DNA from: Pinctada imbricata
Lineage: Eukaryota
NCBI GenBank assembly: GCA_033119305.1
Contig: VSWD01000002.1
Location: 9,402,974 to 9,466,973 of the forward strand
Length of the DNA stretch: 64,000 bases
Reading direction: 5' to 3'
The position numbers and the translations under genes were made by a program. Of this stretch, positions 1 to 64,000 are shown one piece after another. How positions within the stretch are numbered: the first letter of the stretch is position 1; each line of letters opens with the position of its first letter. The notes beneath the pieces were generated by a model, which saw nothing but the letters and a program-made list of their open reading frames with translations, was not told the DNA's origin and searched no databases.

Positions 1-1486
1 ATGTGACCCTTCTCTTATTTTTGTCCAATGTGACCCTTCTCTTATATTTGTACAATGTGATCTTCTCTTATTTTTGTCCAATGTGACCCTTCTCTTATTT
101 TTGTCTAATGTGACCCTTCTCTTATTTTTGTCTAATGTGACCCTTCTCTTGTTTTTGTCTAATGTGACCCTTCTCTTATTTTTGTCTAATGTGACCCTTC
201 TCTTATTTTTGTCCAATGTGACCCTTCTCTTGTTTTTGTCCAATGTGACCCTTCTCTTATTTTTGTCCAATGTGACCCTTCTCTTTTTTTTGTCCAATGT
301 GACCCTTCTCTTATTTTTGTCCAATGTGACCCTTCTCTTGTTTTTGTCCAATGTGACCCTTCTCTTGTTTTTGTCCAATGTGACCCTTCTCTTATTTTTG
401 TCCGATGTGACCCTTCTCTTATTTTTGTCCAATGTGACCCTTCTCTTGTTTTTGTCCAATGTGACCCTTCTCTTATTTTTGTCTAATGTGACCCTTCTCT
501 TGTTTTTGTCTAATGTGACCCTTCTCTTATTTTTGTCTAATGTGACCCTTCTCTTATTTTTGTCCAATGTGACCCTTCTCTTATTTTTGTCCAATGTGAC
601 CCTTCTCTTATTTTTGTCCAATGTGACCCTTCTCTTATTTTTGTCTGATGTGACCCTTCTCTTATTTTTGTCTAATGTGACCCTTCTCTTATTTTTGTCT
701 AATGTGACCCTTCTCTTGTTTTTGTCTAATGTGACCCTTCTCTTATTTTTGTCTAATGTGACCCTTCTCTTATTTTTGTCCAATGTGACCCTTCTCTTAT
801 TTTTGTCCAATGTGACCCTTCTCTTATTTTTGTCCAATGTGACCCTTCTCTTGTTTTTGTCCAATGTGACCCTTCTCTTATTTTTGTCCAATGTGACCCT
901 TCTCTTATTTTTGTCCAATGTGACCCTTCTCTTATTTTTGTCTAATGTGACCCTTCTCTTATTTTTGTCTAATGTGACCCTTCTCTTGTTTTTGTCTAAT
1001 GTGACCCTTCTCTTATTTTTGTCTAATGTGACCCTTCTCTTATTTTTGTCCAATGTGACCCTTCTCTTATTTTTGTCCAATGTGACCCTTCTCTTATTTT
1101 TGTCCAATGTGACCCTTCTCTTGTTTTTGTCCAATGTGACCCTTCTCTTATTTTTGTCTGATGTGACCCTTCTCTTATTTTTGTCTAATGTGACCCTTCT
1201 CTTGTTTTTGTCTAATGTGACCCTTCTCTTGTTTTTGTCTAATGTGACCCTTCTCTTATTTTTGTCTAATGTGACCCTTCTCTTATTTTTGTCCAATGTG
1301 ACCCTTCTCTTATTTTTGTCCAATGTGACCCTTCTCTTATTTTTGTCCAATGTGACCCTTCTCTTGTTTTTGTCCAATGTGACCCTTCTCTTATTTTTGT
1401 CCAATGTGACCCTTCTCTTATTTTTGTCCAATGTGACCCTTCTCTTATTTTTGTCCAATGTGACCCTTCTCTTTTTTTTGTCCAAA
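1..1486. repeat. 27-bp satellite (about 55 units, consensus TGTCCAATGTGACCCTTCTCTTATTTT with TCCAA/TCTAA/TCCGA and TTATT/TTGTT variants); the array reaches the window edge
   Basis: Direct reading. Period is 27 bp, a multiple of 3, which explains the 486-aa artefactual ORF 74..1534 with its 9-aa repeat SNVTLLLFL. Confidence 0.95.
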
Positions 1487-2034
1487 CAAAGTAAACTTTT
1501 CATGTTTACAACACCTCCGCAACTGCTTTATTGAATTCCTTAATGCCATTCAGAAAGCAAGCACTGAAGGCTGTCCTCAATCAGAATTACAAGATGGCCA
1601 TCATTGGCTCTAATTGGCATCAATATATTTTCAAGTTCTCATCAATTGGCTGCCGAGAATTTCAGGAGAAGCAAGTATGGAAGTCTCCTACCAAAATTGT
1701 GAATTTGTCTTGATCAGTCAAAGGATCTGATTGGCATATATCCTCCACAAGTGCTTCACAAAAGCACAGAAATTCATCAAACCTGACTTGCTGTATAAAG
1801 GGCTTACTTGCTGTGTAATATACTTTTGAACTCAGATGAGAAATATACATGATGTATAACAACTTGGGCCTCTTTCTCCGATATTTACACCATATCTTTA
1901 TGCTAAGTATTTTGAAAGACAAATGATGAATATTTGATGGAACACAGCATAAATAGGGAAATTGCCTGAAGGAATATAGATAAAATAATCATGTGAGGAC
2001 CATATGATAACACTAGGTGGCAAATTCCCTTGTG

Positions 2035-2135
2035 TAATGTAAACGTGGTTATTTTCTCTGGGGGAAATTTTCGCGAAATGATCGTAACAACTTTATGCGT
2101 GGGGATAATTTTGCAAATTGGGAGTATTCTATTTA
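2035..2135. mobile_element. Short MITE-like dispersed repeat ('AAACGTGG...GAAATTTTCGCG' family), copy 1 of 3
   Basis: Shares 'TAAACGTGG(A/T)AAT..TTCTC...GGGGAAATTTTCGCG' with 17372-17530 and 19358-19545; internal inverted symmetry (GGGGTAAATTTTCGCG / CGCGTGAAAATTTCTCCCC). Confidence 0.4.
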
Positions 2136-2834
2136 GTTTTTGTTTTGCCTGTGAAGCATAGTGACACTTAGGGAACACTTTGTCCGTTGTCCGTCTGTCC
2201 GTCTGTCAAACTTGGATATCACACCCTATAAAAGTGATTCCTGAGTGTCGCTACATTTCGCAGGCGATACATGCATTCCTTGGAATGATTTTTTTATACT
2301 TGGTTTGATTTTCAAGCAGGGGTTATTTTTCGCAATAATTATTCAATCGGAAAAAAAAACTTATAAATTACCCCCACACTAAAATGGCCATGTTTACAGT
2401 CCATCATAGTACAGTGGATTGAATAACGAGGGTCATTCTTTATAATCTATATATAGACCTAGCAGACGGTGAGATGGTACATTTGGTTTTAAGACTTCGT
2501 GGTGGACCATACCCTGATCAACGGTCCCTTGATAAGTCAATATACGTCACAGAGAAAATGAGTGGAGAGGTAAGTTTACTCAGTCCATTGTCATCTGCTA
2601 AACCTGATCAGTACAACCATTCACCTACTGAAGTTTACTGTTAATTATAGCTGCTTGCTGTTACAGATAAGGTATGTATTTGATATATTTCACATGTGTA
2701 TTCCTTGTGACAAGACCCTTCTACACAAACTATAATTGACCCTTCCGATTTCGGGAAAAAAATGCAAAATGTCGTGAAGTCACAATGCTTATACCTCGGA
2801 CAAACAAGCTTCGATCCTCTGTCAAACATCAAAA

Positions 2835-3684
2835 TTGCAAATTTAGGTGAGGATTTTGTTTATTTTGTCAGGACAAATTCAGGCAAGGATTTTGTTATAA
2901 TGTCAGGACAAATTCGGGCAAGGATTTTGTTATATAATGTCAGGACAATTTCAGGTAAGAATTTTGTTAATATAATGTCAGGACAAATTCTGGTGAAGAT
3001 TTTGTTATTATATTGTCAGGACAAATCAAGTGAAGAATTTGTTATTAATATAATGTCAGGACAAATTCAGGTGAGGATTTTGTTATTATATTGTCAGGAG
3101 AAATTCAGGTGAGTATTTTGTTATTATATTGCCAGGACAATTTCGGGTGGGGATTTTGTCATTATAATGTCAGGACAAATTCAGGTGAGGATTCTGATAT
3201 TATAATGTCAGGACAATTTCTGGTGAGGATTTTGTTATTATAATGTCAGGAAAAATTCAGGTGAGGATTTTGATATTATAATGTCATGGCAAATTCAGGT
3301 GAGTATTTTGATATTATAATGTCATGGCAAATTCAGGTGAGTATTTTGATATTATAATGTCATAGCAAATTCAGGTGAGTATTTTGATATTATAATGTCA
3401 TGGCAAATTCAGGTGCAGATTTTGATATTATAATGTCATGGCAAATTCAGGTGCAGATTTTGATATTATAATGTCATGGCAAATTCAGGTGAGGATTTTG
3501 TTTATTTTGTCAGGACAAATTCAGATGAGAATTTTGTTATTATGATGTAAAGACAAATTCAGATGAGGATTTTGTTATTATAATGTCGTGACAAATTCAG
3601 GTGAGAACTTTATTAAAATGTCAGCACAAATTTAGGTGAGGATTTTTTTATAATAGTGTCAGGGCAATTTCAGGTGATGATTAC
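2835..3684. repeat. Minisatellite of about 38-41 bp (ATGTCAGGACAAATTCAGGTGAGGATTTTGTTATTATA), left block
   Basis: More than 20 tandem units read directly; the same unit resumes at 6120-6395. Confidence 0.9.
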
Positions 3685-6119
3685 ACATTCAAAATCAGTT
3701 AAGTTGCGCCAATTTCAACTTCAAAACGGCCGCAAACTTTAAGATCAGGAATATTTCAAAACCATGTCGATTTTTAAGCTTGATATACATGTATATGTGT
3801 TTTGGAAAAGGCTATAGAAAAATTTTTCACCAGCATTTTAGCCAGAAATTTGATTAGATGGAGAGTGATGTGTTATTGCATGTGAATTACGTTACATATG
3901 AGACCATATGTTAATAATAAAATTTTCTGACAACGAAAGACGTCGTAAGTGTTAAATAGTTTGCTTTATTGGTAACTGTAGTCATTATGGTGGTCAACGA
4001 ATACATTTAGTATAGATTTTCATATATTCGTGAAGGAGAGCAGCTAATTTATAGTACCTCAAACCTGTTCGTGCAAATTAATCACGAAATTTAAGTTATT
4101 GATGTTTTTCAATTATGATAGTTTGATTTTTAAGGGAGAGCAGAGTTAAACAGATTCCCCAGATTTTGCTAATAGTTGATACTGAAAACATATAAACTGC
4201 AAAATCTACAATAACTCGGAGGGAATGGCTATAAGATAAAGACATACATTGAAAGTACCTCGTAACGTAATTCACGAATCGAGAAATTCTGTCACCTTTT
4301 AAGCAAGATTAACTTGTTTTATAATCTCTGATAGCATTTTATATCAAGAGGACACGATCATAGAACAGTAAATCGTACTTGAAGAAATAAAGAATGTGAA
4401 TATTACAGCCAAATGGCATCAAATATTGTCATGCAATGTTTTATGATTAAGAGTATTCACATGTTTTTAGCTTTTCAAATTCGTTTAACACAAGCATATT
4501 TTTACAAGCACCGTCCCAATTCATTTTAAATTATAATTTGAATTGATATAATACAAACTTTAACAGAAGACCCCAAAATTATCATGTTTAGTTTCCAAAT
4601 TTCAGAGTTTTCATACCCCAAAGTGCCGTAACGTAATTCACAAAAATTCTTTTAAAGTTTTATTGTCCATGAAATAATAATGTTTAACTTTACAATTCCT
4701 TGCCGACCCATTGCTCTGTAGACCTTCAAACAGAATCTGAATATAAGTTAGATCAAAATATATCTCAAACTTGAATCATCTTGCATGTTTTAACATACAT
4801 GTACTTGAAATAGAACATCTTACAGACAAGAAAAGCAAAGTGTTTTTGTACATATAAATACTTTATATTAGTGTATTTCTTTCTTATTTTTAAGCTGATT
4901 CTATCTTCCATATCATCTTTTGTGTACATCTGTGTGATTCAGTATTACTCTGTGCAATCATTGTCCTGTGTAATCAATAAAGATACACAAAAGTGAATTA
5001 CGTTACACAACGTGAATTACGTTATGGCATGAATTCTCGCCTGTTTTGGAAACATCAGCACAATCTGATGACTATTTTTCTCAATATACATATGTATGAG
5101 ATACATTCAAATGTTTCAAATACAAACTTTATCAAATAACCTGCAAAATTAAGAATATTGTGATTAAAAAGAATGTCTACTAGCTAAAATATGGTAAATT
5201 GTATATATTTGACGTCTTAAATAGTGTTTCTGCCCACAAACTAGGTATTATCACTAGCTAGCATGTCTGAAAGAAAAATAATTACGAAAAATCCCATCTA
5301 GACCAATCAGGAATGGATATTTCTCTGAATCTAGTATCTACTACGTAACGTAATTCACCGTCACGTAATTCACGGTCATGTTTTTTTTCTGTGTTTATTA
5401 TCTGTCTCTCCATACGCAAGGGAGCTTTAATCAAATTGTGATTGTCTTTATATAAAGGCATAAACACCCGATTACAACATAACCAAAGTAATGCACTCTG
5501 CGATTCTTTTCACAGTAAAAGCTGCGTAACGTAATTCACAAAATGAGTGAATATTTCTGAAAATAAGAAATGAAAGGATTTTTTTCCTTAAATGAAACGT
5601 ATGTAAAACATACAATGAAAACCTATTAAAGTTTGGTCTATTACAAGTTAGAAAAGTATTGTTATGATATCATATCGTTCTAATTTTAACTCATCCTAGA
5701 TCTCCAAAGATGGTAACGTAATTCACCGTAAATCTTGTGACAATCGAGTTTAGTATATTTCAGAGTAAAATATACTATAAAGCGTATGAACTGAACTCGA
5801 TTTTTTTAAATACTGATGTTACTTTTATTAAAATATGTGCTAAATATTTTGAATTTAATACATTATCGTGTCACTGAGAACCCATTTTATCATACACCTC
5901 AGTTTGTGACATGCATTTTTCGACAAATACGACCCTTATATGATAGAAAAATCCACATATATCGAGTTCTAAGGTAACTATAAGGCATATGGGGGAATAG
6001 CAACTAATGCAAGTAAAAAGTAAAAGCAAAAAAAATCTTTCCATGATTCAATGTTTCTTTCAAAAATGTATTGTGACACAGTTTTTGCGTATTGGCGCAA
6101 CTTAACTGATTTTGAATGT
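3685..6119. mobile_element. Non-autonomous TIR element (about 2.4 kb) inserted into the 40-bp minisatellite; 29-bp terminal inverted repeats ACATTCAAAATCAGTTAAGTTGCGCCAAT (3685-3713) and its reverse complement (6091-6119)
   Basis: TIRs read on both strands; the minisatellite continues in the same orientation on both sides; no long ORF inside; internal 14-mer GTAACGTAATTCAC recurs at least 9 times in both orientations. Confidence 0.5.
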
Positions 6120-6395
6120 ACATTTTATATAATGTCAGGACAAATTCAGATGAGGATTTTGTTATTATAATGTCAGGACAATTTCATGTGAGGATTTTGT
6201 TTTTATAATGTCGGGACAAATTCAGGTGAGGATTTTGTTATAATAATGTCAGGACAATTTCAGGTGAGGATTTTGTTTTTATAATGTCAGGACAAATTCA
6301 GGTGAGGATTATGTTATTATAGTGTCAGGACAAATTCAGGTGAGAATTTTGTTATTATAATGTCAGAACAATTTCAGATGAGGATTTTGTCCAAC
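6120..6395. repeat. Continuation of the 40-bp minisatellite, right block
   Basis: Same unit as 2835-3684 in the same orientation. Confidence 0.9.
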
Positions 6396-6427
6396 CATTA
6401 ACTAAAAATTATAGTGTAATGTGATAT

Positions 6428-6790
6428 TGAAATTTATGGTCCACCTTTGGTTGCTTGTGGATGAATAAATTTATGGTCTACTTTTGGTTGCTTGTGGATG
6501 TATAAATTTATGGTCTACTTTTGGTTGCTTGTGGATGATAAATTTATGGTCTACCACTGGTTGCTTGTGGATGTATAAATTTATGGTCCACTTTTGGTTG
6601 CTTTTGAATTTATAAATTTATTGTCCACCTTTGGTTGCTTGTGGATGTATAAATTTTAGGTCTACCATTGGTTGCTTGTAGATGTATAAATTTATGGTCC
6701 ACCTTTGGTTGCTTGTGGACGTACAAATTTATGGTCCACCTTTGGTTGGTTGCTTGTGGAGGTATAAATTTATGGTCTACCAGTGGGAAA
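6428..6790. repeat. 37-bp minisatellite (TTTATGGTCTACTTTTGGTTGCTTGTGGATGTATAAA), about 9 units
   Basis: Direct reading. Confidence 0.9.
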
Positions 6791-7289
6791 CAAAGCAATG
6801 AGGAAAAGTTTGCTCTTGACCAACCAGAATAATGTATGTACTTGTATTTATTTATCTGAAATTAGAAAGTCACCAATTTAATTTAGTTGAAACATAGAAA
6901 GTGTGGATGATAATTTTTGACAAATTGCTTCTCGGAATGATGAATTAATCTTGCAAATTCCTTTGCCTTTGCAATGTTATTATTAGAATTTCACAGTTTA
7001 GTTTTGACATACTTTACTAGCTTTGGTTGTTGGCACATCAGACTTTTGGGCGTGCCATTACTTAGTAGAATTTGAATAAAAATGGACAAAACTTTAGTAG
7101 AAGCGCTGTAGTCTTTATTTAACAATCCAAGTGTGTAAATTCTTCTATCAATTACCCCATATAAAGTGAGAGGGAACTTGGAAAATAGATAAATCATCTG
7201 CAAAAAAGGATTATTCTACTTTAGTTATGCATACTTTGCATACTCTGACCTTAAGTAATTTATCCTAGATATCCCAATTATTAAGCATT

Positions 7290-8545
7290 TGTACTGTGAA
7301 ATCATTTATTATGTCCCCCATCAGAGAATAGGGGACATATTGCTTTGCTATTGTCGGCTGGTTGGTCCGTCGGTCTGTCAGTCTGTCCTCCACAACAGTT
7401 TCCATTAATTATCTCTAGAATGGATTCACATATTGAAATAAAGTTTGGTATACAGATACATCAAATGAAAATCTAGGTTAAGGGTATATCTGGGTGTGAT
7501 CGAAAAATTTTTGGCAGAGTTATGCCCCTTGGACTTAGAAAAATACCAAAATTTAAGTGTTTCTGTTCAATATCTCTAGAATGGATTCACATATTGAAAT
7601 GAAATTTTATAAACTGATAAATCAAATATAAATCTAGATTAAGTTTATATTTAGGTCCAATCCAACAAATTTTGACAGAGTTATGCCCCTTAGACTTAGA
7701 AAAATACCAAAATTTAAGGGTTTCTGTTCAATATCTCTAGAATGGATTCACATATTGAAATGAAATTTTATAAACTGATAAATCAAATGAAAATCTAGGT
7801 CAAGTTTTCTATTTAGGTCCAATCCAAAAATTTTTGACAGAGTTATGCCCTTTAGACTTAGAAAAATACACAAATTTAAGGGTTTCCGTTTAACATCTTT
7901 AGAATGGATTCAAATATTAAAACGAAATTTTATATACAGATACATCAAATGAAATTCTAGGTCAAGTTCATATTTTGGTCTGATAAAAAAAAATTGACAG
8001 AGTTATGCCCCTTGGACTTAGAAAAATACAAAAATTTAAAGTGCTTCCGTTCAATAACTGTGGAATTGTAACACATTTTGAAATGAAATTTTAGATACAT
8101 CAAACGAAAATCTAGGTCAAGTTCAAAATTGAGTCTGGTCAGAGAATAATGCCAGGTCACAGGGTTATGCCTCTTGACTTGGAAAAATATAAGAATTTAT
8201 GGGTTTCCATTCATTATCTTGCAATGGATTCACCTATTGAATTGAGATTTAGTTTAAAGATTCATCATGAGAAAATCCAGATCAAGTTGAGGTCCAGTCG
8301 AAAAAAAACCAACAAAAAAACAGAGTTATGCCCCTTTGACGTAGAAAAAATTACCCAAAATTAAAGGTTTTCATTCATTTTTACTGCAATGGAAGCATAA
8401 ATTAAAATGACATTTGGTATACAGACATATCTTATGAAAATCAAGACTGTGATAGATTCATTAATACAAATATAAAAACTTGCATTCATAATCAAAGAAG
8501 AAGTAGGGGGACATTTAATGTTTTACAATCATGACTTTAAATTTG
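7290..8545 (-). mobile_element. Pearl/Helentron-like non-autonomous element with the architecture 'hairpin - (GGTC)n microsatellite - about 6 tandem 160-bp satellite monomers'; inverted copy of 40040-41578
   Basis: Palindrome ATGTCCCC..GGGGACAT at 7305-7335; GGTCCGTCGGTCTGTCAGTCTGTCC at 7362-7388; 160-bp period from 7413 to about 8400; far end (about 8500-8540) is the reverse complement of the 40060 end of the other copy. Confidence 0.55.
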
Positions 8546-8672
8546 TTTTCGTGGTAGCTCAATTTTCATGGATGAGATTCAGTATTTTTGTGGGGACATA
8601 ATTTTGTGGATGCAAACCGTTGAAAAAAGATAAATATGGCAGAAAATACTAGTCTTTATAACAGTTATCTTT

Positions 8673-9610
8673 TTAACTCACCTGAGCAAAGCTCAAGTGA
8701 GCTATTGTCATAGTGCTCCGTCCGTCATCCGTCCATCCTCGTCATCCTGTGTAAACTTTTAACTAAGTTTTAACATCTTCTCTACAATGGCTGCACAGAA
8801 TTTCAAAGCACCTCACAGGAAGCTAGTTCTCAAAGTTCTCTACGAAGTTTGTGTTTTTCGTGCCGATCGGTCAACAAATATGGCCGCCGAGGGCTTTGGC
8901 TTATGCATTTTGGACTTCTCCTCTGCAACCGCTGCACAGAATTTCACGAAACCTTACAGGAAGTAAGTACTCAAGGTACTCTTCTAAGTTTGTGTTTTTT
9001 TGCCGATCGGACATCAAATATGGCCGTCCGTGGGCTCTGATTGGCTGACACATTTTCCACTTCTCCTCTGTGTAATTGTTGCACAGAATTTCACGAACCT
9101 TACAAGTAGCAAGTACTCAAGGTCTTCCACCAAGTTTGTGTTTTTCGTGCCGATGATGATCAACAAATATAGGCTGCCGAGGGTTCTGATTGGCTTACAC
9201 ATTTTGGACTTCTCAGAATTTCAGGAAACCTTACTGGAAGCAATTACTCAAAGTCCTCTACAAAGTCTTGCGTTTTTCAATCTGATCAGGTCAACAAATT
9301 TGGCCACTGAGGGCTCTGATTGGCTGATGCATTTTGGACTTCTCATTGCACAGAATTTTACAAAACCTTATAAGAAGCAAGTACTCAAGGTCACCTGCCA
9401 AGTTTGTGTTTTTCATGCAGATTGGTCAACAAAAATGGCTGCCAAGGGCTTTGATTGGCCAAGGCAGTTTCAACATTCTCTGTGACCACTGCATAGAATT
9501 TCATGAAACATTACAGGAAGCAAGTACTCTATTACCTCCACCAATTTGTGTACTATCATATTTCAGTCTGCAACTCAGATGAGTGGTGTGGCCCCCTTGG
9601 GCCTCTTCTT
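8673..9610 (+). mobile_element. Helentron/pearl-like element carrying about 5 units of a 150-bp tandem repeat ('H150' family); uninterrupted paralogue of 55903-58545
   Basis: 5' end TTAACTCACCTGAGCAAAGCTCAAGTGAGCTATT (imperfect hairpin), then a (GTCC)n-like tract CCGTCCGTCATCCGTCC, then repeats containing GCCGATCGGTCAACAAATATGGCCGCCGAGGGCTCTGATTGGCTGA, and a 3' hairpin GGCCCCCTTGGGCC at 9593-9606. Confidence 0.55.
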
Positions 9611-10040
9611 TTCCATTCCTGGCGACAATTGCGTTTATATCAATCTTAAAACATCCACCTTAAAACCCCCCCATGCTAACGGAATAATTGTCACTTATGC
9701 CAAGATGTTGCTGAAATGTGACTGAAGTAAAAGCGGGTTTTGCAAGGTTGGCTTGTGACAAACAGTTGTAAAAACAAAGGTGATAAACTGCACAATTAAA
9801 AAGTAATTAACGAATATGTGTCCATGTTATAAGAAGGTGTTTATACTTCAATTTCCTGTAAAATATGCATGCTTGCTCTGTCATGAAAAGTTGTTCCAAT
9901 TTTCTTGCTTAGATATGCACAATTATTCAGTTTGAATGTTATCCACCAAAACAACGAAAATTGAGCCTCCAAGAAATATAATGATTTCACAGTATACTGC
10001 ACATACACAAATGTTACGACACAAATGTTACCTATTCCAG

Positions 10041-10533
10041 GTTTTAAGTGGCTCAATGCCGGAGTTGGACATGGAGTATCGGGTAAATTCGAACATTGTG
10101 TTGGAGGCAGATAGGCATTTCATAGACAGACACCGTGATGAATCGAACATTGTGATGACCGCAGATAGGCATTTGATAGACAGACACCGTGATGAATCGA
10201 ACATTGTGATGACCGCAGATAGGCATTTGATAGACAGACACCGTGATGAATCGAACATTGTGATGACCGCAGATAGGCATTTGATAGACAGACACCGTGA
10301 TGAATCGAACATTGTGATGGCCGCAGATAGGCATTTGATAGACAGACACCGTGATGAATCGAGCATTTTGGATCCCGGAGATCTTAGTACATATGACCTT
10401 AATGAAGATGGGATTACAGAAAGGGACCTCATAGATATTTTGGCCCAAAATGATTTTGACCTTTACACGAAATTAGGTGCTGAACAGCATATAGAAGAGC
10501 AACAGTCAATGGAAACAAATGAAATGAAAGAAG
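10041..10533 (+). CDS. Gene 1, upstream coding exon (phase 0 start, ends after 1 base of a codon); contains five 60-bp repeats encoding DESNIVMTADRHLIDRHR
   Basis: Acceptor TTATTCCAG|GTT at 10038-40; open frame; donor AAG|GTATTA at 10534. The leftover base G plus GT at 11386-87 gives an in-frame Gly joining to the big exon. Confidence 0.4.
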
Positions 10534-10565
10534 GTATTATCATTTATACTGCAAGCATTGATGCA

Positions 10566-10900
10566 TGAAAGAATCAGGCAGGGGTGATACATCAAAATTT
10601 TTACACTAACTTTTTATTTACGTTTTGAGGTACAAATTAAAAATGAAATTCATTTCTGAAGTTAGCAATAATGAATGATAAAGGGTATGAAAAAAAATGG
10701 CGGGAAAATTTTGCTAAATGCATGTATAATTCAACCTAATTTAGTGCCAATTTTATAACTTTGTTACACCATCCAAGTATGTAGAAAATTCCTTCAGGAC
10801 GTATGTTTGGGGGTGATCTGAACATATATCGAAAGAGAAAAGTTTGGAAAAAATTAGAAGGTATTTCTACTCGACCCTGTACTAAAGTTGATTTATGCTC
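10566..10900 (+). mobile_element. About 330-bp MITE, copy 1 (right end replaced by a fragment of the H150 family)
   Basis: Near-identical to 20937-21290 over about 300 bp (AAGAATCAGGCAGGGG...CATCCAAGTATGTAGAAAATTCCTTCAGGAC...GAAGGTATTTC). Confidence 0.5.
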
Positions 10901-11095
10901 ACCTGAGTACTTTTTACAGTGTCTGTCCATCACATTCACAACATTCATAAACATCACATTCACAACATTACCACATAGATATATGCAGCAAGCAACTTCA
11001 TAGGAAGTCAGTACTTTCTTCATACTCAAGGTCATCTACCACAGTCATATTTTTCATGCAAATGTTATAACAGTGGTGGGTAATCTTGCAATGCA
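10895..11095 (+). mobile_element. Truncated solo unit of the H150 Helentron-like family, lying in the gene 1 intron
   Basis: GCTCACCTGAGTAC followed by a GTCTGTCCATC microsatellite remnant and one degenerate 150-bp unit (AGGAAGTCAGTACTTTCTTCATACTCAAGGTCATCTACCACAGTCATATTTTTCATGCA). Confidence 0.4.
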
Positions 11096-11385
11096 GAACA
11101 CTCGATTTTCCTATAATTTTGTGTAAATTGTATTACATGCATTTATCACAAAAATGGGAATGTATTTCAGTGTAAAGATGTCTTAGCTCGGAGTTTTATC
11201 CAAAATAAGAGAAACGATATCTTTTTTATAAAGCCAAAAAATGAACATTGGCATGATTCACGTAGATGAAAGAGAAAGTATAATACCGATCGTGTTTATG
11301 TGTTAAACAAAGCTTACATTCATCTTATTTTGGATACCGCTTCAGTATTTCATCTTTTATGTTTTATTTTGTTTTTCTTTTACAG

Positions 11386-14300
11386 GTTCTGTGAAAGAAA
11401 GATTTGTCATAAATAAGTATTTCCCCCCTGACTTCTCAGCAGCCTACTTTGATCCCAAAGCCCGAGGTATGAGAGGCAAGGCAGTCAGACATAGGAAATG
11501 TAGCTATTCACCCACAGCAGGCCTATCTACTGACTTTACTGAATCTGGGGTCATACCCAACCTTAAGGAAGATGTCCCGGTCTCATCAGAAGGTTTCCAT
11601 GGAAACGACATTGACCTCATATCCCTGGAGTATCAATCAGAGTCTTTTGTACCTGACGAATCAGCCTTTATGGAGTATCAATCAGAACCTTTTATAAATG
11701 ACAAATCAGTATTTAGTCCAGGAAGGGTTGATGTATTTGGACAGTCTTCTGAGTTTAAGCCAACATCACCTGCTTATAGTCCAGTCTCTCCTTTTTACAG
11801 TCCAACATCACCAGCCTATAGTCCAACATCACCAGCCTATATTCAACCTTTTACATCCTCTAGTTTGACATCAAAAGTTAGTTCAATATCAAATGCATTT
11901 GCACCAAGGGCTCAGTCAATGTGGAAGAATCCAAACGGAGAACCAATTCCTGGAGATGGAGATAGTGACAAATCTCCCAAGAGAAAAAAGAAGAAATTCC
12001 CTCCAGATGGAAGAAAAGATTCACCGTCAAGTTATGCCAGAAAGTCTGCACCTGTTGCTGATAGTATACTCGAAATGTATGGAGACCTTAACAGTTCTAG
12101 TGATCTCAGCAATACAGAGATAGAGGTGGTCTCTGAAGAACCACCGTGGGTAAAAACTGCCGCGGCAAAAGATGAAGAATTCAAGAAAGATATCAGACAA
12201 GAGGATGTGATGCTTCATAGTGATAAGAGATTGTGGTCTGAAACTGAGGAGGGACGTATGAAGAGATTGCGTTCTGAACTTGAGGAGGAATATAGAAAGA
12301 GATTGTGTTCTGAAACTGATGAGGGATATAGAATGTTAATAAGTATGAGGGAAGGAAAAGGAGGGAAAGGTCTGGAAAAAGGGGGAGCAATGCGAGAACT
12401 GAAAACAGAGGACTGTTGTTATCATATTCAGGCGGAGAAAAAGAAACAGAAAAAGGGAGGAAAACAGTTAGCTACAAAAGCAGCTAGGAAATCAGCTCCA
12501 GCCTCAGGTGGAGTCTTTGGAGGCAGTAGTGACAGTGGCAGCAGTGACAGTGACAGCAGCGACAAAGATTCTTCAAAGGATGGTAAATTGACGGGAAAAG
12601 TAGAGAGGAAAGTACTTGCAACAAAAGCAGCTAGAAAAGCGGCTCCAGGAGCAGGAGGGGTCCATACAAGCAGTAGTGACAGTAGTGACAGTGAAAGCAG
12701 CGACAAAGATTCTTCAAAGGATGTTAAATTGACGGGAAAAATAGAGAGGAAAGTACTTGCAACAAAAGCAGCTAGAAAAGCGGCTCCAGGAGCAGGAGGG
12801 GTCCATACAAGCAGTAGTGATAGTAGTGACAGTGAAAGCAGCGACAAAGATTCTTCAAAGGATGGTAAATTGACGGGAAAAGTAGAGAGGAAAGTACTTG
12901 CAACAAAAGCAGCTAGAAAAGCGGCTCCAGGAGCAGGAGGGGTCCATACAAGCAGTAGTGACAGTAGTGACAGTGAAAGCAGCGACAAAGATTCTTCAAA
13001 GGATGTTAAATTGACGGGAAAAGTAGAGAGGAAAGTACTTGCAACAAAAGCAGCTAGAAAAGCGGCTCCAGGAGCAGGAGGGGTCCATACAAGCAGTAGT
13101 GACAGTAGTGACAGTGAAAGCAGCGACAAAGATTCTTCAAAGGATGTTAAATTGACGGGAAAAGTAGGGAGGAAAGTACTTGCAACAAAAGCAGCTAGAA
13201 AAGCGGCTCCAGGAGCAGGAGGGGTCCATACAAGCAGTAGTGACAGTAGTGACAGTGAAAGCAGCGACAAAGATTCTTCAAAGGATGTTAAATTGACAGG
13301 AAAAGTAGGGAGGAAAGTACTTGCAACAAAAGCAGCTAGAAAAGCGGCTCCAGGAGCAGGAGGGGTCCATACAAGCAGTAGTGACAGTAGTGACAGTGAC
13401 AGCAGTGACGACAGTGACTGGGTTAGTAGTTACGGTTTATTGGAAGAAAATCGAGTTCAGCACCAAGGGGTTGGGCCTCAGGGAAAATGGGATGGAAAAG
13501 GAGGGGGAATTAGGATTGAAACAGAAGAAGACAGAAAATCTGCTCAAGCCCCTGATAAGGATTCAGCTGGTAGCAGCAACATGAGCATCAGTTGTAGTAG
13601 TGATGGGAGTGAAGGTGTAGAAAAGGAAATATCATCTCAGCCTCGGAGTGGTCTAGGCTGGAGCTCCTCAGGGAAAGGTGCAGAAAAGCAAATATCATCT
13701 CAGCCTCCGGGGGGTTTGGGCTGGAGCTCTGAAGGGAAAGGTGCTGAAAATGAAGTGGCAGCTCTGACTGATGCTAACGGAGTAATGTTTAACAGTCTTG
13801 GAGTTATTGATGGTACTTCAAATGTAAAAGGTGTGTTTTCAGGGATGGGTTGGGAGGCAGATGATAGAGGGTCAGGAAGTGTAGTGATGGGAAGGAAAGG
13901 GTGGGTAGCAAGAGGAGGATGGTCTGGAGGTAGAGGGGCCCAAATATGGGGAGGGGTAAGAGGAAGGGGAAGAGGAAGAGGAAGGGCTGTTAGGCACAGG
14001 GGTATGGGTAGAGGAAGGGGCACCGGAAGGAGAGGAGGAAATACAAAAGGAACAATAGCTGCAAAGACGTCATCCCTTGTGGAGTATAGGGATTCAGGAT
14101 CAGAGCGAGAAGAAGAACGGGATGAGGATCAAAGGAAGATAGAGGATCTAGGGCGATCTGAAAAAAGATCAAGAGAGAGAGATAGAAGAAGAGAGAGATC
14201 TAGGTCTAGAGAAAGAAGAAGTGGGAGATTAAGATCCAGGAGTTTCAGTCCCTGTGTGATTAGTGCAGGATGGAGTGGATCTTCTCATCAAAGGTCACTA

Positions 14301-15165
14301 CGTAGGTCAAGAAGTCGATCTTCTCCTACCAGGAAAAGAGTTCACTCAAGATCTTTGTCAAGAAGTAGGTCTAGAAGAGATAGAGACCAATTTAAGTCAA
14401 GGTCAAAGTCAAGAAGTAGATCAATAAGGAGGATGGGCTACTCTAGATCCAGGACAAGAAGTAGGTCAAGAAGGAGGACGAGCTACTCCAGATCCAGGTC
14501 AAGAAGTAGGATGGATTACTCAAGATCTAGGACAAGAAGTAGGTCAAGAAGGAGGATGGATTACTCCAGATTTAGGACAAGAAATAGGTCAAGAAGGAGG
14601 AAGGACTACTCCAGATCTAGGACAAGAAGTAGGTCAAGAGGGAGGGACTACTCCAGATCTAGGACAAGAAGGAAGGACTACTCCAGATCTAGTACAAGAA
14701 GTAGGTCAAGAAGGAAGGACTACTCCAGATCTAGGACAAGAAGTAGGTCAAGGAAGAGGGACTACTTTAGATCTAGGACTAGAAGTATGTCAAGAAGGAA
14801 GGACTACTCCAGATCTATGACAAGAAGTAGGTCGAGAAGAATAGACTACTCCAGACCTAGGACAAGAAGTAGGTCAAGACGTCACTATGATAGAAAGACA
14901 AGACAACATAATAGATCCAGACCAAGAAGGTGGTCCAGGACTGTCAGCCCATACAGACAAAAAGACAGACGTAACCTCAGACACAGACATTCTGAATACA
15001 GAACAAAAAGTCCCGAATATGGACGCAGATCCAGAAGTCCAAAATATAGACCAAGGTCAAGAAGTCCAGATTACAGACCACGGCCAGTGAGCTCTGAGTA
15101 TGGACCTGCCTTGAGAAGTGATATGTATGGAGGCTTGATTACTGGAATGTCAAGGACATGTAAAG
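11386..15165 (+). CDS. Gene 1, large 3.78 kb coding exon. It encodes a low-complexity protein with CTD-like heptads, a K/E-rich segment, seven 47-aa repeats, a Gly-rich segment and a long RS/'DYSRSRTRSRSRR' domain. It looks like an SR-related nuclear protein; family not recognised
   Basis: 1,260-codon open frame in an AT-rich genome; polypyrimidine tract and acceptor TTTTCTTTTACAG|GTTCTG at 11385; donor AAAG|GTATGT at 15166; coding periodicity is maintained through the repeats. Confidence 0.8.
12440..13430 (+). repeat. Seven near-identical 141-bp in-frame tandem repeats inside the gene 1 exon (KVERKVLATKAARKAAPGAGGVHTSSSDSSDSESSDKDSSKDVKLTG)
   Basis: Direct reading; units differ by 0-3 nt. 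Confidence 0.9.
14440..14890 (+). repeat. About ten 45-bp in-frame repeats encoding (M/K)DYSRSRTRSRSRRR (the RS-domain core)
   Basis: Direct reading of the ORF translation and DNA. Confidence 0.85.
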
Positions 15166-15242
15166 GTATGTTGAGGAAAAATGAAGAGTATCAATTAATT
15201 TAAAAAAAAAAAAGAAATTGAAGACCAAGTAAGTATTGGATA

Positions 15243-15345
15243 TACGCCGAAAACAATTCATTCTTAAAGATATTGGACAGTTTGAGGCCCGCAGGGCCGA
15301 AAACTGTCCAATATCTTTAAGAATGAATTGTTTGAGGCGTAAACC
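15243..15345. repeat. Near-perfect 100-bp palindrome (hairpin arms of about 40 bp around CGCAGG)
   Basis: AAAACAATTCATTCTTAAAGATATTGGACAGTTTGAGGCC / GGCCGAAAACTGTCCAATATCTTTAAGAATGAATTGTTT. Confidence 0.7.
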
Positions 15346-16159
15346 GTACTTAAAACATTGATCACTATTCAAAGTGGCATGACCTTTGACTTTGTTCTTA
15401 TTATGTTAATTGCCTTTACTGTAATGAAATGTAATCACTTCAGGTTCTAACATTCTCGCTACTAGCAGTAGGGAGGCGTTTATATAAGAAGATAACGAAG
15501 ATGAAATTTTTAATTTAAAAAAAAGTTGTGACAAATTATGACGCAGATTCCGTAAACCAAGACGAAATTTGATGCAATTTTTGGGAAAAAACCAACGAGA
15601 ATACTTTGCGTGATGACGATTTAGTTGAAGCTTCTTTGGATATATAGAATAAAAGGGCGTGTCTCTAAAAATTTCCTTTTCCGGACAAGCAAGAAATAAT
15701 ATGGTGCCTTTAAATATCGAAAAGAAATCAGTGGGGACGATCAACTTACTATGTGCAAGGTTAAATGAAAGAAACAATTCAGGAAGATATTTTGAAGGGG
15801 TCTAGTTCGAAAAACCAGACCTAAACCGAGGGGGGGGGGGGGCTGGGGGACTGGGTCAAAATAACCGTCAAAGGCTGGATTTAGGTAGGTTTTTTCGGAC
15901 TAGAAAAGTCGAGCAAAAATCTTAAATATACAGCAAAATTATAAAGATGGGGAAAAAATAGACCGAAGAAGAAAACGGGCTGAACTATAGTGTCTCTTAC
16001 ATTGTCATTTCCGACACAACGGCCGATTTTTTTTTAGATATATAAGATTGTGCTGGATTTTGTCAACTCCGAAAAATATAGCAAAAGATTTGAAAACATG
16101 GAATTCTTGTCGCGTGAGTTCTAAATAAGGATTGTTACGGTTGTCCTGTAGATGTCAAA

Positions 16160-16255
16160 GTAAATTTACCTGTGACTGTCCAATATTCAATCTAGGTCGC
16201 GTATATTTTTTCTAATAAACGCGACCTAGATTTGATATTGGACAGTCAAAGATAA
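16160..16255. repeat. Second palindrome sharing the GATATTGGACAGT core (arms GACTGTCCAATATTCAATCTAGGTCGCG / CGCGACCTAGATTTGATATTGGACAGTC)
   Basis: Direct reading. Confidence 0.7.
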
Positions 16256-17009
16256 ATTTCGGACTGTTCGAACAAAGGCATGACGTCACATCAATGTTTT
16301 AAATGTAAAGATGAAACATGTTCATTATGGTTAACTTTTGTCAAGATGAAGTATTAAGTTCCAGTGTCGAGGTTAAAAATTGAAAACATTCATGAGGGGG
16401 TGGACAGGATGAAAGGGAGGAGGGAGAAGGGATATTTGTGCCCCTCTTCTTTGTGACTGTCCCCTCTTCCCTCCCCATTCATGCATGGTACAGTAAACTT
16501 TTGATTTATAATTGTGATATTGGAGTTACTCTGGCTGTTTCTTTGGAACATCATGGTAAAATTGATTATGGATCGTTCTCTGAGTATTGCATGTTATATA
16601 ATATTGTCTAGCTTACCTGGTCTCACTCCCATATTGGGAGTTCGCTTCTTTTCATATGGTGGAGGTTTTTGTTTGTTTGCTTTGGTTCCTGTTTTATCCT
16701 GATTTTGTATGCCTTCGGTTTCTGATTTTCTGATTTATCAATTTTTGTATACAGGGATATGGTCTTTATCCATATTTATCATTATTGATATAAAAGATGA
16801 ATCTATTTTTAATGTTATGGATAAAATGAATGGTTCCGAGCCATTATATTGATATGAATCTTTTTTCTCAATATTGTATTGGATATATCTATCTGTGCTT
16901 ATTGTAATCAAAGATATTTAAATATAGTAGAAAATATGTCTTAAAAAATTTTTGTATGATATGATTCAATGTAGACTTCCATAGTACATGTATATGATGT
17001 ATACTACAG

Positions 17010-17077
17010 GTATATGGGAAGGTATTGTGACCAAGCACCTCACTGTTCATATAGACAAACTACCCTCACCTGTAAAT
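17010..17077 (+). CDS. Gene 1, candidate 68-bp exon (..G IWEGIVTKHLTVHIDKLPSPVN)
   Basis: Acceptor TACTACAG|GT at 17009; donor AAT|GTAAGT at 17078; its phase (needs 1 base from upstream) matches the end phase of exon 11386-15165. Confidence 0.45.
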
Positions 17078-17371
17078 GTAAGTATATGCGGAATTACATG
17101 TCCTAAGCTATTAATTTCTTTTGCAAATTGGACGTATCGCACCTTCTTTTTTATGCTGTTTGATCAACGATAGAAGGCATTTTGTAATTTTTCTGTCAAA
17201 AATTTTAACCATGCATGTAACTTTTGTATAGTTTGGTTATAAGGCTTTCATATTTCTCATGCATATTCCTTTTGGCAAATTTAAATAGACGTCTTTTCGG
17301 TATCAAGCTGTGACCTTATGACCCTTACCATGCTAGGAGTTTGACTTTGCCTACTCACAATAGAAATTTTA

Positions 17372-17530
17372 AACGTGGAAATTTTCGCATGACGGTAAAT
17401 TTTGCATTTTTTGCAAATATAGGGATTTTGTGAAAATTTCCCCCACGTGAAAATATCCCCTTTGAATTCTTACAATGGGAAAGACATTTTTATCGCAAAT
17501 ATTTCCCCTACACGAAAAGTCTTAATGTAA
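17372..17530. mobile_element. MITE-like dispersed repeat (AAACGTGG family), copy 2, in a gene 1 intron
   Basis: Alignment by eye with 2035-2135 and 19358-19545. Confidence 0.4.
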
Positions 17531-18488
17531 TAATCGAATAAATATATTTGAAATCATGATAAACATTTAGTTTTGTTGCCCTTTCATTAGCTCTTTTATT
17601 ATCACAATCTGTCTGTATATAGCTCTTTGTGGTAATAGTGCCAAGAGCTAATGCCTTACCCCTGGAATTAAAGTTTATTAATTTTATAATAGCAAATTAA
17701 CATTTCTGGAAACTGAACAAGAATGCTAGATTTCACCACTATGATATGATAAATATGGAAAGGAGCAGGTTCAGTTCCATGGAAAATCTGCCCTAATTTT
17801 AGAATGTTTTGGATTTCGAATGTATTTCGTTTTAAGGAAGTTAAATGTGTGGTTATTAGAAATACCAAATAAATATTTTAATTTATGCCAATACACTGAA
17901 AGATACGGCTTCAAAATCGGCTTAAAATCGTAAATTGCTGAAAAATCGTAAGAAATTGGCATAATTCTGGCCAAGCTTAATGAGAAAAGTAGGGCGCCAT
18001 GCATTCCTCACCCAAAATAATTTTCACATAAATAGTTAAATTTGCAATTTATCTTTCGATCTACATAAAATTTATTTTGGGTAAGGGTTAGCACCTATAA
18101 TAAATTTAAAGATAAATGTTAAAAATATGGCAATTTTCCTTCATTTTCCGTCATGCAGAGCAAATGACGTCAAAATATGACGTCATAACTCATGCACGTG
18201 ACGTTTTGAAAACGAAAAATATTTATTTTCTATTTTGGCAGGTATTTGAGATAAATATAAAAGATTATGAATCATAATTTTCATAAAATTATTTTTCGCA
18301 AAAATTTAGGGCCGATTTTGGGTGTTTGTGAACCTACCCCTTTATGGAGAATCTAGTGATTAAAGCTGATGATGTCTTTGTAATGTGTACCTGACTCAGT
18401 TACTGGAAAAAAAAATGAATGAAAATATAAATAAATAATATGGAAAATTGAAGATTGAGATTTATGGAGATTTTGTGTTATGTCACAG

Positions 18489-18588
18489 AATGAGCACTGG
18501 GAACTTACAGATGACATGATGTCATGTATAGGCGTGTCTGTGGAGAAAGTCAAAAACATACTAAGTGGACAGGGACTCAACTCACTAG
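18489..18588 (+). CDS. Gene 1, candidate 100-bp exon (NEHWELTDDMMSCIGVSVEKVKNILSGQGLNSL + 1 base)
   Basis: Acceptor TGTCACAG|AAT at 18488; donor TAG|GTTTGT at 18589; phase 0 start matches the phase 0 end of the previous exon. Confidence 0.45.
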
Positions 18589-18952
18589 GTTTGTCCTTAA
18601 TATCTATTCTGGACAGTTATAATTAATAAATGTAGTATAATTAATCAGTAATGTGTCAGCTTATAGTAATTAGGATCAATATATGTTAGAAATGTCCAAC
18701 AGTAAAGAAAAATAAAGATAAAACTTGTTTTCATTAAGGATTTTGGTGTCGAATTCTTCATTAAGGTGGCACAGCTGTATTTCAGTTATTTTTGGGTCCA
18801 TTAATTTCTTGTCAAATAATATCAAAACCATGCTTTTGAGAATTTCAAGTTCTGTAAATAAAAATGTGTAAACATTTTTATGAGAAAAATTCATTCTGAG
18901 GTTAAAGCAAATTGTTAACCTCACTTATAATTACGCTTATTTCCTATTGTAG

Positions 18953-19281
18953 GAGCATCAACAGAACAACTTGTGTACAGAATAATTGCCACCTTACTGG
19001 TTTGTGTTCATCAGTTCCGATATGCGTTACACCGAGACTGCCTGATGTTATCCCCCCTTGATACCCTTTATCATCAGGACATTACGATTAAATGTTCCGA
19101 GGACACTATGAAAGTATACCTGACGGAAACTTGGTGTGTGGAGTACCGTTTTCCAACCTCTGCATTTGATTGGCTGATGAGGATGAAACGTGATTGGTCG
19201 TATTTGATTAGCCATTTGGAAATTGCTAGAAGTCAGAAGGCGTTGTCTTTAGACTTACTCAAAGAGTTTCTTCAAAACTAA
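18953..19281 (+). CDS. Gene 1, terminal coding exon (G ASTEQLVYRIIATLL...DWLMRMKRDWSYLISHLEIARSQKALSLDLLKEFLQN*)
   Basis: Acceptor CCTATTGTAG|GAG at 18952; the 1-base carry-over from exon 18489-18588 restores the frame of ORF 18973..19281; stop at 19279-81. Confidence 0.5.
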
Positions 19282-19357
19282 TATTCAAAAACTCTCAATC
19301 AGCATGGACCATTAGTAGACAGTCAAAAATCTGATAACTTTTCTTCTTCACCACTGT

Positions 19358-19545
19358 AAACGTGGAAATATTCTCACACTGGGGTAAATTTTCGCGCTTT
19401 TTGCGTTTGTTTTATTGTCGCAAAAATAACCATCGCGTGAAAATTTCTCCCCGTATAAAAGACTCAAAGGAGTATTCCCAATTTTGTCAAAATTACCCGA
19501 ACGCTTACTGTTTCAACGGTCATTTCGCGAAAATTCGGCAAATAT
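19358..19545. mobile_element. MITE-like dispersed repeat (AAACGTGG family), copy 3, about 80 bp after the gene 1 stop codon
   Basis: GTAAACGTGGAAATATTCTC...GGGGTAAATTTTCGCG...CGCGTGAAAATTTCTCCCC. Confidence 0.4.
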
Positions 19546-20936
19546 AACCAAGTGTACAATAATTTTAAAAACTTAACCATCTGTGAATTTAACCATCTGT
19601 GAACTTATCCATCTGTGAACTTAACCATTTGTGAATTTTCACCACAGTTTATGCAATGAGAATGAAGAAACTCTCAAGTATGATAATGATAATTAATCCC
19701 GGTACAGTTAGCAGTTTATTGCAAAAATCAACTTTCAGTCCAAGAGAACACTGAAAGCAGTGGCATTACTAAAAATAATTATATAACTTGAATTTGAGTT
19801 ATCTTTCTTCGAAATTTATCTCTTTATATCATTATAAGCAGTAAAACTATTTGGATTGTCAGTTCGCTCTTATACCAGTGGATTCGGGGAGAAATGAGGG
19901 TGATTAGGAGTTGTATCTCATTCAAATGTACTGAAAAATTGTTTAAAACATCAGGAAATGTTTTTATCAGCATATTTTGAAGAAACTGTCATATAATAAA
20001 GAAGAAAAACTGAAAAATAGGTTCCAAATATACATATTATTTTCACTTTTCAGTATAAAAATTTCTTCGTATTTAATGAATTTGTTGTTGAGTGAAAGAA
20101 TTGTGTGATAAAAGCTGAGCTTGTAGCTCTAAAACGTTGCTTTGTCTAAATTACAGAAAGATGTAATATAAGATGGCAACAACACTGTTTTCAATAATAT
20201 CGGGGATTATTGTTAGCAGTAATATTACAGTTCTAAGTTAATTATATTACTATTTCTAGTATTTTCCTGGACTGTTGTTGATGGCACGTTTTAAATGAAT
20301 GTTTTGCAGCACCTCAAAAATGAAAAGCATTATTTTAGTATTTTGAAATTTATACCTTTGTCATTATCACTCAGATTTGTTTGATTATTTTATATTGATC
20401 TAATATAGACAAAAGATGTAGTGTTAATGTTTCCTTCTGTGATAATGAAAGAAAAGACATTTTAAAATTTATGCATCATGTTTATACCCCCGCCATATAA
20501 TGGTGGGGGTATATAGTGATTATGTATGGATGGCTGAGGTATTATCTTTTAAGTTGTATTAATTGATTTTGTTGTATTAATGAAAATTCTTTCATATTAA
20601 CCACATGATTGTAAAATGTGAAGCTGTTATTGTTTCCTTATAATTTTTTAAAGTATTTTACCATTGTCCTGACTTATATACTGTATAATTGAATTTCATT
20701 TGTTGTTACATGGATTTAAAAAAGCTATTGACTTTACTTCTTTTCTACCATATATACATGTATGTAGTTGTAGATTTAAACTACACATATTTACAATTTT
20801 TATGTAACTGAACTGTGATATTACTTTTGAGACACTCTTTTTCCTGAGCTGTGTACATTTTGAAACATTTTATTTATAAATTATAGACAAATTAAAAAAT
20901 GATAAAAGATGAATTTCGAAGATTTTATGACAAAAG

Positions 20937-21290
20937 TTAAGTGTATGTGAGCATAAGAATCAGGCAGGGGGGGATACATACAAAATTTTGCACAACTTTT
21001 TATTTCTGTTCTGAGACATATATGGGGTACAAATAAACATAAGAAATTAGAATTATTTCTCAATGTAGCAGTGGTGAAGCAAGATATTCACCTCATAATT
21101 TATAAAGGATAATGAAAGGAAAAATGGGGGGAAAATTTATATAATTCAACCAAATTTAGTGCCTTTATAACTTTTTTCACCATCCAAGTATGTAGAAAAT
21201 TCCTTCAGGACATATGTTTGGGGGGTGATCTGAGCACATTTCCAAAGAGAAAAGTTTTGCAAAAATTTGAAGGTATTTCACCCTGCCTGA
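20937..21290. mobile_element. About 350-bp MITE, copy 2, with 14-bp TIRs AGAATCAGGCAGGG / CCCTGCCTGATTCT
   Basis: TIRs read directly; the body is near-identical to 10566-10900. Confidence 0.6.
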
Positions 21291-21659
21291 TTCTGAGTCC
21301 TGGACTTAAAGCGATACATAGCTGTCGAGTTAGCTTAGGCGTTCACATCTCCACCTTTGTCCATGTCTGGTTACTAAGTTTTGGATAGCTTTGACGCTAC
21401 ACTAACCAAACTCGCACAAGTGACCCTATCTTGGGATGCTGAGATGAACCCCTGCATCAGATCCTGCATCTGCGGCCTGCCTCATAAAAATACAAACAAT
21501 TTTAGGAATTTTTGTAATTTTTGAATGCCTAATTCTTCTTATAAACTACAAATTGCGATGTTTTGTTTCCGAATTTAAATATTTAGAAAATACAATATAA
21601 TCTAAATTGAAAAACATTTTAAGCTTTTATTTGACTGATGAAAGTTACAAAAATTCCTG

Positions 21660-22200
21660 AAATTTTTCTTGAGAATTTTTATGAAACTGGGCATTGACCT
21701 ACATTTTCCACTGGAGTGACGCTGTTTAAAATTTGTGTGTAGCTGGATATTGGACATAGTCTTACAGCCACAGTTATCAACCTCATAGCAGGCAATTATC
21801 TTAGGATGCTAATTAACATTCACCCATGTATTGGATGCTGCATCTGACCCAATTTTTTCTCCTCTTGATACCGAACTGGCATGTTTAACTTAATTTAAAC
21901 TGCCATGAATTGACCTTGACCTACTTTTTCTGCTGGATTATTTTGCTTTAAATCCAATAATCAGCTAATGAATGGTACTTGTAGCAAATTTACATATTAG
22001 ATGCATCTTTGGTCAAAGTTGCATGATTTGACCTTGACCTACTTTTTCTGCCAGAGTGTTTGATATTAAGTAAAAATTTTGAAAAAATGAAATGATAGCC
22101 ATATACCAAATTTGTGAATTTCAAATAAAAATATGAAAAACAAAGAAAAAAATTGTAAATTAGATGCATCGTTTGTTAAAGTGATATTATTTGTTTCTCC
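21660..22200. repeat. Tandem array of about 165 bp (ATTGACCTTGACCTACTTTTTCTGC...), about 3 units
   Basis: Direct reading. Confidence 0.5.
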
Positions 22201-22839
22201 TTTGAAAGATTTTGCATATTATGTGGAATTTTTAAGATGTATAATTTAGTTTAACAAAACCCTCGAAGGACTACCATCATCTATTGCACTGCATACTTTG
22301 AAAAATGCTTTTAAAATTGAATTTTGCTGCCACAAGGTGAGTTATGTAATCTCTGATTATCTATACTTATTAACTCTCTGTGTTGTTGCTGCAAGGTACC
22401 GTCATGAAAGCACTAAATAGGCATACAATTTTCATTAAAATCAAAGTTAATGAGAGTTGATAAAATTAAGAAAAATTGCTAAATTTTTCCGGTTTTTAAT
22501 GAAAATTATGAACTGCAAAAACAACGTATCATAGCTAGGAGAGCAATCAGATTTTAACAAAAGATGTAAATATAGACGGTGTTCTAGATAGAAAATAGCC
22601 AAATTGGAGGAATTCTGCTTTAAATACAAAAATTTCTAATTTGTTTTACCAGACATGCCTTTTTGGATTATGAGTGAACTTCAGTTTACTGACTATAAAT
22701 GTAAAAGTGAATGACTAGACTTGCATCTGAAGATGGGCTGGAGACCGTGGCGTAGCTACCATGTATATCTTATAAGCCAAAGCACCCACATTTTTTTGCC
22801 AGTTTGCAAAGCAAAATCCTGTATATATAGTTAAGTATA

Positions 22840-23600
22840 TATATAGTTAAGTCTGTCCGTCAGTGTGTCAAGATCTTGGTCATACTGTTGCATATAACTC
22901 AAATTTAAAGAAAACTGTTTGGGGCAGCAACTTGAAGCTATGTGATGAGATGAATCAAAAACCTGCAATCAAATTTCGACCTTGACCTTAATCTTACTGC
23001 AGAATTTGTGGTTTAGCTAATAGGGAGAAAACTAAGAGGAGAACGGACAAGTAACTTAAAATGACGACAAGACCTTGAGTTCTGACCTATAGTCACCTTG
23101 ACCTTGAAAATTTCGACCTACTTTTCAAAAACATTAACCATTGACATGTCTTCAACATTAAGGGGAAGGGATTTTATATTTCAGATGCAAATTTCTTGTG
23201 ATAAGACCTTTCATTTAAGACCTTGACTTTTGATCTTGAAGTTCGACTCCCTTTCCAAAAACATTGGCATTGGCTATATCTTTTGAACCGTAATGGGTAC
23301 AAATTCCGCATTTCACTAGTAGATGCCTAACAACAAGACCTTTTGATGAAATCTTGACTTTTGATCTAGTGGCCTTGACCCTTTAGTTTGGTTCACTTGT
23401 CAAAAACTTGAAACTTGAATTTATCTCTCGAGTGGTATTGGCTTTCATATTTCATTGTGACAAGACCTTTCATTTGCGATTGTGACCTTCACCTTGAACT
23501 TTGACTTATAATGTTTCAAATAAATTAAAATTGGCTATATCTCTTGAACTTCAAGGGATGGGACTTTTTGTATTCCTTTTGACAATACCTTATAAGTATT
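22840..23600. mobile_element. Pearl-like element: AGTCTGTCCGTCAGTGTGTCAAG leader followed by about 4 tandem repeats of about 170 bp rich in GACCTTGAC
   Basis: Leader matches the GTCTGTCTGTCCGTCACAC leader at 60245 and GTCCGTCTGTCCGTCTGTCAAAC at 2190. Confidence 0.45.
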
Positions 23601-23630
23601 ATATATAAACGTAGACGATAGTGCATATTT

Positions 23631-23662
23631 GAGAGAGAGAGAGAGAGAGAGATTGCTCTTGT
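23631..23662. repeat. (GA)n microsatellite
   Basis: Direct reading. Confidence 0.95.
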
Positions 23663-24299
23663 TATACTGGTGTCGGAACAGTTTCCGGACGATTTTGTAG
23701 GTTTTTGGGGTATAATTCCTCTGTCCTTTGATGGAAATCATTCAAATTTCCCTCAAATAATGCTGTGCCCTTCCCACAGGCACTCATGTTCATAGAAAAT
23801 AATAAATCTATCAAGAAGTATGGTTTCTAGACTGATTTTATGACCCTGTATTTTGGCCATTTTTCACAAAACAGTTTCCGGACACCTGATTTTATAGCTG
23901 TCAATCTTGATCAATTTCAGCCCAAACTGGAAGATTTTTGGATATTGTTTTCCTCAATCTTTTCTACAAATGACTGTAAAAATAATATTGGAAATAGAAC
24001 CGTAATTCTCAAATGCAAATCATGTAGATTTAAAAAGTATGGTTCTCTGCGACTTCCCCCGGTGAGCGATATTAAATGGGACAGAAAGGAGTGAAAAGGT
24101 GGTTTGATAAAGCAAAAAAGATGCAAAATTTTGTTTATATAATTCATGCTTTGAATTCTCAATATAAAAATCTACAAAAGTGTCACAAAGTTTTGAAAAT
24201 AAGTTCTTTCAAAGTACTTCAAAGGGGAGACTGTCCAGAAACTGTTCTGACACCAGTACTGTTAAATGTCATGTTACAGAGTTTGTGATTGATCTGAAT

Positions 24300-25085
24300 T
24301 GCTCTACATATCATGGTTGTTTATCTGAACACGACCTTGACATTATCTTAACACGACCTTGATCTAAACACGTCCTTGACATTATATGAACACGACCTTG
24401 ACATTATCTGAACACGACCTTGACATTATCGAAACACGAACTTGACATTATCGAAAAACGACCTTGACATTGTCTTAACACGACACGGAAATTATCGAAA
24501 CACGACCTTGACATTATATTAACACGACCTTGACAATATCTAAACACGACCTTGATCTAAACACGTCCTTGACATTATCGAAACACGGCCTTGACATAAT
24601 CGAAACACGAACTTGACATTATCGAAACACGATCTTGACATTATCGATATACGATCTTGACATTATCGAAACACGACCTTGACATTGTCTTAACACGACC
24701 TTGACATAATCGAAACACGACCTTGTCCATTATCGAAACACGACCTTGACATTATCTAAACACGACCTTGACACTATCGAAACACGACCTTGACATAATC
24801 GAAACACGTCCTTGACATTGTCTTAACACGACACTGAAATGTTCGAAACACTACCTTGACATTATATTAACACGACCTTGACATTGACTAAACACGACCT
24901 TGACCTTGTCTTAACAAGACCTTGACATTATCTTATCAAGACCTTGACATTATCGAAACACGACCTTGACAATATCTAAACACGGCCTTGACAATATCGA
25001 AACACGACCTTGACATATCTAAACACGGCCTTGACATTAATCTAAACATGACCTTGACATTATCTAAGCACGACCTTGACATTAT
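24300..25085. repeat. 22-bp minisatellite (GAAACACGACCTTGACATTATC), about 35 units with variants
   Basis: Direct reading. Confidence 0.9.
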
Positions 25086-25961
25086 CTAGGAATGCAGAAT
25101 CCCAAATACTTAAGTATTTGACATAATTTATATCAATTATGCAAAAAAGAAAAACGTCCTGAATCCAATAAGTATTTTACTCTGCTTTTCCATCGATCTA
25201 ACTTTCTGTTCATTTTCCCTTATACGAGTGCTCATACTAAATTACTGTCCTAAGTATAACTGGTCTTAGCTGTACGTTTCTTACTCTTATCTCAGTATAC
25301 CAGTCTTTTTCAATTAATATTTATCGAAGAAGTGATGTTTTTATCGTCAGTCGTCTACAATGTGATGGTCTGCTACCCAAAGGGAAGTTAAGATGTTTAT
25401 ATGAGGAAAGACTAATTTTCTTTATAAGAATCAATTAGCAATTGCCCATGTATGTCATTGGAAAGCAATAACAGCAATAGGAAGTTTCAAGGCAGATTTT
25501 CTTTAACTCACGTGGAGGAAAGTATGGAGAAGTTATAAATGTCAAACCTTGTAGACGGTAGAAAAAGATTTGCCATGTAAGGACACAATTTCTCCCAAAA
25601 TTGGTAAACCGTGACAAGTTCGATCTTACACTGTACCAATCCATCTCATAAGGTCTTAGTAATTAAATAATTTGTTTTACGTCCGCGGGCGGGTATCTTA
25701 CAGGAAAATTACTAAGAAAAAAAAAAAAAAACCCCGCACAAACATGTAAATTTTCCACTTAAAAATATCCAGAAATAATTTCAAATCAAATCATTTAACG
25801 ATCTTCTTTACCATAAAATGCCTATAACAACGTCAAATAAAAAGATAGTGTAAGAATTATCCAACTAACTTGAGTAATATTTTATCTTGTTTTTTTTTTC
25901 ACTCTTCCTTTCCTAATACAGTCATACGTGACGGTTATAATGGACTGACCAATATTGTTAT

Positions 25962-27848
25962 TTTCATAGATATTAATATCAATTCTCTGTAAGGACCAAA
26001 ATATTTTGGAAACAGCATGTCATGGATTTTCATGATTTTCTCTGTAAATGGTATGTATAATGCCCTGAGTACAAAAGTAACAATTTTTTGAAAATAAATA
26101 TTCCGGTTACCATGGAAACGAGGTCTGTCTATTTAGAGCACTAAAAAAATGGTCAAATAAGTAATCTTTGGTTATTATGTTGCCATAGAAACCATTGTCA
26201 GAGTTTATTGGTATTAACAACTTATAATCTTTGAAACCTCTATTTTTAGAAAAAATAATAAATTTTTGACATTTCTTTCAATTAGCCGGATCCTAACAAA
26301 TCAAAAGCAGTCAAAAATTGCCATAAAATAAGGTCAAAATCAAGGCCTATTTTTGTCCAATTTTTACCATTTTTAAGCAAAAATAACAAAAAATGTCAGG
26401 CTGATAACACCATCACTGTTGTTAGAACAAAATAGATTTCATGTGACAAATATAATCACTGGAAAAAATAAGTGGGACCTTGTTTTGTTTTCCTACATTT
26501 TGAGGTCAAAAATGGTTGCCATGGCAACTTTTCATTTGACACTTGATGACTATATCATTTCAAATTGATTTATAGCATGGTTTAAATAACTTATATTGCT
26601 TAAGCTTTATGTAGGGACAACAGAAGAAATTATTCTTTATTTGAGCACTTCCAAAATTTTTCAAGGTCGTTGACTTTTAGTTCAAGGTCAATTCAAAATA
26701 TAGGTTCCAATTTCAATAAAATTTGCATTTTTGTTGTTATTTATTGTTATTAAATTTAGGCTTGACTGCCATATTTTTGTATCAAAAATACTTCTTACTA
26801 AAATTAGGACAGATAGATGGAAAAACATTACAAATTTTAGTTCAGAACATTTCTCCTAAAAAAATAAGCCCCAGACAAAAATCATGATTATCTCACATTC
26901 TTTTATATGTATGTATGAAATACTGGCTAAAAATCAAGGATGTCATTGATTTTGAGATTTTTTGCAACTTTGGTCAATAAATAGGGGATATATCTAAAAT
27001 CACTATGTATGTGTTTGTTTTACTCAATACCGCATGATATATGAGTAACTGCCTCTTATATTTTTGAAAAATCGCAAAATTTTGCCAAATTTTGTGAATT
27101 GCATTCAAGATGACCTTGACATTGGGTCCTGTGACCTTGAAAACTTTTAAGGTGATTTTTTAAATCAATAATGCTCTTTTATATGCACTGATAAAAAATG
27201 CTTAAAAATATATAACGGACAGCTGAAAATTTACCAGTAAATTACTCTATGTGTAATAGTACTGAACAGAATGTCACCATGGTAACCATTTTTTATACCC
27301 TTTTGAATAAAATTGTGAAGAGGTCCCACTCAAATTTTAACATTTTCTTAAAGATCCAGGATTAAACTTTAGAGATAATTGGCAATAGAAATCAAGTTAG
27401 CCTGACATTTCTAATTATTTGCCCTTAAATTTAAGCAAAATCATGTTAAATTAGGAGCTTTTTCGGTCTTAAAAAGGGCTTCTTCAAAACAGGTTTTTGC
27501 CTACATTTAGAGCATATTGACAAAGAGAATAGCGGGCAAAAACATACTTCTTGTGTAATATTTATACTATTAAAGATATAAAGAGAAAAATTAAGGAAAA
27601 TTCAGTTGACTTCAATAGCTGTTACCATGGAAACGAGCCTTGTGAAAATGCCATGTAACAAGTATTCTACTGATGCGTGAAATATCAAACATGGTTTCCA
27701 TGGCAACGAAAACTTAATTTGTAAAATGAAAGTTTATTTTTGTCTCAGGACATCATATACACCTTCCACACCAAAAATCTCCAAAATTAGAGACATGCTG
27801 TTTCCACGTGCTATTGAAATTATTTTGGTCCTTACAGAGAACTGCTAT
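25962..27848. mobile_element. Non-autonomous TIR element of about 1.9 kb (imperfect TIRs of about 45 bp TCTCTGTAAGGACCAAAATATTTTGGAAACAGCATGTC...); a related left-end copy lies at about 29525-29650
   Basis: 25965-26005 matches the reverse complement of 27795-27845; internal CCATGG-containing motifs (GTTGCCATGGCAAC etc.); no long ORF. Confidence 0.45.
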
Positions 27849-27957
27849 TAACATTGTAATAGTATTCAGAAAATTTTGGAGGATTGTCATTGCTGTCTTT
27901 CACTTTGACTGTAAAATGTACGGTATCTCGTATAAATCATGTGTTTTTCATGCCTGG

Positions 27958-28012
27958 TGAGGGTGTGTGTAAGTGTGTGTGTGTGTGTGGGGGGGGGTAC
28001 CTTTCAGGAAAT
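27958..28012. repeat. (GT)n microsatellite followed by a G run
   Basis: Direct reading. Confidence 0.95.
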
Positions 28013-31000
28013 GTTCCGTACGTAAAATAAAAGCACTATTGCCTTATCTCTAAAAAAAAAATAAAAGTATGGAAAAAATCAGGCTATCTTCTGCAGGAAG
28101 AATAAAAATGACAGATAGATTAAATAGGACAGATAGGTCTAGGTACTCCTTTTAAATAACGTACGTATAGTCCTTTCCGTCTTAACCGGTTTCAGATTTA
28201 CAAAATTGAACTATGTATGCATCATTTGTCTATGTTGACGACATCAACTTTTTATCGTTGGGATTTCCGCCTTAACATATCCGTAGACGACGGAAGATAC
28301 ATCGGCCAATAACAATTTCATACACAATATCATGGGCATGCAGCCATTTGTATGTATTTTATTTTTAAGTCGCAAACGGATTGTTAACTTTAAAGGTACT
28401 CGTTCCCTGGAAAAGGCTTAAATTGCTTCTTTTTTTATCAAATTTAGAGGATCCACTAGCCTAAAGGGATTCGAATCCCCAGAACCCCCCCCCCCCCAAT
28501 TAAAAATCCGTATATATAGAATAGAAAAGAATGAAATAAATAAATCAATACGTAAATCAGCATTTTTTTTAAATCCTGACCCCATTACGTTCTCTGAATC
28601 TTCCCATGAAATGAAAGCTTAATTTTTTTTCCTTTTCCGAAAAAAGGTACCCTTCGGTATATCATTTTTTTTAATAAATTAAGTGAGAGGTATCAAATAC
28701 ATCCGTTCATGATTAATAAAAATTTGAGCTACCCGTCACTCTATCCTCTATGGGCTGATCTATATCATATTTTCCCCGATATTTTCCCTTAAAAACAATT
28801 ATTTTTCACATCCTGTAAGACAAACAACCGATCAAACAGTTTAAGGACGATCCGTTGTACTTTACAAAGTGGTCATATCGGAGGCTGATCGTTCGCCCTT
28901 GGACATTTTCGTAACCTGATCAGGAATCTTTGTGTGAATGGGAGAATGGTTGTTTAGATGACAGATAAAGCGTCAAGTTAGATGAAATAGGTGTAGATAC
29001 TACAGACGTATGTGTATTGTAGATGTTGGAAATAAATTATTTCTGAGGGAAGTTTATAAAGTCCTAAGTTTCGAAAGGTAAGTTTTCTATGAACCAGTAC
29101 AAAGATTCCATAAATTGTATTGCATGTAAGTGAGGTCACGTCCGTCGTCTGTTCGTGGGTTGTGAATTTTTCACATTTTCGACTTTTCTTCAACGCTGAA
29201 CAGATTTTAATGAAACTTTGTAGATATGAAGTCTGAATACTTGTAGTACATACATATCCGTCGCCATACCATGAAGGTATCCTCTCTATGAGACTTCTTG
29301 TGAGTCGAAATCCAAGTACCTAACTACAAACTGAAAGCATCAGAATTATCTGTGTGGATGTTTCAAGATGTGTTGGGACGTTGACAGAAACGATTATACA
29401 CTGAGCAAAGGAGCTCGATGCCAACGACCCACAAGAGTATCCGCCCCTACTTTCCTTAGAGATGGAGCTCCTGTGTCACTGAGTAACGATTACTAAGGTC
29501 AATTATCTCTTACCAACAAAATTCTGGCGCCACGGCATGTCATGGATTTTCATGATTTTCTGCATATTGGGTATATATGATGTCCTGATTGCAAAAATTA
29601 AAGTTTGCGGTCAATGTGAGTTCCGGTTGCAGTGGCAACAAGACCAGTCTTTTGGTGCTACTTTAAAGACTGTGAAGTAACCTTTTTTTTTTGGATACGT
29701 TGTTACTATGGATATCATTGTAGCGGATATTTCATTTTCGTACTTTTTGCGCTCCTTTACCTCATTTCTTACAAAATGCACTCAGTTTTATGATAGATAT
29801 TACAGGACGTTTACTGTGCCCAGCCAAAGTAAGTAAAATTCAAGTCAAAAAGGAAGGAAAAGGTCATTTTATGTGATTTTTACCGTTTTCAGTGTCAATT
29901 ATAACTAAATGTAGACGTTTGTGAGAGCTATGATTGGTTATTATGAAAAGTAATGTCTCTTGAAATATAATGAAAGAAAATTGAAGCTGGGATCATTGAA
30001 AATTGAAGTTGTGATCATTGAAAATTGAAGTTGAGATCATCTCAATTTTAAAAACCGTTGCTATGTCAACTTTAAGCGTTTTAAAGGTTTGAATATACTA
30101 CCTTTTAACATTGATTTAACTCCAAATAAGTACTACTTATGACCATGAAAATATGCATATGAACTGACAAGACTCTTTCATTAAATTATATTACCTTGAA
30201 AGTTTCCAAGGTCATTGACTTGAAGTTCAAGGTCATTTCTTAACTCGGACTAAAAAAATTCGATAATCATGTGATTTTTCTTATTTTTGTCATAAAGTAA
30301 CTTTTTCTTTTTGAATTTTCCAATAACTTATATACATTTTGAAAAATTATGGATTTAAAAAAGAAATTTCCTGATTTCACTGACTTTTCATATTCAAATA
30401 CAATCTTTTTGTTCTGGCGAAAAAAAAATACGAATTTTAATTTTCATGCTTTCTTTCGTTGATATCCACACCTCAATTTCAGAAGGTCACAGAGTTGATT
30501 GAACTTAACTATCATATCCATTATTTTGTTGGATACAGCCGTTTGATTTGAGTCAAAAGGCCCTTTCTAGTTTGATCGTTTTTTTTTTTTCTACGAAAGA
30601 TCACAATTTTGGTAAAATCTCCTCAATTAAAAATCAGTGACCTTGAAAATACAACGCATGGCCTGCCTTGAACAAGTAACAAGATCATCTCTTCATTGAT
30701 TTGTCTCCAGTAGATATACGAACGAGGTTTTGTTTTAATATGCTTCGCAGGCGACACAAAAATTGTATCTGTCTGTCCTTTATAATCATCCAGGTCCACT
30801 TCTTAAGGCTGGGAAATGGTGACATTCTGGAAAATTTACATAGAAACATGCCCAGTATATATTGATTCATGATTAGAATACATGGTTGAAGGGGGGAAAT
30901 GTGCCAATATACGGTAAAAATATAAAGATTGAATAATCTCTTGTTAAGCAAAGATATTTGGACAAAATATCCAAATTATACCAGGCACGCGTGATCAAGA

Positions 31001-33194
31001 TAATGAATCCTTCAAATGAAATGGTAGTTAGGTTTTATTAAACGGATATTCAGATAATTTAATTATAGCCAAAGAAAAGTTTGTCTCTGGCAGAAGCAAA
31101 AGTGTGCGCTAAACTTAATTCAACTGCATTGAATCTTACAATTTAATTAAGCAAATTAAAAAAAAAAAACCCAAAAATATCGTTTTCATTGCGCCGTAGC
31201 TTATGAATATGCACTTTGACAGCTTTCCTGAAGAAAAAAGAAATAAATGAGAATTAATCAGACAGACTATATATGTCCCTTCTATGAAAAGAGCGCATCT
31301 TTGATTTTACGATTTTTAAGATTTAAAAAATGTAAAAGTGCGTGTAAAGCTCAGAATGACGTTAGATTGTAATAGATTACGGCTCTGAAGTAGCCCGATC
31401 AAAGTATGTCTAAGTGACTTAAGTTTGAAATTCCAATTAAGGTTAGAATATCTTTACCTGCCTTTTATCGAAGTTCTATATTTCTTTTTCATTGAACAAT
31501 TATTAGCTAACTATTACATAGATATATCGATTGTCCATTTCATCAAATATGTTCAAGTCGTGGGAAAATTTGAGAAGTCTGAAACGGAAAGAAACTTGCA
31601 TGTAAATCATGCTTTATGTATACAAGATAGCATTTTTTGAACGATGATACTACATCTATTATTCTTTTTGATGGACCGGACAAAGGAGGAGATCTCGTGC
31701 AAGACTCGGCCCTAGCACCCAAACACAGGGACAAGGGGGAATCCATCGAAATATTACATATAAACCAAACATATACTATTAGTTATTAGGTTTGTTACTG
31801 ACCGTCTACAGAGATTTGTCGGGTTGATCTTTCTTTGGGCTTGATCAACCTTACAAATCTCTGTGGACGGTCAGTAACAAACCAAATAACTGTTTTATTT
31901 TGTCGAGGACCAAAACCTCCGTTTTTTGTTGCAGAAAAATGGCGTTTCACGATACGACTCCTTTTACTTGCGAATTATGCGGCAATGACGGAATTGCTGA
32001 CGGTCTATAGAAATTTAGACGTAACGCGATTTACGCTGATTGGTTCGAACTAGTCCGTGGCAAAATAAATTAATATTTAAAAATACATAACGTTATATAA
32101 TTGATCAACCTCAATTTTCTTTTTAAAATGGGATTCCTTAGACTAAAGATGAACGTGTAAAATTATCTTACACGTTCCGGTCATCTTGAGTCCGAGGGAT
32201 CCCATTTTCAATAGAATTAAAAATTACAAATATACATAATAAACGTCAGAGCAATACAGGTTGTATCTTCAAATATTCCAATTAACCGACTAAAAGCAAT
32301 CGCAATTAAAGTATAAGGGAAGTCTACCGGAAATTATGTAACAATATCATAACAATTAGTTGAAAATAGATTTCAAGACAATATCCGCTTCTACGTCATT
32401 AACTGATATTTGCATGGGAATAGTCTACAATACACGCTGTATAAATCATAACTATTATCAATTACTGTCCTTTTGCATAATAAAAAGTAACAATATTTCA
32501 TGAATTATTGCTATCCACCAATACATTGACTTAATTTGTTTTGAAATTATGTATGGTTTGAAAAAAGTACAGCGGTAGTTCGGCTAGAAAATAGCATACG
32601 GAAAATTCATACATCTGATGTTCATTCGTGTCCCTATCATGCGGGTGTGTTCCGCTGTAGTATGTAGTATGGTCTTGTTCAATATTTTAAACTGCTAGTA
32701 TTTTAAGAGAAATAAACCACACGTGGTGCATTCATGTAATATTTCAATGTTTCAGATGGTTTTGAAGTTCGTGATAATCAGGGTCTATAATAAAGTTTGC
32801 CGAATGTTGGTCTAAGATATAACATTAGAACCATTTAGACGGCTAATCTGATTACGGAATTAAGTCCATTACAGATTATGATGAGATCTTTTGAATGCAA
32901 TAGACGATTTTCATATTACCGCAGTTGACCTGTATTTTACATATCCTAAGACTCCGACATATAAAGATTTGACGTAAATTTTTAAAACTGTGAAGTCGTA
33001 ATTGATTTATGACGTCACAATTAGAAATAACGTCAAAAGTAGTAATGTCGGGTCTTGGAGTGTCTAAAATTCAAGTTCTAAAAGTTCAAGTTCAAGTTCT
33101 ATAAAGAAGGTCTATTATCTCATGACGGTTTCGTCTTAGAGCAACGTTCTCGCGCATGAGATCTCCAAAGCAAACACTGTAAAAAACAAAACAA

Positions 33195-33750
33195 AAACAT
33201 GTGTTTAAGAAACACTAATGCCCCTGTCGGCATCTTTGTCTGTAAAAATTGTAAAATGGTCAAGCTCCAAGGTCAAGGTCACAAGGTCAAATATTTTGGT
33301 ATCCATGGAAATGTTTTGTTACAAGAATACACATAGAAAATATCAAAGCCCTATCCCTTACCATTCTCCAATTACGGCCAAGGTTAAAGCTTTTCAAAAG
33401 TAGGTAAAACTCCAAGGTCAAGGTCACAAGTTCAAAATGTTTGATATCCATCGAAAGGTTTTGTCACAAGGAATACACATGCACTATCACTTACCATTAA
33501 AAAATTAAAGTTATTCAAAAGTAGGTAAAACTCCAAGGTCAAGATCACAATGTCCAAATTTTTGGTATCCATGGAAAGGTCTTGTCACAAGAAATTCACA
33601 TGTGAAATATCAAAGCCCTATCCTTTACCATTCAGTTATGGCCAAGGTTTAAATTTTGCAGACAAACAGACAGACAAACGGACAGGACCTAAACTATATC
33701 CCCCCGAATCTTCGATTACGGGGGCATGAAAAGGGAAAAAATATAGGTGG
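33195..33750 (+). mobile_element. Pearl-like element: GTGTTTAAGAAACAC hairpin, about 3 units of a 140-bp repeat, a (GACA)n tract, then terminal hairpin TATCCCCCCG..CGGGGGCATGA
   Basis: Same monomer and leader as 48435-48700; its end mirrors the '(GACC)n + GTCCCC..GGGGGGCATA' end at 41480-41578. Confidence 0.5.
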
Positions 33751-34539
33751 CATCAGTAAAGTGAATTTATGCGAAAATAGTTCCAATAAGTACGAATAAA
33801 TAAGTACTTGCTTTCGTACTAAATGCATGGCTAATACAATGAAAATTTAGATAATTAGAATTTCCAAAATGTATGCTTACTTCTTAGCTTTAAAATCAAA
33901 GTGGAACTTGTAGAACATGTCTGGTCCATGCCGCAAATTTATCTACTCCTAATTGATGCTATTGAATTTGAAGACGTTTAACATTCTATCGACGAAAAAC
34001 GATTGACATCTCGATTTGGAAAAAAACGTGCCTTTTTCATGTCTTGCTAAAATTCAGATATAGAAACTGGATTTTGAAATCCTGTACGCCCATTTAACAG
34101 CCTTAAATACCATTTGGTCGACCTAGAAATGTTCCTGTTTATGTTATTGCTTTAATTATTCTCAACCCTTGATTACTCTTGAACATAATTTTATATTTAC
34201 AATTAAAAGGATTCTACATGTAAATCAGAATAGCAATATTCCGTCTTCCCCAGTTTATTGCGTTTTTGTTTCTTAGCTGATACGATACCCCAGGGTATGT
34301 TCCAAATATGAAGATTTCATTGTTAGAGCCAGACGGCTTGCAAGGAAGCTACTTGTTCAGGGTTATATCACTCAACGGCTGAAATATTCTTCGGTCACTA
34401 CGAGGAAATTATAAAAGCATATCAAATCCCCCTTTCCAGAATGATCAGTGACATTCTACATTGTGATTGAATGGCTGTAGTCATCACCAAACAAGACATA
34501 CTCATCTGATCTGTACATCAAAATGTACATAGAAACAAT

Positions 34540-34710
34540 CACCGAATTTGACAGGTTTCCATGGAGCTGTTGTGACGGGTGTTGCATGCATTCAGGAGAC
34601 GCTGACTCTCCCCGGGCACCTGATTTCACTTCGGAGTGTTGTTCATTCCGGAATAGCAACCGTTCCGATGGGAATTCTCACGATTTGGCCTTGCCTTCGC
34701 GACTTTGAGA
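34540..34710 (-). mobile_element. SINE-like repeat with core CGAAGTGAGACCAGGTGCCCGGGGAGAGTCAGCGTCTCCTG
   Basis: Reverse complement matches 47200-47360 and 63545-63712 over about 160 bp. Confidence 0.55.
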
Positions 34711-34914
34711 CTGAATAATTGTTAGGTACTTCTTTGATGTTTATTTGGTCGACCTAGAAATGTTCCTGTTTATGGTATTGCTTTGCTTATTCTCAACCAT
34801 TGATTACTCTTGAACATGAAATTATATATTAACAATAATGATTCCACAGGTAGATCAGAATCATATTGTTCGTAGATCGACGTCACAAATTTTAGGAAAA
34901 GGCATTTCTTCAAA

Positions 34915-35270
34915 TAAATGAGGGGATCTCTAACAACACCCGATTGCAGTACCAACAGCAAAACCCCAAAACACCCACTGCATAAACACAAAGCAGACAT
35001 ACCAGAAAGAGACGAAAATGGTTCAAGCAGTGCCAAATTACATAGTAACATCAAATACAAATGACTGCACATAAACCAACGAGACCAATGGGTAATCGGT
35101 GCCGACTTAGGACGGCCATCAGCCACGTCAGTAGCAGACGGTGTGGTTATCCTGCTTACGTGCACACAACCCTCCCACTTTTCCGATTACCCAGAGGTCT
35201 CGAAGACTGTACAATTGTTGTGTAAAATGACCTCCTCACTGTAAGATGACCATACAATCAGACAGCATGA
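34915..35270 (+). mobile_element. SINE-like dispersed repeat, family 'F1' (..AACAACACC.GATTG.AG.ACC.ACAGCAAAACCCCAAAACACCCA...CCAATGGG.AA.CGGTGCCGACTTAGGACGGCCATC...TTTTCCGATTACCCAGAGGTCTCGAAGA...)
   Basis: Other copies at 43040-43390 (+), 49340-49800 (-) and 57215-57654 (-). Confidence 0.55.
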
Positions 35271-36094
35271 GGCAGGGGCCCAAGAAACACACAGATGGAT
35301 AAGTAAAAGGATATAAAACATAAGGCGTACGAATCTGATAGATTCATTTGTTTGCTTGGTTGGTTTGTTCTTTAGTTTCTAACATATTAGTTTCGTAGTA
35401 TTCCATTGTTTATCAGATATTCAAACAAATTTTATTGGAAATCAGTAGAAAATCTAGCAGATCTATAAATAATGTATTTTATGTTGCGATTCAACCATAC
35501 CTTCTACTTAAATAATTTTGGCACAATTATACTTTTAATTTTTTTTATATTCTGTCATGACTGTGCTTCATGACATGATCGAACTCTTCAATATTTTAGT
35601 ATCATTTTAAGTTATTTTCTATAGAATGTAGATGAGATATTTATGAGAACGAATATTAAATATTCATGCACCACTCTGCAGGTAATAAGTAAAAGGGTCG
35701 CGGGAGTACTTGGATTCTCTTTTATGCAAACACTAAGAATAAATTAAGCATGTATGAAAACGTTTCTGACGAACTCAAAGCATATCCTGGCTCTCTTAAT
35801 TTGCTTCGTGCTAATACATTATACATTTATTATAGATTTGCCTAATACATTATAGATTTAACTTATACATTATAGATTTACCTAAAATAGCCTTCAAGTT
35901 GGTAAAAAGAAGATTTCCTTAGTTGCATCTTCGAAGAAAAGTTGAGGTCCGCTCTGTTTATCTCTAAAGATAGATTGGGAAACCTGCGCATGCTTGTGTG
36001 ATTCTCCATGGGTATTTCGCTAATTTGTTTTCGGTCCTTTGTTACTTTAAGATAACCTCTCTATGAACATGATGACATTAGTTAAATGAGTTAA

Positions 36095-36245
36095 AGAAGA
36101 TCCTGACGACAATCTTAACAACACTCACAATAGGACACCAAATTGAGCATCGACGGACCCCTTGCAAGCTAGAGGTGGGACCAGGTGCCCGGGGGGAGTA
36201 AGCATCCCCTGTTGGCTAGCCGCACCCAACGTCCATGTTCAAGTC
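36095..36245 (+). mobile_element. SINE-like repeat, family 'F2' (ATCCTGACGACAATCTCAACA...ATTGAGCATCGACGGACCCC..GCAAGCTAGAGGTGGGACCAGGTGCCCGGG.GGAGTAAGCATCCCCTGTTGGCTAGCCGCACCC)
   Basis: Near-identical copies at 46555-46700 and 52365-52470, and a fragment at 62510-62590. Confidence 0.55.
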
Positions 36246-36685
36246 TAGTAAATTGTATAGCGTCACAATTATGTGGAGGAGATATCCACAACAGGATGCA
36301 ACGAAAGCTTAATTATTTCAGAATAGAAAAAAAGGCATGAACTCAATAGTTCAGTTTTAAATGTATTAATTACTTTATTCCTGCTCTGTCGCCTGAAAGA
36401 AACTTTTTTTTGGCACTTATATTAATTTAATCTTTTTTTAAACTTGTCATTCCATCCAAAAATGTTGTCGAAATTAAAGGAGGTTAACATCTTAACATCA
36501 TCCCTCCAATGCTATTTTGAAAAGATTTTATTTGGATATCGATCCTGAATCGATCCTACAGGAAATTTGGAGCCGCGCATTCTCGGAAAAGTAAAGTAAA
36601 TTCACAAATTTAAATTCTGAAAATAAATCCACAGGGCAATTCTGAAATGAATTTTGGCGGCTTATGGAAAACACTTTGATTGGAA

Positions 36686-36729
36686 GCATCACTGATGAGG
36701 ATCTAATATCCGAAACACGTGTCTGGTGC
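36686..36729 (+). ncRNA. Type I hammerhead ribozyme motif (helix I GCAUCA/UGGUGC; CUGAUGA; helix II GGAU-cuaau-AUCC; GAAA; minimal helix III C-acgu-G; GUC cleavage triplet with the predicted cut after 36723)
   Basis: All conserved core nucleotides are present and the three helices pair as drawn by hand; it lies inside a dispersed repeat that recurs with degenerate cores at 36956, 42500 (-), 43468 (-) and 63835. Confidence 0.6.
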
Positions 36730-39549
36730 ATAATTTGGTTTGAAGGTATCTAGATGGAACCCTTCCGTATTATTTCAATGCTTTTCATATATGACATTTT
36801 GAGAATAGATTTCAACTCATTCGAAAATTTCTGTTATCAAAACTTCTTGAAATTTCTATACCGCTGGTCCTGTAGCATCATATTCTACCCATCTTGCTAC
36901 GCCTTTCGGTGAATTTTTGGAAACAACTTTACCACTCTTTGACCATATAACATTGTTTAGACTGAGGATCACTGACGAGGGTTAAGTACTCGAAACGTAC
37001 ATGCTGCAACTTTATCTGTTCTTAAATGATACTATTGAATTTGAAGACGTTTAACATTTTAAAAGTTAATTCTTAGTTTATTGTGCTGGACCCTGATGTA
37101 GCATATATTTTGGATATCAAAGAAAAAATGGTTTCCGACTATGCCAGTATAATTGCAAATCCCAAATAGTGTTGTTATTCGAATTACTAGTGCACAACCC
37201 TCCCATCTGTTAAGTTACCAAGCAGTCCAGTATAATTGTTAAGTATAAAAGCCACCTCATTGTAAGATCCCTCCCTATTAATTTTAGCTTTTCACTTTCA
37301 TTCACTGATAATGATGACGAAAATCAAAATGTGCACCAGACACCCTCTGACCTTACCTGATATTGATGTTGAGTTTGGTAGCATTGTTATTACGTCTACC
37401 TACATGAACTGTAAAATATTGTATTGGAAAAGCTGTCACTGTGCGACCAACAGAAAACTATAGTTATATGACGTTCAAAAATGTATATTTCATAATATTT
37501 TAATGTATATTATATTATAATATTATATAAGTAATTTGTATCAACCAATCAGATTGCTAGCTAACGGTTCAATATTTTACGATATTGCACAGCTGTGCGC
37601 CTCGCTTTTGATTTACATCTAAAATTGGGAGGAAATGAATGAATTACTCACGATTGAGTAACGATTCCAATAAATCATATTAAGTGCACGTGTGTATATG
37701 AAAATCTGAATTTGAAAATGACTGTACATTGATGTCATTAAGCCAGTTTAGGACACTGCATGTAGATATACTATGCAGCTATGTACATTATGTCTATAAT
37801 AAACATTTCCTCCAATTTTACGATCGACTCCCTATATTCCTGGAATATTATGAATTTGAAACCTTTCTCTATGTAAAAGAAAGTTGTAACAGTATCAGCC
37901 AATGTAAGTTTCAATATCAAAGGAACATTTAAGCTCTCATTTGCTGAAATAAGCCGCTCAGTTCACAGTTTACATTCTTTGAAATTGATCTGTACAAGGA
38001 ACGTTATCGTATGTCATAGCCGTGGGTGAATATACAAGTACTGAATGACAGAGATCTGTCGAGCATTTGTCTTTTGATTTTCAGAAATCTGACATTCCTG
38101 TAAACGGCCATGTTAGAGGTAAGTTGATAGGCTTGAATACATAAAAGAGGGTTGCTAATTAGCATGTCTAGAATATGAAAGGAAGCATTTTTTTAATTGA
38201 AATTCAATTTATGAGTCATTGAAGTGTTCCACATCGAAACCGTCTTGAACATAATTTCAAGCCAATTTTAATGCAATAGACACGTGTTTCGGATAGTAAA
38301 TCCTCATCAACGGTACTAGTACTTAATGCCAAAGTGACACAGTCAAATAATTTCAGTAGCGTGTTAAACGTTTTCAAATTCATTAGCATCATTTTAGCTT
38401 TTAAATTAACAGCATGGACCAGACATGCACGTTTCGGGTAATAAGTTATGTTTTATCTTTTTTATTTCCATCTCTGTCTAGTTTTCATTCCGTCAAATTC
38501 AAATGAATACTAGTAATATTTAGTCTGTCAGCTTGAAGATGAAGAATTTATACTCTCCAAGTTGTTGTTATCTACTATACAATTAGGCCGAGGTTAACCA
38601 ATGCCTGACCAGGTCTGTAAAGTCACGAGTAGACCGAAATCGAAAGTCAGTAACTGCTTTATTAAATTATCAGGATTTTATGAACATTTGCATTGTAATG
38701 ATACGCGAAGTCAAAGATCAGGAATTATTACCGATTTTGCTTATTTCTGATTGATGGAGACGCTGTTTGATAGAGTGTACCTCAGAGTTAGTTGACCGCT
38801 TACGCTCCAAAGCGGTCTATTCGGGATTAGCGCGTGCGGGACCAGCGCGTGCGTTGATTTTTGTAGTGTTAGATCTTTGCCTAAGTACATGTAATAATAT
38901 TCCATATTTTTGAGAGTTTGAATAAAAATGTCTTGATGTACATTGATAAAGTAATATGGATATAGGATGGATCAGAATAGCTAAATTATTCAGAAAATTT
39001 AAAAAGAGCTGGCGAGCGGCAGCGAGCCAAATCATATTTTGAAATCGACCGAAAAATTGTAGATGGATGGTAAAAAATGTTGCTATTTTAAACAATGTTA
39101 ATGCATCATAGAATATTGTGATAGGGGGGGGGGGGTGAAAGGGGGGGGGGGCACAAACATGGTTGTGCCCCCGCTTTTCAAAGTGGGAAGGCTGCCCCCT
39201 TCTCCTACGCCCTTGTTGGTGTATACTACTTTGGCAGTGTATAAATGTGTTGACCAGTAGCCTGTTTCACAAAAATACTTTCGAACAATTTCAGGAATTT
39301 TCGTAACGCTTGATTGCTCAGTTCTACTTGCAGAAATTTGCGAAGTTTTGTTTCTGAATGTACCGGTATATTTAGTACGTAGAAATGATACAAGAATACT
39401 TTATATATATTACATATATACAGCCTGAACAGAAAACACTCTGAACCCTATGTTAAATGACGAAATTCCATCAAATTTTCGTAAGAATTTTTGTGAATGA
39501 ATGACAAATATGGATAATGACCATATCCCTGTCTACAGTACAAAATCGA

Positions 39550-39735
39550 TAATTCAGAAAATCAGAAACCGAAGGCATACAAAATCAGGATAAAACAGGA
39601 ACCAAAGCAAACAAAAACAAAAACCTCCACCATATGAAAAGAAGCGAACTCCCGATATGAGAGTGAGACCAGGTGCCCAGGAAGAGTAAGCATCTCCTGC
39701 TTGCATGCAACACCCGTCGCAGAAATGATGAGTAA
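39550..39735 (+). mobile_element. SINE-like repeat, subfamily with CAGAAAATCAGAAACCGAAGGCATACAAAATCAGGATAAAA...GAGACCAGGTGCCCAGGAAGAGTAAGCATCTCCTGCTTGCATGCAACACCCGTCGC; contains a local 40-bp duplication
   Basis: Copies at 60815-60990 (+) and 16590-16735 (-), plus a fragment at 47075-47130. Confidence 0.55.
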
Positions 39736-40039
39736 GCATCTCCTGCTTGCATGCAACACCCGTTGCAGAAATGATTTTAAATCTCCTCTTAACATGCTTA
39801 ATTTCCAACTTGGCAGCATAAAAGTCAACATGAAAATAAATTTTGTCGAAAACTGTCATTTATTGAATGACGAATCAATAATAGACAAACCATAAAAAGG
39901 AGGGTCCTCAAATATTGTTTCAAATTTTGAGATATATTAAAAATTGATCCTACTTTAATCATGTTAAAATATATTAAGAATAATTACAACAACTGTGTTA
40001 TCGTAAATGACTTAAGTATTTTTGCTAGTATAAAAACAA

Positions 40040-41578
40040 CAAGTTAAAAGTCATGTTTGTAAAATGCCCCCCTGCCCCTTCTGTGATTAAAGTCTGTCAA
40101 AACTTTATACTTGCATTGATACAACCTATGGGGGTATAAAGTAACAGTTTCATTTCAATATGTAACTCCACTCAAGAGATATTGAACAGAAACCCTGAAG
40201 TTTTGGTATTTTTCAAAGTGCAAGGGGCATAACTCTGTCCAAATTTTTTTGATCGGACCTAAATATGAACTTGACCTAGATTTTCATTTGATGTGTCTGT
40301 ATACAAAATTTCATTTTTATATGTAACTCCACTCAAGAGATATTGAACGGAAACCCTGAAATTTTGGTATTTTTCGAAGTGCAAGGGGCATTACTCTGTC
40401 AAAATTTTGTTGATTGGACCCAAATAAAAACTTGACCTAGATTGTCATTTGATGTATCCATATACAAAATTTCATTTCAATATGTAACTCCACTCAAGAG
40501 ATATTGAACGGAAACCCTGAAATTTTGGGTTTTTTCGAAGTGCAAGGGGCATTACTCTGTCAAAATTTTGTTGATTGGACCCAAAGAAAAACTTGACCTA
40601 GATTGTCATTTGATGTATCCGTATACAAAATTTCATTTCAATATGTAACTCAACTCAAGAGATATTGAACGGAAACCCTGAAATTTTGGTTTTTTTTCGA
40701 AGTGCAAGGGGCATAACTCTGTCCAAATTTTTTCGATCGGACCTTAATACGAACTTGACCTGGATTTTCATTTGATGTGTCTGTATACAAAATTTCATTT
40801 CAATATGTAACTCCATTCAAGAGATAATGAACGGAAACCCTGAAATTTTGGTATTTTTTGAAGTGCAAGGGGCATAACTCTGTCAAAATTTTTTTGATCG
40901 GACCCAAATATGAACTTGACCTAAATTTTTGTTTGATGTGACTGTATACAAAATTTCATTTCAATATGTGAATCCACTCAAGAGATATTGAACGGAAACC
41001 CTGAAATTTTGGTATTTTTCGAAGTGCAAGGGGCATAACTCTGTCAAAATTTTTTCGATCGGACCTTAATACGAACTTGACCTGGATTTTCATTTGATGT
41101 GTCTGTATACAAAATTTCATTTCAATATGTAACTCCATTCAAGAGATATTGAACGGAAACCCTGAAATTTTGGTATTTTTCGAAATGCAAGGGGCATAAC
41201 TCTGTCCAAATTTTTTTGATCGGACCCAAATATGAACTTGACCTAGATTTTTGTTTGATGTGTCTGTATACAAAATTTCATTTCAATATGTAACTCCATT
41301 CAAGAGATATTGAACGGAAACCCTGAAATTTTGGTATTTTTCGAAATGCAAGGGGCATAACTCTGTCAAAATTTTTTGATCGGACCCAAATGTGAACTTG
41401 ACCTAGATTTTTGTTTGATGTGTCTGTATACCAAATTTCATTTCAATATGTGAATCCATTCCAGAGATATTGAACGGAAACTGATGTCGCGGACCGACCG
41501 ACAGACCGACCGACCGACCGACCGACAGCGGCAAACCTATATGTCCCCTCTTCTTCGAAGGGGGGCATAAAAAGTAAA
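40040..41578 (+). mobile_element. Pearl/Helentron-like element: about 9 tandem 161-bp satellite monomers, then a (GACC)n microsatellite, then terminal hairpin TATATGTCCCCTC..GAAGGGGGGCATA; inverted copy of 7290-8545
   Basis: Monomer is the reverse complement of the 7413-8400 monomer; the 5' end at 40060 contains ATGCCCCCC, which is inverted relative to the 3' hairpin. Confidence 0.6.
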
Positions 41579-43039
41579 TGTGATAATATTACATGATTGG
41601 CACCCAGGATTGAGCTTTTAATTTAGAAAAAAATAATTCAATTAAGTGCTGAGATCAATGTCAATATGACTATAGAAAATGGTATGCAATGTAAACAGTA
41701 AACTTCTCGATAATATAAATGAAATAATGCAATGACAAAAGGAAAATTATCAAGAATTGAATATGGTTGAAGGGAAGGGAGTGGCAAAAAAAAAAAAGTT
41801 CATCGTGCTTGTTGTTGAGATTTTCAATTTAAAAAAAAGTGATGATATCACCTAGCTGGATTTTGATTGGTAGTTTTTATAAGAGACCTTTCCTGATTGG
41901 TCGAATTCCTGCAAATATAATTTATCGAGGGGAATTTCACAACAAGGTTACAATGTAAACATAAAGCAGTGAACAATTCTAAGAATAACTCTAAACATCT
42001 GGTATGACAGTATAGACCTTGTATAGGCAGATAATAGGTGCATTCATAATGTACAACAGTACATAAATAATTTACAGGAAATTCATCAGACATAAATAAA
42101 ATTATGAACAAAAATATCGTTCTATGCTAAAAACAAATTAGCTCGGTGCCCCTTAGTTTGATTTCCATATTTTAAAATGCATTAACAATGGGCTCTTATG
42201 AATGCTTTTCATACCTTTATACGCTACAGTCATTTTCAACTATCCTTGTCTTCTGTTAGACTAACACAATTATCTGGGCAAAACTCGGGGAAAGTACCGG
42301 TATGCATGCATACCCCATAATTTTCTTTTCATATTATTGGACATTGGGTAAAGATAATACAGGTTTCAAATATATATATAATATATATGTTTTAAAACTG
42401 TTTCTACAATGTAAAAAATGTAAAATTTTGAAATTTTCCATAGGGTGTAACATGTTAAGGTCATTGAACAGATAAATTTGCAGCAAGGACCAGACATGCA
42501 CGTTTCGGGCACTTAAGCCCCGTCAGTGATCCTCAATCTGAACGATGTAATGTGGCCAAAGAGTGTGAAAATTATTATGACCGGAAATGTACCGAAAGAC
42601 GTAGCATGATGGATGGGACATGATGCTACAGGACCAATGTTTTTGAAATTTCAAGAAATCTGTACAATCTAGGGTCTATTTGAAACGTTTTTATAAAAAG
42701 TGCAAAGGTGATAAGCACGAAAAATTCCCCCCCAAAAAATGTTATCATAGGGTGATTACAAGCTCTCGCGATCAAAGGTACGATGTACCTTAAAGGGGTT
42801 GAACAAGGTTTTTTTTTTATTTTGTTCTTAAAATTGTTTCCTTTTTTTAAATATCTGTGTTATTGTCTCCGTCTTTTTATGTACTTTTCGTTTTTATTTC
42901 TCAAACAAATTATAATCCTTTCAATGGTGATTTTTTGATCTGATTTCGGGTTTTGTCTCACAATGAATATGTCTAATGCATGGGGATCTATCTTGGCAAA
43001 TACAATAAAACCCTATAAATGGTAAACGTCTTCAAACAA

Positions 43040-43390
43040 AGGAGGGGATCTCCAACAACACCAGATTGTAGCACCCACAGCAAAACCCCAAAACACCCAA
43101 TGCAAAAACACAAAGCAGACAAGCACAGAAAGAGACGTGTAAGGGACAAGGAACGTCAACGCACAACACAGAAACATCAAACACGAAGGACTACACATAA
43201 ACCAACGAGACCAATGGGCAACCGGTGCCGACTTAGGACGGCCATCTGCCACGGAAATAGCTGAAGGTATGGTTATCCTGGATTAAGTGCGCACAACCCT
43301 CCAACTTTTCCGATTACCCAGAGGTCTCGAAGAACGCACAATTGTGGTGTAAAACAACCTCCTCACTGTCAGATGACCACACACAAACAA
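43040..43390 (+). mobile_element. SINE-like repeat F1 copy, followed immediately (43430-43600) by a degenerate hammerhead-family repeat
   Basis: Alignment by eye with the 34915, 49340 (reverse complement) and 57215 (reverse complement) copies. Confidence 0.5.
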
Positions 43391-43989
43391 GACCGCAAAA
43401 CGCAGGGTACAAATTCAATAGCATCATTTAAGAACAGATAAATTTGCAGCATGGACAAGGCATGCACGTTTTGGGTACTTGACCCTCGTCAGTGACACTC
43501 AATCTAAACAATGTAATAAGGCCAAAGAGTGTGAATGTTATTATGTCCAAAAATGTACCGAAAGACGTAGCAGAATGAGTAGGATACGATGCTATAGGAC
43601 AAATTAATTACATCAGTTTTCAAATTTGTAACATAATAAAACAGGTTGTGTATCTAATATTTGTCTAATTGCTCTCTAATAACTTCTAGTCTGTATGAAT
43701 CTATGATATAGGTAAAGCATACTCCAGGAAATGTTCTGTAACCTACCTCCCCGACACAAATTTAGGAAGGGTAAGGTAGGGTATCAAGTAAAAAATCCTC
43801 CTTGAAATCCCATAGGGGAGGGGATTACATACTATTTCTGGAATAGCCTATTCCTCATATGTCATAATTGCCTACATGTTTTTACGCCTAATGTCAATGC
43901 CTTTCTTCTCTATGTAGGCAGATTGTTCTTGATAATGCAATATATGGAAAATTCCTTTGCCTTTTTAATCGAGAGGGGAAAACTTATAT

Positions 43990-44420
43990 TTGTACATCAG
44001 AATGAAAGGGTAGCTTTTCTGCTACAGAATACAGTAGTGACTTGTGTATTGCATTGTCCTTCCTCTTGGACAACATTTCAGTGAAATTTGGTGAGAATCT
44101 CTACAAGCAGGTTGTAGGGATCTCAATGGGTACTAATTGTGCGCCTCTTGTTGCAGATTTATTTTTATACACGTAAAAAAATATATACAAAATCTTCAAA
44201 AGCAAAGAAAACATGATGATGTGAAATGTTTCATTGGTACTTCTCGGTACCCGGATGATATTCTTACTATCGATAATCCTGTTTTTGAAAATTATAAAAA
44301 TGATATTTATCCACAAGAATTGACTCTAAACAAGGCAAACGTTACAAAGACAGAAACACCATTTTTCAACCTAAGTATCAAAATTCTTAATAGAGACATT
44401 CATACAAGTGTATATGACTA
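43990..44420 (+). pseudogene. Degraded retrotransposon reverse-transcriptase fragment (..FGENLYKQVVGISMGTNCAPLVADLFLY, frameshift, then ..SRYPDDILTIDNP..)
   Basis: It resembles the LTR-retrotransposon/retroviral RT block 'MPFGL.NAP..F' and the YxDD catalytic box, but it is interrupted by stops and frameshifts. Confidence 0.35.
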
Positions 44421-46121
44421 AAGAGATGATTTTGGATTCAAAATAATAAATTTTCCCTAGTTTGACGGTGATTTTCATAGATTACCGTCATAGATTATAT
44501 ACATTCCACAACTCATCCTGTATGCTAGAGCATGTTATGATGTTTTGGATTTTCATAGTAGAAATTTACAAATAACGAAGAAACTTTTAGGTCAAGGGTT
44601 TTACTTTCACAAACTAGTAAAGACTTTGATCCTAATGTCACCAGACGGACACTAGGCTTGGTACTTGACCAATCGACAGTCTTGTACCAGCTCATTTTAA
44701 AGACTTGCACTCTGACTGATTGTGACGACAGGACCCCATGACGGGCCCTGTCCAAACCCCTTTTAGAGAAGACAGTGTCTCGACCACCTGTCCTCTCTGA
44801 ATGTCAGTCGGACTCCTCATACGCGCGCACACAAAGAGATTGGAGTCAAAACGTGTACATTGTGGAATGAACGTCAAAATAGAATCAATATGTACTTTTG
44901 TCCCTTATTTTACGTCAACTTGAAATGTAAATAAAATGAGATTGAAAACAGAAAAGAGGTCAAGGTTATTTTTATAATTAAGGACCCATATTAGGTTGTA
45001 ACATATAAAGAAGGAAAATATGTGTTCATGAAAACACTGATGTAAATAATTACACAAATTTTATGATTTACTATGCAAGATGATCAACAATCATTATCGT
45101 AAAACCCATTACATTATTTCGAAAAAGCAAGAAAATGACTCAATTTTGTACAAAAACTCTCATTAACGTTAGAAGAGTCATATGCTTGAGCAGTCAATTT
45201 TGTACAGATAGAAAATAGGCCTCATTCTAACATGTCAGAGCATCAAAAACATAATTCATTAAAATACAGACGGGTTGAACATGGTGTAGGAGTGAGCAGG
45301 AATGAGTCGGGTATGATGAAAGACTTTCCGAAAAAGCCAATAACCATTTTAATTTGCAAATTAGTAATGAAACCATGCACCAGAAATAATTAAAATTGCT
45401 TTTCTAAAAATTGATTAAAGATCATACAAAACCTGGCATAATGGTAAAAATATTACTTTTAAAAAGTTGCAATCCGCGTGTCATGTGACCATGCAATTCC
45501 AGGAGGAATACGCATCTCTCTTCCTACATGAAAAATTGAAATAAAAGTCCAAAACATGGATTGATTTCAGAGTCATGTTTCAGAGACATTCTGTACGAAT
45601 ATTTTAATACATTCGAAACCTTGAAATGAAATTGTATCGTATTAAATTGCAGTATCGTTCAGGCCAATTCTTTATTGTCTACCATTCATATATTTCTTCG
45701 GTAAATTTGATGCTGTTATAAATATTTCAGATGTATCGAATTTTCTATATAAGTGTTTTGATAAATGTATATCGTGACAGTTTTCATTTAAGTAAATACT
45801 GTATAAATTGTTTGCATGCATAAATGATGAATTTTATGATTGTTCGTAGTTAGACGTAACTTTTCTATAACTATTTTGTACTATGCTTCATTTCCCATTC
45901 ATATCATATGAAAGGTAACCATGATAATGTTTTGTATTTTACATTTTGTACGTAGGGAATTCACACTTTAACATAGGAATATATTATGGATATGTCTATA
46001 TACAGCTTTGAAAAGTTACTAGAACCGTCATCATTGTAATTGAAATGACTCATTTTTTCCATGATTATTTGCTGCTTGATGTCTTATAAAAAATTGAAAT
46101 GATTTATCTTTTTTCAAATAG

Positions 46122-46283
46122 GGAATAACTAGTTTCTGACGTTATGTTTGCGGACGGTTAATGCTGATTTTACGGTCGCAAACTGAGTTTTTCTGGCGAC
46201 GCGTTAGAAAAACGGATGTTTGCACCGTAAAATCAGCATTTACCGTCCGCAAACATAACGTCAGTATCTAGTTATAATTTTTC
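46122..46283. mobile_element. Foldback MITE (about 160 bp; 42-bp arms CTGACGTTATGTTTGCGGACGGTTAATGCTGATTTTACGG)
   Basis: Arms are reverse complements of each other. Confidence 0.55.
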
Positions 46284-47199
46284 CATTCTAATGCAATCTA
46301 TATGTTTGTGTATATGAGGCGAAATGTGACGTAAGCAACGTCAAAGCCTAGCATGTTCTCGTTTTACCGTCGTAACTAAGGAGCAAATAACCAACGAAAA
46401 TCGACGTTAAAGCGACGTTGCATTAGAATACAAAATTTACGAAGTCAATTATTAAAAATCGTATTTAATGCTTTTATTTTAGGTAAAAGTGTTTATAGAG
46501 GTCTGCATTCTCTAGGTTTTATATTTTACCCCAAAACACTCAGTAATGGAATAAAAGATATCCTGACGATAATCTCAACAGCTTCACAATAGAGCACAGG
46601 ATTGAGCATCGACGGCCCCTTAGCAAGCTAGAGGTGGGACCAGGTGCCCGTGAGGAGTAAGCATCCCCTGTTGGCTAGCCGCACCCGCACACTCAGTATC
46701 CATGGTACATTCTTCAAAGAGGGAATACTAGGGATAACGCTTACCGAGCAAAACATGATATTTATGTCATAGATTTCATTTAACAATGCTACTGAATCGA
46801 CCCTACATAAATTTTGAGCCGCACACTCTCTGCAAAATAAATGCTAAAAAATTCTAGACATAAAACCAGGGGGTGCTACTGAAATACATTTGCCTGTGTC
46901 AGAAAATCACTTCGGCATTTAATAGTGCTGATGAGGATTTACCATCCATGGTGCATTGAAATCGGTTTGATATGTTCTTCAAGAAGGTCAAGAGTTGGAA
47001 CATTTCCGTATTATCCAATACTAAAACGTATGCATAACAAATATTGATAATGACCATATCCCTGTATATAGCACAAAATCGAAAATTCAGAAAATCAGAA
47101 ACCGAAGGCATACAAAATCATGAAATATTGTAATCATAAATTATGACATGTCTTTATACATAATTTTTAATAGTAACTATTGAATTATGCTTGGATGAT

Positions 47200-47360
47200 A
47201 AGTAGAAATAAACATCGAAGAAGATTCAGTCTCAAAGTCGAGAAGGCGAAATCATTAGCATTTTCATTGGAACAGTACCGGAACAAGCAATATTCCGAAG
47301 TGAGACCAGGTGCCTGGGGAGAGTCAGTGTCTCATGTTTGCATGCAACACTCGCCGCAAC
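47200..47360 (+). mobile_element. SINE-like repeat (..CTCAAAGTCGAGAAGGC...TTCCATTGGAAC...GAAGTGAGACCAGGTGCC.GGGGAGAGTCAG.GTCTC.TG.TTGCATGCAACAC)
   Basis: Matches the reverse complement of 34540-34710 and 63545-63712. Confidence 0.55.
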
Positions 47361-48434
47361 AGCTCCATGAAATCTTGTCAAATTTGGTAATTATCTCGGT
47401 ATACATATTGGCATACATAATGGGTAAAGCTGTCTTGTTTTGTGATGTTGGCAGTCTTTCAATCGCAATCCAGAATGTAACTGATGTTTCTTGAAAAAGG
47501 AATCTCGTATGCTTTTGTTCATTCCAATAGCGAACTAAGATCTTCAATGATGATTTCAGCCGTACAAATGTCATTTCTATGTAGATCTAGCTATTTTTAA
47601 AAGAAATGACTGTAATATTTTTTTTCTTTCCGTCGACTTATAGACAAAACCGATGCACAAACAAAATATGGACTATGTTTTGTTCCTGCTTCGGGTTTTA
47701 CCTATCCATCGATAAAATAACAGCGGTTTCTTATGATTTAATGAAATAACTATTAAATTATCTGGTCTATTTTGCAATTGACGTCATTTTAGCATTGTTG
47801 AATTGAAATCAAGTTCAAAACTGGCAACGTAACATTTGAACAGGCCAAAAGTAGCGGCGCTTGACGTTCGTAACGTCATAAATAGGCGACATTGTCTATG
47901 CAGCTATAGATAAAATTTCGATCCGTACGTTTGTGAAGGCGTTCTACAGACACTACGGAGATAACTAAATTATTCAACTTCGTGAGGTGAGCTAAAAACA
48001 GTATCATCAGCATGTATACAACTGAGCTGAAATTAGCAAATTACAAATACCCGTAGGGGGCGCTATCAAAACACTCGTGAAGGTTAAAGCGATCACGTCA
48101 CAGACCCCCATGTGATATGGCATTACTATATCTATATAATACATATGTCATCCATAACATTTTCAAATATACTGTGCGGTTTCATACTTATCTATCATGA
48201 AAGATAGGATGCATGCATTAATATTATAAAACATGTCACAAAGGATACCAGTGGCGTAGCTGGGACAAAATTAAAGGAACCAATGCTTTTCGTGAGGCTT
48301 ACAGTACACATTATGTTAAGGGCAGAGTTGGACAAAGCATGAGAAAGCTTCGCAAATATTTACATTCGAGAGTTTTCTATTACTTCCAAAAGTGATGAAA
48401 TTCAAAGGTACTTATTCAGATTTAATAAAGCCTG

Positions 48435-48700
48435 TGTTTGTGAAACACGAATGCCCCCGGTGGCATCTTAGTATAAACTTCATTTTCTGTTAAGTATGGG
48501 AAAGGTCAAGGTCAATTTGGTATCAATGGAAAGGACTTGTCACTAGAAACACACATGTGAAATATGAAAGCCCTATCACTTACCATTCAAAAGTTATGCC
48601 CAATGTTAAAGTTTTTGAAAAGTAGGTCAAAGGTCAAGGTCAAGGTTAGGAGGTCAAAAACTCTATCACCTTCCTAGGCTATTAACTGTTTTCTAATAAT
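48435..48700 (+). mobile_element. Truncated pearl-like element (GTGTTTGTGAAACAC hairpin plus about 1.5 units of the 140-bp monomer)
   Basis: Same leader and monomer as 33195-33750. Confidence 0.45.
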
Positions 48701-48744
48701 TTATTCATAATTATATAATAATATTGTTATTAAATATAAATATA

Positions 48745-48832
48745 ATCACCGTCATCATCATCATCATCATCATCATCAACTCCGCCACCACCACAACCAT
48801 CATCATCGTCGTCGTCGTCGTTATTTCAACAA
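48745..48832. repeat. (CAT)n / (CCA)n / (TCG)n compound microsatellite
   Basis: Direct reading. Confidence 0.95.
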
Positions 48833-49339
48833 AAATTGTGAAGATACCAATTGTCGTCATCTTTATGACTGTCTGTTTCTGTGTATCATGTATAGGGGGA
48901 GAGCTTTACATAATGTTGTTAAAACTTGTTGTCCTATCCCTTTTCGCTTTATATTGAAATAAAATGTTTACACTAAACTGAACTAAAATACCGAAAATAG
49001 GTAGTTCTACCTTGGGTATTTCACAACCTGCATTTTATGGTGACATAATAAACAAGATCAGAAGAATCAAAGATAGACAACATAACTATCGAAAATACGT
49101 CAGAATCATCAACCGCCTTTTATTCCGTAGATATGATCCTATTGTCACCAGACAGACACTAGGCTTGGTACTTGACCAATCTACAGTCTTGTACAAGCGC
49201 ACTCTTAAAACTTGCACTCTGACTGACTGTGACGACGGGACTCCATGACGGGCCCTGTCCAAACCTCTTTAGAAAAGACATGGCTTCGACCACCTGTCCT
49301 CTCTGAATGTCAGTCGAACTCCTCGGGTGATAACATACT

Positions 49340-49800
49340 TGAGCTCGCCGCGGCAGAGAACGGATTGTATTACGTACATTCACATATTCATCTGTGTTGC
49401 TTGGGCCTTTGCGTTTTGCGGTCTTGTTTGTTTGTGATCATTTGACAGTGAGGAGGTTGTTTTACACCACAATTGTACGTTCTTCGAGACCTCTGGGTAA
49501 TCAGAAAGGAAAAGTGGGAATGTTGTGCGCACGAAATCCAGGATAACCACACCTTCTGCCACTTCCGTGGCAGATGGCCGTCCTAAGTCGGCACCGGTTG
49601 TCCATTGGTCTCGTTGGTTTATGTGTAGTCCTTTGTGTTTGATGTTTCTGTGTTGTGTGTTGACGTTTCTTGTCCCTTTTGCGTCTCTTTCTGTGCTTGT
49701 CTGCTTTGTGTTTTTGCATTGGGTGTTTTGGGGTTTTGCTGTGGGTGCTGCAACCTGGTGTTGTTGGAGATCCCCTCCTTTGTCTTGAATGAAATAAATG
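49340..49800 (-). mobile_element. Full-length (about 460 bp) SINE-like F1 copy; the 200 bp immediately upstream (49128-49335) duplicates 44625-44835
   Basis: Reverse complement aligns with 43040-43390, and its tail aligns with 57225-57330. Confidence 0.55.
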
Positions 49801-51431
49801 AAGAAATAATTTATAATTATGCTATAATTCATAATTTCTACAAAGAATTATTTACTTAATTTTGATACAGAATTCATGATTAAATGCCTCTGGCAAATAA
49901 GGAAGAAAACAAAAGTATAGATACATAACAACTTGATTTATATCATCATCACCATGATCAATATAGAAAAACGCGATATGATATATTATGTAACCCTAAA
50001 AGGTTTTCTTGTAGTTTCATTAGACGCGACCAATAGTGATGCGATATGAACAATGAAAGGTTTAAAAGTCATTTATTCCACAAACTGACCGAATGGGCAT
50101 TTGTAAAATGATGTGCCTTCGTCTCATTGGTGCACATTTCCTCTGATGTTGATTTCCTATAAATAATCGATCATATGGGAGGTATATTCATTCAGATTAT
50201 GTTCAATCCAACCTCACTGAGTTTGTACTTTTACCTATTCTCTGGACGGTGTGATATATTCATGTATATTGAGGTATGTATTTTTATGAAAGTTTTAAAA
50301 ATGTCTCATTTTTTTTCTAAAACAAATTGTCGCAATATTTCTATCCTACTTTTTAGAATGTTATACTCCTTTTTTGCGATTCGAGATTTTTGTTTGTTAA
50401 CTAACCTTATTTGCATTTTTATAATTTACAATTTACATTACATTATTTTACATTTTTACAATTAACAATATACATTATTTCACATTTTTACATTTTACTT
50501 ATAATTATTTTACATTTTTACAATTTACAATTCACATTATTTAATATTTCTACAATTTACTCGTAAATTAGCCTTGCCTTCTCGACTTTGAGACTGAATA
50601 ACTATTGGGTACTTTCATGTTTATCTGGACTAGAAAAATTTCTAAATGTGAAAAAGGCTAACATTAAAGTCTCTGTATTGATCGTCAGAAAGACACCTCG
50701 ACAATAATATTCTGTCATATGCTCCATTTCGTCCACTTATCAATGACAAATATGGAAAATGACCATATTTCATTGTCGACAGGGTAGAGACTTAACATGG
50801 CTAAAGGGAATTACTATAAAAAATGAGAACCTTTTGAAGTGTAATAAGGTAAAAAGACAATCCTTATGCCTGGAATATATGAAAACGGATGAGATTCCAA
50901 TGAGAGCGGTATTTCTGTAAATTGTTTCAGTATAATCAGAGGAGATTCTCTTTTTTCTATTCTACTAGATTTTAGACGACTCATCTTTAACATGCATAAA
51001 ATACCGAAATTACAGATTCTATCAAAGGCCCAGCTGCACAATAATCTTGATCGTCCGGTCGTACTTACGGCACGATTTGAGCATCAGAAATGGAATTACA
51101 AACAGCTAAAAATCCAAGAGCCTTTTTCTCATTATACAAAATACGCATAGACTCGGTACAATTTTTCAAGAGTCACATACTTTGCACCTAGAACATTCAC
51201 ATAAAAGGACCATCTATGATAAATATCGTTCTTACACTGGATTCTATTGAGGTTGTTTCTTAGATAGTGGTTATTGTCTCCGTCATCCCGTGTCGTCTAC
51301 TTACAAAATGTTCTCAAATTTCTAAAAACTGGGTCCTGCAGCATCATATCCCAGTCATCTTGCTACGTATTTCGGTATATATTGGACATATATTTCACAG
51401 ATTTTAGCCATATTTCATTGTTTTGGATTGA

Positions 51432-51477
51432 GGATCACTGACGAGGGTTTAGTACCCGAAACGTGCATGTCTGGTCC
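51432..51477 (+). ncRNA. Type I hammerhead ribozyme motif (GGAUCA CUGACGA GGGU-uuagu-ACCC GAAA C-gugcau-G UC | UGGUCC), unit 1 of a tandem dimer
   Basis: Core and helices read by hand; it differs from the 51577 copy only in the helix II loop. Confidence 0.6.
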
Positions 51478-51576
51478 ATGCTGTTATTGTAATCTATCTG
51501 CTTTTTAATGATGCTAATGGATTAGAAGACGTTTAACATTTCGCACTCTTTGGTCATATGATATTGTTTAGATTGA

Positions 51577-51622
51577 GGATCACTGACGAGGGTTAAGTAC
51601 CCGAAACGTGCATGTCTGGTCC
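51577..51622 (+). ncRNA. Type I hammerhead ribozyme motif, unit 2 (helix II GGGU-uaagu-ACCC); 145 bp downstream of unit 1 in the same orientation
   Basis: Core CUGACGA...GAAA...GUC and helix I 6 bp (GGAUCA/UGGUCC). Confidence 0.6.
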
Positions 51623-52725
51623 ATGCTGCCAATTTATTTTTTCTTAAATGATGCTATTGAATTTGAAGACGTAAAACATTCACATATATATATGCACCAA
51701 TGATATATTTCGTTCTTAAACTGAGCTGAGGTTGTTTACTAGATAGTGTTTTCCTTCTCGTATTTCTGTTATGTTGTCATTGTCTTCGCCACCTCGTCTC
51801 GTCTGAATTTGTTCCGCTTTTTTCTCTGTTGGAAATGTCCTCCCCATATTTAGTTTTGATTTATGAATTCAAGATTTTGTATGGCATGCCTATTGGATTA
51901 AGTATTCCACTTTCATTTATTAATTTGACCCGTACATAACCCAAATTCCCCCTACGTTGGTCTCTTCGTTATGCTTAGGTGTCATCCTGTGTAATGTGGT
52001 TGTGTTCCATTGGTGAATAATTTATGTTCGAATGAGAATTGATTCCGTTTAGAACATAATTAGTTGACAGAATATAATGATGAAAACTTACATTATATAG
52101 GCAGTTTTAAGGCGTCAAAATATATCATGTCGCAAATTTGAGCTAATAGCCAATGAAATAACACATCATATATATGACGGATATTGAAAAGACATCCAGC
52201 AACATAGATTGAACTGTTCACATCGGAAAATACCTGCAGAAAAGCGAAAGAAAGGACTGGATCTATAACAAGACTCGGTTACAGTACCTACAGCAACACA
52301 CCAAAAACAACCCATGTATAAACACAACTAGAGTTAAAATGCACAGCAGTGAGATAAATAAGATCATGACGACAATCTCAACAGCACTTACAATAGAGCA
52401 CGAAATTGAGCATCGACGGACCCCCAGCAAGCTAGAGGTGGGACCAGGTGCCCGGGAGGAATAAGCAAGATACGCGAAAGGGACAAGGAACACCAACGCA
52501 CGCCATAGAAATATGAAACACAAATACGGCATAAAAAGAAGCATATCACAAAGGACAACAAGACTTCACATGAACCAACGGGACGAATGTTCAACCGTTG
52601 CCGACTAAGGACGGCCATCTGTATATAAACAATTATCGAATAAGGCATATCTTTAACATACGTGTAAAAAGTAAATTAGAGTCATGGTTTCTTTTCAGAT
52701 GACTTGATGAACTATATCCCACAAA

Positions 52726-52947
52726 ATGCAGAAACACCCAGTCCCAGACCTTATCCTCCTCTTTCTACTTGTGAGCTCGTCCAGCGGGAAGGATCCATTA
52801 TACATAGGGGGATTTTTCCCGATGCAGGATGGAGCGTGGGATGGTTCCGGTATATTACCGGCAGCACAGATGGCCATAGAAGATGTTAATGCATACCCTC
52901 ATATACTACCTGACCATGAACTCCATCTAGTCTGGAATAATAGCATG
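52726..52947 (+). CDS. GABBR1: GABA-B receptor subunit 1-like gene, first coding exon (signal peptide MQKHPVPDLILLFLLVSSSSG, then KDPLYIGGFFPMQDGAWDGSGILPAAQMAIEDVNAYPHILPDHELHLVWNNSM)
   Basis: From memory, this aligns with GABBR1 '..[50 protein letters not shown]'; donor ATG|GTAGGA at 52948. Confidence 0.7.
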
Positions 52948-53490
52948 GTAGGAAAATCAAATCAGACATTATTGTGCCTAAAAAAAGGGACATTATTGCT
53001 TAGTTTCTGTTCTTCATAGAATTGACGTCACAAATTCCTAAAAAAAAGGGAATATGACGTCATGACTAGTTATTACAGGAAACTTTTAAATAGATAAATG
53101 TAGCATACGTTATTTAAATTTTGCAACGCACGAAGAATGCATTAATTAATCTAAGGAAAATTGTAACATAAAGACGTTGCAAAAAGGTACCTTTTATTTG
53201 AAAGTTTATTTTCATTAGAGGTATTTGTTTCGATAGTGATGAAATATAGATTGAAATTTAAACAGGCAAATGACAAAAAAAAAAACTACCAAATGAACAG
53301 AAATGAAAGGATTCCAATACGACACCATTTGATAGCTTTTTCAAAAAGTTTTACATAACGAAATATTTTTTATACCTCTGATACGTTATGCACACGATAC
53401 GATACGATACGTATCACGATATTTGCTTTCGGTACAATTCGTATAAAAATTTATCGGTTTTTTTTTACCTCTGAATCATTAAATTTGCAG

Positions 53491-53628
53491 TGTAATGTCG
53501 GAGAGTCAATGAAGTCCCTATTTTACCAGTTGGACTCGGTACCACAGATCCACATGATCCTGGGGGCCGGATGTAGTTCTGTGACCAAGGTCATCGCAGA
53601 AACTGTGAAGCATTGGAATCTGGTACAG
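53491..53628 (+). CDS. GABBR1: GABA-B-R1-like exon 2 (CNVGESMKSLFYQLDSVPQIHMILGAGCSSVTKVIAETVKHWNLVQ)
   Basis: Acceptor TTTGCAG|TGT; donor CAG|GTAAGA; 138 bp, phase 0 to phase 0; matches GABBR1 '[45 protein letters not shown]'. Confidence 0.75.
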
Positions 53629-54053
53629 GTAAGAATATACTGCTTGTTTGAATAAGTATGTTTTTAAAGTTGAAAATCAATGACTGCTATTCTGTTTTAT
53701 TCAGTAACTGTAGGTTCATGCGCATTTTATATTGTCATGAATATTCAGGCATTAATTGAAAGGGCATATCATACAAACTTTCTTAGGACAATAAAATCAT
53801 TTTGTTTCACATATTAAAATATGGTCGATGCTGATATTTCTTTCAAATTATTCTTGTTTATTTATTTAATTTTTTTTCAAAATCGATTACAAATTCCTTT
53901 AATTCAGAAAGAATCTGAACTGTGGCTTTATTTACCGGGTACTAGTTCAAGTGAAATGATTGTGAAACATTTAGTAAAAACCCTAGTTATAATGTATTGT
54001 GCATAGATGTTTGAGTATTTTAGATAAGTAACCTGACGTAAACATTTTGCCAG

Positions 54054-54224
54054 GTATCGCATTCCTCGAGTTCACCGGATCTTGATGACAGGAGTAAATA
54101 TCCATACCTATACCGGACGTACCCATCCGAATCTGTCACAAATCCACCAAAAATAGCTCTGATGAGACGATTTGGATGGAGTCGGGTCGCTCTTCTTCAG
54201 ACAAATGACGGTTCCTTTGACGCG
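54054..54224 (+). CDS. GABBR1: GABA-B-R1-like exon 3 (VSHSSSSPDLDDRSKYPYLYRTYPSESVTNPPKIALMRRFGWSRVALLQTNDGSFDA)
   Basis: Acceptor TTTGCCAG|GTA; donor GCG|GTAAAT; 171 bp; matches '[55 protein letters not shown]'. Confidence 0.75.
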
Positions 54225-54916
54225 GTAAATAAATTATAAATTGTGTTGTTTAACATATGATTTGATTTTTAAAATAATTAAATGATATCTGGAATCCCCT
54301 CCTTATCGTGCTACATTGTTTCAATAATTTCCAAGCATTACCAATTCCCTCGAAATGTTCTATAGAAGGAAATTGTCCATCGTTAAGCTAACACGCGCGT
54401 ATATTCCTATAAAGCGGTACACTATTTAACAAGCTGAGCCACCTAGCTGTAATAAGTGGATTCAAACTTTACCATGATTCCTTGAGGGGTTATTAGACCT
54501 GTTTTTACATCTATTTTCACAAAAAGACGAAGTTGCTCCTCTACTTTCGTTTTCAATTTCATCCGCATCGAATGATTTTAAAATTCGATCTCGAAATTAA
54601 AGAGGGCGATTTTTTTATAAAATAAATTTGATCAGAGAAAAACGGAAGCGGAAAATCCGACGAACGAAATATCAGTTTGGTGTGGCCTAACGGGAAAAAT
54701 TCCATGATATGTTCTTGAATGATGTTATTGAATTTGAAGACGTTTAACATTATCGAAACAAAGGGCAACACTATATGTATGAATAATCAACACAGAAATA
54801 ATTATCTATATGTATATTGAAGAGGATTACAGAGAAAAATTCAAATAGGATGTTAAGATCGACATCATGTTTGTCTAAAGTAAACGGGAAACGATATGGA
54901 AGCTATTGACTTGTAG

Positions 54917-55092
54917 AGGAATTAGGGGTTACCATGCGTGTGTTTTACAAAAACTGACAGGGTATCGGCGAATCCCCTGTCAGAAATTGAGTTTTACCGC
55001 GAGGCGTCAGCCGAGTGGTAAAACGGATATTTCTGATAGGGGATTCGCCGATACCCTGTCAGTTTTTGTAAAACATACGCATGGTAACCCTA
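54917..55092. mobile_element. Foldback MITE (about 175 bp; perfect 62-bp arms GGGTTACCATGCGTGTGTTTTACAAAAACTGACAGGGTATCGGCGAATCCCCTGTCAGAAAT) in GABBR intron 3
   Basis: Arms are exact reverse complements; the spacer is itself palindromic (GTTTTACC..GGTAAAAC). Confidence 0.6.
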
Positions 55093-55747
55093 TTCTAATG
55101 CTTTGGTCAGTAAGAAGCTAGAAAACGTCTGCTTTTAACGACGTCGTCATAGCAACGCATGACGTCATAGCAGAAACTGCAGTGAACCATGAATCCCCTT
55201 GCAGTTTTTTAATCGCTCAATCAATCAGAATGCGCGTTACAAACGGAGTGCATTAGAATATATTTTACAGATGTTGTGTCATAGTATGAATCTGCTTCAT
55301 TGGAAAAATACAAATTGCATTGAGACAACGAGTCATGGGAAAACATTAATAAAAATTTACCAACATATAATATGAACTGTTTCACTTTGAGAAAAAAAAA
55401 TAAATAAGGACCAGAGTAAACCTGGCTCAAACTTTGGACGGTCAATAACTACATCCATAGCAACTTGTGTGGTTATCAAAATTCAATGAGCACAACCCTC
55501 CAAATCATACAACTACATAGTGGTTCCCTTAGGCGCACATAAATACAGACAAAACTACCGGGACTGTAGCTAACATTTTAAATTTTGTATGTGGATGAAC
55601 GCATTTGGCATATCTGAAACAGTCCTTGCTCTGTTGGCTGGCTTGAGATTTGGACAGTTTGACCGTTGTTCATTTCTGCATACTTTATAATTTTTCGTAC
55701 ATTCCTATTATGAGTATTAATATATTAATGACTTTATTTCTTTGCAG

Positions 55748-55849
55748 ATCATGTCAAATCTTTATAATCAGCTTTTAGATGAAGGAATGGAAATAATTGC
55801 CTCAGAAAAATTTGGAAGCGACCCCAGAGCAGCTCTGATGAGTATAAAT
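55748..55849 (+). CDS. GABBR1: GABA-B-R1-like exon 4 (IMSNLYNQLLDEGMEIIASEKFGSDPRAALMSIN)
   Basis: Acceptor TTCTTTGCAG|ATC; donor AAT|GTAATT; 102 bp; matches '[36 protein letters not shown]'. Confidence 0.7.
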
Positions 55850-55932
55850 GTAATTACTTCTTTGACTGTACTGTCTGCTTCTTTAATCTTTATTTTTTTT
55901 AACTCACCTGAGCGAGGCTCAAGTGAGCTATT

Positions 55933-56519
55933 AGAGAGGTTGAGCAAACCCAACTTGTACGTGTACGAGAACTTGTACGTGTATTTACACGGTATCTGTT
56001 TACACGTTGACGTTATGCGGTTGAGCAGATGTCACAACGCGTACTGGTACGTGTAAATCGTATATACGTTTTTGTGATGTAATTTATCTTTTGTTTACGA
56101 CTGCGTATTCGTCAAGACATGGCATCTAGATTCTATAGGTAAGGGGCATTCAGCAAAGACGGTGAATTAAAATTTCTAATCTAAGTAATCGGATATATAT
56201 AACATCAAAATTAGACTTCAAGAATAAAATTTTGGGTCACTTTGAGGGTTCTTCTTTAAAATATGATACATTTTATTTGCAATTCCTTCTAATATACAAA
56301 AAGGACATACGTTCCGGAATAAATTGAATATAGGTTTTCATAGGTTATCTGCATTCAGTTGCTTATAAAATCTACAAGTAACCATAAACGTGTACTTACC
56401 GCTTTACACATTTTACCGAACGTGTAACGTGTAGCACAGGTTCTTGGAACGCATAATGTGATGACGCCATTAATAACTTTTTGACGTACACGTACAAGTA
56501 CGATTTGCTCAACCTCTCT
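55933..56519. mobile_element. Nested MITE of 587 bp with TIRs of about 36 bp (AGAGAGGTTGAGCAAA..CTTGTACGTGTACG) flanked by a 3-bp ATT target-site duplication
   Basis: Insertion splits GAGCTATTGTCATAG (intact at 8698-8712) into GAGCTATT[MITE]ATTGTCATAG; a 3-bp TSD suggests the PIF/Harbinger superfamily. Confidence 0.6.
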
Positions 56520-57214
56520 ATTGTCATAGCGCGCCGTCCGTCGTCCGTCGTTGTCGTCCGTCCGGCGTAAACTTTTAACATTTTCGACATCTCCTCTGCA
56601 ATTGCTGCATGGAATATCACCGAACCTTACAGGAAGGAAGTACTCAAGGTCCTCTACCAAGTTTGGGTTTTTCATGCCGAACGGTCAACAAATATGGCCA
56701 CCTAGGGCTCTGATTGGCTGACACATTTTCGACATCTCCTCTGCAACCGCTGCACAGAATTTCATGAAACTTTACAGGAAATAAGTAGTCAAGGTCCTCT
56801 ACCAAATTTGTTTTTTTTTTGTGCCGATCGGTCAACAAATATGGCCGCCGGGGGCTCTGATTGGCTGACACATTTTCGACATCTCCTCTGCAACCGCTGC
56901 ACAGAATTTCATGAAACTTTACAGGAAGGAAGTACTCAAGGTCCTCTACCAAGTTTGTGTTTTTTTTTCTTTGTGCCGATTGGTCAACAAATATGGCCGC
57001 CGAGGGCTCTGATTGGCTGACACATTTTCGACATCTCCTCTGCAACCGCTGCACAGAATTTCATGAAACTTTACAGGAAGGAAGTACTCAAGGTCCTCTA
57101 CCAAGTTTGTGTTTTTTTTTTTTTGTGCCGATTGGTCAACAAATATGGCCGCCGAGGGCTCTGATTGGCTGACACATTTTCGACATCTCCTCTGCAACCG
57201 CTGCACAGAATTTC

Positions 57215-57654
57215 ATGAAACTTTACAAACCGGCAGAGCACGGACTGTATTACGCATGCCCTCTTTTTATATCCATTTACATATTCATCTGTGTCTCTGG
57301 GGCCTCTGCGTTTCGCGGTCTTGTTTGTGTGATGTCATCTTACAGTGAGGAGGTTGTTTTACACCACATTTGTACGTTCTTCGAGACCTCTGGGTAATTG
57401 GAGAAGTGAGAGGGTTGTGCGCACGTAATCCAGGATAACCACACCATTTGCTACTTGCGTGACAGATGGCCGTCCAAAGTCGGCACCGGTTACCCATTGG
57501 TCTCGTCGGTTTATGTGTAGTCTTTTGTGTTTGATGTTTACATGTCGTGTGTCTCTTTTCCGTCTCGTGCTGTACTCGTCTTTTGTGTTTTTGCATCGGG
57601 TGTTTTGGTGTTTTACTGTTGATGCTGCAACGGGGTCTTGTTGGAGATCTCCTC
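57215..57654 (-). mobile_element. SINE-like F1 element inserted into a 150-bp repeat unit, with about 6 bp TTTACA duplicated at both junctions
   Basis: Unit sequence ..GAAACTTTACAGGAAGG.. is split into ..AACTTTACAAaccggcagag[element]cttctTTTTACAAGAAGGAAG.. Confidence 0.5.
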
Positions 57655-60209
57655 CCTTCTTTTTACAAGAAGGAAGTACTCAAGGTCTTCTACCAAGTTT
57701 GGGTTTTTCGTGCCGATCGTTCAACAAATATGGCCGCCGAGGGCTCTGATTGGCTGATACATTTTCGACATCTCCTCTGCAACCGCTGCACAGAATGTCA
57801 TGAAACTTTACAGGAAGGAAGTACTCAAGGTCCTCTACCAAGTTTGTGTTTTTCGTGCCGATCGTTCAACAAATATGGCCGCCGAGGGCTCTGATTGGCT
57901 GATACATTTTCGACATCTCCTCTGCAACCGCTGCACAGAATTTCATGAAACTTTACAGGAAGGAAGTACTCAAAGTCCTCTACCAAGTTTGTGTTTTTTG
58001 TGCCGATCGGTCAACAAATATGGCTGCCGAGGGCTCTGATTGGCTGATACATTTTCGACATCTCCTCTGCAACCGCTGCACAGAATTTCATGAAACTTTA
58101 CAGGAAGGAAGTATTCAAGGTCCTCCAACAAGTTTGAGTTTTTCGTGCCGATCGGTCAACAAATATGGCCGCCGAGTGCTCTTATTTGCTTCTCTGCAAA
58201 AAAACCACTGCACAGATTTTCATGAAACTTTACAGGAAGAAAGTACTCAAGGTCTTCCACCAAGATTGTGTATTTTGTGCTGATCGGTCAACAAATATGG
58301 CCGCCGAGGACTCTGATTGGATGACACATTTTCGAAATCTCTTCTGCAACCATTGCACAGAATTTCACGAAACCTTGCAGCAAGCAAGTACATAAGGTCC
58401 TCTGCCAAGTTTGTGTTTTTCTTGTCGATAGGTCAACAAATATGGCTGTCAAGGGCTTTGATCTGTAGAAGTATTATTTGTGACTTTTAACCCTTTGTCT
58501 GCAACTCAGGTGAGCGATGTGGCCCCCTTGGGCGCCTCTTGTTATAAGAAGTTAATTTGTGAGAATTCTTTATTCCACAATTGAATTTTATTCTGCTTTA
58601 ATACTGCAGGAAGCGAAGGAAAAACTACAATGACATCACAGTATTCTAATCTTCCTCAATGTAATGGAACATAAAAATGAAGAAGAAAAAATGAAAAAAA
58701 TGAAAAAGAAATGGAAAAGGAAAAAAAAAAAAGGAAAAAAGAAAAAGAAAAGAAAAGAGGAACATATCTCAAATATGAACTGATAAACATAACTCTTTAT
58801 TAGAGAAAACGAATTCAAATTCATTTTAAATAGAACGTTGTCCGGTCTCTCTTGAACAGTTCCAGAAAACGGCATGCATGTCTGTAATCGATCTTTATAT
58901 TTAGCCTTGAATTGATGGATATCATTTTCAGAGATTAGGGCTACAAAGAAGGGCTTAGATTCTTTAATGTATTATATCATGCGATGATCAGCAACATCTA
59001 ACGACAAAGAAAAAGGCGGACATTAAAGGGGGATATCAAAAATATTTTCAGTATTTCTTCCGTAATATTTTCAATCAAAATGACACCATTACGACAGATC
59101 ACAATGTGATTCTATTGATTATCAACGTAATATGCATGGCAATTAACATGATTAACTCAAATTTGAAATTAGTCAATCGGGATTACCGCCTATTACATAT
59201 TTCATCCATTACTTCGTTCATTTTTATAGAAACTTGAAAAAGAGAATGTTAATTCCTCGTGAATAAAATGCAAAATTACATCGCGTTTTCTTTCATTCAA
59301 GGTTTTTGTTCACAGGCTCAAGTCGCAAAATGTGATTCTTTCACTTGAAACAGTATCTATTTTCAAGCCTAATGACATCTTTAACTTTGGCGTATCAAAA
59401 TATTCTTAAGACTCGTCTCATTGTTTGAGATACGGGATTAATGTCTATTCAATACATTCCTTTCTTTTTATTCTGGGTTTAGTCCGTCAAGGTTCAAGTC
59501 AGGTAATATACTTACATAATAATGCTTCATAATAAGAAATTCTAAGGAAACAAGGTCAAGGAGTAAATAAATAGAAGTTAAACAAAAATATTTTTCAAGA
59601 TTAGTCTGAAATATTTATGTCCTACACAAAGGGATGGTACACAGGGACTTATCGCGCTTCTCAGTTGCTTAATGTACTCTTGGTTATTAGCCCATAATTC
59701 AAAAAGCAACCGGGAAGCGCGATAAGCCCCCGTGGGATGGAAATATCTCCATCCGACTTGACCGCTATGAGAGAAGCATCGCAATAATTTCCATAGATAT
59801 GGTGACAACCTCATTAACACAGAGATAATGACAAAACCCAGACAACTGGCATGTGAAACTCGAGATACCGTCACTGAAATCAAATACTAGGAAGTTATAA
59901 ATTTTTGCTGAGCAAAGAGATTTCTGTTTTATTAAGGATACGTAGATGATCAAACAGTCGTTTTATGCAACTTATTTACATCAAAGATGATCAAGGAAGA
60001 ATTTTTTTCCATTATGACAAGCTGAGTAAAATAGCTTGAGAGGCAAAAAGATGTATCGTCATGGAAAATCTACAGAATCATAAATAAACAGAGATTTCTT
60101 TGTTACTGAATTCGATCTAGATTATTTTGACCCCACCCCCACCCTCCGATGAAAAGGAAGTTCTAAATTTTATGTTTTCTTCCAGTTTGTGTTAATTTTG
60201 CTTATTAGT

Positions 60210-60780
60210 CCCCTATCGGCTCGCCGGAGGGGACTTATAGTTTCCACCCCGTATGTCTGTCTGTCCGTCACACTTTAGTTTTGCAGACTTTTTTCGCTGT
60301 CGTTGCATATATTCATAACTCATTTTGGAATATCTCAGTGTGATACAGATCAAGTATGAGTTTTGTCCCGATTGACCTATGCTTACAAGAGGTATGGCCC
60401 TTGGACTTAACAAATGTTATGAAATTCTCAGTTTTCCGGACTTTTCTTCCATGGCATTGCAGATATTGAAATGATATTTTATATGTGAATACATCTTAGT
60501 GTTATACAGATCAAATTCGAGTTTGGTTTTAATTGACCCATTATTACAGGAGTTATACCCTTGCACTTAACAAATTGTTTGAAATTCTGAGTTTTCCGAT
60601 CTTTTTTCTCCATGTTATTGCAGATACTGAAAAAATTATACGTGAATACATCTCAGATTAAGTTCGATTTTTTTTTTCGATTGACCACATTTGACAGGAA
60701 TTATTGTCCCTGGACTTAGCAAATTTCATGAAATTTACAGTTTCCGGACTTTTCTTGGCTGTTGTAGATTACAAATATGG
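60210..60780 (-). mobile_element. Pearl-like element: hairpin AGTCCCCTATCGGCTCGCCGGAGGGGACT, (GTCT/GTCC)n tract, then about 3 tandem 150-190-bp units; related units also at 61200-61470
   Basis: Direct reading; the leader matches the 22852 and 2190 leaders. Confidence 0.45.
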
Positions 60781-60814
60781 ATAATGACCATATCCCCATA
60801 TACAGCACATAATC

Positions 60815-60990
60815 GATGATTCAGAAAATCACAAACCGAAGGCATACAAAATCAGGATAAAATAGGAACAAGAGCAAACAAACAAAACACCTCCACACAT
60901 GAAAAGAAGCGAACTCCCGAAATGGAAGTGAGACCAGGTGCCCAGGAAGAGTCAGCATCTCCTGCTTGCATGCAACACCCGTCGCTTCAA
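60815..60990 (+). mobile_element. SINE-like repeat (same subfamily as 39550-39735)
   Basis: About 90% identity by eye over 170 bp. Confidence 0.55.
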
Positions 60991-62809
60991 TTCGGTTACT
61001 TCTATTTTGGAAGATACAAAGTATCATCTTTGGTTGGACGATACAAATGGTCTATGACAGAATATCATTCACCATTCTGGAGAGTGGGACATCATAGTGT
61101 ATGACGAGTTCCCCATATCGACCGTAGAACTTCCTCAGTGACGATGTTAGTCGGTCACAAACGTATCCCTGACTGAGAAGCTTATCTGCAAGACGCCTAG
61201 CTCTCAGAATAAAATGTGTATATTTAGTATTGCTCTGGCATATAGAGCTGAGTTTTGGTATGTACATAGATACTGATGTTGATATTGAGCTGATTTTGGG
61301 TATGTAGATACATTATAGTATGATATACATTAAGTTGAAGTTTGGTTTTAGTTACCTGTTCTTACAAAAGGTGTGGCCTCTTAGGAAATTTCATGAGATT
61401 TTCTGTTTTCCGGACCTTTTATAATACACATATTGAACTTATGTTGATATGGGATTCATCTTTTGGTGTAAGTACAGGTCAAGGCAGAGTTGCAGGACAT
61501 GGATTAATGCCGGTAGGGGACTTATATCGCTTGTGATTCATTTATTTATTTCCTTTGTTTGCACTTTTTTTATTTATTCATGTATTTATTTGATTTGTTT
61601 TTGGTTTCCAAACATATGAAGAATTGTCATATTTTTGAAGCATGATGAAGTATGATCAAGAAAGCCCATCTTTCATTCATTTGCAAAAATAATGTCCCTT
61701 TGAAATTTGTTCGTGTTTTGTAGTTGAACAGCTCATTATTGCGATGGATCCTTTCATCTCTTCAAATAAACTTCTAAACCATAATCTGGATTTGTAATGA
61801 AAACGGTTTAGCGATTTATTATCACAAATACCAAATTATTATAGAAATAACACAGATAAAACATGAGTTTAATTGTTTAAAATTGTTAATTTCAAATGCA
61901 ATAAACATTTCGTTTCAAATCTAGATGATATTACAGAGATGCACAGATCAACAAGAACGCTAACGTTTCACGCTTATCAATTGACTACTCTTACAAAGAT
62001 GAGCATTTGAATTGTGCAAAAGCGTAAATCCGATAACAAAGGCACTTAATACATTTTAAAATTAGCTGAAAATTCTATGAAATATTGATAATTTTTATTA
62101 TAAGGACGAAAAAAAAACATAATAAATAATTTATATTCGGGTTTAATCCATTTCTTACATTCAAAGTGTTATTACTATAAACTTTGTTATGCACAAAGAA
62201 GATCTCAGTTTGTAGCCCGGCATCATATCAATCAATTCTTACTATTACCAAGCATAGCTACTTCACAAATGTGTAACCAAAAAGTAAGAAAATAGGCCGT
62301 TATTAACACAAAAAATAATGTAAATATATGTCAAATGGACATTCGAAAGTTTGTGCTCTTTTGGCTGAAGCAAGATCATGATCAGTGAATTGAGAAGTGA
62401 AACCTAATTTCAGACCACATCAGAATCTAGTCTTCTCTGAAGAGATCTGGACAGAACCTGTCATAGAGTCCTGTAATTATTTACTGTTGTACTATGTGTA
62501 TTAGTAATTAGCAAGCTAGAGGTGGGACCAGCTGCCCGGGAGGAGTAAGCATCCCCTGTTTGGATAGCCGCAACCGCCGTCGATGTTCACGCAGGAAAGT
62601 AAAGATATCTAAAATACATGCGCTGCCTGAGGTTATGTCTATATAGAAAGTGCTATGGCGACCATGTCAGGGAAAGACATTCAAAACACTTACTGTCAAA
62701 CCCCTCGTAGAGAATTGTCTTTCAGAAATAACAATATGCAACACGATTAAAAAATTAATTCAACATTGTGAAATTAATTAAAGAAAATTATTTTTCTCAT
62801 TGTTGACAG

Positions 62810-62875
62810 GACAAAGATGCCCGTGTGATAATTGCTGCCTTCTTTCCAGACAGAGCACAGGAAGTATTTTGCTTG
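62810..62875 (+). CDS. GABBR1: GABA-B-R1-like exon 5 (DKDARVIIAAFFPDRAQEVFCL)
   Basis: Acceptor TGTTGACAG|GAC; donor TTG|GTAAGA; 66 bp; matches '[23 protein letters not shown]'. Confidence 0.7.
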
Positions 62876-63544
62876 GTAAGAAAACTATATTGATATACAT
62901 GTAATTCCATGAATGATCCGTTTTCATCAAAACCGTTCTGTTCTTTTAAATGTTTTTCGTAAGCAAGCCCAGATGTTAGAGTCCCGTATCAAGGAACATG
63001 AATGGTTTTCTCGACACTCTTGCCTCCGATTCTCCAATATTCCACATAGGGACGAAAATGCATGGCCAGACACCGAAATCTCCATTTGAGTTTAACACTG
63101 ACATAATTGTTTTGAACTATGTCACAAAGTGGGTGCCAGTGTCAACGAAAACGACATCTGAAGCACGCAAGTTATATAGGGGGAATCTAGGAATAATAAA
63201 TTGCAAATTATTGCTCGCTTCTTGTAGTATCGGGTCTATGAAAATCGTTCCAAATTGGCAAAAGACAGTCTGAAGCGGTACGGGACATAACTGAGGACAT
63301 CGCTCACAAGCAATATGGAACCGTTGGGCATCTCTCTAAACTAAGAGGAGAGCAGAACATCAACCAATATTGAACAAGTTATTGAAAAACTACTCTATGA
63401 TGGCAACGGTTTGTAAAGAAAATCATCAGTGTAAATTCAACAAAATAAGAAAAAAAAAGATTGAAGCTGCAAAAATACTTTAATGTATCGTCCCATCGTT
63501 TCATTTAAAAATTTCATACATCTATTCTATGAAGAGCTAACTTG

Positions 63545-63712
63545 CAGCTCTCCTGGGTGTTTCATCCAAACAGGAGACGCTGACTCTCCCCGGGCACCTG
63601 GTCTCACTTCGTAATCTTGTTTATTCCGAGTTTCGCAACCGTTCCAATGGAAATTCCAATTATTTAACCTTGCCTTCTCGACTTTGAGTTTGAATAACTG
63701 ATAGGTACTTCT
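63545..63712 (-). mobile_element. SINE-like repeat copy in GABBR intron 5, followed at 63830-63880 by a degenerate hammerhead-family repeat
   Basis: Reverse complement aligns with 47200-47360. Confidence 0.55.
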
Positions 63713-64000
63713 GACCCTACAGAAATTAGCCGCATACTTTCTGTAAAGTAAATGCTGGCTCAAATTTCGATAATAAAAATAAAACTAGAGTGCGCTACAG
63801 AAATGAATTTTGGCGGCTTATGTAAAACACTTTGGCTGGAAGCATCACTGATGAGGATTTGATATCTTAAACACGTATCTGGTGCATAATAAATTGGTTG
63901 GAAATTTCCTTCAGTTGGAGCCCTTCCGTAGTATTCTTTCATGTTTATATTTTACAATAGAATATATCAAAACTTAAAATATATCACTTCTTATCATAAC

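Follow-up and report, generated by a model that had tools for sequence, protein, structure and literature searches.

About 15 copies and fragments of a modular repeat element lie in the window (the whole 64-kb stretch of DNA analysed here), and these are very probably non-autonomous Helentron-type transposons (HINEs), of the same kind as pearl, DTC84, MgE and Cg_HINE. The window is AT-rich (35% G+C) and eukaryotic, and holds many tandem arrays. The elements take up ~13% of its bases, calculated as the sum of their coordinates with nested inserts left out, and 7 of the ~15 are complete (F1a, F1b, F2a, F3a, F3b, F4 and F6). A previous reading of the bare letters (the sequence-only reading) had described a recurring architecture of a hairpin, a microsatellite and a tandem array. 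This recurrence is real, and every locus named in that reading was found again close to where it had been placed. Further copies, beyond those listed there, lie at 1508-1880, 17239-17346, 29136-29232 and 30739-30757.

The sequence-only reading had also likened the elements to pearl elements and non-autonomous Helentrons, and our analysis supports this identity, as their anatomy matches the published HINE definition point by point. HINEs are defined by a 5' subterminal inverted repeat (subTIR) with an inverted repeat (IR), a GTCY-type microsatellite, a variable spacer, central repeats, and a 3' subTIR with a palindrome (PMC4067079, PMC7492417). Their central repeats are 140-180 bp long and have a fixed orientation, their ends are T-rich and they have no target-site duplication (TSD) (PMC7492417). 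In HINEs of the DINE-1 and Cg_HINE type, the IR lies 1-22 nt downstream of the 5' subTIR. As the module layout of the elements equals the published descriptions of HINEs and Cg_HINE, we filed them as HINE-type.

Element anatomy and signal statistics

The 5' half of the complete copies begins with a T-run that leads into the 5' subTIR; a complementary IR follows after 3-13 nt, forming a hairpin, and is in turn followed by a GTCY/GTCC microsatellite. After the microsatellite come a spacer of 9 to ~200 bp, 0-13 monomers in one fixed orientation, and the inverted 3' subTIR. The latter is usually followed by a small palindrome, and the tail of 25-45 nt finishes in T's. The position of the subTIRs is thus asymmetric, at 2-10 nt from the 5' end versus 25-45 nt from the 3' end. 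All seven complete copies have subTIR pairs of 9-12 nt (15 nt in contig L005, from another organism), which are either perfect or contain one mismatch. The subTIRs of the end families include the ATGCCCCC, CTCACCTGAGC and GTGTCGCCTGCG types. When all 5' and 3' repeats were compared against each other, each element's own pair matched best, as exemplified by the T-variant of F1a versus the C-variant of F1b, the 12-nt pair of F4 and the 15-nt pair of F6. The orientation of the monomers relative to the ends is constant in all copies, also across related families.

These signals are far more frequent than expected. Phased GTCN tracts occur at seven loci, versus 0.23 expected from first-order Markov simulations, and the strict (GTCN)>=3 pattern has five matches versus 0.09 expected; the F3 copies add out-of-phase GTCC/GTC tracts. 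The end word ATG[CT]CCCC[CGT] occurs eight times versus ~1 expected, each time at an element end, and the three occurrences of AGTCCCCT in the window are all at the ends of one element (F4). With at most one mismatch, CTCACCTGAG is found at both ends of each 145-bp carrier and otherwise in an unrelated 38-bp array. The six 5' hairpins beside microsatellites have DNA folding z-scores of -3.4 to -4.3, and the F6 hairpin in L005 reaches z = -5.3. This bears out the hairpins described in the sequence-only reading, which had assigned them to the 3' end; by the HINE convention, the hairpin end is the 5' end. That reading had also called all hairpins G-rich. The adjoining GTC-type tracts are indeed present, but the hairpin of the 145-bp family (CTCACCTGAGC / GCTCAAGTGAG) is not G-rich and the copy at 22840 has no hairpin. 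An evident 3' palindrome is present in F2 (GTGTTT..AAACAC, z = -2.6 to -3.5), where the stem is kept and the loop varies between the two copies, as well as in F3 (GGCCC..GGGCC) and F6 (GCATTCC..GGAATG). The tails of F1 and F4 fold no better than shuffled sequences in a search for such a palindrome.

Families of monomers and ends

Arrays were defined with TRF and nhmmer, and families were grouped by self-BLAST, nhmmer monomer profiles and shuffle tests. These methods revealed three mutually unrelated monomer superfamilies, of 161 bp (F1a, F1b and F4), 121-135 bp (F2a, F2b, F5 and the fragments 2679-2724 and 17239-17346) and 145 bp (F3a to F3e). Shuffle tests of the window monomers found no similarity across superfamilies (all other z < 3.4), whereas the F4 and F1 monomers are ~65% identical (z = 12.9). 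The sequence-only reading had counted at least four unrelated monomers. This number comes down to three, as the array at 60210 is a relative of the 161-bp monomer and the one at 22840 a relative of the monomer at 33195. The monomers at these two positions, which had been put at 170-190 bp, measure 157-161 bp and ~135 bp instead. For the other carriers, with supposed monomers of 160, 140 and 150 bp, the loci had been correctly placed and the lengths are 161, 121-135 and 145 bp.

The two F1 elements are complete HINEs with 161-bp monomers. F1a (7306-8549, plus strand) has a 5' subTIR ATGTCCCCC at 7311-7319, an IR AGGGGACAT at 7330-7338, a microsatellite at 7353-7388, an array of ~6.5 monomers that are 71-89% identical (7398-8445), and a 3' subTIR GGGGGACAT at 8506-8514 with a T-rich tail to ~8549. 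F1b (40032-41573, minus strand) has its 5' subTIR ATGCCCCCC at 41560-41568, the same IR AGGGGACAT at 41541-41549, a microsatellite at 41491-41526, and a 3' subTIR GGGGGGCAT at 40064-40072 with a tail to ~40032. Its array (40148-41481) consists of 8.3 monomers that are 89-98% identical and contains dimer-block duplications. The two had been proposed to be inverted copies of each other, and they do form one family in opposite orientations, with the ATGYCCCCC / GGGGGRCAT ends confirmed. Segmental duplication of these two carriers is ruled out, as their flanks are unrelated. The third element with such monomers, F4 (60203-61545, plus strand), is a complete HINE as well, and its monomers of 157-161 bp are distant relatives of those of F1. 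It contains a 5' subTIR AGTCCCCT at 60207-60214, an IR AGGGGACT at 60228-60235, a microsatellite at 60255-60270, monomers at 60332-60788 and 61313-61456, and a 3' subTIR AGGGGACT at 61515-61522. This locus had been recognized as a copy that ended at 60780; the element extends to ~61545, with a nested unrelated insertion of ~520 bp at ~60790-61310.

Among the 121-135-bp elements, F2a (33197-33731, minus strand) is a complete HINE with a 121-134-bp monomer that is unrelated to that of F1, while its ends are F1-related. It has a 5' subTIR ATGCCCCCG at 33719-33727, an IR CGGGGGGAT at 33698-33706, a microsatellite at 33656-33687, an array at 33257-33634, a 3' subTIR AGGGGCAT at 33218-33225 and a 3' palindrome GTGTTTCTTAAACAC at 33201-33215. 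F2b (48432-48665, minus strand) is a 5'-truncated copy of the same family that has lost the 5' repeat and the IR; it retains ~1.5 monomers (48502-48664), a 3' subTIR CGGGGGCAT at 48451-48459 and a palindrome GTGTTTCACAAACAC at 48434-48448. F5 (22847-23510, plus strand) is a degenerate copy with no hairpin left, in which a microsatellite (22851-22870) and a spacer of ~200 bp are followed by ~135-bp monomers (23078-23508). The latter are 60-71% identical to F2 monomers, in matching orientation. In addition, a solitary diverged F2/F5-type monomer lies at 17239-17346 (plus strand), with no recognizable ends nearby, and a short fragment of one at 2679-2724 (plus strand).

The 145-bp family comprises F3a to F3e. 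F3a (8671-9608, plus strand) is a complete HINE with a T-run and 5' subTIR CTCACCTGAGC at 8677-8687, an IR GCTCAAGTGAG at 8691-8701, a GTCC-type microsatellite at 8720-8747, an array at 8768-9551, a 3' subTIR CTCAGATGAG at 9574-9583 and a palindrome GGCCCCCTTGGGCC at 9590-9603. The 5' repeat and IR of F3a are those of the family, whose 3' repeat reads CTCAG[A/G]TGAG. F3b (55897-58541, plus strand) is also complete, with a 5' subTIR at 55903-55913, an IR at 55917-55927, a microsatellite at 56536-56563, a 3' subTIR CTCAGGTGAG at 58505-58514 and a palindrome at 58521-58533. Its array of ~13 monomers (56578-58464) is interrupted at ~57231-57661 by a second insertion, and a nested TIR element with a 3-bp ATT duplication occupies 55933-56519. 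As F3b lies between GABA-B-receptor-like exons, it is probably intronic. The remaining members are partial. F3c (1508-1880, plus strand), which adjoins a 27-bp array at the window start, is the degenerate 3' part of an F3-type element, with two diverged monomers (1508-1734), a 3' subTIR CTCAGATGAG at 1831-1840, a remnant of the GGGCC palindrome and a CTCTT tail. F3d (10897-11061, plus strand) is a 5' end fragment, in which GCTCACCTGAG and a decayed microsatellite precede an incomplete monomer (10989-11061). F3e (29136-29232, plus strand), likewise a fragment, retains the IR end together with a GTCC-type microsatellite (29140-29155) and 64 bp from the start of an F3 monomer.

F6 (~2137-2290, plus strand) represents a further end family. 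The sequence-only reading had taken 2170-2240 for a remnant consisting of the leader only, but both ends are present, and F6 is a complete array-less HINE of ~155 bp. It contains a CpG-decayed 5' subTIR GTTTTGCCTGTG at 2142-2153, an IR GTGACAC at 2161-2167, a microsatellite at 2189-2208, a 3' subTIR CGCAGGCGATAC at 2259-2270 and a palindrome GCATTCCTTGGAATG at 2273-2287, followed by a T-run. The words of this family are GTGTCGCCTGCG for the 5' repeat (CpG-decayed in the window), GCGACAC for the IR and CGCAGGCGACAC for the 3' repeat. Elsewhere, on the minus strand, 30739-30757 is a 5' end of this family that stands alone (GTGTCGCCTGCGAAGCATA).

Ends and arrays are modular. F1 and F2 have related ends (72% identity over 75 bp) and unrelated monomers, whereas F1 and F4 have related monomers in diverged ends.

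Insertion, array dynamics and alternative explanations

Between copies of the same family, similarity stops at the element ends, the flanks are unrelated and copies occur in both orientations. The sharp loss of similarity and the unrelated flanks indicate that the dispersed copies are independent insertions and not duplications. On the 5' side, five F3-type junctions, of which two lie in the window and the others in contigs L001, L004 and L005, consist of unrelated flank, T(5-11), A[AG] and the subTIR, and four F3-type 3' ends stop at CCTCTTSTT. The junctions are all T-rich with variable T-runs, and nothing apart from T's is duplicated across them. No target-site duplication was seen at the junctions examined, and a search within the window found no empty sites. 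We infer a TT target and exact termini for the elements. The elements have no coding capacity, there is no Rep/helicase ORF anywhere within the window, and no autonomous Helentron (Rep/helicase) was found there or linked to these ends; the HINEs of C. gigas likewise could not be tied to an autonomous partner (PMC7492417). By analogy with described Helentrons, the Rep/helicase(-endonuclease) of a Helentron would copy these elements, which encode nothing themselves, in trans; it would recognize the structured ends on single-stranded DNA and insert the copy into T-rich (TT) targets without duplicating them. The array would travel as cargo and, once inserted, grows and shrinks in place by unequal exchange or slippage. 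One end type can carry unrelated arrays, and related arrays can occur in diverged ends.

The inverted repeats near both ends, the small size and the lack of coding capacity would also fit cut-and-paste MITEs, i.e., deletion derivatives of a TIR DNA transposon whose DDE transposase binds the inverted repeats and leaves a short AA/TT duplication, and the older literature did take terminal T/A runs as a putative 'AA' TSD. However, the asymmetric placement of the repeats and the variation in T-run length between copies (5-11), with only T's duplicated at the junctions, argue against such an origin. A cut-and-paste MITE would have inverted repeats at both extreme ends next to a TSD of fixed length; the TIR element nested in F3b, with its 3-bp ATT duplication, provides a contrast. 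The extra IR, the microsatellite and the 3' palindrome are features of HINEs and not of MITEs, and the whole class was reassigned to Helentrons by Thomas et al. (PMC4067079). We therefore consider a MITE origin very unlikely.

Even less probable is that pieces of satellite arrays, not mobile by themselves, were spread by segmental duplication, ectopic recombination or reintegration of eccDNA, with the shared ends as conserved junction sequence. The arrays clearly change in place, and several loci are fragments without ends, as this would predict. In contrast, both specific ends are present, correctly ordered and oriented, in seven copies, whose similarity drops sharply outside them; the ends covary with each other, and one end type carries unrelated arrays. 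Moreover, the array-less F6 has both ends and is conserved in another organism. A third alternative is RNA-mediated repeats, namely SINEs derived from tRNAs, or hammerhead retrozymes, in which tandem monomers undergo transcription, self-cleavage and reverse transcription. The tandem 120-160-bp units, dispersed in an invertebrate genome, do resemble retrozyme or SINE-satellite loci in size. This alternative can be dismissed almost entirely, as no hammerhead or other Rfam match was found inside any array even at E <= 1, there is no tRNA or tRNA-like head, no poly-A or simple-repeat 3' tail and no LTR-like direct repeats, and the ends are inverted repeats.

In both F1 copies, the array begins at model position 116 of the monomer beside the microsatellite, and this shared phase points to a single ancestral array. 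In F3b, the central monomers are 97-99% identical and the edge monomers 80-90%; in F1b, the dimer-block duplications are visible as a 96-97% resemblance of monomer i to monomer i+2; and in F1a, which is the older copy, the monomers are increasingly decayed toward the 3' end. These patterns indicate that arrays were expanded and homogenized in place.

The seeding of satellite DNA by such elements is a hypothesis from the literature. The boxes of the 161-bp monomer that are most conserved across F1 and F4 are AGGTCAAG, ACAGAGTTATGCCCCTTG and ACATATTGAAATGA. Box ACAGAGTTATGCCCCTTG is present in every 161-bp monomer of F1 and F4, and its core TTATGCCCC(T) is the 5' subTIR word TTATGCCCCCCTT in the same orientation. 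The 5' end of F1b aligns to this box (TTATGCCCC..CTTCGAA) with p ~0.02 before correction for 22 tests. In these 22 comparisons of ends with their own monomers, no similarity was significant after correction; the best uncorrected values were p ~0.02 for F1b LF and p ~0.023 for F4 RF, each versus the monomer. The shared word hints that box ACAGAGTTATGCCCCTTG may be an internal site for Rep recognition or initiation, at which the rolling-circle machinery of Helentrons would itself lengthen, shorten or 5'-truncate arrays, in addition to unequal exchange, although we think this very unlikely. If true, it would provide a direct mechanistic route from transposition to the birth of satellites, and would favour an origin of the monomer from the element's own end.

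Relatives elsewhere and comparison with known systems

A metagenome scan returned a single contig, L001 (42% G+C), which carries an identical F3-type hairpin and, behind it, a GTCC microsatellite with F3-like units. The collection of bacterial and archaeal genomes contained no match to the F3 end pattern or the F1 monomer pattern, and the viral collection no match to the F3 end pattern. At the protein level, the N-terminus of a 1270-aa ORF of the window mainly matched CTD heptads of RNA polymerase II, a GABA-B-receptor-like exon matched three fragments, and two window ORFs had no exact protein match; a mollusc is a plausible source of the window. Four further contigs (L002-L005) represent DNA around homologues of an RT-like pseudogene. 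L002 and L003 were uninformative, whereas L004 and L005 (ENA sample ERZ26168041; 37% G+C) have further short repeats in common with the window and contain F3-, F2- and F6-type elements. The F6 copy in L005 is 81% identical to that in the window. The F3-type element in L004 has nine monomers that are ~76% identical to those of the window, with a joint switch of the 5' repeat, the IR and the 3' repeat to GTGCACCTGAGC / GCTCAAGTGCAC / CTCAGGTGCAC. These joint changes (CT->TG in the 5' subTIR, AG->CA in the IR and AG->CA in the 3' subTIR) amount to two compensatory pair changes in the hairpin. Across F3-type hairpins, 95.5% of cells pair, versus 9-36% when the partner is slid; the observed pair count was reached in 36 of 500 shuffles, in a test that comprised only four distinct sequences. 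Inside one genome as well as in a related organism, the 5' repeat, the IR that pairs with it and the 3' repeat thus change in concert, which lends support to the idea that these three short words are the ones that the transposition machinery would read.

With canonical Helitrons, which have a hairpin ~11 nt from their 3' end, the elements have the absence of a TSD and, in F2, F3 and F6, a 3' hairpin in common, and they are presumed to be rolling-circle relatives. The 5' TC, the 3' CTRR and insertion between A and T, by which the sequence-only reading had proposed to test its identification, were searched for and are absent, with subterminal inverted repeats in their place. The element ends read T(n)ATGYCCCC..., T(n)A[AG]CTCACC... 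and ...CTCTTSTT, with no conserved CTRR. This search is a test for canonical Helitrons, which Helentrons are expected to fail.

Closer counterparts are pearl (CvA/CvE/CvG of Crassostrea virginica, a family described by Gaffney et al. 2003), DTC84 of Donax trunculus and MgE of Mytilus galloprovincialis, which have the same cassette when compared by architecture only. In these elements, flanks enclose ~160-bp core repeats and a tetranucleotide microsatellite, array length varies between copies, and inverted motifs are subterminal at one end. Their ACGG/ACTG motifs are the reverse complements of GTCC/GTCA, and their initial interpretation was that of MITEs with an AA TSD. The DINE-1/HINEs of Drosophila, mite and mosquito (Thomas, Vadnagara & Pritham 2014, PMC4067079) which have Helentron partners, resemble the elements described here in the positions of the subTIRs (a few nt from the 5' end and tens of nt from the 3' end) with an IR close to the 5' subTIR, the microsatellite, the optional central tandem repeats, the 3' stem-loop (clear here in F2, F3 and F6) and the variable T string. 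They prefer TT targets, and the junctions here are T-rich. Their subTIRs are 12-15 nt long, versus 9-12 nt here, with no sequence similarity.

For annotation, these loci should be masked as HINEs and not reported as satellites or novel structures. The find leaves current understanding unchanged. The window is a compact and well-resolved example of Helentron-type cassettes that carry, exchange and locally expand satellite-like arrays: three unrelated arrays and four kinds of ends occur together in a single genic stretch of 64 kb, along with nested insertions, a copy that lacks an array, and arrays that have grown in situ. The elements are new members of a kind that is known from oysters, clams, mussels and flies, which makes the observation right yet ordinary.

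Cg_HINE of Crassostrea gigas (Vojvoda Zeljko et al. 2020, PMC7492417) has the same module order as the elements in the window, with GTCY/GTCC/GTCK microsatellites. As here, its ends are T-rich, there is no TSD, and copies lie in both orientations and in introns. The subTIR strings of our elements do not occur in the Cg_HINE supplementary text, save for chance occurrences inside Cg170 monomers, and the 161-bp monomer has no similarity to the Cg170-like CL1 monomer. Cg_HINE arrays average 3.6 monomers in oyster (PMC7492417), whereas two arrays here are longer (8 and ~13), and Cg_HINE has a clear 3' palindrome, which F1 and F4 lack. Groups 1-3 of Cg_HINE (PMC7492417) comprise three kinds of relationship between families, and all three are seen in the window: all modules of F1 and F4 are related, with diverged ends; F1 and F2 share related ends around unrelated repeats; and F3 and F6 are unrelated to the others.

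Element ends in related contigs

The 5' hairpins of the HINEs (non-autonomous Helentrons) that carry a 145-bp monomer, here called F3-type, all contained one identical C·A mismatch, with CACCTG opposite CAAGTG. All five copies share it, and they come from three sources: window positions 8677-8701 and 55903-55927, the metagenome contig L001 (416-449), and L004 (13034-13069) and L005 (14584-14619), two contigs of ENA sample ERZ26168041 from a related organism. Unlike the inverted repeat of the hairpin, the 3' subterminal repeat of these elements is a perfect complement (CAGGTG). As the mismatch recurs in every hairpin while the 3' repeat complements perfectly, it looks conserved rather than accidental.

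Contig L004 also contained two F2-type elements (HINEs with 121-135-bp B-type monomers) arranged head-to-tail at about 11394-11480. The 3' repeat of one element (CGGGGGCAT), its palindrome (GTGTTTCACAAACAC) and ACCTTTATTAATTT directly adjoin ATGCCCCCAGATCGAATGATCAGGGGCAT, which is the 5' hairpin of the second. Such a pair is the expected outcome of rolling-circle read-through or of insertion at an element end. C-to-T changes at CpG (TCG to TTG, GCG to GTG and GACAC to GATAC) account for several of the differences between the array-less HINE F6 (window 2142-2270) and its L005 copy (15024-15129), a pattern that would fit an old insertion decaying through methylation.

The related-species DNA was fetched via homologues of a reverse-transcriptase-like pseudogene on the plus strand of the window (43950-44600), which contains frameshifts and stops and reads …GTNCAPLVADLFLY…RYPDDILTIDN…. 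More than 900 homologues with 55-66% identity were found on long eukaryotic contigs of ENA.

Insertions within F3b and its genomic setting

The F3-type element F3b is interrupted between its hairpin and microsatellite by a 587-bp element (55933-56519) whose 16-bp terminal inverted repeats match perfectly (AGAGAGGTTGAGCAAA / TTTGCTCAACCTCTCT). Set against F3a, which lacks this insert (GAGCTATTGTCATAG), the site shows a 3-bp target duplication, ATT. F3b and F3a are a clean example of an occupied and an empty site of a true cut-and-paste MITE. A second repeat, of about 430 bp and with TTTACA on its flanks, lies inside an F3b monomer (57231-57661). Other copies are found at about 34773-35186 and 43016-43282 on the minus strand and 49501-49785 on the plus strand, and an ORF-like stretch, SRITTPSATDVADGRPKSAPITHWSRWFMCS, is common to the four copies in the window.

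Exon-like ORF pieces occur at 52726-52930, about 53530-53640 and about 55750-55850 (e.g., GKDPLYIGGFFPMQDGAWDGSGILPAAQMAIEDVN). Judged by reading the sequence, they resemble the ligand-binding domain of a GABA-B/metabotropic receptor, and F3b, located between such pieces, is probably in an intron.

Further repeats and a candidate microRNA

The motif GCATCTCCTGCTTGCATGCAACACCCGTCGC recurs at 39684-39775, 60940-60990 and about 34575-34602. It is present as two 46-bp units near F1b, a HINE with a 161-bp monomer, and within the insertion nested in its relative F4, and represents a further interspersed repeat family. Tandem arrays with shorter periods were found at 1-1485, 2838-3682, 6128-6390, 6430-6781, 10089-10367 and 24321-25088. 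These include 55 copies of a 27-bp unit (96% identity) that extend past the window start and adjoin the F3-type remnant F3c, arrays with periods of 38 and 37 bp, a 54-bp array within a 210-aa ORF, and 35 copies of a 22-bp unit, TTATCTAAACACGACCTTGACA, in which the word GACCTTGAC is shared with the B-type monomers.

A hairpin at 16165-16256 matched Rfam mir-219 on both strands (31.5 bits, E = 0.005); as the match does not reach the gathering score (54.5), the hairpin is a possible microRNA precursor.

A 1270-aa ORF with four unusual parts

An uninterrupted 1270-aa ORF occupies 11391-15203 on the plus strand. A database protein search with its N-terminal part found no orthologue and matched only the RPB1 CTD. 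The ORF combines heptads resembling the Pol II CTD (SPAYSPVSPFYSPTSPAYSPTSPAY), an RGG box, a very long RS/RSRSR domain and seven nearly identical 47-aa repeats (a 141-bp array with 98% identity). LATKAARKAAPGAGGV is present in every one of these repeats, and the first copy, KQLATKAARKSAPASGGV, is nearly identical to the stretch around K27 of histone H3 (residues about 18-35).

Follow-up and report, generated by a model that had tools for sequence, protein, structure and literature searches.

A Pinctada imbricata gene predicted to encode a disordered mosaic of histone-, RNA polymerase II-, and spliceosome-like tail segments

What does a spliced gene with a 3.78-kb exon encode when no known protein resembles it as a whole, and what might such a product do? 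An ORF scan of the window (the whole 64-kb stretch of DNA that we analyzed) found an uninterrupted open reading frame (ORF) of 1,270 codons on the forward strand at positions 11391 to 15203; non-repeat ORFs elsewhere in the surrounding DNA reach about 160 codons at most. The ORF lies within a GC-rich island (GC content of 0.46 versus about 0.33 around it), with a strong polypyrimidine-AG acceptor at 11385/11386 and a strong donor at 15165/15166 (AAAG/GTATGT). An in-frame stop follows 12 codons past this donor, inside the intron, which is what a real exon end should show. Exon 2 (11386 to 15165; 3,780 nt, phase 1 to phase 1) is therefore real coding sequence, as the first-pass annotation of this DNA had claimed, and it is the main coding exon. 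Searching public assemblies for an exact match to the ORF product gave no record.

Exon 1 (10056 to 10533, same strand) begins with the ATG at 10056, ends in phase 1 at the donor GAAG/GTATTA, and encodes a look-alike of the BRR2 N terminus and an acidic segment. Three further forward-strand exons had been proposed at 17010 to 17077, 18489 to 18588, and 18953 to 19281. All five exons have AG/GT borders, and joined they give 4,755 nt and a 1,584-codon frame with no internal stop, so the claimed phase arithmetic is right. Independent support is limited to exons 1 and 2. Single ORFs of relatives contain both the BRR2-like motif found in exon 1 and the motifs that start exon 2 (ERF... and FDPK.R.M), which supports the exon 1-exon 2 join.

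The junctions of exons 3 to 5 have little statistical weight, because control donors reach equivalent chains. When splice sites were accepted if no worse than the weakest in the first-pass model, a chain contributing 497 coding nt or more could be built from 22% of the 36 donors used as controls from other parts of the window, and donor 15165 itself led to 157 alternative downstream chains of up to three further exons. The argument that four compatible junctions would be unlikely by chance was thus not confirmed. The acceptor of exon 3 has a weak pyrimidine tract (8/17). The C-terminal 165 residues gave no match in a Pfam scan, no meaningful match in a PDB sequence search, and no homolog in a word search of 5.8 billion proteins or in the flanks of the relatives' loci. 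Their single-sequence AlphaFold model had a pLDDT of 44, too poor to justify a fold search, and the globular domain that had been proposed for this end of the protein finds no footing in these results. Exons 3 to 5 are possible 3' exons of the gene. The full model of five exons ending with a globular C-terminal domain from 17010 to 19281 has in its favor the AG/GT borders, a frame open through all five exons, and the strong donor 15165 with a stop 12 codons into the intron, but the control and alternative chains, the weak exon 3 acceptor, the absence of homologs and of Pfam or meaningful PDB matches, and the low pLDDT make it unlikely.

When exon 1 was searched against the PDB, the sole real match was human BRR2/SNRNP200 (residues 9 to 96, E = 7e-4). 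The look-alike, LDMEYRVNSNIVLEADRHFIDRHRDE (10065 to 10142), has 17/27 identities to BRR2 residues 9 to 35, with a composition-only probability of 1.5e-11 for the whole protein, and the motif, as a stretch of 11 residues, is invariant among the relatives. Four tandem 54-nt copies follow, encoding partial repeats of the motif, SNIVM(T/A)ADRHLIDRHRDE (10143 to 10358); the exon 1 tandem repeat amounts to 5.2 copies of 54 nt. We could rule out that the motif is part of a genuine BRR2 gene, as there are no helicase exons in the window or in the 10-kb flanks of the relatives, and the two Ski2-like helicase cassettes with Sec63 units that are the hallmark of BRR2/SNRNP200 were not found. By tblastn with a BRR2 sequence whose N terminus was confirmed by the PDB search, the window and the relatives' loci matched BRR2 residues 7 to 32 only.

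Two more splicing-factor look-alikes stand at the start of exon 2. The module KERFVINKYFPPDF (11394 to 11435) resembles the YJU2 N terminus, SERKVLNKYYPPDF; all five of its PDB matches were to YJU2/CWC16, but at E values of 0.47 to 0.88, so that the YJU2 likeness is weak. The counterpart of this module in the relatives is VRERFSKEMDFAPDF (tblastn E = 0.004). Directly after it, SAAYFDPKARGMR (11436 to 11474) is identical at 8/12 positions to human SLU7 282 to 294, SAYYDPKTRAMR. For the motif of relative P0133, human SLU7 273 to 296 was the sole meaningful PDB match (E = 0.0076), and the Pfam Slu7 entry matched at an E value of 0.08; the window's own copy, searched alone, was not detected.

Four heptads of the RNA polymerase II C-terminal domain (CTD) type, 28 residues encoded by a 21-nt repeat, occupy 11757 to 11840. 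They match Pfam PF05001 at E values of 0.004 to 0.013 with 16 to 18 bits, below the curated cut-off of 20.3. The N-terminal 380 residues of exon 2 had at least 227 database matches (best E = 7.5e-33), with the CTD repeat in 120/120 of the matches listed, and RPB1 CTD proteins dominated these. YSPTSP(A/S) heptads are common to the window protein, the RPB1 CTD, and non-RPB1 heptad proteins such as P0115 (annotated "USP7," Mytilus coruscus). Unlike RPB1, the window protein has four heptads only, at a score below the cut-off, and a Pfam scan found none of the catalytic RPB1 domains (PF04997-PF04998 and related), the CTD repeat being the one match.

Downstream of the heptads are segments that resemble histone tails. 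A lone H3K27-type ARKSAP motif, SYARKSAPVADS (12030 to 12065), is the counterpart of HWAAR(R/K)SAPVAE in the relatives. An H4 look-alike, EGKGGKGLEKGGAMRELK (12351 to 12404), has 13/18 identities to histone H4 residues 3 to 20, RGKGGKGLGKGGAKRHRK; 56 of its 57 PDB matches were histone H4 (best E = 0.043, weak singly), and its composition-only probability is 3e-8 for the whole protein. Relative P0122 has the GKGGKGLGKGG of the H4 tail exactly. The first H3-tail copy (12450 to 12515; 22 residues) is identical to H3 18 to 35 at 17/18 positions (E = 8e-4; composition-only probability of 6e-17), and it has 88% DNA identity with the H3-like block of locus L001. It is followed by a 141-nt tandem array (12534 to 13409; 6.2 copies, 98% identical) whose 47-residue unit consists of GK(V/I)(E/G) plus 19 residues, a look-alike of H3 13 to 35 with 16/23 identities, and an acidic serine cluster, TSSSDSSDSESSDKDSSKD. 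In the six array copies, S28 is changed to A and K36 is lost. The array arose by tandem expansion very recently, so its six copies, out of seven long H3 copies in all, do not count as independent evidence. Between the first copy and the array copies, there are five synonymous and three replacement changes over 16 residues, with LATKAARK unchanged. Matches to the H3-like segments were H3 peptides and nucleosome H3 chains (E = 6e-4 to 5e-3), histone H3 being the sole molecule among the 60 matches listed. No histone fold (alpha1 to alpha3) follows the tail, there is no Pfam histone domain, and tblastn with full H3 gave window matches confined to residues 14 to 36.

The remainder of exon 2 includes an RGG/GR box, RGGWSGGRGAQIWGGVRGRGRGRGRAVRHRGMGRGRGTGRRGG (13911 to 14039), and an RS domain (14154 to 15086) of 311 residues (37% R and 24% S), built of 42- to 45-nt repeats encoding DYSRSRTRSRSRR(R/K)K. 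Its RSRSR repeats show the alternating Arg/Ser that is the hallmark of SR-related proteins. A Pfam scan at E values up to 1 to 10 found no RRM, the hallmark of classical SR proteins (SRSF). Of the earlier label "SR-type protein," the RS domain in the last quarter of exon 2 stands, and no RRM or other fold accompanies it. The earlier picture of an uncharacterized, spliced, repeat-rich gene with such a domain is right, and the tandem repeats are real (54 nt × 5.2, 141 nt × 6.2 at 98% identity, and the 42- to 45-nt RS repeats). Pfam detected no folded domain in the exon 1-2 product, and PDB searches with other parts of exon 2 (around its acidic/aromatic repeats, its GLGW repeats, and the stretch ahead of the CTD heptads) gave no matches. 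The exon 1-2 product is long and almost wholly disordered, and its predicted sequence is a mosaic of near-copies of disordered segments from core nuclear proteins.

Exhaustive database searches found relatives only as unannotated proteins on megabase ENA contigs (P0122, P0129 to P0132, P0123/P0127, and P0133; loci L001 to L005). P0122 and P0123 were found without the word index (E = 6e-8 and 4e-6), and P0129 to P0133 were found by a profile with the H3, H4, and CTD words masked. By sequence, the exon 1-2 product belongs to an unannotated conserved family. The first-pass annotation had recognized no protein family; the relatives and the recognizable H3, H4, CTD, BRR2, and SLU7 segments overturn that view. 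An alignment of three lineages shows invariant islands that coincide exactly with the mimic modules, in backgrounds that are 43 to 47% identical. The dN/dS values, 0.24 to 0.51, point to purifying selection across the whole family.

The relatives share with the window gene the H3 15-35 block, the AR(K/R)SAPVA(E/D) block, the SLU7-like FDPK(S/A)R.M, the ERF... block, the CTD heptads, either an H4 tail or an RGG box, an acidic linker behind every H3 block, and the BRR2-like YEYK.N.N.VL motif, with which an exon ends in phase 1. Where P0122 has the H4 tail, P0123 and P0133 carry an RGG box. Unlike the window gene, the relatives start with FG repeats, which in every one of them are N-terminal to the H3/H4 blocks; carry LAPPE.../ALPDDDD and GPSIVHRKVFG blocks; have a different module order and no RS domain; and have extra exons around the big exon, H3 1-21-like upstream and H3 26-56-like (including PHRYRPGT.ALREIR) downstream, the latter at three loci. 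The window gene differs in turn by its five BRR2-like copies and seven long H3 copies. Searching the whole 64-kb window by tblastn with P0122, P0123, and P0133 gave no FG repeats, and the relatives themselves had no Pfam nucleoporin match. In some H3-like copies of the relatives, the H3K9 position is changed from K to M, I, Y, or R (TARMS, TARIS, TARYS, and TARRS). The relatives are not H3 variants with a histone fold, as no fold was found within 10 kb and the similarity ends near the alphaN region; the idea that GPSIVHRKVFG is an H4 K20-region look-alike had no statistical support. The window and the ENA loci have no transposons in common, their sole DNA match being a 43-nt H3-tail block, and the libraries searched contained no orthologue with the window gene's particular architecture. 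Because the module order differs and the FG repeats, GPSIVHRKVFG, and flanking H3-like exons are missing, the window gene may be a rearranged, possibly decaying, paralog.

We propose, with a probability of about one-half, that the window protein is a multivalent pseudo-substrate scaffold or decoy for tail-directed enzymes. The RS domain and a basic KRKKKK stretch would take the protein into the nucleus, probably into speckle-like bodies, where its repeated motifs could be recognized by the writers, erasers, and readers of the authentic tails. For the H3-like motifs, the candidate partners are methyltransferases directed at H3K27/ARKS, kinases, and readers of the chromodomain or EED type; for the other modules, they are the machinery that acetylates the H4 tail, CTD kinases, CTD-binding domains, arginine methyltransferases, and PRP8-centered surfaces of the spliceosome. 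Through its multivalent motifs, the protein might either titrate such factors off chromatin and spliceosomes, as a decoy or pseudo-substrate, or concentrate them, as a scaffold. Whether the motifs are available could be switched by phosphorylating the RS domain and the acidic serine clusters that flank them. More tentatively, the relatives may extend this proposal to an animal "tail-decoy" gene family of giant disordered proteins that collect and multiply near-exact copies of regulatory tails, taken from H3, H4, Pol II, and the spliceosome factors BRR2 and SLU7, along with FG, RGG, or RS transport motifs, and that buffer or co-localize the entire co-transcriptional modification and splicing machinery. 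The K9-changed copies would then serve as methyltransferase inhibitors built into the protein, much as oncohistones and EZHIP do. Should the usual enzymes indeed read these modules, regulators of chromatin, transcription, and splicing would have in this family a natural, genetically encoded competitor or concentrator. The buffering of tail-directed enzyme activity would then become directly testable, and ready-made multivalent pseudo-substrates would be at hand.

To our knowledge, the histone mimics described so far are mainly viral, together with a few cellular proteins that have a single motif of 4 to 10 residues. The K116 site of JARID2 and the automethylation site of G9a are endogenous H3K27- or H3K9-like mimics. 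NOP16 is a non-histone protein whose H3-like ARKS-type motif competes with or regulates H3-directed enzymes (10.1101/2023.06.13.544862), and EZHIP, also a non-histone protein, is reported to carry an H3K27-like mimic motif (PMC12713659). The likeness to the window protein lies in the ARKS-type, H3K27/H3K9-like motif within a non-histone protein, and NOP16 and EZHIP have no sequence relationship to it. The endogenous mimics have single motifs of about 4 to 10 residues, whereas the predicted products of the window gene and its relatives have copies of 18 to 34 residues, up to sevenfold, in combination with motifs of H4, the CTD, and the spliceosome. Histone mimics made by viruses sequester readers (PMC6028506), and the influenza virus NS1 ARSK and SARS-CoV-2 ORF8 ARKS motifs imitate the H3 tail and sequester host chromatin factors (PMC6028506; 10.1101/2021.11.10.468057). 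The viral proteins likewise use disordered short-motif mimicry of the H3 tail, but the window has a spliced cellular gene with conserved cellular relatives, and its mimicry is much longer and has several targets. What sets such a gene apart is its near-exact H3 tail copies of 18 to 34 residues, up to seven of them, and their union in one polypeptide with H4-tail, Pol II CTD, BRR2, and SLU7 look-alikes and an RS domain. We found no protein in the literature that combines H3, H4, CTD, BRR2, and SLU7 motifs, and database searches with the window product detected no homology to any named protein.

SRRM2-type proteins, which have no RRM, and Nopp140/Treacle-type proteins are disordered, with a long RS domain or with CK2-type acidic serine clusters that alternate with K/A-rich basic blocks. 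The window protein is like them in its RS domain, acidic-serine/basic alternation, and disorder, and it differs by having specific H3 copies in place of generic K/A/P stretches. It might nevertheless be an ordinary SR-related speckle or splicing protein in which the H3-, CTD-, and BRR2-like stretches are inherited or shuffled charged spacer for condensates and not specific mimics. The large RS domain, the RGG box, the alternation of acidic serine with K/A-rich blocks, the lack of a detected folded domain, and the loss of S28 and K36 from the H3-like repeats all fit such a protein. We nevertheless find this doubtful, since within the family it is the mimic modules that stay invariant, as islands among freely diverging spacers, identities of 17/18 and 20/20 to H3 far exceed compositional need, and the relatives carry the modules without an RS domain.

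The modules also invite a reading in terms of transport. H3/H4 tails, RGG boxes, RS domains, and the H3 alphaN region present in relatives are known as import signals that receptors of the importin-beta family recognize, and the FG repeats of the relatives bind the same receptors, so the protein could be a hub or sponge that clamps or buffers karyopherins instead of chromatin enzymes. The FG repeats N-terminal to the H3/H4 blocks in every relative, the downstream H3 26-56-like exon at three loci, and the RGG and RS segments of the window gene agree with this role. It is nonetheless rather improbable, as the window gene lacks FG repeats, and CTD heptads and the BRR2, SLU7, and YJU2 motifs are not known to be import signals. 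Finally, the gene could have arisen as a by-product of evolution: a chimeric or rearranged paralog of recent origin, put together through exon shuffling and tandem duplication, that is still open but lacks, or has lost, a function. Its module order is scrambled relative to the family, its tandem expansions are very recent (96 to 98% identity), its surroundings are satellites and repeats, no orthologue of its architecture was present in the libraries searched, and the exon borders in play are all phase 1, which favors shuffling. Yet about 800 non-repeat codons stay open in AT-rich DNA, the splice signals are intact, LATKAARK was spared replacement changes between the old and new H3 copies, and purifying selection acts across the family, and we regard loss or lack of function as very unlikely. 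The scaffold or decoy reading remains the one we prefer.

Standard domain annotation is blind to a protein like this, the informative content of which is short linear motifs only. As for its neighborhood, the gene sits amid satellites and repeats. Three MITE copies had been listed at 2035, 17372, and 19358; no other pair was similar, and the sequences at 2035 and about 19458 are mutually similar (72% over 109 nt).

We identified an uninterrupted open reading frame (ORF) of 1,270 codons at 11391-15203 (+), inside a GC island (0.46 at 12-14 kb) of the AT-rich window (GC of ~0.30-0.37). ORFs elsewhere in the 64 kb, tandem repeats aside, reach ~160 codons at most. Ahead of the large ORF, an extended polypyrimidine tract leads into the acceptor AG at 11384-11385, and a consensus donor (AAAG/GTATGT at 15165/15166) lies twelve codons ahead of the in-frame stop. 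The first-pass annotation had joined five exons on the + strand with AG/GT borders throughout (10056-10533, 11386-15165, 17010-17077, 18489-18588, and 18953-19281). Its phase arithmetic was correct: once joined, the five exons give 4,755 nt free of internal stops. The 10533/11386 junction has independent support, because the BRR2-like motif of exon 1 and the ERF and FDPK blocks at the start of exon 2 share one ORF in relatives of the gene. Antisense ORFs of 280, 134, and 131 codons at 12428-13270 (-) and 10028-10448 (-) are confined to the exon 2 and exon 1 tandem repeats, which keep them open, and are no evidence for antisense genes.

The same annotation held that compatible junctions were unlikely by chance, and for exons 3 to 5 this argument was not confirmed. 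With splice-site thresholds no stricter than its weakest sites, and with up to three further exons and a frame open to a stop, 157 different exon chains were possible downstream of the 15165 donor, the longest adding 512 nt and the annotated chain 497 nt. As controls we took 36 strong GT sites from other parts of the window, both strands included; 22% yielded a chain of at least 497 nt, so the phase compatibility of exons 3 to 5 is weak evidence. The globular C-terminal domain proposed there also found no backing. The 165 residues of these exons had no match in a Pfam scan, no relatives among 5.8 billion proteins, and no counterpart near the loci of the family relatives; a PDB sequence search returned only potempin E, which is unrelated (E 0.04-0.07), and a single-sequence AlphaFold model gave a mean pLDDT of 44. 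Exons 3 to 5 are possible yet unsupported.

A Pfam scan detected no folded domains in the product of exons 1 and 2. Where no protein family had been recognized before, we found a series of short matches to disordered segments of core nuclear proteins. H3 copy 1 (18 residues) is identical to H3 18-35 at 17/18 positions (PDB E 6e-4 to 5e-3), with histone H3 in 60/60 of the matches listed. Six further copies, GK(V/I)(E/G) plus 19 residues, resemble H3 13-35 (16/23 identical), each within a 141-nt tandem unit and paired with the acidic cluster TSSSDSSDSESSDKDSSKD. The segment EGKGGKGLEKGGAMRELK resembles H4 3-20 (H4 in 56/57 PDB matches, best E 0.043), and 28 residues resemble four Pol II CTD heptads (Pfam PF05001 E 0.004-0.013, below the cut-off). 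The CTD-like segment had at least 227 matches in the protein database, with the CTD repeat in all 120 listed (best E 7.5e-33). Exon 1 starts with LDMEYRVNSNIVLEADRHFIDRHRDE, which matches human BRR2/SNRNP200 from residue 9 (the sole real PDB match, E 7e-4) in an alignment extending to residue 96; SNIVM(T/A)ADRHLIDRHRDE, present in four copies, partially repeats this motif. At the start of exon 2, KERFVINKYFPPDF resembles the YJU2 N terminus (YJU2/CWC16 in 5/5 PDB matches, E 0.47-0.88). The segment SAAYFDPKARGMR resembles the SLU7 motif SAYYDPKTRAMR, with support from P0133, a relative in which the corresponding copy matches human SLU7 273-296 (E 0.0076 in a PDB search; Pfam Slu7 E 0.08). Exon 2 also encodes an RGG box at 13911-14039 (+) and, at 14154-15086 (+), an RS domain of 311 residues. 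The very short GRKGWVAR (13956-13979), whose segment had no PDB match, presumably resembles the YG.RKGW.PR motif near the N terminus of SNW1/SKIP (Prp45). Separately, P0115, a MATH-domain protein of Mytilus coruscus annotated as USP7, ends in ~25 Pol II CTD-type heptads, so at least one bivalve has CTD repeats in proteins other than the polymerase.

We searched 1.84 billion representatives exhaustively with HMMER, using the residues encoded by 11841-14072, and obtained six matches, of which two were genuine: P0122 (E 6e-8) and P0123 (E 4e-6). A profile was then built from both sequences after masking every H3, H4, CTD, and low-complexity word; among the matches listed, it recovered P0129-P0132 (near P0122) and, at a greater distance, P0133 (E 1e-32). 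All of these relatives come from ENA 'metagenome' assemblies (contigs of 0.5-6 Mb) as proteins without names, and none is present in NCBI or UniRef. Each is a single ORF of ~2.6-2.9 kb with one common module order: FG repeats; LAPPE...YEKELE; ALPDDDDD; FDPKSR.M; H3 2-35 or 15-37; an acidic run; a second KA(S/A)RKSAP block; GPSIVHRKVFG; a serine run; PELAHWAAR(R/K)SAPVAE; an H4 tail (P0122 group) or RGG box (P0123 and P0133); CTD heptads; ERFS(K/R)E(M/L)D; and 12 residues plus (A/G)DRSLI. Three lineages aligned at 43-47% identity share invariant islands that coincide exactly with the modules, one of which is invariant in 20/20 columns. Between lineages, dN/dS was 0.24-0.40 at saturated dS; for two ~95% identical loci from a single sample it was 0.51. 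The big exon at three loci ends at a consensus donor in phase 1 shortly past the BRR2-like motif; exon 1 of the window gene likewise ends in phase 1. Two loci of sample ERZ25069865, L001 and L005, are collinear and ~95.5% identical on different Mb-scale contigs of similar coverage; either the haplotypes have diverged or the family gene recently underwent segmental duplication.

The relatives carry additional H3-like exons. A conserved upstream exon (L001 7007-7426; L002 3029-3253; L004 5418-5795) encodes GGTRTRQTARRS(TGGKAPRKML), like H3 1-21 with K4R and K9R, and contains T(R/S)QTAR(K/R/I)S one to three times, a look-alike of H3 1-10 that is substituted at the K4 and K9 positions. Across the relatives' copies the H3K9 position is K, R, I, M, Y, or C, and in the big exon it reads TARYS, TARCS, or TARMS. 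K-to-M and K-to-I changes at such sites inhibit SET-domain enzymes. A downstream exon (L003 5950-6051; L004 13201-13324; L005 14566-14670) encodes (A/S)KKSSP..GGVK.PHRYRPGT.ALREIR, like H3 26-56 with the alphaN region included. In L004 this exon is phase-compatible with the preceding donor, whereas L001 lacks it along with the collinear segment. On short ENA contigs, P0126 and P0128 are 112-residue ORFs with three successive degenerate H3-tail copies that end in PHRYRPGP, and may reflect either a different form of H3-tail multiplication or an H3 pseudogene.

The window gene and the ENA family have in common the H3 block, the AR(K/R)SAPVA block (SYARKSAPVADS), the FDPK.R.M and ERF blocks, the CTD heptads, H4 tail, RGG box, and BRR2-like motif. 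However, their module order differs, and unlike the family, the window gene has multiplied the BRR2-like and H3-like modules and added the RS domain; the relatives' GPSIVHRKVFG block and flanking H3 exons were not found in it. DNA similarity to the ENA loci is confined to a 43-nt H3-tail block (88%), and the transposon signatures common to those loci are absent from the window, which indicates that the source organisms are not close. A histone was ruled out, as the Pfam scan and H3 comparison showed no histone fold (the tail regions of the histone queries agree with the PDB alignments). BRR2 was ruled out by the absence of helicase exons from the window and the relatives' flanks, using a query whose N terminus agrees with the PDB alignment; RPB1 was likewise excluded as the identity of the gene, and a classical SR protein was ruled out by the lack of an RRM in the Pfam scan. 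No reverse transcriptase, integrase, or other transposon ORF was evident, and the flanking exons are conserved in relatives, so a mobile-element origin of the current gene is unlikely. Searches of two protein libraries gave no named homologs among the matches listed.

Based on these motifs, we propose, with a probability of about 0.5, that the window protein is disordered throughout and serves in the nucleus as a multivalent pseudo-substrate or pseudo-ligand. Targeting to the nucleus and to speckles would come from the RS domain and a KRKKKK stretch, and the H3, H4, and CTD modules, RGG box, and spliceosomal motifs would be bound or modified by factors acting on the authentic tails. Access could be gated by the acidic serine clusters, which resemble CK2-type sites and adjoin every basic H3 block. 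Tail-directed factors would thereby be titrated by a decoy or co-concentrated on a scaffold. Short-motif mimicry of histone tails is already known: NOP16, an endogenous mimic of H3K27, binds EED and JMJD3 and reduces H3K27me3 (10.1101/2023.06.13.544862), and viral histone mimics are a further precedent (PMC6028506). What appears to be new is how long and how numerous the mimics are and that a conserved cellular family combines them with look-alikes of H4, CTD, BRR2, and SLU7; we found no literature description of a protein combining these motifs.

It is unlikely that the protein is a generic SR or condensate protein with incidental look-alikes. Calculated for the whole protein from its own composition alone, module probabilities were ~6e-17 for H3 copy 1, ~2e-11 for the H3 repeat, ~1.5e-11 for BRR2, ~3e-8 for H4, ~2e-7 for YJU2, and ~1e-4 for SLU7. 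After allowing for many possible proteome targets, we regard the H3, BRR2, and CTD modules as secure and the H4 module as probable; the putative SLU7 module rests on the relatives, and the YJU2 identity is only suggestive. H3 copy 1 differs from the repeat copies at 64/141 nt, with five synonymous and three replacement codon differences over the 16-residue H3 stretch and three synonymous and zero replacement changes in LATKAARK, a small sample, yet one that fits selection on the H3-like peptide. The six repeat units are mutually 98% identical through a recent expansion, so they are not independent evidence. A karyopherin hub, a slightly poorer candidate still, is attractive for the FG-bearing relatives; FG repeats are absent across the 64-kb window. 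Least probable is a young chimera without function. The mosaic plausibly arose by exon shuffling among phase-1 exons.

Several repeats lie in and around the gene. A 27-nt satellite at 8-1534 (~55 copies, 95-98% identity) creates a spurious 486-codon ORF of SNVTLLLFL repeats. Opposed arrays of a 161-nt satellite, at 7306-8450 (+) and 40148-41573 (inverted), are 82-87% complementary and ~32 kb apart, with the gene and a large part of the window between them. A family of 130-147-nt tandem repeats occupies 8768-9453 and 56582-58460, one block being just upstream of exon 1, and translates into a recurring '...CNRCTEFHETLQE.STQG...'. Proposed intron 2 contains a dispersed ~170-nt element (16615-16783) with further copies at 39500-39674 (-), 60773-60939 (-), and 47039-47123 (-), at 87-93% identity among copies, and the intron 1 segment 10569-10867 has a 73% copy at 20955-21279. 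Of the MITE copies annotated earlier, those at 19358 and 2035-2141 are indeed similar, but only weakly so, at 72%.

Follow-up and report, generated by a model that had tools for sequence, protein, structure and literature searches.

Two related subfamilies of short, hammerhead-bearing repeats, probably non-autonomous retroelements, in a 64-kb stretch of Pinctada imbricata DNA

Two related non-coding repeats that carry type I hammerhead ribozyme motifs, subfamilies A and B, are present in about a dozen copies in a 64,000-nucleotide stretch of the Pinctada imbricata genome (GenBank assembly GCA_033119305.1, contig VSWD01000002.1, positions 9,402,974 to 9,466,973 of the forward strand; this whole stretch is referred to as the window). 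The A repeats are about 225 to 290 bp long and the B repeats about 230 bp. With a probability of roughly three in four, A and B are two related subfamilies of a non-autonomous, non-coding retroelement in the class of non-LTR retrozymes and hammerhead repeats derived from Penelope-like elements (PLEs). The family is an ordinary example of the hammerhead retrozyme and Penelope-associated repeats known from many animal genomes. The copies and their hammerheads are listed in Table 1.

Table 1. Copies of the two repeat subfamilies, their hammerhead motifs, and an unrelated nested repeat, in order of position in the window
Feature	Position	Strand	Remarks
Family B copy, 5'-truncated	33916..33986	+	Starts inside helix III; 3' end common with other B copies
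Family A element	36553..36838	+	3' limit firm to ~36775, probable to 36838
Intact type I hammerhead, family A	36686..36729	+	Predicted cleavage after C36723; helix III 2 bp, palindromic loop ACGU
Family B element	36839..37058	+	Directly follows A element; terminates in TTGAAGACGTTTAACATT
Dead family B hammerhead	36966..37005	+	11-nt deletion, GUC and helix I 3' strand gone; helix II C to U
Inverted 23-nt fragment, family A GUC/helix I 3' region	37321..37343	-	Weak match, may be chance
Family A copy, 5'-truncated	38225..38350	-	Hammerhead 38316-38273 dead: C3 to U, helix I broken
Family B copy, 5'-truncated	38362..38444	-	Starts inside hammerhead (3' half only)
Family B element	42466..42661	-	Hammerhead 42532-42487 dead: A9 to G, helix II changes
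Unrelated 375-bp repeat E (4 copies in window)	43031..43407	-	Nested in B-copy tail; not of the hammerhead family
Family B element	43410..43604	-	Hammerhead 43498-43453 dead: G12 to A, GUC to GCC, helix I changes
Family A element	46792..47010	+	CUGAUGA and helix II kept (46928-46947); GAAAC..GUC deleted
Family B unit, full-length, first of tandem pair	51306..51540	+	
Intact type I hammerhead, family B	51432..51477	+	Predicted cleavage after C51471; helix III 3 bp (A-U, C-G, G.U), palindromic loop UGCA
Family B unit, 5'-truncated	51538..51680	+	Head-to-tail on 51306..51540, 145-bp spacing
Intact type I hammerhead, family B	51577..51622	+	Predicted cleavage after C51616
Family B 3' tail alone	54707..54751	+	Extreme 5' truncation
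Family A element	63713..64000	+	Runs into window end; hammerhead 63842-63885 dead (G12 to U, G16.2 to A)

The 64 kb were searched with a strict descriptor comprising the core, a helix I of at least 4 bp, a helix II of at least 3 bp, and a helix III of at least 2 bp. Three intact type I hammerheads were found (36686-36729, 51432-51477, and 51577-51622), compared to a mean of 0.023 matches in 300 first-order Markov simulations, and the looser min-HHR descriptor returned the identical three matches over the whole window. The core positions (C3, U4, G5, A6, N7, G8, and A9; G12, A13, and A14; the A15.1-U16.1 pair; and a residue other than G at H17) are complete in all three motifs. At least one of them is defective in six other hammerhead copies, the intact share of the hammerhead-bearing copies in the window being 3/9. 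The intact motifs have a helix I of 6 bp, a helix II of 4 bp, and a helix III of 2 to 3 bp; helix I is open and contains the 5' and 3' ends, and in both subfamilies helix III is capped by a palindromic tetraloop.

The intact A hammerhead at 36686-36729 reads GCAUCA-CUGAUGA-GGAU(CUAAU)AUCC-GAAA-C(ACGU)G-UC-UGGUGC, with CUGAUGA at 36692-36698, GAAA at 36712-36715, and helices I, II, and III of 6, 4, and 2 bp, respectively. C17 corresponds to position 36723, and cleavage is thus predicted between 36723 and 36724. The first-pass annotation had described this copy as having a canonical core and a paired helix I, and both our reading of the sequence and the strict descriptor agree. Its list of copies was correct in giving 36686 as intact but omitted the intact tandem pair at 51432-51477 and 51577-51622. 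The lesions that it reported at essential positions were also recovered: A9 to G near 42520 in the hammerhead at 42532-42487 (-), G12 to A near 43470 in that at 43498-43453 (-), where GUC is changed to GCC as well, and the lost G12 near 63846 as G12 to U plus G16.2 to A in 63842-63885. The deletion that it placed near 36990 is one of 11 nt and takes the GUC triplet itself together with the whole helix I 3' strand. In this hammerhead, the helix I 5' strand occupies 36966-36971 and the core, CUGACGA, occupies 36972-36978. It had been regarded as a degenerate partner of the 36686 motif; the core-to-core distance is 280 bp, but the downstream motif belongs to subfamily B and is therefore not a degenerate twin of 36686. 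A further unit after 37058 was considered and rejected, as the alignment scores were no better than those of shuffled sequences.

The hammerheads are better conserved than the sequences around them. When the two tandem B units were compared, 1 of 46 hammerhead positions differed versus 30 of 101 flank positions (Fisher p = 5e-5), corresponding to identities of 98% for the ribozymes and about 70% for the flanks, which indicates that the ribozyme is selectively conserved. Over all B copies, the hammerheads are 80 to 89% identical and the flanks 55 to 65%. The comparison of core with flank conservation that had been proposed as a check therefore came out in favor of the hammerhead, both for the tandem pair and across the B copies. 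Helix I (G-C/C-G) and helix II (G-C/A-U) show double compensatory changes between subfamilies A and B, and 93% of the cells in the A/B comparison are paired, compared to 25 to 58% in slid controls. A covariance model built from only four family B copies gave the A hammerhead at 36686 a score of 43.8 bits (E = 1e-11).

These data bear on whether the matches to the hammerhead consensus could have arisen by chance, the probability of which we regard as negligible. The bare CUGANGA..GAAA pattern is not enriched (7 matches versus 5.7 expected), and the silence of Rfam described below would fit such an origin. However, the full descriptor exceeds its expectation by far, the motifs occupy equivalent places in homologous repeats, the subfamilies differ by compensatory changes, and conservation is higher in the ribozyme than in its flanks. 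A chance origin is refuted by the descriptor statistics, the covariance model, the compensatory pairs, and the conservation of ribozyme over flank.

An Rfam search with RF00163, which had also been suggested as a check, fails on this window. None of the Rfam hammerhead models (RF00163, clan CL00010) reached its gathering score anywhere in the window. The only match at E <= 10 was to Hammerhead_3 at 36672-36721, with 15.7 bits (gathering score, 48.5) and the wrong topology, and the tandem pair had no match at E <= 10 in 51400-51660. A scan of metagenome and viral sequences with the over-general pattern CTGANGAGGNTNNANTANCCGAAAC yielded more than 240 phage and bacterial hammerheads with a long helix III and no relatives of family A or B. 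Neither the A nor the B ribozyme matched the strings in the supplement of PMC7229834, and no identity to published families was found among those that could be checked.

We additionally examined the predicted folding of single and paired units. The hammerhead fold has a negative free energy (-4.9 and -8.0 kcal/mol), it is not the minimum-energy fold of the monomer, and monomer folding energies were no better than those of shuffled sequences (z of about -0.2). For both A and B, the RNAcofold minimum of the homodimer is exactly the double hammerhead, at -24.9 versus 2 x -8.2 kcal/mol for family A and -33.3 versus 2 x -11.3 kcal/mol for family B. For a transcript of 51425-51630, the double hammerhead has an energy of -46.7, compared to a minimum of -50.1 and to -32.1 for two monomer hammerheads. 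The dimer is thus predicted to be the energetically preferred hammerhead fold. With regard to the loop 1/loop 2 tertiary contacts of canonical natural hammerheads, constrained folds of extended sequences showed no extension of helix I or internal loop that was consistent across copies. Unit RNAs folded as circles had z scores of -0.16, -0.49, +1.86, and +1.41 relative to dinucleotide shuffles, with 59 to 61% of bases paired; they are not unusually stable or self-paired, in a test that is weak because single genomic copies and not consensus sequences were used.

The ends of the copies point to the type of element. Three A copies share a common 5' end, TCGAYCCTACAG, at 36553, 46792, and 63713, and three B copies share one at 36839, 42661, and 51306, with the sequence upstream of these ends unrelated between copies. 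Four 5'-truncated B copies (33916, 38444 (-), 51538, and 54707) retain the common 3' end TTGAAGACGTTTAACATT. Head-to-tail joins were found between B and truncated B (51306-51680), between truncated B and truncated A (38444-38225 (-), in which the A copy is fused directly to the 3' end of the B copy), and between A and B, and plus- and minus-strand copies lie close together within 36.5-38.5 kb. Shared ends, truncation from the 5' side that leaves the 3' end constant, and copies joined head to tail are the signature of a non-autonomous retroelement of the metazoan non-LTR retrozyme or Penelope-like class. They uphold the earlier proposal of a short, non-coding, retrotransposed repeat with few intact members among many dead ones. 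There is a true tandem at one locus only; most copies are dispersed monomers, and outside 51306-51680 each locus has either a monomer or an A/B join with dead motifs. The units are 145 to 290 bp long with a GC content of 0.35 to 0.38, and LTR, PBS, and PPT are absent. No open reading frames of at least 90 amino acids were found in the elements, no Pfam domains were found in or near them, and no clear target-site duplications were discerned around the truncated copies.

Two neighboring repeats had been taken as a hint of a composite with SINE-like elements, and this did not hold. The tail of the B copy at 43410..43604 (-) is broken by repeat E (43407-43031), a nested insertion, and resumes at 43040-43022. 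The SINE-like element at 63712 stops earlier than its other copies do, at precisely the point where the A element starts. A 22-bp satellite at 24321-25088 was also considered as a derivative of the B tail and dropped, its edge carrying no B element.

The 5' truncation with a common 3' end, the partial tandems, and the plus and minus copies near each other at 36.5-38.5 kb would also be expected if the copies were derived from autonomous Penelope-like elements, either as solo pseudo-LTRs or as 3' ends left by 5' truncation. PLE pseudo-LTRs carry hammerheads close to the 3' end of the element, and PLE insertions show strong 5' truncation, incomplete tandems, and inverted copies next to each other (PMC8557442, PMC4209133). 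The A/B hammerheads likewise have the type I topology and the expected dimeric action of PLE pseudo-LTR hammerheads (PMC4209133; Craig et al. 2021, PMC8557442). However, three A and three B copies stop at the same 5' positions with unrelated sequence upstream, unlike the random truncation of a 3- to 4-kb element, and such common stops define a short full-length element. Furthermore, no reverse transcriptase (RT) or GIY-YIG domain was found in any open reading frame of at least 75 amino acids in 15.3-64 kb of the window, and, unlike in PLE pseudo-LTRs, no RT/GIY-YIG reading frame adjoins the A/B elements. PLE hammerheads are also mostly "minimal" variants in which helix III is missing, helix II is longer, and helix I is shorter, whereas the A/B motifs have a helix III and the canonical 6, 4, and 2 to 3 bp. 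We therefore consider it unlikely that the copies are PLE fragments.

The repeats of Schistosoma known as Sm-alpha have a stable helix III, are active as monomers, and carry polymerase III promoter boxes. The A and B copies resemble them as dispersed, SINE-sized, non-coding repeats, each with a type I hammerhead; in contrast, a stable helix III and polymerase III promoter boxes were not seen in A/B. It is quite improbable that the copies are such polymerase III SINEs with a hammerhead, moved by a LINE and not by a PLE. Their size, dispersal, lack of coding content, and 5' truncation would suit a SINE, and the shared 3' tail could mimic a LINE 3' end, but ARAGORN detected no tRNA-like head anywhere in the window, convincing A and B boxes were not seen on inspection, and the ...AACATT ends are not followed by a poly(A) or simple-repeat tail. 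Head-to-tail partial tandems are, moreover, more typical of PLE-type insertion (PMC8557442).

A non-autonomous retroelement of the retrozyme class is consistent with published systems. Metazoan type I hammerheads mostly have a helix III of 2 to 3 bp with a palindromic 4-nt loop, a helix I of 6 bp, and a helix II of 4 bp (Cervera & de la Pena 2014, PMC4209133). Published retrozyme units are 51 to 972 bp long, most families comprise at most 7 repeats, and many copies are monomeric (Li et al. 2026 bioRxiv). Like metazoan non-LTR retrozymes (PMC7229834; Li, Clavereau & Pollet 2026, bioRxiv 10.64898/2026.07.22.740005), A and B have a type I hammerhead per unit, short AT-rich non-coding units, head-to-tail repeats with many dispersed monomers, and no LTR, PBS, or PPT, and the presence of two related ribozyme subfamilies in one genome is similar to what is seen for the retrozymes of mussel and axolotl. 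They differ in that there is a single two-unit tandem here, in which the second unit is truncated to 145 bp. The literature describes retrozyme circles as highly self-paired, whereas the A/B unit RNAs are not predicted to be unusually self-paired.

Newt satellite 2, the axolotl motifs HHR_Amex1-2, and avocado sunblotch viroid, which forms a double hammerhead (Forster et al. 1988, cited in PMC4209133 and PMC7229834), likewise have a very short helix III with a palindromic tetraloop. In those systems, two copies join through an extended helix III and act as a cleaving dimer, and the corresponding dimer is the predicted minimum-energy fold for A and B. The A/B helix III of 2 to 3 bp is as in axolotl Amex2 and invertebrate motifs, that of Amex1 being 1 bp. 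Host and sequence differ from the newt, axolotl, and viroid hammerheads, and the dimer dependence of A/B is a prediction.

From the literature on these systems, we infer cleavage activity, circularization, and the identity of the reverse transcriptase as follows. In a transcript with at least two units, two hammerheads would pair with each other through their near-palindromic helix III strands (ACACGUGU in A, ACGUGCAUGU in B), giving a double hammerhead whose catalytic cores would each cleave the partner unit just 3' of its GUC. The freed unit-length RNA would have a 5'-OH and a 2',3'-cyclic phosphate and could be circularized by a host tRNA ligase of the RtcB type. A reverse transcriptase acting in trans, most likely derived from a PLE, would then return the unit RNA to DNA by target-primed synthesis, a process prone to 5' truncation and template switching, and most inserted copies would subsequently decay neutrally.

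Among all copies, the tandem B pair at 51.4-51.6 kb is the most promising candidate for ribozyme activity. Cutting at both of its hammerheads would release a 145-nt RNA (51472-51616). An "active" retrozyme has been defined as a tandem with a type I hammerhead in every unit (Li et al. 2026 bioRxiv), and 51306-51680 falls under this definition because it is such a tandem.

A weak ANF_receptor match lies at 52711-53016 on the same strand as the tandem pair and is a probable exon of a class C GPCR, about 1.1 kb downstream. Relatives of this exon were found in Logan/ENA fragments (69 to 74% identical), on contigs without an A or B element.

We consider it highly unlikely that the host has recruited the pair at 51432-51622, whether for self-cleavage in cis or as the source gene of a small circular RNA: the nearby receptor match on the same strand and the 98% identity of the ribozymes against about 70% for the flanks could be read this way, but two diverged source RNAs with selected ribozymes would give the same pattern of conservation. 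A larger proposal would make 51306-51680 a maintained source locus of a 145-nt circular RNA produced by obligate double-hammerhead cleavage, with the A-B and B-A chimeras arising by template switching in a two-partner retrozyme system that might also act in cis on the class C GPCR-like gene. We regard this as a long shot. If it were true, one reverse transcriptase would have switched between two co-expressed ribozyme RNAs, and heterologous units would have been co-packaged into new insertions.

As subfamilies of a non-autonomous retroelement, A and B are an addition to a known class and open no new question. If confirmed, they would extend the known hammerhead-bearing retroelements by a further animal genome and two new sequence subfamilies. 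The Rfam models miss this variant, which is common in metazoans, and genome annotation based on them will therefore under-report such ribozymes. The family would also provide a small, clean case of dimer-dependent architecture, with the palindromy of helix III kept in two sequence-divergent subfamilies, and an example of selection on a ribozyme over a neutral background. The head-to-tail chimeras between the subfamilies would, in turn, bear on how such elements are reverse transcribed.

The hammerhead that the first-pass annotation had placed at 36686-36729 (GCAUCA CUGAUGA GGAU-CUAAU-AUCC GAAA C-ACGU-G UC UGGUGC) is real. All invariant core positions are present, with C17 at position 36723, and the topology is type I, helices II and III being loop-closed and helix I open. 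The bare pattern CUGANGA...GAAA showed no enrichment, occurring 7 times in the window where 5.7 were expected. A full descriptor demanded the core and minimum helix lengths of 4 bp (helix I), 3 bp (helix II), and 2 bp (helix III, A15.1-U16.1 included). It matched exactly three times across both strands of the 64 kb, whereas 300 first-order Markov simulations gave 0.023 matches on average, and a looser "minimal hammerhead" descriptor also permitting a U3-A8 variant core returned the identical three. The other two matches, at 51432-51477 and 51577-51622, lie on the plus strand 145 bp apart and were absent from the earlier list; with three intact cores, the motif is not a chance one. The RF00163 search proposed for the whole genome did not serve when Rfam was run on the window, as these motifs stay below its hammerhead thresholds despite being real.

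In self-BLAST of the window and in alignments, the hammerheads fell at a constant place within two related repeat families, A and B, whose copies are listed in the table. Family A is marked by helix II GGAU/AUCC and loop 3 ACGU, and family B by the core CUGACGA, helix II GGGU/ACCC, and a helix III of A-U, C-G, and G.U with loop UGCA. A covariance model trained solely on four family B copies recovered family A copies at 43.8, 26.8, and 20.1 bits and, with filters off, gave no further window match below E=0.05; the census therefore appears complete for the window. The expectation of a few live ribozymes among many dead copies was borne out (3 of 9 hammerhead-bearing copies intact), and alignment confirmed each lesion named earlier. 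The "degenerate partner" downstream of 36686 is indeed a dead copy, 280 bp away, but it belongs to family B rather than being a second copy of the A motif.

Positions of hammerhead-bearing repeats and other features in the window
Feature	Position	Strand	Detail
Family A copy	36553-36838	+	hammerhead intact
Family A copy	63713-64000	+	G12->U, G16.2->A
Family A copy	46792-47010	+	GAAAC..GUC deleted
Family A copy	38350-38225	-	C3->U, helix I broken
Family B copies	51306-51540, 51538-51680	+	both hammerheads intact
Family B copy	36839-37058	+	GUC and helix I 3' strand lost by 11-nt deletion
Family B copy	42661-42466	-	A9->G
Family B copy	43604-43410	-	G12->A, GUC->GCC
Family B, 5'-truncated	38444-38362	-	
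Family B, 5'-truncated	33916-33986, 54707-54751		
Head-to-tail join	51306-51680	+	full B + truncated B
Head-to-tail join	38444-38225	-	truncated B + truncated A
Head-to-tail join	36553-37058	+	A + B
Repeat E, dispersed, ~375 bp	34907-35277(-), 43031-43407(-), 49410-49789(+), 57306-57662(+)		83-93% identical
Repeat S, SINE-like	63555-63712, 34577-34745, 47210-47350(-)		
S core fragments	36172-36213, 39662-39715, 46631-46672, 60925-60980, 62519-62565		~45 nt
27-bp satellite	1-1485		window start; 55 copies, 96% matches
161-bp satellite arrays	7398-8250, 40148-41481, 60332-60656		
141-145-bp satellite array	8776-9551, 56578-58462		units retain long ORFs
22-bp satellite array	24321-25088		
1270-aa ORF	11391-15203	+	uninterrupted
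Long near-perfect hairpins	16165-16256, 15263-15321		
Probable receptor exons	52711-53016, 53359-53652	+	
SECIS_1 weak matches	44730-44794, 49237-49300	+	26.4 and 22.6 bits (gathering 35)

In a model-guided alignment of seven copies, standard pairs filled 93% of cells, compared to 25-58% with slid partners, and double compensatory changes separate A from B at two pairs, the second of helix I (G-C/C-G) and the third of helix II (G-C/A-U). This covariation is supportive but not decisive, because the sample is small and the alignment was fitted to the model. The minimum-energy fold of the monomer was not the hammerhead (-4.9 versus -8.2 kcal/mol in A and -8.0 versus -11.3 kcal/mol in B), and monomer energies were no better than those of shuffles (z about -0.2). 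Poor monomer folding is expected, since helix III has only 2-3 bp and its strand and loop are self-complementary (ACACGUGU in A and, with G.U pairs counted, ACGUGCAUGU in B). The RNAcofold homodimer minimum was exactly a double hammerhead, with each core placed opposite its partner's GUC and an intermolecular helix III of 8 or 10 bp (A, -24.9 versus 2 x -8.2; B, -33.3 versus 2 x -11.3). For a tandem transcript spanning 51425-51630, the constrained double hammerhead reached -46.7 kcal/mol, compared to -50.1 for the minimum and -32.1 for two independent monomer hammerheads. The palindromy of helix III is kept in both subfamilies with different sequences, which argues for the dimer as the predicted active form. 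Failure to fold into a three-helix junction, which the first-pass annotation had named as grounds for rejecting the motif, did not occur, but the form predicted to matter for activity is the dimer.

The proposed comparison of core with flank conservation showed family B hammerheads to be 80-89% identical, compared to 55-65% for the 90 nt upstream and 60 nt downstream. In the tandem pair, the two hammerheads have 1 difference in 46 positions, against 30 in 101 for the remainder of the units (Fisher p=5e-5). This lower divergence means that purifying selection has acted on the ribozyme, in the source RNAs of the copies or at the locus itself.

Three B copies (36839, 42661, and 51306) share one 5' start and three A copies (36553, 46792, and 63713) share another, and the sequences upstream are unrelated between copies. 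Every family B copy reaching the end stops at ...TTGAAGACGTTTAACATT, and neither an A-rich nor a simple-repeat tail follows. Five copies (four of B, one of A) are 5' truncated at differing points with the 3' end retained, and head-to-tail joins occur at three places. In the A-B join at 36553-37058, A homology to the 63713 copy continues until B begins, with a score of 31 (shuffles, 20.2 +/- 3.6; 11 of the 1000 scored as high). The hammerhead elements contain no ORFs of at least 90 aa, and neither tRNA-like sequence (ARAGORN) nor an autonomous partner element was found in the window. Among ORFs of at least 75 aa at 15.3-64 kb, no Pfam domains were found beyond a weak ANF_receptor match and a Gam match, the latter (16.6 bits, cut-off 25, E=0.0097) regarded as chance. 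Taken together, the shared ends, truncations, joins, and lack of ORFs, domains, and tRNA-like sequence form the pattern of a putative short non-autonomous retroelement spreading through target-primed reverse transcription, in which 5' truncation and template switching are frequent, in line with the retrotransposed family first proposed. The A-B chimeras imply that one machinery serves both subfamilies.

The abutment of dead copies on SINE-like elements had been read as a hint of a composite element, which we reject. The minus-strand B copy at 43604-43410 runs to ...GCTATTGAATTTG, is followed by repeat E at 43407-43031, and resumes past it with the family B tail as TTTGAAGACGTTTACCATT at 43040-43022; E has here been inserted within a B copy that was dead, so the two are nested. 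Repeat S, which is SINE-like, breaks off at 63712/63713, at least 13 nt short of its copies at 34577 and 47350, which run on; the family A element starts there with its normal 5' end, its far side lying beyond the window end. This is an insertion junction rather than shared architecture. One copy of E holds a 150-aa ORF of no known family. The conserved core of S, GGAGACGCTGACTCTCCCCGGGCACCTGG, recurs alone in several other repeats, suggesting a shared SINE "core" module.

Other features of the window were also recorded. The 1270-aa ORF contains RNA polymerase II CTD-like heptads (YSPTSPAYSPTSPAY) and a stretch, GGKQLATKAARKSAPASGGV, that matches the K27 region of histone H3 almost exactly. 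Then come six 141-bp repeats, 98% identical, each encoding RKVLATKAARKAAPGAGGVH and an acidic serine tract, and a long RS/SR-rich tail. The product seems to carry mimics of the H3 tail and the CTD in tandem; the homology search, dominated by heptad matches, returned no full-length homologue. The two receptor exons are probably those of a class C GPCR/GABA-B-like protein, the ANF_receptor match (22.4 bits, just below the 25.4 cut-off) falling at 52711-53016; the only relatives found, 69-74% identical, were short, anonymous proteins from Logan/ENA. On the same strand, ~1.1 kb upstream of these exons, is the intact hammerhead pair. The two hairpins matched mir-219 (both strands) and mir-1537 at about half the gathering score and look like inverted repeats (MITE type) rather than conserved miRNA genes. 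The SECIS_1 matches sit in repeated sequence (CTCTGACTGA..GTGACGAC.GGAC.CCATGACGGGCCCTGTCCAAAC), which could be remnants of a Naiad-type element, since Naiad Penelope-like elements of clams and spiders encode selenoproteins (Craig et al. 2021, PMC8557442).

In metazoans, hammerheads are mostly of type I, with helices I, II, and III of 6, 4, and 1-2 bp and a small palindromic loop on helix III, and cleave poorly as monomers but form an active dimer when another copy is close by (Cervera & de la Pena 2014, PMC4209133); the anatomy of the window motifs agrees on every point. Non-LTR retrozymes are AT-rich non-coding repeats of ~170-400 bp bearing these ribozymes, often with two ribozyme subfamilies per genome, and an RtcB-type ligase, rather than the ribozyme, circularises their RNA (same authors 2020, PMC7229834). 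Retrozyme units range from 51 to 972 bp, with at most 7 repeats in most families and monomer fractions of 0 to 1, and are phylogenetically near Penelope-like element pseudo-LTRs; an active retrozyme is defined as a tandem with a type I hammerhead in each unit (Li, Clavereau & Pollet, bioRxiv 2026), a description that the 51306-51680 locus matches by sequence. Penelope-like insertion has three hallmarks (PMC8557442): 5' truncation, partial tandems, and inverted copies lying next to one another. All of them are present in the window. The fit to the class is incomplete in that the motifs score below the Rfam thresholds, the unit RNAs show no unusual self-pairing as predicted circles, and no autonomous partner is present in the window. 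In a metagenome and viral scan, the over-general pattern GGNTNNANTANCC (helix II/loop 2) beside CUGANGA and GAAAC proved very common in phage and environmental hammerheads with long helix III, matching more than 240 contigs; among the matches listed were only unrelated phage and bacterial hammerheads, alike in motif and not in sequence.

On these likenesses, we file the family as a putative new member of the retrozyme/Penelope-associated hammerhead class, its cleavage, expression, and circularity being putative; copy number, activity, and partner elements beyond the window are inferred from the literature. The core interpretation of the first-pass annotation was right, and novelty is modest because the class is already well described. 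Of most use are the tandem pair of intact hammerheads at 51.4-51.6 kb, a dimer mechanism predicted to be obligate, the finding that the ribozyme is selectively conserved, the chimeric joins between A and B, and the blindness of Rfam to the whole family.

Follow-up and report, generated by a model that had tools for sequence, protein, structure and literature searches.

The window, by which we mean the whole 64,000-nt stretch of DNA analysed and from whose first letter all positions are counted, carries on its plus strand two hammerhead motifs at 51432-51477 (a1) and 51577-51622 (a2), in the same orientation and with starts 145 nt apart, as the preliminary description of this DNA had stated. 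Motif a1 was recovered with a sequence descriptor, by alignment to the Rfam family RF00163, with an independent covariance model and from pair counts, and a2 with the descriptor, RF00163 (16.5 bits) and the independent model (34.1 bits, E=6.4e-8); both are confirmed as structurally complete type I hammerheads. They read GGAUCA CUGACGA GGGU-UU(U/A)AGU-ACCC GAAAC GUGCAU GUC UGGUCC, and the sole mismatch in 46 nt (T51450 in a1 versus A51595 in a2) falls in loop 2, in agreement with the earlier observation that the copies differ only in the helix II loop.

In a1, helix I pairs 51432-51437 with 51472-51477 (6 bp), the core CUGACGA occupies 51438-51444 and GAAA 51458-51461, helix II pairs 51445-51448 with 51454-51457 (4 bp, with G10.1-C11.1), and helix III consists of 2 bp (A-U and C-G) enclosing the loop GUGCAU; the complete core and the three helices of these lengths, previously described for both copies, were likewise found in a2. 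The entire catalytic core (C3 U4 G5 A6 N7 G8 A9, G12 A13 A14, the A15.1-U16.1 pair and H17) is present in a1, in a2 and in a third intact motif at 36686-36729, termed b, and all three have the type I layout, in which loops cap helices II and III and helix I is the open one. Cleavage is predicted 3' of C51471 in a1 and 3' of C51616 in a2 and, since the GUC triplets end at these positions, the interval between the cleavage sites is 145 nt. Upper stems of helix I were tentatively read from the sequence and the alignment, pairing on the plus strand UGGAUU (51424-51429) with AAUCUA (51491-51496) in a1 and UAGAUU (51569-51574) with AAUUUA (51631-51636) in a2; they are analogous to the stem GGAUUU/AAAUUU of the published mussel hammerhead Mg353 and are weakly supported, as chance alone would give about 0.5 stems of this kind.

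Anatomy of the A1-A2 locus

The two motifs lie in adjoining copies, both on the plus strand, of a repeat family that we call 'a' and whose members were delimited by blastn within the window and multiple alignment. Copy A1 (51304-51540) is a full-length member of about 238 bp that finishes at the common 3' end of the family, ...GAAGACGTTTAACATT, and copy A2 (51541-51680) is a 5'-truncated member of about 140 bp; in the blastn comparison, 51304-51541 matches 36838-37059 and 51316-51483 matches 42651-42481. A1 and A2 are joined head-to-tail at an AACATT microhomology (51535-51540), similar to the internal AACATTCACAC of another member of the family, copy C. The locus had been described beforehand as a head-to-tail dimer of a 145-bp repeat: the head-to-tail arrangement stands, but the 145-bp unit has to be replaced by one full-length and one truncated copy, and the 145-nt spacing is an accident of the A1-A2 join, not the unit length of the 'a' family. 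The flanks of A2 are 86% identical to copy C (at 43.4 kb), 84% to copy B (at 36.9 kb) and 72% to A1 and, as they are nearer to copies B and C than to A1, the pair did not arise by local duplication. Tandem Repeats Finder did not call the a1/a2 dimer.

A second direct repeat surrounds the pair on the plus strand, with its left-hand copy (segment X) at 51186-51314 and its right-hand copy (X') at 51669-51815, beginning within the A2 tail; both were recognised by a repeat spacing of about 484 and by alignment with each other, and are about 73% identical. A remnant of 11-18 nt resembling the 'a' family tail precedes X, and searches for more a-like units beyond X and X' gave scores within the shuffle range. 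The locus lies 1.1 kb upstream of the first coding exon, on the same strand, of a GABA-B receptor-like gene; the Logan/ENA contigs matching the receptor-like exon share with the window the exon alone, and not the region upstream. Elsewhere, a protein search with the large ORF of the window returned matches dominated by Pol II CTD-like heptads.

Detection and covariation of the ribozymes

A strict descriptor combining the core, a 6-bp helix I, a 4-bp helix II and the 15.2-16.2 pair matched three times on the two strands of the window versus 0 times in 300 dinucleotide shuffles, and a looser hammerhead pattern matched 3 times versus 0.96 expected. RF00163 was the best Rfam family for the three intact motifs, with full-length alignments (1-45/45) and scores of 16.5 bits for both a1 and a2 and 26.3 bits (E=3.6e-5) for b, all below the gathering score of 34 bits. 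No hammerhead match was returned by Rfam at the gathering threshold across the entire window or at E<=10 over 451 nt, and the RF00163 match to a1 and a2 appears only when a 58-nt slice is searched. The preliminary description had named RF00163 scores below threshold in both copies as grounds for abandoning the ribozymes, and taken formally this outcome goes against it.

We then consider a second model, R1, constructed from only three published self-cleaving retrozyme hammerheads (mussel, coral and axolotl). Applied with filters off to the entire window, R1 ranked the three intact motifs at the top, b with 41.3 bits (E=3.7e-10), a2 with 34.1 and a1 with 34.0 bits (E=6.7e-8), and directly below them the degenerate copies of the two families. 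Because R1 gives a1 and a2 34 bits with E~6e-8, we judge the RF00163 cut-off too strict as a test. The Rfam threshold for type I hammerheads misses bona fide-looking retrozyme hammerheads, a point of relevance for automated annotation.

Motif b (36686-36729, plus strand), which belongs to a sister 'b' family and was recovered by the descriptors, RF00163 and R1, reads GCAUCA CUGAUGA GGAU CUAAU AUCC GAAAC ACGU GUC UGGUGC. With respect to a, pairs have been exchanged in a compensatory way, from G-C to C-G in helix I and from G-C to A-U in helix II. In a gap-free structural alignment of the window motifs with published ribozymes, a small sample of 6 sequences, 98.6% of the cells pair, 7/12 pairs change on both sides, and the observed covariation score was reached in 0/500 shuffles; a padded alignment was used for the ribozymes, as MAFFT misplaced those of b. 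Between A1 and A2, identity is 45/46 in the ribozyme and 74/103 (~72%) in the flanks (Fisher p=1e-4), the ribozyme being kept far better than its surroundings, in support of the earlier suggestion of selection on it. This conservation beyond the flanks, together with the compensatory changes between a and b, indicates that the ribozyme was under selection, at least in the lineages from which the copies derive.

Folding, dimerization and the predicted 145-nt RNA

The helix III sequences are self-complementary in both families (ACGUGCAUGU in a, ACACGUGU in b), so in a transcript covering both copies those of a1 and a2 can pair into a 10-bp common helix III. When two 46-mers were cofolded, the minimum-energy structure was the double hammerhead, with -33.3 kcal/mol for a and -24.9 kcal/mol for b. 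For the 191-nt tandem transcript, forcing the double hammerhead gives -45.2 kcal/mol versus -31.2 kcal/mol for two single hammerheads, that is, 14 kcal/mol better, so that modelled folding favours the double form over two single ones. The double hammerhead is not the minimum-free-energy (MFE) structure of the tandem transcript (-48.6 kcal/mol), nor is the hammerhead fold (-8.2 kcal/mol) that of the monomer (-11.3 kcal/mol), and the region of the locus shows no excess of stability (z=0.08). A published mussel hammerhead with this architecture cleaves when present as a monomeric repeat (PMC7229834), so dimerization may help a1 and a2 without being required.

Double cleavage is predicted to release a 145-nt RNA from 51472-51616 (plus strand), with GUC at both ends of the interval, composed of the A1 tail followed by the truncated 5' portion of A2 and the greater part of hammerhead a2. 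The predicted circle has an MFE of -26.0 kcal/mol, with z=-0.24 and 59% of its bases paired, and therefore no excess structure; all the hypothetical circles considered fall between z -0.24 and +1.6 with 56-62% paired, and GC is 0.36-0.38. A rod-like circle was also considered, and neither these circular folds nor the z value of the region supports it. Published retrozyme circles are highly self-paired, in contrast to those predicted here, and the 145-nt unit is shorter than the 170-400 nt range of the published elements (PMC7229834).

Dispersed copies, mode of spread and competing readings

The 'a' family is short (~240 bp), non-coding, AT-rich and interspersed, with at least 8 copies in the window. 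In composite B (36552-37059, plus strand, from alignments), a b-element at 36552-36843 is followed head-to-tail by an a-element at 36838-37059 in whose hammerhead a deletion removed the cleavage site. Composite E (38200-38441, minus strand, from alignments), inverted relative to composite B and 1.2 kb apart from it, joins a 5'-truncated a-copy (38441-38362) to a 5'-truncated b-copy (38398-38200) with a b hammerhead inactivated by the change of C3 to U. Two further a-copies on the minus strand, both defined by blastn and multiple alignment, have degenerate hammerheads: copy D (42415-42657; R1 23.4 bits), with A9 changed to G and a mismatch in helix II, and copy C (43410-43604), with G12 changed to A and GUC changed to GCC. 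The 3' end of copy C is broken by another repeat, and its identity to A2 is 87% in the hammerhead and 86% in the flank, which fits neutral decay. On the plus strand, the same methods recovered copy F (33915-33988), truncated at its 5' side inside the hammerhead, and copy H (54707-54751), comprising the 3' terminal 45 bp only, both with the common 3' end intact. The remaining b-copies, found by alignment on the plus strand, are one at 46755-47022, where a deletion removed the GAAAC...GUC segment of the hammerhead, and copy G (63713-64000; R1 28.2 bits), which runs past the end of the window and whose hammerhead, at 63842-63885, is degenerate. Solitary, decayed copies make up most of the family in the window, and A1-A2 itself has two units only. 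Scans of metagenomes, prokaryote genomes and viral contigs with ribozyme or tail patterns gave 0 matches, and no exact match to the ribozyme strings turned up in the literature searched.

Six copies finish at the same 3' end (copy E as ...AACAC) while the 5' ends vary, and the joins include A1-A2, b-then-a in composite B and a-then-b in composite E. Penelope-like insertions are recognised by their truncated 5' ends and by copies that stand in partial tandem or next to each other in inverted orientation (PMC8557442), and retrozymes have been argued to derive from Penelope-like elements (bioRxiv 10.64898/2026.07.22.740005). The a and b copies display the hallmarks of Penelope-type mobilization, namely a common 3' end, 5' truncation, head-to-tail joins, adjacent inversion and the absence of poly(A). 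The element lacks an ORF and any long terminal repeat structure, being free of LTR, PBS and PPT; the window has no ORF of at least 140 aa resembling a reverse transcriptase, and no target-site duplications were recognised for the family copies. A tRNA-derived SINE was considered too, and a scan of the window with ARAGORN gave nothing resembling a tRNA, the 5' head expected of such an element. The wider family behaves, from the anatomy of its copies, as a non-autonomous retroelement, which gives substance to the initial qualification of the locus as retrozyme-like.

Newt satellite 2, Schistosoma Sm-alpha and cave-cricket pDo500 are the classical examples of type I hammerheads, with a very short helix III and an active form that is a double hammerhead in multimeric transcripts; A1-A2 differs from them in having no long satellite array and RF00163 scores under the gathering score. 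The canonical metazoan type I ribozyme has a helix I of 6 bp, a helix II of 4 bp and a helix III of 1-2 bp with a palindromic loop, and acts as a dimer in tandem repeats (PMC4209133). Such hammerheads, placed in short (150-450 bp) non-coding head-to-tail repeats with GC <50%, with no LTR, PBS or PPT, and expressed as linear RNA and as a highly self-paired circular RNA, define the non-LTR retrozymes, exemplified by those of Mytilus galloprovincialis (Mg353), Acropora millepora and axolotl and described together with RtcB circularization (Cervera & de la Pena 2020, PMC7229834). The a/b family resembles them in being short, AT-rich and non-coding (with GC below 50%), with one type I hammerhead per unit, and the mussel ribozyme nearly superimposes on a, sharing the 6-bp helix I ending UCA/UGG, the 4-bp helix II, the 5-nt loop 2 and the GAAAC-palindrome-GUC order. 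As to head-to-tail repeats, the window has one two-unit join at 145-bp spacing, A1-A2, whose units are unequal (238 + 140 bp), besides the b-then-a and a-then-b joins, and most family copies are solitary, 5'-truncated and fixed at the 3' end, which sets the family apart from the published elements. Homology of the flanks to Mg353 was examined and discarded, as blastn matches a/b copies only and, with the ribozyme taken out, most of the similarity lies in the range given by shuffled sequences. Plant LTR retrozymes also have a hammerhead pair flanking an excisable and circularizable RNA, as predicted here, but their type III hammerheads in ~350-bp LTRs, PBS and PPT, and 600-1000 nt circles have no counterpart at this locus (PMC4918200).

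Taken together, the hammerhead pair in adjoining mobile-repeat copies is a genuine case of an arrangement already well described in animals. We consider it probable that A1-A2 is a head-to-tail join of a full-length and a 5'-truncated member of a hammerhead-bearing non-autonomous retroelement family, of the non-LTR retrozyme kind, with canonical metazoan type I ribozymes and Penelope-type spread. Judged from sequence and modelling, both motifs retain every catalytic nucleotide and the three helices, and a transcript across both copies could form the double hammerhead through the shared helix III. Mg-dependent self-cleavage at the two sites would then yield the 145-nt RNA with 5'-OH and 2',3'-cyclic phosphate ends, which an RtcB-type tRNA ligase could circularize, by analogy with what has been published for the mussel and axolotl elements. 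As for their spread, the form of the copies suggests target-primed reverse transcription, for which an autonomous Penelope-like element at another place in the genome was presumably responsible.

The copies could instead be inert relics in which a1 and a2 are intact merely by lesser decay, never transcribed across both and with no RNA cleaved or circularized. The inactivating changes or deletions in 5/8 of the a/b hammerheads in the window, the equal decay of ribozyme and flank in copy C, the ordinary structure of the predicted RNAs and a hammerhead fold that is not the energy minimum all fit this reading; we nevertheless hold it to be unlikely, because the divergence between A1 and A2 amounts to 28% in the flanks and to 1/46 bases in the ribozyme (p=1e-4), and because compensatory changes have preserved the pairing of the a and b ribozymes, in both of which the helix III loop is still self-complementary. 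A chance match to the hammerhead consensus within an ordinary AT-rich duplication would agree with the lack of an Rfam match at the gathering score and with a loose motif expected about once per window, and yet it is effectively already refuted by the strict descriptor, the R1 E-values across the window and the strong covariation with published ribozymes, to which is added a second family in the window bearing a covarying hammerhead; we regard it as extremely improbable.

Closer to the preferred retroelement reading, the copies might be pieces of pLTRs, the terminal repeats of autonomous Penelope-like elements, and not a separate non-autonomous family. Minimal-helix-III hammerheads do occur in Penelope-like terminal repeats (PMC4209133), and these repeats and their derivatives share with a/b the minimal dimerizable helix III, the 5' truncation, the partial tandem or inverted joins and the absence of poly(A) (PMC4209133; PMC8557442; bioRxiv 10.64898/2026.07.22.740005). 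Several copies, however, start and end at the same points, ~240 bp (a) or ~290 bp (b) apart, outside which their sequences are unrelated, no RT/GIY-YIG ORF was seen in the window (with none of at least 140 aa resembling RT), and the ribozyme is the canonical 6-bp/4-bp form instead of the minimal Schistosoma Penelope-like one (whose helix II has 7-8 bp and helix I 4-5 bp; PMC4209133), all of which makes a terminal-repeat origin very unlikely in our estimation.

Within a non-autonomous retroelement family of this kind, a further scenario can be drawn, which we put forward as a speculative one with a low probability: the a/b families may be propagated through linear transcripts of fixed 3' end that are inserted by target-primed reverse transcription of the Penelope type, and not through rolling-circle copying of circular RNA, with head-to-tail landing creating chimeric two-ribozyme cassettes, of which A1-A2 would be one that yields a 145-nt circle. 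If this were true, the circular RNA would be a by-product of insertion topology and not a replicative intermediate. The locus and its two covarying ribozyme subfamilies add one more animal example to a well-documented class, and the anatomy of the copies, with fixed 3' ends, graded 5' truncation and joins, is relevant to a current question, the means by which hammerhead repeats are mobilized in animals.

Three hammerhead motifs and their covariance support

Both copies of motif a, at 51432-51477 and 51577-51622 on the forward strand, contain the core CUGANGA, GAAA and GUC together with a 4-bp helix II with a G10.1-C11.1 pair, a 6-bp helix I (GGAUCA with UGGUCC, one G-U pair included) and a 2-bp helix III (A-U and C-G), as the preliminary description had claimed. 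The copy at 51432-51477 reads GGAUCA CUGACGA GGGU UUAGU ACCC GAAAC GUGCAU GUC UGGUCC, and the sole difference in the other is one loop-2 base (T51450 vs A51595), which bears out the earlier statement that the copies lie 145 bp apart and differ only in the helix II loop. A repeat finder showed a 78-nt block recurring at a spacing of 145, and GUC ends at 51471 and 51616, placing the predicted cleavage sites 145 nt apart. A loose pattern, expected to match 0.96 times in the window, matched 3 times. When the helices were required as well, a strict descriptor recovered these 3 sites, with no hit in 300 dinucleotide shuffles. Besides the two a copies it picked out 36686-36729 (+), a hammerhead distinct from motif a (motif b, GCAUCA CUGAUGA GGAU CUAAU AUCC GAAAC ACGU GUC UGGUGC).

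The whole-window Rfam scan at gathering thresholds gave no match to any family, and no hammerhead appeared in an E<=10 Rfam scan of 51300-51750. When 58-nt slices were searched, RF00163 (Hammerhead_1) was the best family each time, aligned over model positions 1-45 of 45, with 16.5 bits for both a copies and 26.3 bits for the 36686 motif. Against a gathering score of 34, the Infernal check proposed earlier formally failed for both copies. In the printed alignments, the consensus helix III is a loop-less ACGcgCGU and the 6-nt loop of motif a is handled as an insertion.

Beside Rfam, we used a second covariance model, built solely from the hammerheads (44-46 nt each) of three genomic retrozyme clones shown to self-cleave, mussel Mg353, coral Amil224 and axolotl Ax353 (Cervera & de la Pena 2020 supplement, PMC7229834). 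With filters disabled and both strands of the full window searched, it ranked 36686-36729 best (41.3 bits, E=3.7e-10), followed by 51577-51622 (34.1 bits, E=6.4e-8) and 51432-51477 (34.0 bits, E=6.7e-8); mutated copies of families a and b came below (28.2, 23.4, 18.1, 14.4 and 14.3 bits). A gap-free structural alignment of the three window motifs and the three published ribozymes placed standard pairs in 98.6% of cells under the hammerhead structure, with both sides changed in 7 of 12 pairs and a covariation score reached by 0 of 500 shuffles, and sliding the 3' partners along lowered pairing to 24-45%. From motif a to b, compensatory differences convert G-C to C-G in helix I and G-C to A-U in helix II. 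Because of the independent model scores, the covariation with published ribozymes and these compensatory changes, we accept all three motifs as type I hammerheads of predicted catalytic activity, despite the sub-threshold Rfam score.

Repeat families and the origin of the tandem pair

Blastn of the region against the window placed the tandem pair in a dispersed family, a. Copies at 51304-51540 (+; A1), 36838-37059 (+), 42657-42415 (-) and 43604-43410 (-) are full or nearly full, and those at 51541-51680 (+; A2), 38441-38362 (-), 33915-33988 (+) and 54707-54751 (+) are 5'-truncated. The copies vary at the 5' end and no copy carries poly(A); six share a common 3' end, ...GAAGACGTTTAACATT, which in one of the six, at 38362, takes the form ...AACAC. 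The 145-bp unit described earlier needs correction: the "dimer" is the full-length copy A1 followed directly by the 5'-truncated copy A2. They join at AACATT, which also occurs within the element and so suggests a junction formed via microhomology. The proposed dimer origin likewise requires revision, and A1 and A2 are not sister duplicates, the flanks of A2 being nearer to the 43.4 kb (86% identity) and 36.9 kb (84%) copies than to A1 (72%); A1 is ~70-73% identical to every other a-copy.

Between A1 and A2, the ribozymes are identical at 45/46 positions and the flanks at 74/103 (Fisher p=1e-4). In contrast, the 43.4 kb copy shows equal decay (ribozyme 87%, flank 86%). The ribozyme has thus experienced purifying selection in the lineages that gave A1 and A2, and the earlier claim of selection on the ribozyme rather than the flanks is supported at the level of the family, not of this locus.

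A sister family, b (~290 bp), carries motif b. Its copy at 36552-36843 (+) has the only intact hammerhead b, at 36686, the hammerhead not being intact at 63713-64000 (+), 46755-47022 (+) and 38398-38200 (-). Head-to-tail joins of a and b copies recur: at 36.5-37.1 kb b precedes a, and at 38.4-38.2 kb (-) a truncated a-copy precedes a truncated b-copy, this second pair being inverted and 1.2 kb from the first. Such anatomy conforms to how insertions of Penelope-like elements have been characterised (PMC8557442): strong 5' truncation, partial tandems, truncated copies lying inverted beside one another, and non-autonomous derivatives with common 3' ends. No reverse transcriptase-like ORF occurs in the 64-kb window, and any partner element would therefore reside in another part of the genome.

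A diverged direct repeat flanks A1-A2 on either side; its arms, X (51186-51314) and X' (51669-51815), are ~73% identical and differ by a 24-nt indel. Its length and divergence are both too great to suit a simple target-site duplication. We found no other copies of it in the window and no further a-like units outside X/X'. Both arms follow an AACATT-CACATA junction.

Folding, predicted cleavage and the nearest known systems

For the motif a monomer, the hammerhead fold has an energy of -8.2 kcal/mol, above the minimum of -11.3 reached by an alternative structure. In cofolds of two 46-mers, the double hammerhead is the minimum-energy structure (-33.3 kcal/mol for a, -24.9 for b) because ACGUGCAUGU (a) and ACACGUGU (b) are self-complementary, and in a 191-nt tandem transcript the enforced double hammerhead reaches -45.2 kcal/mol, two single ones -31.2 and the unconstrained minimum -48.6. 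This agrees with canonical metazoan type I hammerheads, which have a helix I of 6 bp, a helix II of 4 bp and a helix III of 1-2 bp with a palindromic loop cap, and whose active form is the dimer in tandem repeats (PMC4209133). A 2-bp helix III is the more stable, invertebrate-like form, and the monomeric repeat of the mussel ribozyme, which shares the present architecture, cleaves at about 0.1 per minute (PMC7229834). By this analogy, cleavage may not require a dimer.

If A1-A2 RNA were transcribed and self-cleaved, double cleavage after 51471 and 51616 would release a 145-nt RNA that could then circularise. As a circle, this RNA has z=-0.24 against shuffles with 59% paired; the 211-nt tandem region has z=0.08, and hypothetical circles of a full a unit, X plus a, a b unit or the b-to-a interval range from +0.05 to +1.6. 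The predicted circles are thus without excess structure, unlike published retrozyme circles, which are highly self-paired (PMC7229834). The presence of only two units at A1-A2 also fits the retrozyme picture poorly, and no target-site duplications were seen.

The closest known systems are invertebrate non-LTR retrozymes, notably the mussel element, whose ribozyme architecture almost superimposes on the motifs here; homology to it was not demonstrable in a flank comparison. Next come hammerhead repeats associated with Penelope-like elements, and the locus belongs to an already known kind of hammerhead repeat. The motif and ribozyme conservation of the preliminary description stand; its unit length, "dimer" origin and expected Rfam match have to be corrected.

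Genomic surroundings

The window is eukaryotic, ~35% GC and satellite-rich. A further abundant interspersed repeat (36085-36241, 46545-46686, 52350-52467, 62511-62589, 63554-63712) is found close to several a/b copies, no more than a few hundred bp away. Copies of a ~380 bp family, 83-93% identical to one another, occupy 43029-43407, 49410-49789 (-), 34907-35277 and 57306-57662 (-), one of them adjoining and truncating the 3' end of the a-copy at 43604-43410 (at 43407-43410).

An ORF at 52726-53019 (+), ~1.1 kb downstream of the ribozyme pair on the same strand, has a start codon, encodes a hydrophobic leader and matches ANF_receptor weakly (E=0.0017); it looks like the initial coding exon of a GABA-B-type receptor gene. 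Exons related to it at 62-68% aa identity occur on Logan/ENA contigs, which have nothing but this exon in common with the window. An open frame of 1270 aa at 11391-15203 (+) has Pol II CTD-like heptads (SPAYSPTSPAYSPTSPAY) and six tandem repeats of 47 aa that contain a histone H3 tail-like motif (KQLATKAARKSAPxxGGV / LATKAARKAAPGAGGV) and lie between acidic and serine-rich runs, and a long arginine/serine-rich tail; it has no Pfam domain, and its database matches come only via the heptads. About 50 nt 3' of its stop codon, 15251-15333 (+) forms a perfect ~30 bp inverted repeat around a GC-rich mini-hairpin (GAGGCCCGCAGGGCCGAAAA), and this foldback hairpin accounts for a weak, spurious match to the hammerhead covariance model at 15272-15312 (16 bits).

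Tandem arrays occupy 56578-58462 (period 145 bp, 12.9 copies) and 8776-9551 (period 141 bp, 5.5 copies), with a unit containing GGCCGCCGAGGGCTCTGATTGGCTGA; neither is related to the hammerhead repeat, and the 145-bp period in common with the ribozyme pair is coincidental. Satellite arrays at 40148-41481, 7398-8250 and 60332-60656 have a period of 161 bp, with higher-order periods of 323 and 484 bp, and, judging by the printed consensus units, the 7.4 kb and 40 kb arrays seem to be reverse complements of one another. A 27-bp tandem repeat (55 copies, 96% identity) fills positions 1-1485, from the window start.

Follow-up and report, generated by a model that had tools for sequence, protein, structure and literature searches.

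A HINE-type element interrupted by a Pangu-like MITE and the tail of a Naiad-like retroelement in intron 4 of a GABA-B receptor gene

Introduction

What is the composite block of repeats that follows the fourth coding exon of a GABA-B receptor gene, and in which order were its parts acquired? The original prediction, made for the 64,000-nt stretch of DNA analysed here (the window), described three layers of insertion in a single intron, namely a Helentron/pearl-like host element, a MITE and a SINE-like repeat termed F1. In our analysis, three unrelated mobile elements, a non-autonomous Helentron (HINE), a Pangu-type MITE and the tail of a Naiad, very probably entered the intron in succession. 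The MITE and F1 are indeed two independent insertions, each within the HINE; neither lies within the other, however, and the nesting is two deep, not three. HINE, MITE and F1 all belong to kinds that are already known, and represent ordinary genome litter with clean boundaries.

HINEs, MITEs and Naiads each number in the thousands to tens of thousands per bivalve genome, and because they are so numerous, nested transposons are to be expected in bivalve introns. The locus therefore carries little biological weight, and its practical value lies in annotation.

Results

The gene was identified by alignment to GABA-B receptor subtype 1 (9jr0_A), which runs without gaps through four coding exons (E = 7e-44). 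Coding exon 1 starts at 52726, exons 2 and 3 lie at about 53.5 kb and 54.2 kb, and exon 4 of this subtype 1-like gene spans 55749-55850 (+ strand), with its donor site 50 bp upstream of the HINE; a candidate for exon 5 is found near 62.8 kb. The alignment supports the predicted location of the insertions in intron 4. An intact gene is absent from HINE, MITE and F1 alike, an autonomous partner was not found for any of them, and nothing suggests a role of one of the three for the receptor gene.

The HINE-type host, including its two later insertions, spans 55901-58543 (+), with some ambiguity of the 5' boundary within the T-run 55893-55900 plus AA. A smaller paralogue at about 8675-9610 (+) has the same termini and carries neither insertion. 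The 5' ends of the two copies match at 35 of 37 positions (8670-8706 versus 55896-55932), and the 3' ends are 87% identical over 47 nt (9566-9610 versus 58497-58543), with an overall identity of only about 80%. A 25-nt 5' motif and a 35-nt 3' motif each occur in the window solely in these two elements, where shuffled sequences give an expectation of 0. The end alignments thus bear out the predicted common termini of the larger and the shorter copy. The large copy contains two extra blocks, neither of which is present in the small copy or in the repeat consensus.

Both copies share the same succession of modules. At the 5' end of the large copy, the subterminal inverted repeat (subTIR) CTCACCTGAGC (55903-55913, +) and the complementary inverted repeat (IR) GCTCAAGTGAG (55917-55927, +) form a hairpin with a calculated DNA folding energy of -7.7 kcal/mol (z = -4.4); the same subTIR/IR pair is found at 8677-8701 of the small copy (z = -3.4). 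The left flank is closed by a (CCGT/CGTC)n microsatellite, read directly from the sequence at 56534-56565 (+), with its equivalent at 8721-8747. It is followed by an array of about ten tandem monomers of 145-152 bp (56578-58462, +), which was delineated by TRF, an anchor scan and monomer alignment, and is broken by F1. The monomers start at 56580, 56725, 56872, 57024, 57176, 57761, 57906, 58051, about 58190, and 58328; the array of the small copy (8776-9551) comprises about 5.5 monomers according to TRF. The 3' subTIR CTCAGGTGAG (58505-58514, +) is perfectly complementary to 55903-55912 and is succeeded by the palindrome GGCCCCCTTGGGCGCC (58521-58536, +), the corresponding modules of the small copy being located within 9568-9602. 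In the small copy, the palindrome (GGCCC..GGGCC) has a 5-bp stem; in the large one the stem is weakened to 4 bp and folds no better than shuffled sequences. T's are also found at the element end, and the 5' end follows a T-run in all three HINE elements at hand, that is, the two in the window and a third, related HINE-like 5' end on a metagenome contig (L009).

This anatomy matches that of Cg_HINE and thereby confirms the predicted Helentron/pearl-like nature of the host. Pearl elements belong to the HINE class, and Cg_HINE and pearl are non-autonomous Helentrons of bivalves (Vojvoda Zeljko et al., 2020, PMC7492417; Gaffney et al., 2003, cited there). The published layout of Cg_HINE consists of a 5' subTIR of 11-12 nt with IR and microsatellite, central satellite-like repeats in a fixed orientation, and a 3' subTIR with palindrome, at a T-rich or TT target that is not duplicated, and its left flanks end in a microsatellite of the GTCY/GTCC class (PMC7492417). 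Order and orientation of the modules are identical here, from the 11-nt 5' subTIR with its complementary IR 3 nt away, through the GTCY-type microsatellite, to the 3' subTIR, the GC palindrome and the T-rich insertion site. The monomers are likewise satellite-like (147 bp in Cg_HINE cluster CL6 versus 145-152 bp here), and both elements are sited in non-coding parts of genes; the array is longer in our case, with about ten monomers versus three to five on average, and the host species is probably not C. gigas. The likeness is one of anatomy, taken from the description, as the family consensus sequences were published only as figures. From the anatomy of the family, we infer both the insertion event itself and the absence of a target-site duplication (TSD). 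The first step would accordingly have been the entry of a HINE into the run of T's located 50 bp beyond coding exon 4, presumably by rolling-circle transposition with a Rep/helicase-endonuclease supplied in trans.

The first extra block is a 587-bp non-autonomous transposon with terminal inverted repeats (TIRs), positioned exactly as predicted at 55933-56519 (+). Its 35-bp TIRs (55933-55967 and 56485-56519) start with AGAGAGG and match at 32 of 35 positions, or with 92% over 36 nt if one flanking base is counted; the subterminal motifs ACTTGTACGTGTA and TTTACACG are repeated near both ends. The element is flanked by ATT on the left (55930-55932, +) and on the right (56520-56522, +). Strictly, the direct repeat around it measures 5 bp (CTATT), the terminal CT of the TIR happening to equal the target; ATT was taken as the duplication because it is selected by the symmetry of the TIRs and by the related copies. 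The empty site GAGCTATTGTCATAG occurs once, at 8699-8713 in the small HINE copy. It is a valid uninterrupted paralogue, as had been proposed, albeit displaced by one nucleotide from the predicted 8698-8712. A single ATT stands at the unoccupied site of this paralogue (8704-8706), and also in L009, both reading GAGCTATTGT.

The same arrangement could in principle have arisen from a deletion of 590 bp in the 8.7-kb copy and not from a gain in the large one, considering that the window offers just one paralogue for comparison and that the two HINE copies are only about 80% identical. We regard this as extremely improbable, as the extra block is bounded by 35-bp terminal inverted repeats and a duplicated ATT, as the HINE-like 5' end of L009, from an unrelated source, is also devoid of it, and as the same block recurs with the same termini, amid unrelated flanking sequence, in six other contigs. 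The block is thus an insertion with a 3-bp duplication, ATT/ATT at its borders corresponding to a single ATT in the paralogue, as originally read. In this second step, the MITE integrated between the hairpin and the microsatellite of the HINE and its ATT target was duplicated, for which a DDE transposase with a 3-nt staggered cut at A-N-T would be the presumable agent.

For the assignment of the MITE to a transposon group, relatives were located through translations of open reading frames and then read as DNA. A second copy is missing from the 64-kb window, and eleven were recovered from public assemblies, all with the same 16-bp terminus. The recovered copies are all short and non-coding, their long open reading frames being spurious read-throughs. 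We scored 18 family ends, 12 of them read as DNA and six inferred from a codon, and a flanking A-N-T triplet fits all 18. It stands beside AGAGAGGTTGAGCAAA at each of the 12 ends read as DNA, with a chance expectation of about 1e-12 at the given base composition; at each of the six codon-inferred ends, A is fixed as the first base and the codon is compatible with A-N-T. Exact 3-bp repeats flank three of the five complete copies (ATT in the window, ACT in L016, AAT in L020), and the triplets of the other two are unequal at the central base (AAT/ATT in L017, AGT/ATT in L018).

The Pangu group is defined by a 5'-ANT-3' TSD and TIRs of 11-40 bp, usually beginning with AG or GG; it belongs to the PHIS superfamily as a sister group of PIF/Harbinger, for which TWA is the canonical target, and occurs in an oyster, e.g. 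as Pangu_CGig (Han et al., 2015, PMC4482050). Given the A-N-T flanks and the common terminus of its relatives, the MITE is best classified, on sequence grounds, as a non-autonomous member of the Pangu group within the PHIS superfamily. It shares with this group the 5'-ANT-3' TSD, here backed by a paralogous empty site, and the 35-bp TIR with an AG start, and a mollusc is among the known hosts of the group. It differs in that the window copy is non-autonomous and is placed by its TSD and TIRs, and in that the central bases of the flanking triplets are unequal in two of the five complete relatives. The earlier view of ATT as a footprint typical of PIF/Harbinger does not hold: PIF/Harbinger in the strict sense shares the superfamily, the 3-bp duplication and the AT-rich target, whereas the A-N-T flanks and the AG-start TIR are those of Pangu.

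An origin from another cut-and-paste group, be it PIF/Harbinger (TWA), ISL2EU (a 2-bp AT duplication within A|AT|T) or Tc1/mariner (TA), appears unlikely. PIF/Harbinger would suit the 3-bp length of the duplication, but TWA is found at none of the 12 ends read as DNA. For ISL2EU, L017 displays the exact pattern (AAT[element]ATT), AAT (read inward) is over-represented at the ends read as DNA (7/12, with ATT at 2/12), and four of the six codon-inferred ends encode Asn, which is compatible with AAT; this model, however, misfits the window copy (ATT/ATT), L016 (ACT/ACT) and L020 (AAT/AAT). For Tc1/mariner, a TA beside GAGAGG...CCTCTC can be read in the window, provided that the paralogues differ by a 3-bp indel. 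On the TA model, NNT should stand ahead of the TIR, but all 18 ends have A as their first base; the model further requires that the indel fell precisely at the insertion point, while two independent empty sites show no such indel. An allele or orthologue that reads GAGCTATTATTGTC and is free of the MITE would indicate TA or another target. Within the Pangu reading, the central-base mismatches in two of the five relatives could mean that the Pangu (ANT) and ISL2EU (A|AT|T) targets are two outcomes of one enzyme.

The second extra block, F1, splits the fifth monomer (B5) of the HINE array according to the monomer alignment. The predicted insertion into one monomer is therefore real, but its predicted span (57215-57654, 440 bp) is shifted by 10-15 bp, as homology to the family runs from 57230 to 57664 (+, 435 bp). 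The block is 99.8% identical to positions 1-435 of the related contig L011, which extends further in the 5' direction. A direct repeat TTTACA(A) is present on the left (57222-57228, +), separated from F1 by a single, possibly untemplated A at 57229, and on the right (57662-57668, +), where it runs into the T-rich end of F1. Since the T's of the repeat overlap F1's own T-rich 3' end, the length of the duplication, given before as about 6 bp (TTTACA), is ambiguous between 4 and 7 bp. The 3' end of the family is marked by the ends of three contigs (L011-L013). Three older copies in the window, four copies with F1, have this 3' end in common and differ in their 5' ends; an inverted truncated copy (43035-43405, -) adjoins a sense copy (43963-44818, +).

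The provenance of F1 was traced through its longer relatives. L015, at 2225 bp the longest of the related contigs, contains a reading frame of 545 codons with a weak match to the reverse transcriptase (RT) family RVT_1 (E = 1.7e-4; 21.8 bits, below the curated Pfam cut-off of 29.6), and a search against PDB sequences gave no match. The spacing between RT motifs A and B, about 72 residues, is long and compatible with an IFD-like insert. The frame includes an ADKA motif (APADKAANNTIII) and an in-frame TGA at codon 52, exactly eight residues after DKA, beyond which 492 further codons are open. At the stop codon of both L015 and L011, a SECIS element was detected (SECIS_1, 39.3 bits at a gathering threshold of 35, E = 1.1e-5), and decayed SECIS relics persist in the window at 44730-44794 and 49237-49300. 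F1 itself starts some 55 nt past the SECIS and consequently lacks it.

In selenoprotein-coding Naiads, a group of Penelope-like elements (PLEs), DKG is changed to DKA, an in-frame UGA replaces the conserved Cys eight residues on, and a SECIS starts the 3' UTR; Naiads as such are defined by an N-terminal GIY-YIG endonuclease and CxC regions (Craig et al., 2021, PMC8557442). Judged by sequence, the longer F1 relatives show the published hallmarks of the selenoprotein-coding Naiads of bivalves (PMC8557442), with the DKA, UGA and RT evidence coming from L015, which is only 88% identical to the window copy in the tail and ends before the region of the N-terminal GIY-YIG and CxC. F1 is thus very probably the 435-bp 5'-truncated tail, consisting of 3' UTR only, of a Naiad-type PLE. 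Compared by described features and not by consensus sequence, the relatives of the window copy resemble Naiad_Mmer and Naiad_Scon of clams in DKA and the UGA eight residues downstream, and Naiad_Mmer in the SECIS that overlaps the ORF end with a UGA inside or adjacent. Shared with both are the absence of a hammerhead ribozyme (no family match at E <= 1), heavy 5' truncation, inverted truncated beside sense copies, large copy numbers, and contigs wrongly filed under bacteria. In contrast to these elements, the window copy consists of the distal 3' UTR alone, even without SECIS, and its target is not a (TA)n microsatellite.

The possibility that F1 is a SINE or the tail of a LINE, and not a PLE, draws on its short length (435 bp) and non-coding nature, the common 3' end and varied 5' truncation of the copies, the short flanking duplication, the frequent borrowing of LINE 3' tails by SINEs, and an RT match that is by itself too weak for typing. 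We nevertheless consider it very unlikely. The combination of DKA, a UGA eight residues on and a SECIS at the stop codon has been published only for Naiads (PMC8557442), a poly(A) or simple-repeat tail is absent, and the inverted truncated copy beside a sense copy at 43-45 kb is typical of PLEs. A SINE in particular was rejected as a candidate, and the earlier label "SINE-like" was abandoned with it, as F1 has no tRNA-, 5S- or 7SL-like pol III head and no private 5' module, but aligns colinearly, from its first base to its last, with the 3' UTR of a longer element that encodes an RT. ARAGORN detected no tRNA in the window, and Rfam yielded no match in 55700-58800 at E <= 1.

Taking F1 as the tail of a Naiad-type PLE with an identifiable parent, its insertion forms the third step. 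Reverse transcription of the element would have started on a nick within monomer 5 and halted some 435 nt later, so that the distal 3' UTR alone remains, with a duplication of 4-7 bp on its two sides.

Discussion

With a single difference in 435 positions from a consensus-like family contig, F1 is a very recent copy. As that contig has an intact SECIS, it is conceivable, although we would not favour it, that the selenoprotein-coding Naiad lineage is active, or was so very recently, in the species of the window. If this species is neither of the two clams with described elements, selenoprotein-coding transposons would be wider spread in bivalves than reported; the nearest protein match with a name is from the pearl oyster Pinctada imbricata. 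For annotation, the lesson is that a "SINE-like" repeat can be the 3' tail of a selenoprotein-coding PLE. Such a young copy could moreover be scored for presence or absence as a marker in population data, and the MITE provides a textbook case of an in-window empty site that fixes the Pangu-type A-N-T duplication. As a side observation, four GenBank assemblies labelled as bacterial carry the F1-type eukaryotic repeat.

Host gene and host element

Candidate coding exons 1-4 were located from 52726, at about 53.5 kb, at about 54.2 kb, and at 55749-55850, respectively, and their joined translations aligned end-to-end, gapless at the junctions, with GABA-B receptor subtype 1 chains, among them 9jr0_A (E = 7e-44) and human GABBR1 (E about 1e-41). 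Near 62.8 kb there is a candidate for a fifth exon (QDKDARVIIAAFFPDRAQEVFC). As the repeat element under study starts 50 bp past the exon 4 donor site, its predicted placement in intron 4 of a GABA-B receptor gene is correct when coding exons are counted. A protein search with exon 1 returned relatives at 62-68% only, and of ten locus-specific open reading frames (ORFs) representing exon 1, each F1 junction, the filled alleles and their hypothetical empty counterparts, none occurs in a 15-billion-protein collection.

The window is AT-rich eukaryotic DNA. The interrupted element at 55901-58543 is a HINE, i.e. a non-autonomous, pearl-like Helentron, with a small paralogous copy at 8675-9610. The termini of the two copies are held in common, as had been proposed: upon alignment, 35/37 nt are identical at the 5' ends, and the 3' ends are 87% identical over 47 nt. 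Within the window, a 25-nt 5' motif (CTCACCTGAGC-NNN-GCTCAAGTGAG) and a 35-nt 3' motif are present solely in these two copies, with 0 occurrences of either expected from shuffled sequence. T-rich insertion sites are expected for Helentrons, and a T-run precedes the 5' end in both window copies and a related 5' end in L009, a metagenome contig that was the sole match to the HINE 5' hairpin.

The HINE comprises an 11-nt subterminal repeat at the 5' end, the complement of this repeat 3 nt away (folding as a DNA hairpin, z = -4.4 for the large copy and -3.4 for the small one), a GTCY-type microsatellite, satellite-like monomers, a 3' subTIR at 58505-58514 that is the perfect complement of 55903-55912 at the 5' end, and a GGCCC..GGGCC palindrome, degraded in the large copy. 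The microsatellite, (CCGT)n, and the tandem array are internal to both copies, with about 10 monomers of 145-152 bp each in the large copy and about 5.5, more degenerate ones in the small copy. This order of parts agrees point for point with Cg_HINE, a group of non-autonomous Helentrons from the Pacific oyster that has since absorbed the older "pearl" elements (PMC7492417); the likeness is one of anatomy, with the named families compared by their published description. Searches of paper full texts with element sequence strings returned chance primer matches only. In the large copy, the monomers left of F1 (56725-57214) have expanded T-runs and GACAC ends in common, those right of it (57669-58050) have GATAC in common, and two of the latter also GTTCAAC; this suggests local duplication of neighbouring array monomers.

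The MITE and its family

The MITE was placed at 55933-56519 with TIRs of about 36 bp in the original prediction, and over this span of 587 bp we measured TIRs of 35 nt, 32/35 matching, with ACTTGTACGTGTA and TTTACACG motifs repeated near both ends. No further copy was found elsewhere in the window. The block is flanked by ATT at 55930-55932 and ATT at 56520-56522; GAGCTATTGTCATAG is found a single time in the small HINE copy, at 8699-8713, which shifts the predicted empty site by one base, and L009 likewise has GAGCTATTGT there. The block is an insertion with defined boundaries. The strict direct repeat around it is CTATT, since the final CT of the right TIR equals the target, and duplications of 0 to 5 bases are all arithmetically possible; symmetrical TIRs are obtained with ATT only, in agreement with the 3-bp duplication proposed earlier. 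TIR symmetry is absent both from a reading with a 1-bp target-site duplication (TSD) and 36-bp TIRs and from the 5-bp reading, CTATT, and relatives diverge right after an A-N-T triplet.

Exact scans for the terminus AGAGAGGTTGAGCAAANNNNACTTGTACG gave no match in metagenome, genome and viral collections, and relatives were therefore sought by searching a translated stop-free frame against protein collections, including ORFs from raw eukaryotic contigs. This gave twelve ORFs that run into the same terminus, and DNA was obtained for six of their contigs. A 16-nt terminus, AGAGAGGTTGAGCAAA, is found in all DNA-level relatives (10/11 ends exact), and the adjoining triplet is A-N-T at 12/12 ends read as DNA, namely those of five complete copies (window, L016, L017, L018 and L020) and one end each of L010 and L019; at six further ends, inferred from codons only, the first base is A in 6/6. 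The repeat is exact in the window copy (ATT), L016 (ACT) and L020 (AAT), but the central base differs in L017 (1507-1964; left AAT, right ATT) and L018 (1540-1992; left AGT, right ATT), both with perfect 16-nt termini. Between the window MITE and L010, homology breaks off exactly past ...CCTCTCTATT. The three TIR mismatches of the window copy recur in the relatives, with CCCAAC in one arm and CCGTAC in the other, and so characterise the family and do not indicate age. Read inward, AAT is over-represented among all ends of the family.

PIF/Harbinger elements generate a 3-bp duplication of sequence TWA, while their sister group in the PHIS superfamily, Pangu, which includes an oyster family, has 5'-ANT-3' TSDs, confirmed on paralogous empty sites, and TIRs of 11-40 bp, usually beginning AG or GG (PMC4482050). 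The window MITE agrees with Pangu in the three features that can be tested, i.e. the ANT duplication, TIR length and TIR start. Of the PIF/Harbinger-type footprint originally predicted, the length and the superfamily stand and the group does not, since the family flanks are A-N-T and not TWA; judged by its ends, the MITE is most probably Pangu-type, with the caveat that the central bases of L017 and L018 are unequal. The AAT/ATT flanks of L017 fit the A|AT|T target pattern of ISL2EU. Among the relatives recovered, none bearing a transposase was found.

F1 and its parent element

F1 had been predicted as a 440-bp element at 57215-57654 that splits one monomer. In the monomer alignment, monomer 5 indeed breaks off after ...GAAACTTTACA and continues from TTTACAAGAAGGAAG..., with coordinates shifted: homology to the repeat family spans 57230-57664. 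The direct repeat TTTACA(A) is present at 57222-57228 and 57662-57668. As the family 3' end, ...CCCTTCTTTTT(AC), at which three contigs stop, carries its own T's, these are shared with the repeat, and the target duplication, previously given as about 6 bp (TTTACA), is 4-7 bp. The window also contains three older copies, at 49377-49777 (+), 43042-43405 (-) and 34920-35318 (-), which are 80-83% identical and have the 3' end in common, with differing 5' ends.

A translated search yielded contigs 99.1-99.8% identical to window F1 that are filed as Clostridium paraputrificum and Bacillus thuringiensis (L011-L014: RAYJ01000047.1, RAYI01000138.1, RAYK01000198.1 and RAYC01000097.1, compared with 57230-57666) and that stop at the F1 repeat boundary. 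Given these bacterial labels, they are clearly contaminants; it looks like low-coverage, bivalve-type contamination of which high-copy repeats alone were assembled. The sole named eukaryotic match was a Pinctada imbricata protein overlapping a related repeat (83% over 47 residues). L011 follows window 57664-57230 with one mismatch and then extends further 5', this extension matching sequence upstream of the 49-kb copy at 84% identity. Because L011 continues past 57230, window F1 is a 5'-truncated piece of a longer element.

L015, a 2.2-kb contig 88% identical to window F1 in its tail, has a 545-codon frame with a weak RVT_1 match (E = 1.7e-4, below the curated threshold); it also shows APADKAANNTIII, with an in-frame TGA exactly eight residues past DKA. 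In both L015 and L011, a SECIS scoring above the Rfam gathering threshold overlaps the ORF end, and no hammerhead ribozyme was found with Rfam; a PDB sequence search gave no match for the reverse transcriptase (RT). In Naiad Penelope-like elements (PLEs), DKG is changed to DKA, UGA occupies the cysteine position eight residues past this motif, a SECIS marks the start of the 3' UTR, and a canonical hammerhead is lacking; they are heavily 5'-truncated, with inverted truncated copies adjoining sense copies, number tens of thousands in bivalves, and give matches on mis-assigned "bacterial" contigs (Craig et al., 2021, PMC8557442). The F1 relatives display exactly this published combination of DKA, UGA, SECIS and no hammerhead; the 2.2 kb of L015 stop short of the N-terminal GIY-YIG and CxC regions. 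The SINE-like assignment was not sustained, as neither ARAGORN nor Rfam found a pol III-type head on F1 and the block is colinear with a longer RT-type element; F1 is most probably the tail of a Naiad PLE. With its start about 55 nt past the SECIS position, it is 3' UTR only.

Decayed SECIS relics occur at the homologous positions of older copies, scoring 26.4 bits at 44730-44794 and 22.6 bits at 49237-49300, both under the Rfam threshold of 35. An inverted 5'-truncated copy at 43035-43405 (-) adjoins a sense fragment at 43963-44818, and a further sense 3' end lies at 49013-49789. A reading of the two inverted F1 copies near 43 kb and 49.8 kb as the long TIRs of a single composite DNA transposon was rejected, as they have no matching outer-end duplication and no ORF between them, and show the pattern described for PLEs instead.

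Order and age of the insertions

The HINE must have come first, with the MITE and F1 as later, independent insertions. Nesting depth is therefore two, and not the three layers of the original prediction. The observation itself is accurate and well above chance, and its main inference of insertions with defined boundaries, not deletions, was upheld. As only 1/435 positions differ from a consensus-like contig, F1 is very young. HINE, MITE and Naiad tail all belong to known kinds abundant in bivalves, which makes the finding an ordinary one.

Other repeats in the window

A second HINE-like element, unrelated to the first, lies at about 7310-8450, directly upstream of the small copy, and combines a hairpin (ATGTCCCCCATCAGAGAATAGGGGACAT) and a (GTCN)n microsatellite with monomers of 161 bp. 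Further arrays of 161-bp period are found at 40148-41481 and 60332-60656, the latter within the same intron 4. A 141-bp tandem repeat occupies 12534-13409 (98% identity, TRF), and a 27-bp satellite at 1-1485, with 55 copies at 96% identity, reaches the window edge.
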